Shown here: piece after piece, positions 1 through 20,000 of the stretch | Numbering within the stretch: position 1 is the stretch's first letter | How the letters are laid out: the number at the start of each line of letters is the position of its first letter | NCBI GenBank assembly: GCA_001662655.1 | Contig: KV460251.1 | Strand: one strand, 5' to 3' | DNA length: 20,000 nucleotides | DNA from: Pseudogymnoascus verrucosus | Taxonomy: Eukaryota | Program-made: the position numbers and the translations under genes | Notes under the pieces: model-generated | What the model was told of the DNA's origin: nothing | What the model saw: only the letters and a program-made list of their open reading frames with translations | Database searches by the model: none

Positions 1-1847
1 AGCGTGTAGGCAATTATTTACCGTCGTCTCTGAGATAGAAAACGAGATAGGAGAATCGAAATGTCGCTCCCGGTGGCACTGCTTCCTAACAGTACTAAAA
101 GCAAAAAAGATTACAGACCTTGTTAATAGGCTAGAGAGAGCAAAATCAATTCTTGCACTTGCACAGCTCATGTATCTCCAGTAAGGCGCTTACTTCTCTT
201 GACAATTATTGTAAGCTAACAACAACAAATAGATCCTTTGAGATTGAGAGGCTAAACCAGAAAACAAAGATCTCATCGATTTCTACCGCAGAAAATCCTG
301 AACCCCGCATGTCAACCACGCCTATACGCCAAAATGAAAATGGCCATATCAGTGCCCCTTATAACCAGACAACTTTTCAACTAGGGATTGGCGTACTTGT
401 GGTGCGCCAGGTGCCAAATGGCAGTGGAAAAACTCGCACTTCTCTAGAAGAAACCATAATTCAGTTTCGATTTGCAGACTGGTTCCTACGATGGGCAATT
501 AGTATCGCGATTTGCCCAGAAATCGAGAACGTAAAAATAACGATAAGAACCTACCACCTCGTTCCTAGTAGCTCAGCCATATTTCAGGCCTGTGCCTTGG
601 GCGACGACCAGACAGTGGCCCGGCTCATCCGAGAAGGTAGAGCTTCTGCATTTGATATGACTAGCAACGGGGTAACTCCTCTGCATGTAAGAAAGTCCAA
701 ACTCGCTATCCGCTATGAGTCCAGTCCTCTTGTGCTCAATTATGGTTATTGTCCAACCTATCTGACGTGTCGGTTTAGGTGGCCGCCGCTTGGCACCATC
801 CTAGTACGTGCAAGCAGCTTTTGGAACATGGCGCAAATAGTTCGTTGTTGATGCAATATAGTACAATCTCGTGGTTAGTGACTTATCAACTCAGTCAACA
901 AACAAATATCCTACTAACAGTATTTTCCAAGGAACGCCCTAGGCTTGGCCTCCGAATACGCCGGTTACTACCGTTGTTTCTTGTTTCCAGGACTGGAGGA
1001 ACATCGCCCTGGGCCCAAAGAAGACCTTAGTCAAAAGCGCGAGACGATGCGTATACTGACTGATCACAATAGTTGCGAAGTGCATCAAGGTTATAGGCCA
1101 GGCCATACCGGCTATTGGAATGGGTCTACGTCCGCTCTGCACATGTTTCGAGGCACTTCTGACGACTTCTTGTGGTTATACAAGCGTGAAAATGTGTTAA
1201 TGGACGTTAAAGACTCAGAGGATTATATTGCGTCCATTGTCATTCAACAGACTCAGATGTTTCCAAATGCCTCTTTTCCAGCAGCTTTCAGCCTAGTGTC
1301 GAGTATGGAACATTTGGCAAAGTACAGAGACTCTTCTGGATCAACCCTATTGCACCATCTTCTTAACACAAGTTCTGACATAAAACCTGGTTTTTGGATG
1401 AATGGAATCGATACTTTTGATATAGCAAGGACACTACTTGAACATGGTGCAGACCCAACATCTCGCAATGACCAAGGCTACACTCCATTAATGGGTGCCG
1501 CAAGGGATAGCCTACTCTACTTACATAGTAAGGCTTTATTCTGGACGGCTGAATCAGCTGCTAAGATGTACTCTGGATATTTAACTCGTTGGATAAAGAC
1601 GCTAGAGTCTTGCCTTGTTGACGCCCGTGAGTACCGCTCTCGAGAAATTGAATTAGGCGCAGAGAGCTTTGTGCTATGCCGGCAGTTTCAGCACTCCAAC
1701 GACGGACTTAGCGGGACAGGACAATGGTCCGTAAGACTTGTGTTTGGGCTGGATGATATTCACCATGGCCTTCAAATTAAATTCCAGTTCCAATCTGAAG
1801 AGAAGAACGAGAGAATGCCTGGATCTTGGCCCAAAGAAATAATATAA
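1..1847 (+). CDS. 5'-partial fungal protein with HeLo-like N-terminal domain and ankyrin repeats; exons <1-180, 233-686, 779-873, 932-1847
   Basis: Frame 2 from base 2 reads ...KAKKITDLVNRLERAKSILALAQLMYL, resembling a fungal HeLo-like/SesA N-terminal helix. GT-AG introns 181-232, 687-778 and 874-931 join the ORFs in frame. Ankyrin motifs: GVTPLH|VAAAWHHPSTCKQLLEHGA, GSTLLH, LLEHGADPTSRNDQGYTPLMGAA. Confidence 0.75.
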
Positions 1848-1890
1848 CATTAATCGCCAAACATTGACGCGCTCTTGGCGGCGCAGAGCT

Positions 1891-1930
1891 TGGGAATGGG
1901 GATGGGATGGGGATGGGATGGGGAAGGGGG
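1891..1930. repeat. Imperfect (GGGAT)n simple repeat
   Basis: tgggaatggggatgggatggggatgggatggggaaggggg, just 3' of the ankyrin gene stop. Confidence 0.7.
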
Positions 1931-2698
1931 GTTCTCATGATTCTCTAACTGCTGACTGTATGTGATGGGATGGATTGATGCGGTATGGTAACATGCGATG
2001 GCATTGGATGGGATGGATTTCTATAATAGCGAATAGATGCCTGTCTGTAGTAATGTCGCTAGCCTGGAATTATTGCGCCCTCCCATTCTTGCAAATATCA
2101 AGAGAGAGGCTTGTGTCGTACTCATAGCAAAAGAAGTCATAGGCAAAGCAATAAAAAACATTCAACAGTGTACATTCGCTTATAGTCAATATGGTCAGAT
2201 TCTGTACTAATTACAGCTTGTAATAGAGATGTCTTAAACACTGAAGTAAATTCACCGAAGGACAATCTGGTCTCTTATGCCTTAAGACAGACCTAAAAGT
2301 GATGCGAACTTATACATGAACTAGATCCCTACGTTTTGAGTCGATATGCACTGTTAGTATACAACTGCTTTGATCTCCCTATAAATTCACGCTTAAATAA
2401 GGCAGATGAATAGGTTATGGGAGTTGCGAAATCTTATTAAACGAGATGACTTCTGAGGAGGATGACACAGCTCTAGGGTTCTGCAACTTGTAGCCTGTCT
2501 TCAGAGATGTAACGATAAAACTACTCTACTCTATATACTAGGTTCGCTTAACGACTGTGCATCAGACATATGATCTGCGTCCTCAATCCCAACAAGTGGC
2601 GTCACATATGATGTTAGCTACTACTAGTATAAAACCAACTGCAGAGTCTTTCACCTCTCAAATAACCGCACCTTTTATGTATCTGACAAGTTTCTGAT

Positions 2699-3667
2699 TT
2701 ATACATGATGTGAACAAGCACCTCCTTCTTCAGTTTTGCTAGCCTCATTCATCGGAGAAGGGTTGTCCTCGTCCTTGGGCCTCGGCTCGAGATTCGAGCC
2801 GTCTTTTTGCGCTTCACCTCCACAAGGTTCTTGCTCCGGAAACACTAAAATGCTCTCGTGGAGAGAAGTGTGGATCTGCGCAGATAGTCTTTCCAGATAT
2901 GGATGGCGAAGGACCTCACCAATAGAGCATATCTTGGCCTTTTCCGTCTTGTAGCCCTCGAGCATCGGCGATACTGGTCCCTTCGGCTCAGGCGGGCATC
3001 CGCAAGATCCTAGATCTGCAGCACACTCGCGCCGGTGAGTGTGCTCCCATTCACCCCATTGGGTCATAAAGTCGCTGTCCGCTTCTTTGAACGTGTCGTA
3101 TGCGTCAATATACTCCGCAATCTTAGCAAGGTCGATGCATCCACTATGCTCGAACCATTTCCGCAGCATCAGGCCCCATGTCCAAGGCCAGCCGTCACGC
3201 CACCTATAACCGTTCATATCAAGCTTAAATCGAGACGGAGCTAGCGATGATAACGTAATCATCTTCTCTAGGCAGGATATGTGGAAATACTGGTCTTCGT
3301 CACTCACAAGGACAGCTCTGTAAACATCCATGATGCGACGACCCTTGTCACTTGGCGACATAGCCGCGATAGGGCACGATACTGCCCGGCATTCTGCGCG
3401 TACCATATGTCCTGGCGGAGACCGCTGAAGGAGAATGGCGATTGCGGGTTCGCACTCGAGCCGGCGTTGTAGCTCTTGTCCATTTTCTCGCATCCTTTCC
3501 TCCGGGGTTAGACGGGATTGTCTCTCTTCTTCAGCATCGATCTCCTCCTGCATCCGCACCAAGTCCATTCGCGAAAGGAGCTGTGTATATCTCTCGATTC
3601 TTGCGATCCTTGCTGAAGACGGGGATCTCCGACGGCTCCGTCGAGACAGATGAGGTGTCCTGTCCAT
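2699..3667 (-). CDS. Intronless 322-aa hypothetical protein with a PARP-type zinc-finger-like motif
   Basis: Long ATG-initiated ORF. RAECRAVSC...RI...YR......YFHISCLE (C-x4-C...H-x2-C) resembles zf-PARP spacing; second cluster HRRECAADLGSCGC; basic N-terminus RRSRRR. Confidence 0.7.
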   Translation of the reverse strand: MDRTPHLSRRSRRRSPSSARIARIERYTQLLSRMDLVRMQEEIDAEEERQSRLTPEERMRENGQELQRRLECEPAIAILLQRSPPGHMVRAECRAVSCPIAAMSPSDKGRRIMDVYRAVLVSDEDQYFHISCLEKMITLSSLAPSRFKLDMNGYRWRDGWPWTWGLMLRKWFEHSGCIDLAKIAEYIDAYDTFKEADSDFMTQWGEWEHTHRRECAADLGSCGCPPEPKGPVSPMLEGYKTEKAKICSIGEVLRHPYLERLSAQIHTSLHESILVFPEQEPCGGEAQKDGSNLEPRPKDEDNPSPMNEASKTEEGGACSHHV

Positions 3668-4010
3668 TGCCTTTGCGAGGAAGAAGGGACGAGTTGGTAG
3701 TAAGTATATTGATTTAACGGCAGAGGAGTCCGCTTTCGTACTACACTCGAACCTCCTTAAGACGATACCCCTTATGCCTATATCCTCGATAGTGCGATTT
3801 TTTTGGCGGAACCAAATCTTGACTGGTGGTGTAAATAGTATTCAATAGCACGATATCCTCATAAGACGACACTAAATAATGGCACGGAATACATCGTCTT
3901 AAAGAGGTTCGACTGTATGTAGTCTACGGGCTGGCTTCGGCCTGAAGAGATCATCCGGCTTGGCAACTTGCCCTGTGATTCGCACGCGACAGCTTCGTGT
4001 AACATACATG

Positions 4011-4160
4011 ATGCGGCCTTTCGCGAGCCCCGAGGCAGATTTCCAGAATTCACCAACTGTTTTGCGTTTCCGTGAAGCCGTTGTCTTCATCGAAGACACA
4101 GGATGCAGCCTTTCGAAAGGCCCTAGGCAGATTTCAGAATCCACCAATCGTTTCGCTTTT
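4011..4160 (+). repeat. Cluster 1 of a dispersed ~90-bp repeat module (42-bp core at 4065-4106)
   Basis: Core cgtttccgtgaagccgttgtcttcatcgaagacacaggatgc, flanked by two AGGCAGATTT..GAAT.CACCAA blocks. Similar to the reverse complement of 16583-16790 and to 18672-18891. Confidence 0.8.
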
Positions 4161-5035
4161 TGTTATGGGGTTCTTAAGTGAGCAAGCAGCGTGGAAGTTG
4201 CAGCAACTTGCGGGTTGAATCACCAGAGACCAGCCAGCTCATGCTCTGTAAGCGCTTATAAACCCATCATTCCCGAGCCTAAGGGGGCTTGGCCACCGCA
4301 GGGAACGGGAAGCACGAGACGTTGTTGCAGGTAGAGGCTTCTCACCAGAGGATGGAAAACAAGAAGCCGTGTTGTGCATAATTCTAAAAACAGTCCTTTG
4401 TGCCAACGAGAAACTAGGCTCTGCAATCAGCGAATAAGAAACCCGACTCTGAAGCTAGGCATCAACTTTTGGCTACTACTGTAGCTCCGGAAAACTCACA
4501 AAAAGCAGCACTGGTACTTGTTTCCCGTTATCCCGTTTCCGTCAACAATCTTTGATGGTCTAACGGTCATTTGGACCATCCACAATCTTGGTGCATCCGG
4601 GTTCGTGTTTCCTGGATGCTGTTTGTAGTTTTCGTGATTTCGATTACTGAAATCGGAGGATTGTTTTCCCGTTCACCGCGATTCGTGCCTGAGAAACGAC
4701 ATCGAGATTCCCGCTGTCAGTTTCCAGGAAACCAGAGACTATTTTCTGGTTCTTGACTTTATACATTTTATACCGGTCCCCGTTTCCCGTTTTCCTAGAT
4801 CCACGAAACGGTTTCCTCAGCCTAGAATGTAAGTCCAACAGTCAGTTTTTCCACTTTTAGATGTATCCTTGGCTGGTGTGTAGTGGCCTTGCTGTGCCCA
4901 TCTGCGGCTAAGTATATGAACTCTCTTTCTGTCTCTTTTCTCTCCTGTTCCCATTATATTTTACCACGTCTATCGTTTTGTTCCTCAATCAAGACGTTTG
5001 CCCTTTTAATTCCTGTTTTATCTGATCATTTCACA

Positions 5036-7123
5036 ATGATACCTGGTGATGTAGAATGGCTTTCTCTCCAATTTGCCAACTTGGCATCCTTGCCAGCGCC
5101 AGTACAACGGCCTATGAAAGCGAAAAAAAAGGTTACAACTGCTACTGAGCGGCTTTATGATATCGAGGAAAAGTCTTGGGAACAGTGAGTTAGCCCATGT
5201 CTATCACAGACTACAAAATTAAAAGATACCAAGGTTCAGATCAAATCTCGAGAAACCCGGGGACCCAGAAATCCGCCCTGAGCTGTCGGTGCTTCAGCTC
5301 TACTTCAAATGGTTTGCTATAACGCATAAAGGAAAACTAGGTCCTAGACCAAGCATAAGCACCTTGGTATGGAGGGTTGGCAGATTCTCATACATGTATG
5401 CGGATCGCCATGGCATAGACATTCCCGACGACGTGAAGGATGGCGTTGTTCAAGTGAGTTACTTAGGTTTACGAGAAAGAAGACTGGACGCTAACTGATA
5501 ATATCTAGTACATTCAAAATGATTTAGCGGCTGAACTGCACCTGACGTCTAAAACATATGACAAGAATTTTGCAACGGATGAAGACGTTTCCGAGATGCT
5601 GAAATACCTCTGGACTGAAGATACACATTGCTATCTCAATGAACGCATGCGAGTGCAAGGGGCTTTTTTTAAAGCCTTCTTGAGAGCTACAGCATCAAGA
5701 CCTGGCGCTTTTACACGCTCTGAGTGCTACCGTGATAGTAACATTGCCTTGTGCTACAAAGTAAGCATCTACACCAATCAAAGAGCTTAAGTTAACCATC
5801 AATAGGATGTAGAGGTGTGGGCCATTCGAAAGAAGCAGGGTGGTGTACGTTACAGGCTCGATGTGACATTTCATAATATGAAAGGTGCACGGCTAGATCC
5901 CTCAAAATTGCAAGTAACAACTCCCATTAATGCGGATTATACTAACCTTAGAGAAGTCTGACACTAACCATCGAGGAAAAATACTTGGAAGATCTAGGGT
6001 CATCAGTTGTGTTTCTGTTCTTAGTACTTGGGTGGATGGATCGAGCATTCGAGAATATCACGAGCTTGCACCAACTATTCCATCTCGAAGGCTTCATCCC
6101 GGATGGCGCGAGCGCCATCCGCCTTCCAGTTGCAGCTGCAGCTCGTACTCAGCCCATTCTCCGCAGGATGGAGAAGCGCGGAAGTAAGCGCATATCAAAG
6201 ACTCTGGCTTGGTCATCAGGGTCAGCACTGCAACAACTAAAGAGAGTCTGCGAAGCGGGTGGCTGGCCCCAGAGGATGACCGCATATAATGTGCGTCGAG
6301 GGGGATTAAACAAACTAGACGGTAAGTCACACAACATAGTCTCATTATACGTCTAGAAAGTAACAAATAAACAGGGGATCCAAATACATCATCTGCACAG
6401 AGAAATCAAATTGCGGGCCAAGGCAATTCCGCGGTCTTTACTAGGGCGTATCTGTCACGTCACTCGGCTGTGAAGATTTTTAAAGGTCGAGCAACGCATG
6501 TCAAAAATGAAGACGACGATGATGATGATGACGACGTACGAGGTATGCGACTCTTGAGAGACCGGAGCGCACCTCAAACTTTACCAGACCACCTCTGGGA
6601 ACAGATCATGCAGGCAGACAGAGATTTGAAAACCATCGATGAGAATCGACAACTCGTTCGACAACTCCTTCGCCGAGAATTAGCTTTGCTAGGTGCTGAT
6701 CGTTCCTCAACCAACGTAACAGCTCTTGAAAGGGAGCTTTATAACTCCAGCAGAAAGTTCCATCAGCGAAAACAGAACCTGAAAAGGCAAGAGTACCTCA
6801 AGTTTAGGGCTGAATGGTTTAAATCGCGAGCCTCGAAAATTCTCGCGTCCTCGAACGAATCGCAGTTACAGAAACCGATTACGGCCACTGAATTCTCCCC
6901 AGCTAGGAAGGCTGTCATAGAGGCGTTGTACCCAGCGGATCCTAGCAAACTCTCAATGTTCTCTGCCGCAAAGGCACTCATCTTCTTTGTCGAAACCTCG
7001 GATGGAGTACGTGCTAGTATTGCTAGTGAAAGGAAGAGGCGGCTTGATCCTGCCATTTTACCAGGCAAGAAGAGGAGGCAGGGAGACTCGATTACCTTTA
7101 TCGCCTGCTCGCCGACGATTTAG
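5036..7123 (+). CDS. DUF3435 tyrosine recombinase (Starship captain-like), ~615 aa; exons 5036-5184, 5234-5453, 5509-5760, 5806-~5913, ~5952-6321, 6375-7123
   Basis: Five short introns restore one frame (intron 4 boundaries ambiguous: GT 5914/AG 5951 or GC 5910/AG 5953). DUF3435-type motifs: YLWTEDTH..NERMRVQ, TASRPGAF (catalytic Arg), LCYK|DVEV, MKG, TAYNVRRG, QRNQIAGQGNSAVFTRAYLS (catalytic Tyr, codon 6449-6451). Confidence 0.85.
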
Positions 7124-7470
7124 GTCGTAGAATCTAATTTAAATGGCGACAGTCATTTGCTGTCACATATTTGCTATACGGGATAGGGATTTCTTTCGGG
7201 GCACAATTGGCAGTTGTTAAGCAGGGCAGCTATTTATTTCCGTACCACGTATCCTAATGTCATCCTATTTAACGCAGCAACTCAGCATGACTTATAAGCC
7301 CCAACCTTGGTCACAACTTAGGTATCCCAGAATGATGCAGTGATATTTGCTCAATTCGACGATACCGACCCATACTGTTATGCGCTCTTTTGAAGCTGTG
7401 GATCCGTCATTTACAGGCTAAATCAGAGTAGAGATATGTAGGCCATGGGATATCAGGATATAGTCATATA

Positions 7471-7954
7471 ACGTCCGTCCCTAAGTGGCGAAAAAACCGC
7501 TGTGCCGAAAAAAATAAGAGGTACTTTGACTTTGGACATCTCAAATTCTACACACTTATCAATATCTGTTACATTACTGCATGAATCGTATTCTATAGCT
7601 ACTCCTGAGCACCCCAGACGGCTCCTTTAAGAAAATTATGTTTGCGCTGCCACTGTCGCGCCTGATTTGCAGATGGTCTGCATTTGTTGCGAAACATACT
7701 TCCCCCACCATAGCTCCACCACTAAGCTCTTATTATTCCCAAAACGTATAAGAGGGTTGTACCCGAGCTCTTAAACCCTCACAGCCAAGCGGGAGATCGT
7801 CATCAGCCATGTGGTGGTAGTGCGGGGCAAATTCATGTATGGTTGCCATGGAAATTAATACCTCAAGCCAAAGCGACTAGTGGTTTTTCGGTTAGTGTAT
7901 ATTGACCCCCACGTCTGAGATGTGAACTCGCTTATGTCATCATCTGGCAAGGCT
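7471..7954 (+). repeat. Left terminal inverted repeat (484 bp)
   Basis: Ungapped reverse-complement match to 14929-15412; 7698-7940 is identical to 14943-15185. Confidence 0.95.
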
Positions 7955-8118
7955 CTTATCAGCCACACCGCGTGTGGCTGATGAGGGTTGTGGTTGGCGA
8001 GGCTGAACTGTAGGTCTTCTTCTGGAACTTTCCATGAGCGACCAACTGCTTTCGCTCTGGGCTGAGCTGCCACTGAACTGTTCCTGTCACTATCTTCATA
8101 TTCACCAGTAAGTAAGCC

Positions 8119-9834
8119 ATGAGCGACCGCGCCAGTAAAGCTCTTACTGAGGGCTTTTTGCCGGGAGAGACATACGATGCTTTTTCAAAGCGTAAAGATG
8201 TCCCTCTCACTACCGTCTACCACCGTGACCATGGGCGACCCTCGAAAGAAGAGAAGGCCGAAGGCCAACTATACCTCACTCCGTCAGAAGAGAAAGCCCT
8301 TGAAAAGTATCTGAAACTAACATCTGATCTCGGAAATCATGTGCGAATAAAGTTTATACCCTCACTAGCATTTAGTATCGCCCGCCAACGTTCTACGACA
8401 GATAAGGCGATCAAGCCTCCAGGCAAGAACTGGCCTCAAGGCTTTATAAAGCGTCATCCAGCACTCAAATCAAGGAGACTGAGGGCGATGGACTGGAAAC
8501 GTCATGACAATAACATCTATAATAAGGTTATAAACTGGTTTGAGGTGATTGAGAATGTAGTAAAAGATCCGACCATTCTGTCGGAAAATGTGTATAATAT
8601 GGACGAGACGGGAGTTATGTTATGCATGCTTGGCTCTGTCAAAGTCCTTGTAAGTAAGGACGATCCGCGGGGCTACAGAGGCGCAGGCGTCAAGCGAACG
8701 ATGGTGACTGCCATTGAGTGTATAAGTGCAAACGGTAGGTCTTTGTTACCATTGATTATTTGGCCAGCGACTACCCATCGAAGCAACTGGACCACGTTCC
8801 CTACCCCTGGATGGCACTACGCATGGTCCGAATCTGGATACACCGACTCCAAGATTAGCTTGGAGTGGCTCACGTGTGTGTTCGATCCCCAAACCAAAGA
8901 ACAGGCGAACGGGAAACCACGGGTGCTCATCTGCGACGGCTTTGGGACCCACGAAACCCTCGAAGTGTTGGAGTTTTGTTTCGAAAACAACATAATTTTA
9001 TGTCGTCTCCCGTCTCATACCTCTCACAAGCTCCAGCCCTGTGACGTCGGAGTCTTTGCCCCCTTAAAGGCAGCATATCGCGACGAAGCTGAACGACTAT
9101 ATCGGGTTACAAATGCAATCGGCAAGGAGCATTTCACATCTCTCTACAGCCCTGCAAGGGATAAGGCGTTCACGAAGAGAAATATCACTGCTGCATGGGC
9201 TGCAAGTGGTTTGTTTCCATTCAACCCAGACAGAGTGCTCAAAACTATACTGAAGCCCCCCTCTCAACTAACCATTCCACATGCTGATGGGGTGGGTTCT
9301 TGTCTTCAAGACGAAGTGCTAAACTCGCCTGTGACTCCAGTGTCAGCAGAGGCTCTTACGTCGCTGCATAATCTTATCAAACAGGACCAGTCTAGTACAC
9401 AGCGCCAACAAAGGCATGTACAGAAGCTTGCTAACGCCGCCCAAATGTCCTTCGCCGAAGTTGCTCTCCTCCGAGATGAAAAGCAATCCTTGATCACAAT
9501 AGCCAACGAATCCAAAGTTCGCCGTTCGACCAAGTCAACAGTAGTAGGGAAGGCGAAGGTGATGAGCTATGAGGATATCGTGAAGGCACGAGCAGACCGT
9601 GCTGCGAAAGACATTATAAAAGGCAAGGGAAAACGCAGTCGGAAGCGTAAGGCGCTAGAGGCATGTGAGCAAGAGCTAGAGCCAGAAGTGGCGTATGCTG
9701 TGAAAGAGGTAAAAAACGGCAAGGGAATACGTAGTCGGAAGCGTAAGAGTGCTGTACCAGAAGCAGATGAGCCAGAGCCAGAGCCAGAGCCAGAACTGGC
9801 GCGGATGACGGCACCAGTGGCGCGGATGATATAG
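8119..9834 (+). CDS. Fot1/pogo-family DDD transposase (HTH CENP-B-like + DDE_1), 571 aa, intact
   Basis: N-terminal HTH region (VPLTTVYHR..GRPS, YLTPSEEKAL, PGKNWPQGFIKRHP). Triad YNMDETG / LICDGFGTH / LQPCDVGVF with 35 residues between the 2nd and 3rd Asp. Basic C-terminal NLS-like motifs; no stops or frameshifts. Confidence 0.95.
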   Translation: MSDRASKALTEGFLPGETYDAFSKRKDVPLTTVYHRDHGRPSKEEKAEGQLYLTPSEEKALEKYLKLTSDLGNHVRIKFIPSLAFSIARQRSTTDKAIKPPGKNWPQGFIKRHPALKSRRLRAMDWKRHDNNIYNKVINWFEVIENVVKDPTILSENVYNMDETGVMLCMLGSVKVLVSKDDPRGYRGAGVKRTMVTAIECISANGRSLLPLIIWPATTHRSNWTTFPTPGWHYAWSESGYTDSKISLEWLTCVFDPQTKEQANGKPRVLICDGFGTHETLEVLEFCFENNIILCRLPSHTSHKLQPCDVGVFAPLKAAYRDEAERLYRVTNAIGKEHFTSLYSPARDKAFTKRNITAAWAASGLFPFNPDRVLKTILKPPSQLTIPHADGVGSCLQDEVLNSPVTPVSAEALTSLHNLIKQDQSSTQRQQRHVQKLANAAQMSFAEVALLRDEKQSLITIANESKVRRSTKSTVVGKAKVMSYEDIVKARADRAAKDIIKGKGKRSRKRKALEACEQELEPEVAYAVKEVKNGKGIRSRKRKSAVPEADEPEPEPEPELARMTAPVARMI

Positions 9835-10772
9835 GCGCAGGTTATGCAGGGCAGATTGTTCCGGCGGGCTTATAGATCATTATTGTATTGTTGGTCGAAT
9901 GAGGCAGGCCTCGCGAATAGTTACTATGCTACAGTTAGTCTGTCATATTCTCTGTGCAATGGAATGGAGATAGCAATGAATCACCTCTTGCCAGTTATCA
10001 ATGAGTGGTCTTTCGCGCTCATCACGGCAGTCCCGCCTTCAAATGCCAGATGGTATCGAGGGATATTTGTAGTATTGTGTCCGGCGTTCTGCACGTCGTG
10101 TCTCTGCGCGTCAGGTGCTCGAAGCCGTACATAAGTCGGCAATGACATCGACGATGTTGGCGGTGTCGAGTGCCTCCGTCGTAAGCATCGCTTGGTCAGA
10201 CGTGTTGAGAATAGACTCCGCCGTGGATAGTGGAACAGGAAGGGCAGTGGTTTTGGGAAGCCGTGCACATTTTGTTTCGAAGTGCGAAGTTGTTTTCACC
10301 AGTCATCCTCTAGTGAGGATCAGTGATGACAGAATACAATTGTTCAGAAAGATTCAGAAAGTAGCACAGTTCACTGACATGTCTTCGATGGTCGTGAGAC
10401 TGTCGTAAATTGTGAATTTCGGTCAGTGCCTCTTGGTTGGGACCAGATCACGTGTGAGATTGCCAAAGACGTTAATTTCAAGCCACACGCCAGCGAGCCA
10501 AGAAGGCAACCTGGAGCCGGAAAAACTTGAAAACTGATGCCACGAATCGACGGCCCCACGAATGGTCTTAGTGGAACCCTGATTACGCTACGGGCCGTCG
10601 CACTCCCTTGAAGCGCCGGAGCATTTTAGCGTCGCACGTCACCTGATGAGGCATTTACTCAAGACTCATCAACCTCAGCCCGCCAGCGCGACAATCAATT
10701 TAGCTGACGGTCTCGTCTTTACGCTTCACTTCTATCTAAAGAGCAACGACAATCTCATACATCGATCGAACC

Positions 10773-13700
10773 ATGCAGCAAGTAATGTCTACCAAGCATG
10801 CCAGAGAGCCTAATCCAGTCGATACAACAGGACTATGTCTACTGTCTCTAGATGGCGGCGGCGTGCGAGGACTTTCAACGCTCTACATATTAAAAAGCAT
10901 TATGGATCGGCTAAATCACGAACGAAAGAAGACTGCTAATCTTCCGCCGGTGAAGCCATGCGAACTATTTGACCTTATTGGAGGTACAAGTACTGGCGGG
11001 TGAGGAGACCTATTTTATAGTAAGCCTCTACTAATGTAATCATAAGATTGATTGCGATTATGCTTGGCCGGCTCGAGATGGACGTGGATGAGTGTATTAC
11101 CGCATATAGTAATCTCGCGGCAGCCATTTTCAGTGAGAAAATAAGTCAGGTCCCAGTTAACATAAAGGGTAAAATAAAGCCGCGGTTCGACTCGGCCAAA
11201 CTGGAAAGTGCGATCCGAAAGGCGGTAGCACAGAGTGGTGTATCCGAGACAGACTTGTTCAATGATGGGACTGAGCGTGGATGTAGAACGTGAGTGCTCT
11301 ACCAAAACAAGAAGATGCAGTTCTAACGATATCAGCTTTGTGTGTACTGCCGACCGCGACACGAAGGACATTGTCCGTCTCCGAAGCTATAGCCTTATTG
11401 ACGAGCCGAATATTCATGCGACGATATGCCAGGCTGCTCTTGCAACATCCGCTGCTACAACATTCTTTGATCCCGTCAGCATTGGGGATCGTGCGTTCGC
11501 TGATGGCGGCCTTGGTGCAAATAATCCAGTGGACGAAGTTGAGGGAGAGGCGTCAAACATCTGGTGTTCGGAAACTGGAGATTTGAAGCCTCTAGTCAAG
11601 TGTTTTATATCAATTGGGACGGGGAACCCCGGCAAGACGGCATTCGAAGATGGCATATTTAAGTTTCTCGGCCAGACTGTGGTGGATATCGCGACCGAGA
11701 CGGAGAATACAGAGAAGAAATTTATAGCCAGGTGGGCGAAGCATTTTGACGAAAGCCGATACTTTCGTTTTAATGTTGATCAGGGTCTGCAGACCATTGG
11801 GCTTGACGAGTACAAGAAGAAGGGCGCGATAGAATCAGCGACAGGAGGGTATCTAACTCACACAGCACAGAAGTTTCAGGTGCGAGATTGTATCCAGAAC
11901 ATGAAGCTAAAGCAGAGTGTGTATAATGAGGACTATTCGTAGCAATTCTAATGAACCATTAGGCTGATAGTCTACAGTTAAAACTGATCCTTCGTTTGCC
12001 GCCTTGATAAGTGTGAGCTAGATGATACTATATTGGCCTATCTTTACTAAAGTTGAGTAGAAATACACCATTCGACAACACTCAGGTATGGCGTGGTAAA
12101 CTTTGAATTATTATTCATGAGGAAATACCTGCTAACTCATTACTTTAGGGAGTGGCGCTACAATCTTTGGAAATGTACATTGGATAGTGCCCCGTCCTGT
12201 CAATGATCTATTCACAGGGCGTATCGAGCTACTGGATCGGATGAAGAAGGCCTTGTCCACTATCAATACTCCTCCTACTGACAAACGGAAGATATTCGTT
12301 ATTACAGGGCTAGGAGGACAAGGAAAGAGCGAAATCTGTCTGCAAGTTGCGAACCTGATGCGGAAGGAGTATGTTCTAATCTTGCCTCTGGTGTTGCTGT
12401 CCTAGCTTACAAGAGCAGATTCTGGGGGATATTCTGGGTCAACGTTGACATGCTTTCCACTGCTACAGATGGCTTTATCACTATTGCAGAAACTCTTGGA
12501 TCCGCGGTCAAAGATGTTCCTAGTGCTCTTCGAGCTCTTGCAAAAGCTGAGCGAAACTGGCTCCTTATTCTCGACAACGCTGACACCCCAGATTTTGACT
12601 ATCAGGTCTACCTTCCATCTGGGACTCACGGTGCTATTATTATAACATCTCGAAATTCTGAATGTAGTCAGTATAATACAGTAGGGGCTGAGGTTATAAA
12701 GGCTCTTAAAGACCAAGATTCTCAAGAGCTTTTATTTAAAGCAGCTAACCTTCCTCAAGATTCATGGTCGTTATACGCTAGTCAAGCTACAGAAATTCTC
12801 CACCTACTAGGATCACATACTCTCGCGCTAATCCAGGCTGGCGCGTATATTGCAAGAGGCCACTGCAAACTACACGAATACCCAAATGAATATCGACGGC
12901 AGCGAAAGCGACTGCTAGAGTTCCGGCCAAAACAAGCACGGTCGACGTATGGCGATGTTTATGCGACCTTCGAGGCATCGGCATATGTGTTAAAGCAGTC
13001 CAAGAGCGAGGCTGCAAGTGACGCTCTGCAATTACTCGGAATTCTTTCAATGCTCGACTCTAGCATCCTCCCTCTCCAACTCTTTCAAAATACATGGGAG
13101 GGATGTAGAAAAGTTCTCCACACTAATCGTATAGAGGAATGTGGTATAGATGTGACTACAAGTCACGTTTTACAATTACCTGCCTTTGTAATGGCAGATG
13201 ATGACGAATGGGATTCTTACCGCCTCACTAAGGCCAGAGATTTATTAGCATCACTTTCTCTGGTTACCCAGCACAATTTAGATGGCTCGCCCGGATTATC
13301 AATGCACCCTTTAATACATGCTTGGGCCAAGGACCGTCAGGACTTAGAGAAGCAAGGCATAACTTGGATATCTACTGGGTGTGTGCTTGCGCTTTCCCGA
13401 TTCAATACTCAATGGCGGACACAAGAGAGGCGACTACTACCACATGTCCAGACTTTTGTGGACATCAGGAATAATAGGGAAGTCTCACTTGGGTCTGAAC
13501 CTATAGTTGTTCCAATTCTTCTTGAATGTGGCTGGATCCTGCTAGACATGCGGCAGGACTCTAAACTTGACGGCCTATTAAAAGATATATTTGTTCAACT
13601 TGGAAAAAAGCCCGATGAACTATCAAAAGAGTTTCTGCCATTATATAACATCCAAGCAAGGAGCTTGGTAAATCTAGGACATTATAAGAAGGCAGTCAAG

Positions 13701-14621
13701 CTGTTAGAGCAGATGGTTGAGGTCGAAGAGGCTACTCTGGCTAAGGATGACCCAGACCGGCTGGCATCGCAGCACGTACTTGCAGAAGCTTATCAGGCAA
13801 ACGGACAGGTGAAAGAGGCAGTCAAGCTACTACAGCAGGTGGTCAAGATCAGAAAGGCTACTCTAGCCGAGAATCATCTAGACCGGCTAGCGTCGCAGCG
13901 CGCACTTGCAATTGCTTATCAGGCCAATGGACAAGTGAAAGAGGCAGTCAAGCTACTACAACAGGTGGTTGACATTGGAGAGGCTACTCTAGCTAAGGAT
14001 GACCCAGACCGACTAGCGTCACAGCACACACTTGCAATTGCTTATCAGGCAAACGGACAGGTAAAAGAGGCAATCAAGCTACTAAAGCAGGTGGTTAAGA
14101 TCGAAGAGGCTACTCTAGCTGAGGATCACCCAGACCGCCTAGCGTCACAGCACGCACTTGCAGGTGCTTATCAGGCGAACGGACAGGTGAAAGAGGCAGC
14201 CAAGCTGCTACAGCAGGTGGTTGAGATTGGAGAGGCTACTCTAGCTAAGGATCACCCAAACCAGCTTGCTTCGCAGCAAGCACTTGCAGTTGCCTATCAA
14301 TCAAACGGACAGGTGAAAGAGGCAGTCAAGCTACTACAGCAGGTGGTTGAGATTGGAGAGGCTACTCTAGCTAAGGATCACCCAAACCAGCTTGATTCGC
14401 AGCAAGCACTTGCGATTGCCTATCAATCGAACGGACAGGTGAAAGAGGCAGTCAAGCTACTACAGCAGGTGGTTAAAATCAGAAAGGCTACTCTGGCTAA
14501 GGATCACCCAAGCCGGCTGAAATCGCAGCACGCACTTGCAATTGCATCACGCCAACGGACAGGTGAAAGAGGGAGCCGAGCTAGAGCACGTGGTCGAGAC
14601 CAGAGAGGCTACTCTAGCTAA
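10773..14621 (+). CDS. Patatin-like phospholipase - NB-ARC - TPR NLR (PLP-1-like architecture), ~1177 aa; exons 10773-10999, 11047-11289, 11336-11916, 11978-12012, 12061-12085, 12149-12368, 12419-14621
   Basis: Patatin motifs DGGGVRG, GTSTG (Ser) and DGG (Asp); Walker A GLGGQGKS; Walker B WLLILDNAD; IIITSRN; SMHPLIHAWA; 42-aa TPR-type repeats. Six GT-AG introns give 3534 nt in one frame. Confidence 0.9.
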
Positions 14622-14648
14622 GGATCACCCAGACCAGCGTCGCAGCAC
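13686..14648 (+). repeat. Tandem array of 126-bp (42-aa) TPR-coding units: 7 near-complete plus 1 degenerate
   Basis: Unit starts at 13686, 13812, 13938, 14064, 14190, 14316, 14442 and 14566. Consensus KEAVKLLQQVVxIxxATLAKDHPDRLASQHALAxAYQANGQV. Confidence 0.95.
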
Positions 14649-14928
14649 TGAGGATCAGACGTTGACTGTTGCGATTCACTGGTTGCTGGAGGTGTCAAAG
14701 GAAATGGAATCTGCCTATCTGGCGGTGTCCCATCAGCAGATGGAGGGACAGTAGGCTTCAAAGCTGAGAATCTCTTCACATCATTCATTGCTCGGTTAGT
14801 GATGAGTTGCGGCGTTGTGTTGCGTTATTGATCCGGGAGCCCGCCAGCTTCGGATTATTGGAGGTCTCTACGGTAACCTTGATCTCTTTTGTGAAGCGAT
14901 TTATCACGTGGGTAAAACAGAGCCACGC

Positions 14929-15412
14929 AGCCTTGCCACATAATGACATAAGCGAGTTCACATCTCAGACGTGGGGGTCAATATACACTAACCGAAAAAC
15001 CACTAGTCGCTTTGGCTTGAGGTATTAATTTCCATGGCAACCATACATGAATTTGCCCCGCACTACCACCACATGGCTGATGACGATCTCCCGCTTGGCT
15101 GTGAGGGTTTAAGAGCTCGGGTACAACCCTCTTATACGTTTTGGGAATAATAAGAGCTTAGTGGTGGAGCTATGGTGGGGGAAGTCTGTTTCGTAACAAA
15201 TGCAAACCCTCTGCAAATCAGTCGCAATAGTGGCAACGCAAACATAATTTTCTTAAAGGAGTGGTCTAGGGTGCTTACGAGTAGCTGTAGAATACGTTTC
15301 ATGCAAAAATGTAAGAGATATCAATAAATGTGTAGAATTTGAGATGCCTAAAGTCAAAGTACCTACCTTTTTTTTCGGCACGGTGGGGTTTTCGCCACTC
15401 AGGGACGGACGT
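14929..15412 (-). repeat. Right terminal inverted repeat (484 bp)
   Basis: Reverse complement of 7471-7954, followed by TA. Confidence 0.95.
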
Positions 15413-15811
15413 TATTTATGCCTAGAACACCTCTTGGGATACTGTTTAAATTGGAGTGTTTCTTTCGATGTCTGTAACCGCTGTCCCGCGATTTGGCTCT
15501 CTCCACTCCGCCACGTACAGAGGTAGTGGTTCGCGTTGGTAGGTACTTACGCCTGGAACTACCCCAACTGGCTCACCGAGAACCCCCTGCAGTACGTACG
15601 TACTCTAAACAATTGAACAATATAAACCACCCATTCCTTCCTATTGCCATCGCTCAGTTCGCGGTCTTCCATCCACAATATCATCCACCTGTCACCACAA
15701 CCATTCCCTCCTATGCTCACCAAAACTAAACCCCCAAGCACAAATACCGCCCGCTAGTTTCACCTCCCGCCTGCCGGCGCATTTGTGCGCAGCAGCGCCT
15801 TTTCGCTCGGA

Positions 15812-16071
15812 ATGTCGACAAACGCCGCTAACGCTCTTCTCGCGGAATCAAGAGCACTCTCAAAGTACGTTGCCGGAGAGAACTAGCCTTAAGACATTAT
15901 ATAGATTGCTTGTGAATAGCACTAACTATAAGCAGTGGTATTAATCCATCGATGCCGCTCGACTTTGGGCCCCCTAATGCCGGTTTACCATTTCCTGATT
16001 TCTCCTTTCTGAAGTCTGGGAAAAGCAGCGACACTTTAGCGCTCGGTTGCCTAGAATTGATTTGGATCTAG
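15812..16071 (+). CDS. Possible small spliced gene or gene relic (~62 aa); exons 15812-15864, 15936-16071
   Basis: ATG, donor GTACGT at 15865, branch ACTAAC and CAG acceptor at 15935 give MSTNAANALLAESRALSNGINPSMPLDFGPP...; no recognisable domain. Confidence 0.25.
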
Positions 16072-16436
16072 ACATGGGGACGCGTGATTCAAGCCTAATA
16101 ATTGGTTCGGAGAGTCCAGCTCCTTGCCCCAATGTTGAAGGTGCATCGGCCAATGTCTGCGCTTTACTCTGCGTCTAAAGGCATCTACCCCTGTATATTG
16201 TGGATGCAGTACGGAGCCTCCGTACCTCTAGACAATCAACCTCTGAACAGCCGATTTACCGTTTCCGTGATTTAGTGTGGTGTTTTTAGATAAAAGCGGC
16301 ATTGGCCTTAGAACCACTCTCACGATACAGCAACTGGTTATCAAGTTTCCATAAACAGGAACTTCAAAGTCGTCTCATTCAGCGACCATCTCTGGCAGAG
16401 ATGCCTAATTCTCTGTGAGCTGCCATCGCTTTTGCT

Positions 16437-16790
16437 GCCAAGACCACCACCAAAACCGTCCCCTGTTGTCAGCCTTCCGCTTCCGTGTTCCCGCTCTTAG
16501 GCCATTGCTGCTTTTACTTTCACTGCCACTGGGCACGTCCATCTCCACCTTCGACGACCGCCGAAGCGGCCTAAGAACGCTTAAAAACGCGAAAATGTTG
16601 GTCGATTTCTGAATCTGCCTGGGGCCTCACAAAAGGCCGCATCCTGTGTCTTTGATTACGACGACGGCTTCATGGAAACGGGGAATGGTTGGTCGATTTC
16701 CGAAATCTGCCTCGAGCCTGTGTATTCGATCACGACAGCGGCTTCCTGGAAACGCGAAACGGTTGGTCGATTGTGATGTCTGCCTCGGGC
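16437..16790 (-). repeat. Cluster 2 of the dispersed repeat module (cores 16639-16680, 16717-16754) plus a 58-bp block 16437-16494
   Basis: Inverted relative to clusters 1 and 3. The 58-bp block matches the reverse complement of 18890-18947 at 53/58. Confidence 0.8.
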
Positions 16791-17376
16791 CTCTCGACTG
16801 TTGTATGGGTGGTGCTACGCTCAACGAACCAGAAAGGGGCGACGTCCAGCAGTAGCAGTCTAATCGGAAGCATCAAAGGTATTGTATTATCTACTGATCT
16901 ATCTGTAACTATTCGCCGAGTTCCCCTGAGAGAACTCAGACTCTAGGCGCTAGACTGAATGAATATATACTCATCTTATAATGTCTCACATATTTCCGAG
17001 CATGTGACCTGTACCCAACTGACACCCGCGGATCGTCAGATGACGGCCAAGGATCAAAAGTTGATTAGAGAAATCGGGTTCAGAGGCAATTCGAGGAGGA
17101 GGGATTTCCTAAGATCGCGGATCAATGGTCGGATTGATGGTTGACTTATCAGAGCAATGAGGACTAATATCTATTTTGTTCTAAACTGTTTCTAGCAGGT
17201 AGATATAGTCTCATCACATCACGTTAGAGGTCTGCGTCGTCCGACTCCCAATGGGCCCGATCATCAGGCCACTTATCATGCCATATACTTCAAGCCCTTT
17301 CTAGTCGTTCTGTAGCAATGTGTTTATAGTATGGTGGCATACCCTCGAATACACTTATTGCGTTACAAGCTTCGAC

Positions 17377-18516
17377 CTACTGACCCTCTGAAATGAGATT
17401 AGTGCAGATCTCTTCAAGTACACGGAATAAGTCGTTGGCATCTGCGGTATGGCGACATGTCGAGGGATCGCATATGCACTGCACCCCGCTATGAAAATCG
17501 GCATGGCGGCTAGGGCGGCCTTCGTCCTCGAGGAGCATCAACTCTGCTACTACTTTGTAGCCCCTGACCCATAGAGATTCCTGGACGTGAAGATGGAGTA
17601 TAGCCTTAAGCACTTCAGCTAGGTTGTTAGTGTGCTTCTTCTTCCTTTCATGATGGTTCCATTCGAGATGCCTCTTCCCTCACGACGCCGCTGTATTTCA
17701 TGGTAGCTTTTTAACGCCCCTAATACGTACCCCACGTTGTACTCCTGGCCTTCTAACACGCCTTGTCGTATTATTTCTCGCTGTCTTGAAGCAAATTGAT
17801 CTAGGATCCATAGTTCCATCCTTATGCCAGTGATAACAACTTTATCAGAGCCATCTTCTAAGCATTCGAGTGCCATAATCGCACCCGCCCAGGCCGCCCA
17901 TGATATTTCCAGAACAACGTGGTCGTATATAGTGTGTAGAGACAAAAGCAATGTGTCATAGTCTTGAGCACCTAATCTGTGGCGAAGGTGTTCCATGAAG
18001 AACCAAGTTTTCTGTACTGAACCTTCTACATATAAGGTGCCTTTCCAAGTAGCTTCAAGAAGCATTAGAGCCACTTTTGGATCTCCTTTTATATGTTCGG
18101 TGATAGCGTCAGCTCCATCGTGATATGTAAGCTCTCCCCTTCTAAATTCTTTAGCGTAGGCAGAGTGGAAAAACACCTTCTTTCTCCTATTAAAGACAGC
18201 CCTAAACACCTTAGATACTTGAGAAAGATTCAAAAGCGTTTTTCGGTCTGAAATTTCGAAAAAAAAAAAAAAAAAAAAACTTATGTCTTTAATTCAGTAG
18301 GTAATAGGGACAAATTGTCAGGGCCACTAATATGTGGCGGCAGGCATTGCTTCTTTAGTAGTAATTTCCCATCCCGGATAGGGCTCTCTATGCACTATTA
18401 GCGCAGGCTGGTATGTAAATAATAATACTATTACCTCCTAGCCTCTTACGTCTCGCCACTACCTTGAGACCAGCCCGATCGTCAGCTTCAGTATCTGATA
18501 CTAAGGTATCTGACAT
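17377..18516 (-). pseudogene. F-box domain gene, disrupted by an in-frame TAA and a poly(T)21 frameshift; introns 18434-18388 and 17683-17619
   Basis: Minus strand reads ...DNLSLLPTELKT*V(polyT)FEISDRKTLLNLSQVSKVFR, an F-box-like pattern (L..LP.E.......L..L..VSK.FR). Stop at 18283-18281; A21 at 18259-18279 shifts the frame. A 65-bp intron joins the 204-aa and 78-aa ORFs in frame. Confidence 0.7.
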
Positions 18517-18671
18517 GTTGTTTGTCGCACTTAGTCCTTCCTTTTGAGGTTTTTGTAATGTAGATTGTTGTATAAGCGCAGTAAAGCCGATGAAGTTGTT
18601 AAGAGTGCGCGGGTCTTTTATACTTCGTTTGCCCTTGAGATTACATGACCTCTAGGCCACAGGGCAGAGCC

Positions 18672-18947
18672 CATTTCTATGAAGCCGCTATCTAGATTAA
18701 AGACACAGAATGCGGTTTTTTGAGAGGCCTAAGGCAGATATCAGAATCATGCACCCCGTTTCCATGAAGCTGCTGTCGTCATCGCGGACACAGGATTCAG
18801 GGTACTTGACCTCTAGAGGTCAAAGCACCGAAGCCAGCCGACCGTCTCCCGTTTCCACGAAGCCGCTGTCATGATCGAAGACACAGGATGCAGGAACAGG
18901 GAAGCAGAAGGCTGACAACGGAGGACGGTTTTGGTGGTGGTCTTGGC
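18672..18947 (+). repeat. Cluster 3 of the dispersed repeat module (cores 18672-18713, 18757-18798, 18850-18891) plus a 58-bp block 18890-18947
   Basis: Three 42-bp cores spaced 85 and 93 bp apart. Confidence 0.8.
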
Positions 18948-19871
18948 GCGAGAGCCACAGCTATTGGAAGCGGAGAGGTAAGGGTAACGGCTATTAGAAA
19001 TGCCGTACTTTAAATGAGAGAATTAAGTTGAATCTATGCCAATCCAGGTTAAAATCCTAGAATACCAATGCTCATTCCCCAAATCACGGCTGGAGTTGGG
19101 TGGAAAAAATGAGGTGGAGGGGGTAAAAGGGTTAGATCGATTGTGGGAAAAGTTGAAAAAAGACTGAAAATCCTAATTGTAAGCAAACTACCTTGCTCTA
19201 ATTTTGAGGTAGCGGGCTGACAAGAATGATAGCAGAATAAATGTCCTTAATAACGTGTGCATATATCGATCGAAAAGATAGCTTTCAAGTCTAGATAGCT
19301 GTGTGAATTGCTGATGCACGAACCCGACGGCTTGTCTCAAAAAGGACGGACTTTTTGTTAGGGATGAATGGAGATGGTGCCGTAGCCTGAAACCTACTGT
19401 GAGACTGCCAAGTAATTACCCGAGAATACAGTATAAATTGGGGCTTATCCCGACCGTAGAATAGGTAGTCGAATTGATCCCGTTGAATCCCTCCAACACT
19501 TTTCGCCCTGACCTACGCATCACGTGCTCACACTTGGATGGTCATCTCCGCAATGGCTTGGCAGTCGGCAATACGTTAGCCGCTCCGTGACGAGGCAGGT
19601 TGATGTGGAGCTAAGTATCTAGCCAGGATAGGGCTAGTGTTTGCATAGGCGTCTTGGCACTACGACAATTAGGCACTTACGCGGAGGATCGAGGCCGTCA
19701 AACAGGATGTACATCATGTTGACAACAGGGTTTCTCCATGTGCATTCGACAATCCGGGGTAATAATATTTAACATTCTGGATTACGATGAGCTCCATCTA
19801 TCATGTGTGTAACCTATCACCTTGATCTATATCCAAAATACATGTCCGCCTACTGACTACTGCACATTAAG

Positions 19872-20000
19872 GCAATATCGACTGAGGAGTCTCTCCATGA
19901 CGCGGTGCTGACAGGCGATGCGGCGATAGTTGAGTTGCTACTCAAAAGGGACGGCGTCGACCCCGACTCGAAGGACAGCAGTGGTCGCACACCGCTTTCG
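19872..20000 (+). CDS. Ankyrin-repeat protein exon, running off the window end
   Basis: After a CTGAC...AAG acceptor: AISTEESLHDAVLTGDAAIVELLLKRDGVDPDSKDSSGRTPLS, a clear ankyrin repeat. Start codon uncertain (possibly ATG 19787). Confidence 0.75.

Follow-up and report, generated by a model that had tools for sequence, protein, structure and literature searches.

Organization of the locus

The window (the whole stretch of 20,000 nucleotides that we analyzed) contains a DUF3435 tyrosine-recombinase gene followed by a pogo/Fot-type DNA transposon, and between the ends of the transposon lies a second gene, which encodes an NLR. The features are as follows.

5036..7123, plus strand: DUF3435 tyrosine-recombinase gene, six exons (tblastn of relatives; database protein P0157; PF11917)
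7377..7468, no strand: left part of the multi-copy repeat R, target of the pogo insertion, resuming at 15413 (contig ends and joints)
7469..7470, no strand: TA target-site duplication, left copy (base reading; the joint has two letters that fit either side)
7471..7954, plus strand: left terminal inverted repeat, 484 nt, with terminus ACGTCCGTCCCTAAGTGGCG
8119..9834, plus strand: pogo/Fot-type DDE transposase gene, 571 aa, uninterrupted open reading frame (Pfam profile scores)
10094..10379, plus strand: 3' stretch conserved across the pogo family, beyond which the cargo begins (blastn matches in family loci)
10773..14621, plus strand: patatin-like phospholipase, NB-ARC and TPR NLR gene (100% identical to P0037; Pfam; motifs)
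13551..14640, plus strand: TPR array, seven to eight units of 126 nt that are 78-98% alike (repeat search and translation)
14929..15412, minus strand: right terminal inverted repeat, 484 nt (repeat search and base reading)
15413..15414, no strand: TA target-site duplication, right copy (base reading)
15415..16436, no strand: repeat R, continued (summed contig depth)

Read base by base, positions 7471-15412 form a pogo/Fot-type transposon of 7,942 bp that is flanked on both sides by a TA duplication. The inverted-repeat pair spans 7468-7954 and 14929-15415 (487 nt, 93% complementarity), and blastn recovers the same pair at 93.0% over 487 nt (E = 0). Both termini open with ACGTCCGTCCCT, and the two arms mismatch at 34 of 484 positions. 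The transposase matches DDE_1 (PF03184) with 113.6 bits over positions 1-177 of the 177 in the profile and HTH_Tnp_Tc5 (PF03221) with 22.4 bits, where the cut-off is 22.2; its relatives are 545-617 aa long and align with coverage of up to 100%, the best identities being 91% and 90%. The conserved region at 10094-10379 has blastn matches 3' of the transposase in five related loci (L003, L004, L021, L033 and L034). The element therefore has the marks of the pogo/Fot group of Tc1/mariner transposons: DDE_1 together with a Tc5/CENP-B-type helix-turn-helix, inverted ends, a TA duplication and, as described below, an empty site at which one TA remains.

Insertion as a single unit

We used tables comparing the window with contigs from X1, the probable source run, from the coded relative run X2, and from runs X16 and X5. 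The target of the insertion is repetitive: in the source run, repeat R at 15415-16436 has a summed contig depth, which is not a copy number, of 566 and 1833 against about 205 in single-copy bins, or 2.7 to 9 times as much. One X1 contig and two X2 contigs join 7468 directly to 15413, skipping 7944 letters, with two letters that fit either side; the letters at the joint itself are undefined in the tables, and a few extra ones are possible. Because contigs of both runs carry this joint, the whole 7.9-kb unit is an insertion. The initial annotation had placed an NLR-bearing pogo about 350 bp 3' of the recombinase and proposed a presence/absence check on the downstream unit. Its coordinates agree with ours (stop codon at 7123, transposon start at 7471, a gap of 347 nt), and the pogo is a real, discrete insertion, as its TA flanks, inverted ends and the 7468 to 15413 joint demonstrate. 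The check gave a clear answer as well, since X2 has the DUF3435 region, with 23 differences and 13 gaps over 4639-7406, and passes from 7468 to 15413 with no pogo.

The X1 contig with the joint is a different matter. Small indels at 15450, 15462 and 15512 indicate that it is a diverged paralogue from another locus. This paralogous stretch covers at least approximately 6170-7468 and 15413-15512, without the pogo, which implies that the 3' part of the recombinase gene and repeat R were duplicated together and that the pogo lies within a repeated unit.

Other copies of the pogo have different flanks, as loose contig ends show at 7469/7470 (three in X16, one in X5) and at 15414 (five in X5). These contig ends at the element termini establish copies elsewhere for the family, as distinct from the cargo-bearing form. 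In X1 a single contig with a joint from 9843 to 14968 represents a cargo-less form, and X5 contigs sum to a depth of 101-191 across the ends and the transposase but to 0-23 across 10006-13340. Over that same interval the X1 depth is at the single-copy level, and the cargo-bearing form was seen once. We infer the movement of the 7.9-kb form with its cargo from one empty site; the cargo could instead have joined a pogo already sitting there.

The cargo gene

The cargo gene is bracketed by the pogo's conserved 3' region and the right terminal inverted repeat, and has introns near 11003-11040, 11290 and 12400. Its patatin domain falls into two exon pieces, at 10740-11003 and 11229-11942, which score 28.4 and 36.8 bits against PF01734. 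The database protein P0037 (1,177 aa), 100% identical to the large open reading frame of the cargo, has patatin, NB-ARC and TPR domains, and its translation includes the lipase motifs GGGVRG (oxyanion), GTSTG (GxSxG) and DGG. A Walker A motif, GLGGQGKS, is present in the translation of the cargo gene. The NB-ARC domain of P0037 is a precomputed PF00931 assignment, and our Pfam scan of the exon pieces found only a weak nSTAND_NTPase5 match (19.4 bits) there; the C-terminal repeats score 229 bits as TPR_12 and 187 bits as TPR_10. Judged by sequence, then, the gene has the patatin motifs, the STAND NTPase with Walker A and the C-terminal repeats of a patatin-NB-ARC-TPR NLR.

The last TPR spacing is 121 nt, which implies a frame shift near 14535-14545, so that the open reading frame ends at 14621 on an out-of-frame tail. 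P0037 shares this tail, and an NLR that ends in this way may be impaired. X2, a run with no cover over the transposase, has a 17-kb contig that carries a host-type relative of the cargo; it matches 12550-13775, with 108 differences and 18 gaps. We found no signature of the route by which the cargo entered the pogo.

Related transposons in metagenome loci

To this single locus we added 80 metagenome loci, for which transposase peptides were the sole query. Excluding 10 redundant ones left 70 loci. A hand tally of their NLR, HET, HeLo and patatin genes gave 23 at a distance of up to 3 kb from the transposase, in 201 kb of flanking sequence, and 4 in the 188 kb farther out. The densities are 11.4 and 2.1 per 100 kb, a 5.4-fold difference (binomial p = 3e-4), measured on metagenome contigs that come from related samples and are non-independent even after the redundant loci are removed. 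An NLR, HET or HeLo gene beside the transposase thus recurs across the pogo family. The zone more than 3 kb from the transposase is itself probably richer in NLR-type genes than the genome average.

The terminal motif with a TA flank is common to 15 of the 80 loci. In three further elements an NLR lies between family-type ends with TA flanks.

L010, arms at 279-703 and 7802-8226: NACHT and WD40 between the ends
L062, termini at 3228 and 9115: DUF7708-NACHT-WD40, on the opposite strand
L018+L054, arms of 531 nt, 87%: NACHT and WD40 between the ends (merged from two contigs with 1,623 identical bases in common)

In other words, an NLR gene between the ends is also found in related transposons of soil fungi. 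At L001/L002, L057, L067, L068 and L038 an NLR begins 0.2-2.4 kb 3' of the transposase gene on the same strand, and neither a 12-mer search allowing two mismatches nor a blastn inverted-repeat search found a right terminus between the two genes. Five more loci (L008, L017, L031, L014 and L016) show adjacency only; an apparent inverted repeat at L014 is probably made of duplicated NLR 5' ends. Loci with an NLR are scattered across the whole transposase tree, and the sister loci L018 and L068 (SH-aLRT 100) hold different NLR classes.

A preference of these transposons for inserting into repeat-rich compartments full of NLR and HET genes might link the family to NLRs, with the neighboring NLRs being mostly residents outside the elements. 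Most loci do give adjacency only: L008 has a right arm and no left arm within 10 kb, L031 is a nest, and the NLR at L033 is 6 kb away. Furthermore, NLRs with highly conserved repeats in Podospora are reported to have TE-rich flanks (23.4% versus 2.4% for random genes; PMC13449251), so that part of the 3-kb enrichment may be regional. We nevertheless regard insertion preference as an unlikely explanation of the family pattern. Four elements, the window's included, have the NLR between TA-flanked family ends, and the insertion in the window is a single 7.9-kb unit; in the loci with a same-strand NLR the 12-mer and blastn searches found no right terminus before it, and the density drops 5.4-fold beyond 3 kb.

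We consider it probable that the window holds an autonomous, NLR-carrying pogo/Fot transposon that was inserted as one piece, and that its lineage acts as a small shuttle for NLR genes. The pogo anatomy, the insertion as one unit and the recurrence across the family are observed directly. In the proposed mechanism, the 571-aa transposase would bind the long inverted ends, excise the element and paste it into a TA, and everything between the ends would travel along, including the complete patatin-NB-ARC-TPR NLR gene. The element would have arrived whole in a TA within the repeat about 250 nt 3' of the DUF3435 gene, and the lineage would copy and relocate fungal NLR-type genes. By inference, the cargo-bearing form itself transposes, its cargo has been captured or exchanged repeatedly, and transposon or host may benefit.

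A whole NLR between transposon ends, together with an empty site in a relative, makes a concrete and testable vehicle. If the family pattern holds in complete genomes, it would offer a simple way for NLRs to be duplicated and relocated, and a eukaryotic counterpart to the immune genes that ride on bacterial mobile elements. More tentatively, and with the balance somewhat against it, the lineage may be a dedicated carrier of non-self-recognition and cell-death genes (NLR, HET, HeLo-SesB, patatin) whose cargo is swapped among copies. Such a carrier would be a vehicle for the fast birth, death and duplication of NLRs in Leotiomycetes and Dothideomycetes, perhaps for horizontal spread of NLR repertoires, and a source of the PLP and NLR genes that make recombinase neighborhoods look 'Starship-like'. 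The cargo might even serve the transposon, for example by penalizing fusion with strains that lack the element, which would parallel the defence genes on bacterial mobile elements.

The DUF3435 gene and the question of a Starship

We modeled the exons of the recombinase gene by tblastn with six relatives (P0004, P0021, P0035, P0020, P0007 and P0003). Five short GT-AG introns, at about 5173/5185-5233/5239, 5445/5454-5508, 5761-5805/5814, 5914-5951 and 6322-6374, leave the frame open for 604-612 aa depending on the set chosen; the database model P0157 has 592 aa, is 100% identical over the final 250 residues and matches PF11917 with 113.9 bits. Taken singly, the exon pieces score 18.8, 49.2 and 22.9 bits in Pfam. 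Among 1.84 billion representatives the best-conserved exon has 36 matches at E <= 0.001, and the C-terminal half has two longer relatives; the recombinase belongs to a small, lineage-restricted clade. In an alignment with 10 relatives, from which reference captains are absent, putative pentad positions were assigned by analogy with other tyrosine recombinases; Arg, Lys, xxR and Tyr are conserved at theirs. At the GH motif, six of eight aligned relatives keep the His, while the window protein and P0004 have Gln. The catalytic pentad of Starship captains is described as RKHRY (PMC10104507).

The contigs of X2 and X16 that cover the recombinase start at 4639/4640 and both end at 7406, with loose ends at 7377 in X2. 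Foldback-element arms flank the region at 3993-4161 and 16437-16800. The 12.9 kb of the window downstream of the gene consist of repeat R, the pogo, the foldback element and otherwise repeats; no Starship boundary or direct repeat is visible within the window, and the 24 larger ORF pieces of the window, scanned with Pfam, contain no DUF3723 or FRE (ferric reductase).

The initial annotation suggested that this arrangement may show the delivery of NLR cargo into a Starship. The insertion of an NLR-bearing pogo as a unit stands; the Starship nature of the surroundings is unsupported, with repeats downstream and no DUF3723 or FRE among the ORFs scanned. It is possible, though we think it rather doubtful, that the DUF3435 gene is a Starship captain and that the pogo delivered, or could export, an NLR as cargo, which would be one route of loading. 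The gene is intact (P0157 at 113.9 bits, an open frame with GT-AG introns) and is oriented toward the pogo as a captain is into its element. Over 4640-7406 the identity is 99.5% to X16 and about 99% to X2; over 1-1865 it is 95.3% to X16, and X2 has no match of >=85% there, the expected look of a recently moved segment. The co-duplication in X1 likewise suggests a pogo nested in a repeated, recombinase-bearing unit. Under the co-localization rule given in PMC9156397, a DUF3435 gene with PLP and/or NLR and without a target-site duplication, the window would count as 'Starship-like', and such nesting does occur, as ToxhAT inside Sanctuary illustrates (PMC12506042).

The window does have a DUF3435 gene (P0157, PF11917), but its PLP/NLR gene is near the recombinase solely by way of the pogo, and 7471-15412 is absent from the matching X2 site; the gene that earns the label was brought by the transposon. 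Published Starships carry at least 15,020 bp according to PMC11162782, and the window downstream of the gene is too short to show one. The small size of the recombinase clade also speaks against a captain, as may the Gln in place of the GH His. Nor does the link between pogo and recombinase recur, since none of the 80 pogo-family loci has a DUF3435 relative.

A reading of the recombinase as a small Crypton-like element, or a stranded or domesticated copy, in a transposon nest that was hit by the pogo is a serious possibility, short of an even chance. Unique sequence spans only about 2.7 kb (4670-7376), with repeats on both sides in three organisms and contig limits in X2 and X16 to match; the protein is short (592 aa), its clade small and lineage-restricted, and foldback arms stand on both sides. 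On the other hand, the same flanking repeats in all three organisms make a larger conserved structure equally possible, and an intact gene that is nearly identical across organisms fits recent mobility of something larger. Because the pogo was inserted in a repeat behind the recombinase, its nearness to the gene is a secondary event: the position looks like a secondary insertion and is no proof of a Starship. We judge the NLR shuttle to be real and the Starship link to be unproven. Rules that call a region 'Starship-like' when DUF3435 lies near PLP or NLR genes call for caution: an unrelated pogo insertion is enough to trigger them, and did so here.

Comparison with known systems

Classical fungal Fot1/pogo members of the Tc1/mariner group are about 2-3 kb long, with short ends and a transposase only. 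The window element resembles them in its DDE_1 and Tc5/CENP-B-type DNA-binding domains, TA target and inverted ends, but reaches 7.9 kb, has ends of 484 nt and includes a 3.8-kb second gene. Our literature searches turned up no NLR-carrying pogo.

PLP-1-type NLRs (patatin-NB-ARC-TPR) act in allorecognition in Neurospora, Podospora and Cryphonectria. Like them, the cargo gene is built in three parts, keeps its lipase motifs intact and has TPR units that are highly conserved internally. In contrast to them, the window copy is inside a transposon and ends in a frameshifted tail, a partner of the sec-9 kind was not seen, and its function is predicted from sequence. Patatin is described as pairing almost only with NB-ARC, at about 1.7 per species (Dyrka et al. 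2014, PMC4986451).

A close published likeness is ToxhAT (ToxTA), a 14-kb class II transposon with the ToxA effector that resides in two Starships, Sanctuary and Horizon (PMC12506042). Movement inside a Starship has thus already been published for a small cargo transposon that duplicates TA. As described there, ToxhAT shares with our element the inverted ends, the 2-bp TA duplication, the single-TA empty site and a non-transposase gene for host interaction, and it is a small cargo transposon within a larger recombinase-led element, as ours possibly is. It differs in being judged probably non-autonomous (PMC12506042), whereas the window pogo has an intact transposase; its cargo is an effector rather than an NLR. 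The surrounding Starship is proven for ToxhAT and unproven here, and NLR-type cargo recurs across the pogo transposase family.

Starships themselves are described as moving by tyrosine recombinase, as carrying at least 15 kb and as opening, at a defined boundary, with the captain gene; PLP and NLR genes are among their accessory genes (PMC9156397, PMC11162782, PMC10104507). The window resembles them in having a DUF3435 gene near a patatin/NLR gene, and both types of element mobilize NLR-type genes. Unlike in a Starship, the NLR here sits in a 7.9-kb element that is predicted to be mobilized by a DDE transposase, in a window with no visible Starship boundary. Finally, some fungal DNA transposon lineages encode a TET/JBP dioxygenase that is thought to serve the transposon (PMC12730594). 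Like the pogo family they are DDE-type with a recurrent second gene; they belong to another superfamily with another accessory gene, and the transposon-serving role is the one proposed for theirs (PMC12730594).

An NLR gene between the ends of a pogo-type transposon

The window is fungal and repeat-rich, and its largest feature is a 487-nt inverted repeat (7468-7954 against 14929-15415) with 93% complementarity, which a blastn self-comparison recovers at 93.0% over 487 nt (E = 0). Read base by base, ACGTCCGTCCCT opens both arms, at 7471 and, on the opposite strand, at 15412. A TA precedes each arm (7469-7470 and 15413-15414), and the two arms are mismatched at 34 of 484 aligned positions. TA and terminal motif at each arm therefore delimit an element of 7,942 bp, in agreement with the coordinates of the initial annotation and confirming its observation that a pogo here bears an NLR gene.

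7471-15412: NLR-bearing pogo element
8119-9834, plus strand: pogo transposase ORF, uninterrupted, 571 aa
10773-14621: cargo gene, a patatin-NB-ARC-TPR NLR

In Pfam searches the transposase matches DDE_1 over the full profile (1-177 of 177, 113.6 bits) and a Tc5-type helix-turn-helix at 22.4 bits (cut-off 22.2). Its database relatives are 545-617 aa long with coverage up to 100%, the top two being 91% and 90% identical. The element is of pogo/Fot type, in the Tc1/mariner superfamily, with which the TA duplication agrees. At its 3' end (9600-9801) the transposase gene carries a 96-108-nt duplication, which encodes the basic motif KGKG(K/I)RSRKRK twice, together with acidic EPE runs; the doubled motif may be a doubled nuclear localisation signal.

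The cargo gene has patatin matches at 10740-11003 and 11229-11942, a Walker A motif (GLGGQGKS) near 12330 and a TPR array at 13551-14640 of seven to eight 126-nt units, the closest pair 98% alike. Its large ORF is 100% identical to P0037, a 1,177-aa database protein labelled hypothetical protein of Pseudogymnoascus verrucosus, which has matches to the patatin, NB-ARC and TPR families and intact GGGVRG, GTSTG and DGG lipase motifs. According to Dyrka et al. 2014 (PMC4986451), patatin pairs almost exclusively with NB-ARC in fungal NLRs, at about 1.7 such genes per species. The final TPR spacing is 121 nt, against the usual 126; from near 14535-14545 the reading frame is shifted, and a tail of TPR sequence in the wrong frame takes the ORF on to its stop at 14621. 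This shift may be real or an assembly error.

Positions 10094-10379 match DNA 3' of the transposase gene in other loci of the family (L003, L004, L021, L033, L034). The transposon proper therefore extends to about 10379 and the cargo occupies about 10380-14928. A search of 9835-15000 for nested ends or duplications flanking it found none. The NB-ARC part of the cargo (12550-13775) has a relative on a 17-kb contig of X2, a sequencing run from a related organism, with 108 differences and 18 gaps; at a likeness of 85% or above, X2 covers neither the transposase nor the patatin part. This fits capture of a host-type NLR, short of proving it. In another Pseudogymnoascus strain, an 82% relative of the patatin NLR (P0039) lies on a contig of 5,319 nt and a 90% relative of the transposase (P0159) on one of 5,961 nt; such short contigs would fit a repeat-bounded NLR-bearing pogo in that strain.

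The insertion and other copies of the element

We aligned the Logan contigs of four coded sequencing runs (X1, the probable source run, and X2, X5 and X16) to the whole window. One X1 contig and two X2 contigs join 7468 directly to 15413, skipping 7,944 bases. Two letters at this joint match either side, as expected from a single TA; the joint is marked 'between: not known', so that a few additional letters are possible. The X1 contig goes on to show small deletions at 15450, 15462 and 15512, and it is thus a diverged second copy of the flank at another locus. The recombinase gene next to the element is near-identical in X2 (4639-7406, 23 differences and 13 gaps), as it is in X16 (4640-7406, 14 differences and one gap). 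The presence/absence comparison at 7471-15414 that the initial annotation had proposed thus finds an empty site in a relative, X2, that carries nearly the same gene. The insertion is real and recent.

Other copies of the element exist. Contigs that follow a pogo end into unlike sequence number three at 7469 in X16, and one at 7470 and five at 15414 in X5. Contig depth, a sum that gives no copy number and is a rough guide only, reaches 101-191 over the ends and transposase in X5 and falls to 0-23 over 10006-13340; in X1, 9843 is joined to 14968 on one contig. It follows that forms lacking this cargo exist, including one in X1, the probable source run. Because the cargo has the depth of single-copy bins in X1, the form that bears it is seen there only a single time. 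One contig each in X1, X2 and X16 joins the first 37 nt of the pogo end (7469-7505) to 16437 and 18557, with flanks resembling a foldback terminus (opposite strand) and the foldback region at 18557, which points to a conserved locus elsewhere with a solo pogo end.

The recombinase gene and its surroundings

The DUF3435 tyrosine recombinase gene upstream of the element, the candidate Starship captain, looks broken at first sight, with Pfam matches in three frames (18.8, 49.2 and 22.9 bits). In tblastn comparisons with relatives from an exhaustive HMMER search, the frame changes coincide with short gaps that cost the relatives no residues, and both in-frame stops lie inside a 15-codon stretch that the relatives lack. 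With GT-AG introns removed, in several alternative sets, the frame is open from 5036 to 7123 (604-612 aa). A 592-aa database model, P0157, is 100% identical over its last 250 residues and matches PF11917 at 113.9 bits. The gene is not broken.

Its clade is small: with the best-conserved exon as query, 36 matches at E <= 0.001 were found among 1.84 billion representatives, and the C-terminal half has only two longer protein matches, P0157 itself and a 74% relative. The Arg, Lys, xxR and Tyr columns are conserved in an alignment with ten relatives, none a named captain. At the GH motif, six of the eight relatives covering the site have His, and the window and its nearest relative have Gln; the changed His may or may not be that of the RKHRY pentad of published captains (PMC10104507).

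In X2 and X16, contigs over the gene run from 4639/4640 to 7406, with loose ends in X2 at 7377. Contigs built from 31-mers break off in this way at the edges of repeats, and these ends therefore mark a unique unit of about 4670-7376. The pogo interrupts a multi-copy repeat, R, some 90 nt from the left edge of R, which resumes at 15413. By the same rough depth measure, X1 bins over 15342-16675 reach 2.7 to 9x single-copy depth and those over 6004-7337 about 2x, with a second contig that differs at 6198; R is therefore duplicated along with the 3' part of the recombinase gene. The pogo thus shares a repeated unit with the recombinase gene, amid a nest of transposons whose other members include a foldback element with arms at up to 9x single-copy depth in X1:

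16437-18947: foldback element, 58-nt terminal inverted repeats (91%), each arm with arrays of sub-repeats (about 74-92 nt)
3993-4161: third copy of the foldback arm

The foldback element has a 224-aa ORF (17619-18293, minus strand) with no Pfam match. A 136-nt inverted pair (4026-4161 and 16584-16719) was considered as a pair of ends enclosing the recombinase gene and rejected, as comparison with the foldback element shows that its termini face inward. Three ORFs of the left flank (238, 309 and 380 aa; 135-1847 and 2699-3841) belong to no clear family, one having a weak ankyrin match at 21.6 bits.

That the unit with the recombinase gene is a Starship is possible but rather doubtful. Mobility is favoured by the recombinase region being 99.5% identical in X16, where the left flank (1-1865) is 95.3% identical, and by the absence of that flank from X2. 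Against this, no boundary or direct repeat is visible within the window, and none of the 24 window ORF pieces scanned has a DUF3723 or ferric reductase domain. The smallest amount carried by published Starships is 15,020 bp (PMC11162782), which is beyond what the window can show. A published rule calls 'Starship-like' a DUF3435 gene co-located with a PLP and/or NLR gene and lacking target-site duplications (PMC9156397); the window would qualify, yet the sole PLP/NLR present arrived with the pogo.

The initial annotation had suggested that a DDE shuttle may deliver an NLR into a Starship. The shuttle is real and is nested in a repeated, recombinase-bearing unit, but the association with DUF3435 does not recur: at E <= 1e-5 the recombinase has no relative in any of 80 pogo-family loci. 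The closest known case is ToxhAT, a class II element of 14 kb that carries ToxA, is flanked by a TA duplication and has empty sites with a single TA; it was judged a probably non-autonomous Tc1/mariner and is cargo of the Starships Sanctuary and Horizon (PMC12506042), so the idea of nesting is not itself new. Full-text searches of openly accessible papers gave no description of fungal pogo or Tc1/mariner ends that enclose an NLR gene, a result that falls short of proving absence.

NLR-type genes in the pogo family

What stands out most is that this pogo family itself seems to carry NLR-type genes recurrently. We fetched 80 metagenome loci by transposase peptides alone (46-84% identity). The terminal motif, TA|ACGTCC(G/A)TCCCT with the TA included, occurs in 15 of them, and in many of the 80 NLR-type genes adjoin the transposase (tblastn, Pfam). 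In three further elements an NLR lies between TA-flanked ends of the family; L018+L054 is two contigs merged over 1,623 identical bases.

Loci of the pogo family with NLR-type genes

NLR between both ends
L010: arms 279-703 and 7802-8226 (432 nt, 73%), degenerate family termini near 264 and 8236; transposase 1161-2921, NACHT 4491-5366, WD40 6264-7214
L062: termini 3228 and 9115; truncated transposase, DUF7708-NACHT-WD40 on the opposite strand
L018+L054: arms of 531 nt (87%), both ends TA|ACATCCC; NACHT-WD40 inside

NLR 0.2-2.4 kb 3' of the transposase, same strand, cut by the contig end
L001/L002: HET-NACHT
L057: NACHT
L067: PNP_UDP-NACHT
L068: HET and AAA_16 NTPase
L038: NB-ARC-type with TPR

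Other arrangements
L031, L077, L055: NLR or HET, opposite strand
L050: HeLo, opposite strand
L014 (1507-2376), L016 (301-1101): HeLo-SesB about 520 nt upstream of the transposase, same strand
L017, L008: NLR upstream

In the loci cut by the contig end, a 12-mer search allowing up to two mismatches and a blastn inverted-repeat search found no right terminus between transposase and NLR. In L031 several arm copies are nested together. In L021 and L006, 4.4-5.3 kb separate the transposase from a terminus, and the interval gives no Pfam match. L008 was rejected as a closed element, having a right arm and no left arm within 10 kb, and counts as adjacency only. We withdrew a 'compact cargo-less copy' proposed from L033/L034, which have 3,422 nt in common from the left terminus and no inverted end.

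L014 and L016 are sisters on the transposase tree; their HeLo and SesB make up a cell-death executioner with an amyloid signalling motif, and L014 has a divergent NLR beside them. A 410-nt inverted pair in L014 was rejected as transposon ends; it overlaps ORFs that code for SesB and probably represents the 5' ends of two NLR genes. L062 has two left family ends in the same orientation (30-251 and 3226-3447; 223 nt, 80%), each flanked by TA, with a patatin gene (616-1861) between them. Such doubled left ends could allow a neighbouring gene to be carried along.

Strength of the link

For a density estimate we removed 10 redundant loci, leaving 70, and counted genes by hand from the Pfam and tblastn output. 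Genes of NLR, HET, HeLo or patatin type number 23 in the 201 kb of flank within 3 kb of the transposase and four in the 188 kb beyond, giving densities of 11.4 and 2.1 per 100 kb (binomial p = 3e-4, on metagenome contigs from related samples that are non-independent). They make up about half of the roughly 60 flank genes with any Pfam match; the mean fungal genome has 46 NLRs (PMC4986451). The link is weakened by the TE-rich flanks reported for NLRs (23.4% against 2.4%; PMC13449251), and its strength is limited by both ends being closed in only four elements.

On a 47-row transposase tree the NLR-bearing rows are scattered, and the sisters L018 and L068 (SH-aLRT 100) carry different NLR classes. 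This pattern argues against one ancient acquisition and speaks for NLR cargo having been captured or exchanged repeatedly.

A PCA1-type heavy-metal P-type ATPase gene lies 1.2-3 kb from the transposase in three loci on different branches of the tree: L024 (2620-5538), L049 (2954-6550, with a cation-efflux gene) and L074 (5417-8242, with a chromate transporter). These genes may be a second kind of cargo, or may stand beside the transposase by chance.

What the first reader, a model, noticed from the sequence alone, without database searches (positions are those of the whole stretch)
7469..15414. Long-TIR Fot1/pogo transposon carrying a complete patatin-NB-ARC-TPR NLR as cargo
Seen: TA-flanked ACGT termini, 484-bp TIRs, an intact DD35D transposase and an intron-containing 3.8-kb NLR gene between the TIRs, with no convincing internal right TIR after the transposase. 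Known: fungal Fot1/pogo elements are typically about 2 kb, with TIRs of tens of bp and a transposase only. Patatin-NB-ARC-TPR is the architecture of Neurospora PLP-1 / Podospora PaPlp1, which trigger allorecognition cell death with SEC-9. Cargo-bearing cut-and-paste elements exist in fungi (e.g. ToxhAT, a hAT), but I do not know of a pogo family that mobilises NLRs. Inference: this is an autonomous 8-kb unit that moves an immune/incompatibility gene, captured at the DNA level since introns are retained.
Basis: partly seen in the sequence, partly recalled or inferred. Interest (0 to 1): 0.92.

Follow-up and report, generated by a model that had tools for sequence, protein, structure and literature searches.

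The report
Pogo transposon carrying an NLR gene
An 8-kb cut-and-paste transposon in a soil fungus holds, between its long inverted ends, both its own transposase and an immune-type cell-death receptor gene, and relatives in soil metagenomes hold other such receptors in the same position.

Summary
Bases 7471-15412 (7942 nt, ACGT...ACGT) are bounded by TA and by 484-487-nt inverted arms (93% alike). Inside are an open 571-codon Fot/pogo transposase (DDE_1, HTH_Tnp_Tc5, DD35D) and a seven-exon patatin-NB-ARC-TPR gene. That gene is identical to the 1177-aa protein the search tool names VE01_08085 of Pseudogymnoascus verrucosus. No internal end was found.

The predicted empty site exists. Contigs of the likely source run (X1) and of a related isolate (X2) join 7468 to 15413 with a single TA. 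The flanks stand at about twice single-copy depth in X1, so all 7.9 kb is one insertion. In two other isolates the transposase and ends are multi-copy, but the NLR is absent.

Among 80 metagenome loci with related transposases, five end-bounded units could be delimited. Four hold an NLR of another class (NACHT-WD40, HET-NACHT-WD40, DUF7708-NACHT-WD40). NLR, HET or HeLo genes lie beside the transposase in 14 of 34 long loci.

Not shown: that this unit moved with the NLR already aboard. It is single-copy in X1. The NLR's last TPR unit is cut at the cargo boundary and carries a 5-nt frameshift, so "complete" is slightly too strong. Six literature searches found no pogo or Fot element with NLR cargo. 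I rate it a new variant of a known kind, of high interest.

The parts
7469..7470 (.). Left TA target-site duplicate
   Evidence: Read. The joint leaves a single TA (2 letters fit on either side).
7471..7954 (+). Left terminal inverted repeat. It starts ACGTCCGTCCCTAAGTGGCG. The outer ~230 nt are 85-88% like the right arm and the inner 243 nt are identical to it.
   Evidence: Three X1 contigs match from 7469 inward but have unlike flanks (table 7). The same terminal motif, TA-flanked, occurs in 13 metagenome loci.
8119..9834 (+). Fot/pogo transposase gene, 571 codons plus stop, open throughout, DD35D
   Evidence: DDE_1 9.9e-33, HTH_Tnp_Tc5 1.2e-4; translation; 90-91% identical to 568-570-aa proteins, one of them named from Pseudogymnoascus sp..
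9835..10349 (+). Non-coding 3' region of the element. Blocks within 10094-10349 are shared with relatives downstream of their transposases.
   Evidence: L003, L004, L021, L033. One search found no coding signal.
10774..14621 (+). Cargo: patatin-NB-ARC-TPR NLR gene. My exon reading is 10774-11000, 11048-11290, 11338-~11917, 11977-12012, 12060-12085, 12149-12369, 12417-14621. It ends in an out-of-frame tail.
   Evidence: (P0121, 100% identity, 1177 aa). It is single-copy in X1 (depth 203 in bins 10673-13340). X1 contig record 3 spans 9805-13821 without a difference.
13551..14638 (+). Array of 126-nt (42-aa) TPR units, 78-98% alike. The last spacing is 121 nt (a 5-nt loss). TPR likeness ends at about 14640.
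   Evidence: families D1, D2; frames.
14647..14928 (+). Right sub-terminal sequence of the transposon family, which sets the right limit of the cargo
   Evidence: X5 contig record 27 matches 14647-14917. Four X5 contigs and one X11 contig cover 14833-14861.
14929..15412 (-). Right terminal inverted repeat
   Evidence: Eight X5 contigs end at 15414 with unlike sequence beyond (table 7).
15413..15414 (.). Right TA target-site duplicate
6004..7468 (.). Left flank, part of a repeat present about twice in X1. One copy is uninterrupted (the empty site).
   Evidence: depth about 396-404 here against about 207-216 for 1-6003, plus the joint 7468->15413.

Best explanation
Bases 7471-15412 are one autonomous DNA transposon of the Fot/pogo family (DD35D transposase, TA target duplication). 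It has unusually long inverted ends (about 485 nt). Between the transposase and the right end is a variable stretch that here holds a whole patatin-NB-ARC-TPR NLR gene with its introns.

The transposase would bind both ends, cut the 7.9-kb unit out and paste it at a TA, taking the NLR along.

The NLR most likely came from a resident gene at the DNA level. Only about 0.4 kb or less of 5' flank came with it, and its 3' end is cut inside the TPR array.

The most likely route of capture is use of a distant right end after loss or skipping of the element's own right end. That is comparable to the way bacterial ISEcp1 picks up downstream genes, a comparison I make from recalled knowledge.

Shown: the anatomy, the single insertion into a TA site, cargo-free multi-copy relatives, and sister lineages carrying other NLRs in the same position.

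Inferred: that the unit moved after gaining the NLR, the route of capture, and that the NLR still works.
For: Anatomy.

Empty site: joint 7468->15413 with a single TA in X1 (1 contig, depth 221.6) and X2 (2 contigs). The flanks stand at about 2x to 3x depth in X1.

The family without cargo: in X5 and X11 the transposase bins reach depths of 110-660 against about 27-37 for single-copy pieces. Depth falls to 26 and 67 at 10006-10672 and to 0 at 11340-12006.

Transposase-to-NLR junction: X1 contig record 3 bridges 9805-13821 with no difference.

Relatives with both ends found (5 units):
- L010: about 445-nt arms, 73% alike, TA-flanked, NACHT-WD40 inside.
- L018+L054: 100% identical in a 1623-nt overlap, about 530-nt arms 87% alike, TA-flanked, NACHT-WD40 inside.
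- L031: HET-NACHT-WD40 inside.
- L062: DUF7708-NACHT-WD40 inside.
- L021: 5.3 kb of unassigned DNA inside.

Close pairs share the left terminus and the transposase, then diverge without a right end (L033/L034 95.4% over 3430 nt; L038/L046; L010/L049; L018/L068). This fits a variable stretch downstream of the transposase.

The NLR-bearing units fall in at least two transposase clades, and their NLRs are only 39-46% alike. That points to repeated capture.
Against: The cargo-bearing unit is single-copy in X1. NLR depth is 203 and transposase depth about 285 against a single-copy depth of 207. No second insertion of the same unit was seen.

The empty site shows that the 7.9 kb is an insertion. It does not show that the NLR was aboard at the time of insertion.

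The joint contigs are short on one side (41 and 79 nt), and the tool marks "between: not known".

L031 and L062 each carry a second left end inside the unit. These are composites rather than clean single elements.

NLR or HET genes also lie upstream of the transposase in loci where no left end was found (L008, L014, L017, L043, L053). Part of the association may therefore be neighbourhood rather than cargo.

The NLR has a frameshifted last repeat. No expression data were obtained.
Confidence: 0.7

Rival explanations
1. Acquisition in place. A cargo-free pogo element inserted at this TA, and the NLR entered it later by break repair, ectopic recombination or another mobile element. On this view the 7.9-kb unit has never moved as such.
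For: The unit is single-copy in X1. The empty site cannot date the arrival of the NLR. The inner 243 nt of the arms are 100% identical while the outer part is 85-88% alike, which shows recent recombination or conversion within this copy.
Against: No ends, inverted repeats or other repeats bound the NLR segment. Four related units hold an NLR in the same position between their ends. If all arose in place, the same event would have had to recur, and even then the result is a unit that its transposase could move.
Confidence: 0.2
2. Two separate insertions. Two elements or solo ends landed on either side of a resident NLR, and the TA on each side is simply the rule for every pogo end.
For: A 2-nt TA duplication cannot by itself link the two ends. 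About 3-6 further copies of the arms exist in X1 (depth 939 and 467 in the arm bins; three contigs with unlike flanks at 7469).
Against: The flanks are contiguous, with one TA and nothing between them, in X1 and X2. That could not be so if the NLR were resident there. There is one transposase and no internal end.
Confidence: 0.03
3. Neighbourhood effect. These transposons settle in regions rich in NLR and HET genes, such as Starship-like or other accessory regions. On this view the link with death-receptor genes in relatives reflects co-location, not carriage.
For: A DUF3435-like gene lies just upstream (5036-7123). Starships are reported to carry NLR and patatin genes (PMC9156397, passages read). 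NLR or HET genes also lie on the far side of the transposase in L008, L014, L017, L043 and L053. Metal-resistance genes lie near the transposase in L024, L049 and L074.
Against: In the window, L010, L018+L054, L031 and L062 the NLR lies between identified TA-flanked ends. The window's unit is absent as a block from the empty site.
Confidence: 0.12
4. Assembly artefact joining a transposon to an unrelated NLR.
For: The arms and the TPR array are repeats of the kind that break assemblies.
Against: X1 contig record 3 covers 9805-13821 with no difference, and depth is continuous across the unit. However, X1 may be the data from which the window itself was assembled.
Confidence: 0.02

Closest known systems
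Fot/pogo transposons of fungi (Fot1, Pot2, Flipper, Aft1, Tan1; surveyed by Gao et al. 2020, PMC7386202, passages read)
   Same: DDE_1 transposase with DD35D, an HTH_Tnp_Tc5 DNA-binding domain, TA target duplication and terminal inverted repeats.
   Different: The survey gives a total length of 1.2-5.2 kb for the pogo superfamily. It gives 40-60-nt ends for most Fot elements, about 100 nt for FotC, and very long ends (392-856 nt) only in unclassified insect elements. This unit is 7.9 kb with about 485-nt ends and a host-type gene inside.
Starships (DUF3435 tyrosine-recombinase giant elements; PMC9156397, passages read)
   Same: Fungal mobile elements reported to carry NLRs and patatin-like genes as frequent cargo.
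   Different: Starships move by a tyrosine recombinase located at one end and are tens to hundreds of kb long. This unit has a DDE transposase, TA duplication, 8 kb and a single cargo gene. The DUF3435-like gene here lies outside the ends.
ToxhAT (14-kb hAT-type transposon carrying ToxA; abstracts of PMC6737239 and PMC12506042 seen in search listings)
   Same: A fungal cut-and-paste type element with inverted ends that carries a host-relevant gene.
   Different: It belongs to another superfamily (hAT), its cargo is an effector, and it is one element rather than a lineage with varied cargo.
Neurospora PLP-1 / Podospora PaPLP1 (recalled; not compared by sequence here)
   Same: Patatin-like phospholipase + NB-ARC + TPR architecture. 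The Ser (GTSTG) and Asp (DGG) of the patatin dyad, Walker A, and a Walker B-like motif (LLILDNAD) are all present.
   Different: No test of orthology and no SEC-9 partner was examined. This copy has a frameshifted last TPR unit and sits inside a transposon.
ISEcp1-type capture of downstream genes and composite transposons in bacteria (recalled)
   Same: Cargo lies downstream of the transposase. Close relatives share the left end and the transposase and then differ. L031 and L062 keep a spare left end.
   Different: The host is a eukaryote, and the route of capture is inferred only.

Membership tests
Fot/pogo (pogo superfamily of IS630-Tc1-mariner) | DDE_1-type transposase with a DD35D catalytic triad | tested here: met
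   DDE_1 at 9.9e-33 covering 1-177 of 177 profile positions. The 35-residue spacing was counted in the translation.
Fot/pogo (pogo superfamily of IS630-Tc1-mariner) | N-terminal HTH (Tc5/CENP-B type) DNA-binding domain | tested here: met
   HTH_Tnp_Tc5 at 1.2e-4, 22.4 bits against a cut-off of 22.2. This is marginal. Relatives carry the same precomputed domain.
Fot/pogo (pogo superfamily of IS630-Tc1-mariner) | Terminal inverted repeats flanked by a TA (or TAA) target duplication | tested here: met
   The empty-site joint shares exactly 2 letters. A TAA direct repeat is excluded because the right side reads TTA.
Fot/pogo (pogo superfamily of IS630-Tc1-mariner) | Size 1.2-5.2 kb with transposase only (typical range, PMC7386202) | tested here: not met
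   The unit is 7942 nt and holds a 3.8-kb NLR gene. This is a departure in content, not in the transposition machinery.
Cargo-mobilising element (moves its cargo) | The same unit, with cargo, at two or more sites | tested here: not met
   The NLR is single-copy in X1 and absent at 80% likeness or more from X5 and X11. Linkage in Pseudogymnoascus sp. VKM F-4281 could not be shown.
Cargo-mobilising element (moves its cargo) | An empty site lacking the whole unit | tested here: met
   Joint 7468->15413 in X1 and X2.
PLP-1-type NLR | Patatin + NB-ARC + TPR in one protein | tested here: met
   Pfam hits. P0121's precomputed domains include PF01734, PF00931 and TPR families.
PLP-1-type NLR | Triggers cell death on recognising a non-self SEC-9 allele | not testable with these tools
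   No partner gene or phenotype is available.
Starship | A DUF3435 tyrosine-recombinase captain inside the element at its 5' end | tested here: not met
   The DUF3435-like gene (5036-7123) lies outside the ends and stops 345 nt before the insertion.
Composite transposon | Two element copies, each with its own ends, flanking the cargo | tested here: not met
   The window has one transposase and no internal end. L031 and L062 do keep a second left end.

The most novel reading that the evidence does not exclude
A lineage of Fot/pogo transposons in Leotiomycete soil fungi has a variable stretch downstream of the transposase that repeatedly takes up NLR, HET and HeLo cell-death genes. On this reading, ordinary DDE cut-and-paste transposons, and not only giant Starships, serve as vehicles for the fast turnover, copy-number change and possibly horizontal spread of fungal immune and allorecognition receptors. 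The receptor may in turn favour the transposon's persistence, as defence genes do on bacterial mobile elements.
Probability: 0.45. Interest if true: 0.9.

Novelty: new variant of a known kind. Interest (0 to 1): 0.8.

Why it matters
Fungal NLR repertoires turn over very fast, and how the genes move is an open question. [quoted passage not shown] It names only Starships as carriers (PMC13449251, passages read).

Here is a small, tractable DDE transposon with a predicted empty site, one transposase and one NLR, plus sister elements carrying other NLR classes. That makes the question directly testable with transposition assays and population long reads.

It also extends a pattern known from bacteria, where immune genes ride on mobile elements, to a classical eukaryotic cut-and-paste transposon. 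Finally, it widens the known structural range of fungal Fot/pogo elements in both length and end length.

Tried and rejected
Own genome: not held.

Internal right or left end in the window: none found.

Protein continuity across the insertion: not possible. The DUF3435-like gene ends at 7123, the same point as its 502-aa relative P0241.

Coding signal in the conserved 3' blocks 10094-10349: none.

Linkage of transposase and NLR in Pseudogymnoascus sp. VKM F-4281: unknown. Its NLR (P0123, 82% identical) lies on a 5319-nt contig and its transposase (P0002, 90% identical) on a 5961-nt contig. A search for short transposase pieces found none on a 5319-nt contig.

L014: its 410-nt inverted repeat runs to the contig end and overlaps an NLR ORF. 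I left it out of the end-bounded set as ambiguous.

L008: a patatin-NB-ARC-TPR gene 39% identical to the window's lies upstream on the other strand, and no left end was found. I count it as adjacent only.

L021, L004 and L006: the long inner stretches gave no Pfam hit.

"Inner part of the arms most alike" as a family trait: rejected. L018+L054 and L010 show no such step.

Parts of the window without cover in X2, X5 or X11 are not taken as absence, except where multi-copy cover of the neighbouring transposase makes the drop informative.


Full report
OBSERVATION

The window holds one outstanding repeat: inverted arms at 7468-7954 and 14929-15415, 487 nt long and 93% complementary. Reading the ends places the element proper at 7471-15412. 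It begins and ends with ACGT(CCGTCCCT...) and has TA on each side (7469-7470 and 15413-14).

The arms are a mosaic. The outer ~230 nt differ at 32 places (20 transitions, 12 transversions). The next 243 nt (7698-7940) are identical.

Between the arms lie two genes on the + strand.

- Transposase. ORF 8116-9834 (ATG at 8119, 571 codons, no stop) has a full DDE_1 domain (9.9e-33) and a marginal HTH_Tnp_Tc5 hit. Thirty-five residues separate the second and third catalytic Asp (counted), which is DD35D. Its best relatives are 90-91% identical proteins of 568-570 aa; the named ones among the top hits come from Pseudogymnoascus strains.

- NLR. The second gene runs 10774-14621 and encodes patatin, NB-ARC and TPR domains. 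It is 100% identical to a 1177-aa protein that the search tool names VE01_08085 of Pseudogymnoascus verrucosus, on a 267-kb contig (P0121). tblastn of that protein on the window shows interrupted pieces, which I read as seven exons. The patatin GTSTG and DGG motifs, the P-loop GLGGQGKSE and LLILDNAD are all present. The TPR part is an array of 126-nt units 78-98% alike.

- Defect in the NLR. The last spacing in the TPR array is 121 nt, and the annotated protein ends in a 24-residue out-of-frame tail. TPR likeness stops at about 14640.

No terminus-like motif and no inverted repeat matching either arm occurs inside the element.

IS IT ONE INSERTION?

A TA on each side proves nothing by itself, because every pogo end has one. 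The window's genome is not held, so I used public runs.

Run X1 holds 95% of the sampled words and is probably the source. X2, X5 and X11 are related isolates. I laid their Logan contigs on the whole window at 80% likeness.

Empty site. The tool reports a joint from 7468 to 15413 that skips 7944 nt, with 2 letters fitting on either side. One X1 contig carries it (depth 221.6, shorter side 41 nt), and so do two X2 contigs (depth 61.5, shorter side 79 nt).

Depth in X1:
- 1-6003: about 207-216.
- 6004-7337: about 396-404.
- 15342-16008: 662.

The flanks therefore belong to a repeat, one copy of which is uninterrupted. The whole 7.9 kb is thus an insertion at a TA, about 345 nt downstream of a DUF3435-like gene (5036-7123).

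Reservations. The tool marks the joint "between: not known". The contigs are short on one side. X1 is not independent of the assembly.

THE FAMILY WITH AND WITHOUT CARGO

In X5 and X11 the transposase and the arms are multi-copy. Depth is 110-660, against about 27-37 for single-copy pieces. Cover falls to 26 and 67 at 10006-10672 and to 0 at 11340-12006. It resumes at about 14647 (X5 record 27, and contigs over 14833-14861).

The usual element in sister isolates therefore lacks the NLR. The cargo is limited to about 10350-14646. On the left, blocks 10094-10349 recur downstream of the transposase in L003, L004, L021 and L033.

The NLR thus brought about 0.4 kb or less of 5' flank and is cut in its last TPR unit.

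In X1 the NLR is single-copy (depth 203). The transposase stands at about 1.4x. The arms stand at about 3-5x, and three contigs match from 7469 with unlike flanks. The genome therefore holds one transposase gene, sited in the NLR-bearing unit, plus several further copies of the ends.

X2 has the empty site and an NB-ARC-TPR relative about 85-91% alike. That relative sits on a 17-kb contig that matches nothing else here. This fits a resident source gene.

RELATIVES FROM METAGENOMES

A scan of metagenome contigs with the transposase found 169 relatives. The best 80 loci were kept.

Ends. The terminal motif (up to 4 mismatches in 20) occurs in 14 of the 80 loci, TA-flanked in 13. A looser search was run on only 30 of the 80.

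Domain scan. I scanned ORFs from the 34 loci longer than 5.2 kb against Pfam:
- 38 ORFs of 110 aa or more from L010, L021, L031 and L062.
- 188 of the 257 ORFs of 150 aa or more from the other loci. I dropped by eye the ORFs that overlapped longer ones.
- 64 of 88 shorter ORFs from selected gaps.

Both ends could be identified in five units:

| Unit | Size | Arms | Inside |
|---|---|---|---|
| L010 | about 8.0 kb | about 445 nt, 73% alike | NACHT-WD40, same strand as transposase |
| L018+L054 | about 7.1 kb | about 530 nt, 87% alike | NACHT-WD40, same strand |
| L031 | 8.1 kb | 43 nt | HET-NACHT-WD40, opposite strand |
| L062 | 5.9 kb | 41 nt | DUF7708-NACHT-WD40, opposite strand |
| L021 | 7.8 kb | 42 nt | 5.3 kb with no Pfam hit |

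L018 and L054 are two records that are 100% identical over a 1623-nt overlap. L047 is a third record, 99.6% like L054.

So four of the five units, and five of six counting the window, hold an NLR between their ends.

Wider association. ORFs with NACHT, NB-ARC (or its DUF7779 companion domain), HET or HeLo domains lie within a few kb of the transposase in 14 of the 34 long loci. These are L008, L010, L014, L017, L031, L033, L038, L043, L053, L054, L055, L062, L068 and L078. From recalled NLR and HET gene counts in fungi, I would expect a few per cent by chance. I could not run a matched control.

Variable stretch. Close pairs share the left terminus and the transposase and then diverge with no right end (L033/L034 95.4% over 3430 nt; L038/L046; L010/L049; L018/L068). 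This points to a variable stretch downstream of the transposase.

Repeated capture. The NLR-bearing units fall in at least two transposase clades. The tree had 49 rows; 31 loci with under 380 aligned residues were left out, L062 and L054 among them. Their NOD modules are only 39-46% alike where comparable. Both results argue for repeated capture rather than one ancient passenger.

RESULTS THAT CUT THE OTHER WAY

- L031 and L062 each carry a second left end inside the unit, so they are composites.
- L014's long repeat reaches the contig end and overlaps an NLR ORF. It may be a larger inverted duplication.
- In L008, L017, L043 and L053 the NLR or HET gene lies upstream of the transposase and no left end was found. 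For those loci, neighbourhood rather than carriage cannot be excluded.
- No second copy of the window's own unit was found.
- The attempt to link the 82% NLR and the 90% transposase of strain VKM F-4281 led nowhere.

MECHANISM

Shown: a DD35D transposase, its ends, a TA insertion, and one gene-sized passenger.

Inferred: the transposase moves the whole unit. Capture happened at the DNA level, since introns are kept. It likely happened by use of a distant right end after the element's own right end was lost or skipped. The spare left ends in L031 and L062 and the divergence downstream of the transposase in close pairs fit this route.

The sharp step to 100% identity in the inner arms of this copy suggests recent conversion between the arms. 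I leave it unexplained.

Why NLR and HET genes recur is open. Either the elements settle among such genes and pick up what lies downstream, or units carrying them persist better.

COMPARISON WITH WHAT IS KNOWN

By its machinery the unit is a Fot/pogo element. By its content it lies outside the range in the 2020 survey (PMC7386202, passages read). That survey gives 1.2-5.2 kb in total, ends of 40-60 nt in most Fot elements and about 100 nt in FotC, very long ends only in insects, and a TA duplication only in FotC and FotD.

NLR and patatin genes are known cargo of Starships (PMC9156397, passages read). Starships, however, use a DUF3435 recombinase, and here that gene lies outside the ends.

Six full-text searches found no report of a pogo, Fot or other DDE transposon carrying an NLR. 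Of the papers those searches surfaced, I read passages of PMC13449251, PMC12258605 and PMC9594970. Subscription journals and Repbase are not covered by these searches.

VERDICT

This is a new variant of a known kind, of high interest. Transposition with the cargo aboard remains to be shown.

Noticed in passing
window 7471-7954 and 14929-15412: The two arms are 85-88% alike over the outer ~230 nt and 100% identical over the next 243 nt, with a sharp step at about 7698. The long arms of L018+L054 and L010 show no such step. Recent conversion between the arms is my guess.
   Followed up: partly
window 16437-18947, also 4001-4161: A second element of about 2.5 kb has 58-nt inverted ends (91% alike) and arrays of ~40-57-nt sub-terminal repeats at both ends. 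A further copy of one end lies at 4001-4161. X1 depth reaches about 2100 at 16009-16675, so it is highly repeated. ORF 17619-18293 (-) gave no Pfam hit.
   Followed up: no
window 5036-7123: A DUF3435-like gene with introns. Its best relative is P0241, 502 aa. The library of 1.84 billion representative proteins holds only 20 relatives at E <= 0.001, so it is a rare branch of the tyrosine-recombinase-like family.
   Followed up: partly
joints 7469->16437 and 7505->18557 (runs X1 and X2): One contig in each of the two runs places the first 37 nt of the pogo terminus (7469-7505) between sequences like the ends of the 16437-18947 element. This looks like a solo terminal remnant inside another repeat, shared by both isolates.
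   Followed up: no
L024, L049, L074: PCA1-type heavy-metal P-type ATPase genes lie within a few kb of the related transposases in three loci. L049 also has a cation-efflux gene and L074 a chromate-transporter gene.
   Followed up: no
L014 1507-2376: An ORF with HeLo and SesB domains lies directly upstream of a related transposase and on the same strand, inside a 410-nt inverted repeat.
   Followed up: partly
L010 8240-8314: Just beyond the right terminus, the contig continues with 75 nt that are 98.7% identical to the inside of the element's own left arm (334-408). This is either an insertion into another copy's arm or an assembly effect.
   Followed up: no
L078 3189-4160: An OTT_1508-like deaminase ORF and a HET-domain ORF lie downstream of a related transposase.
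   Followed up: no
window 918-1847: An ORF with weak ankyrin-repeat hits, all below Pfam cut-offs. The neighbouring ORFs 135-851 and 2699-3841 (-) have no family.
   Followed up: no
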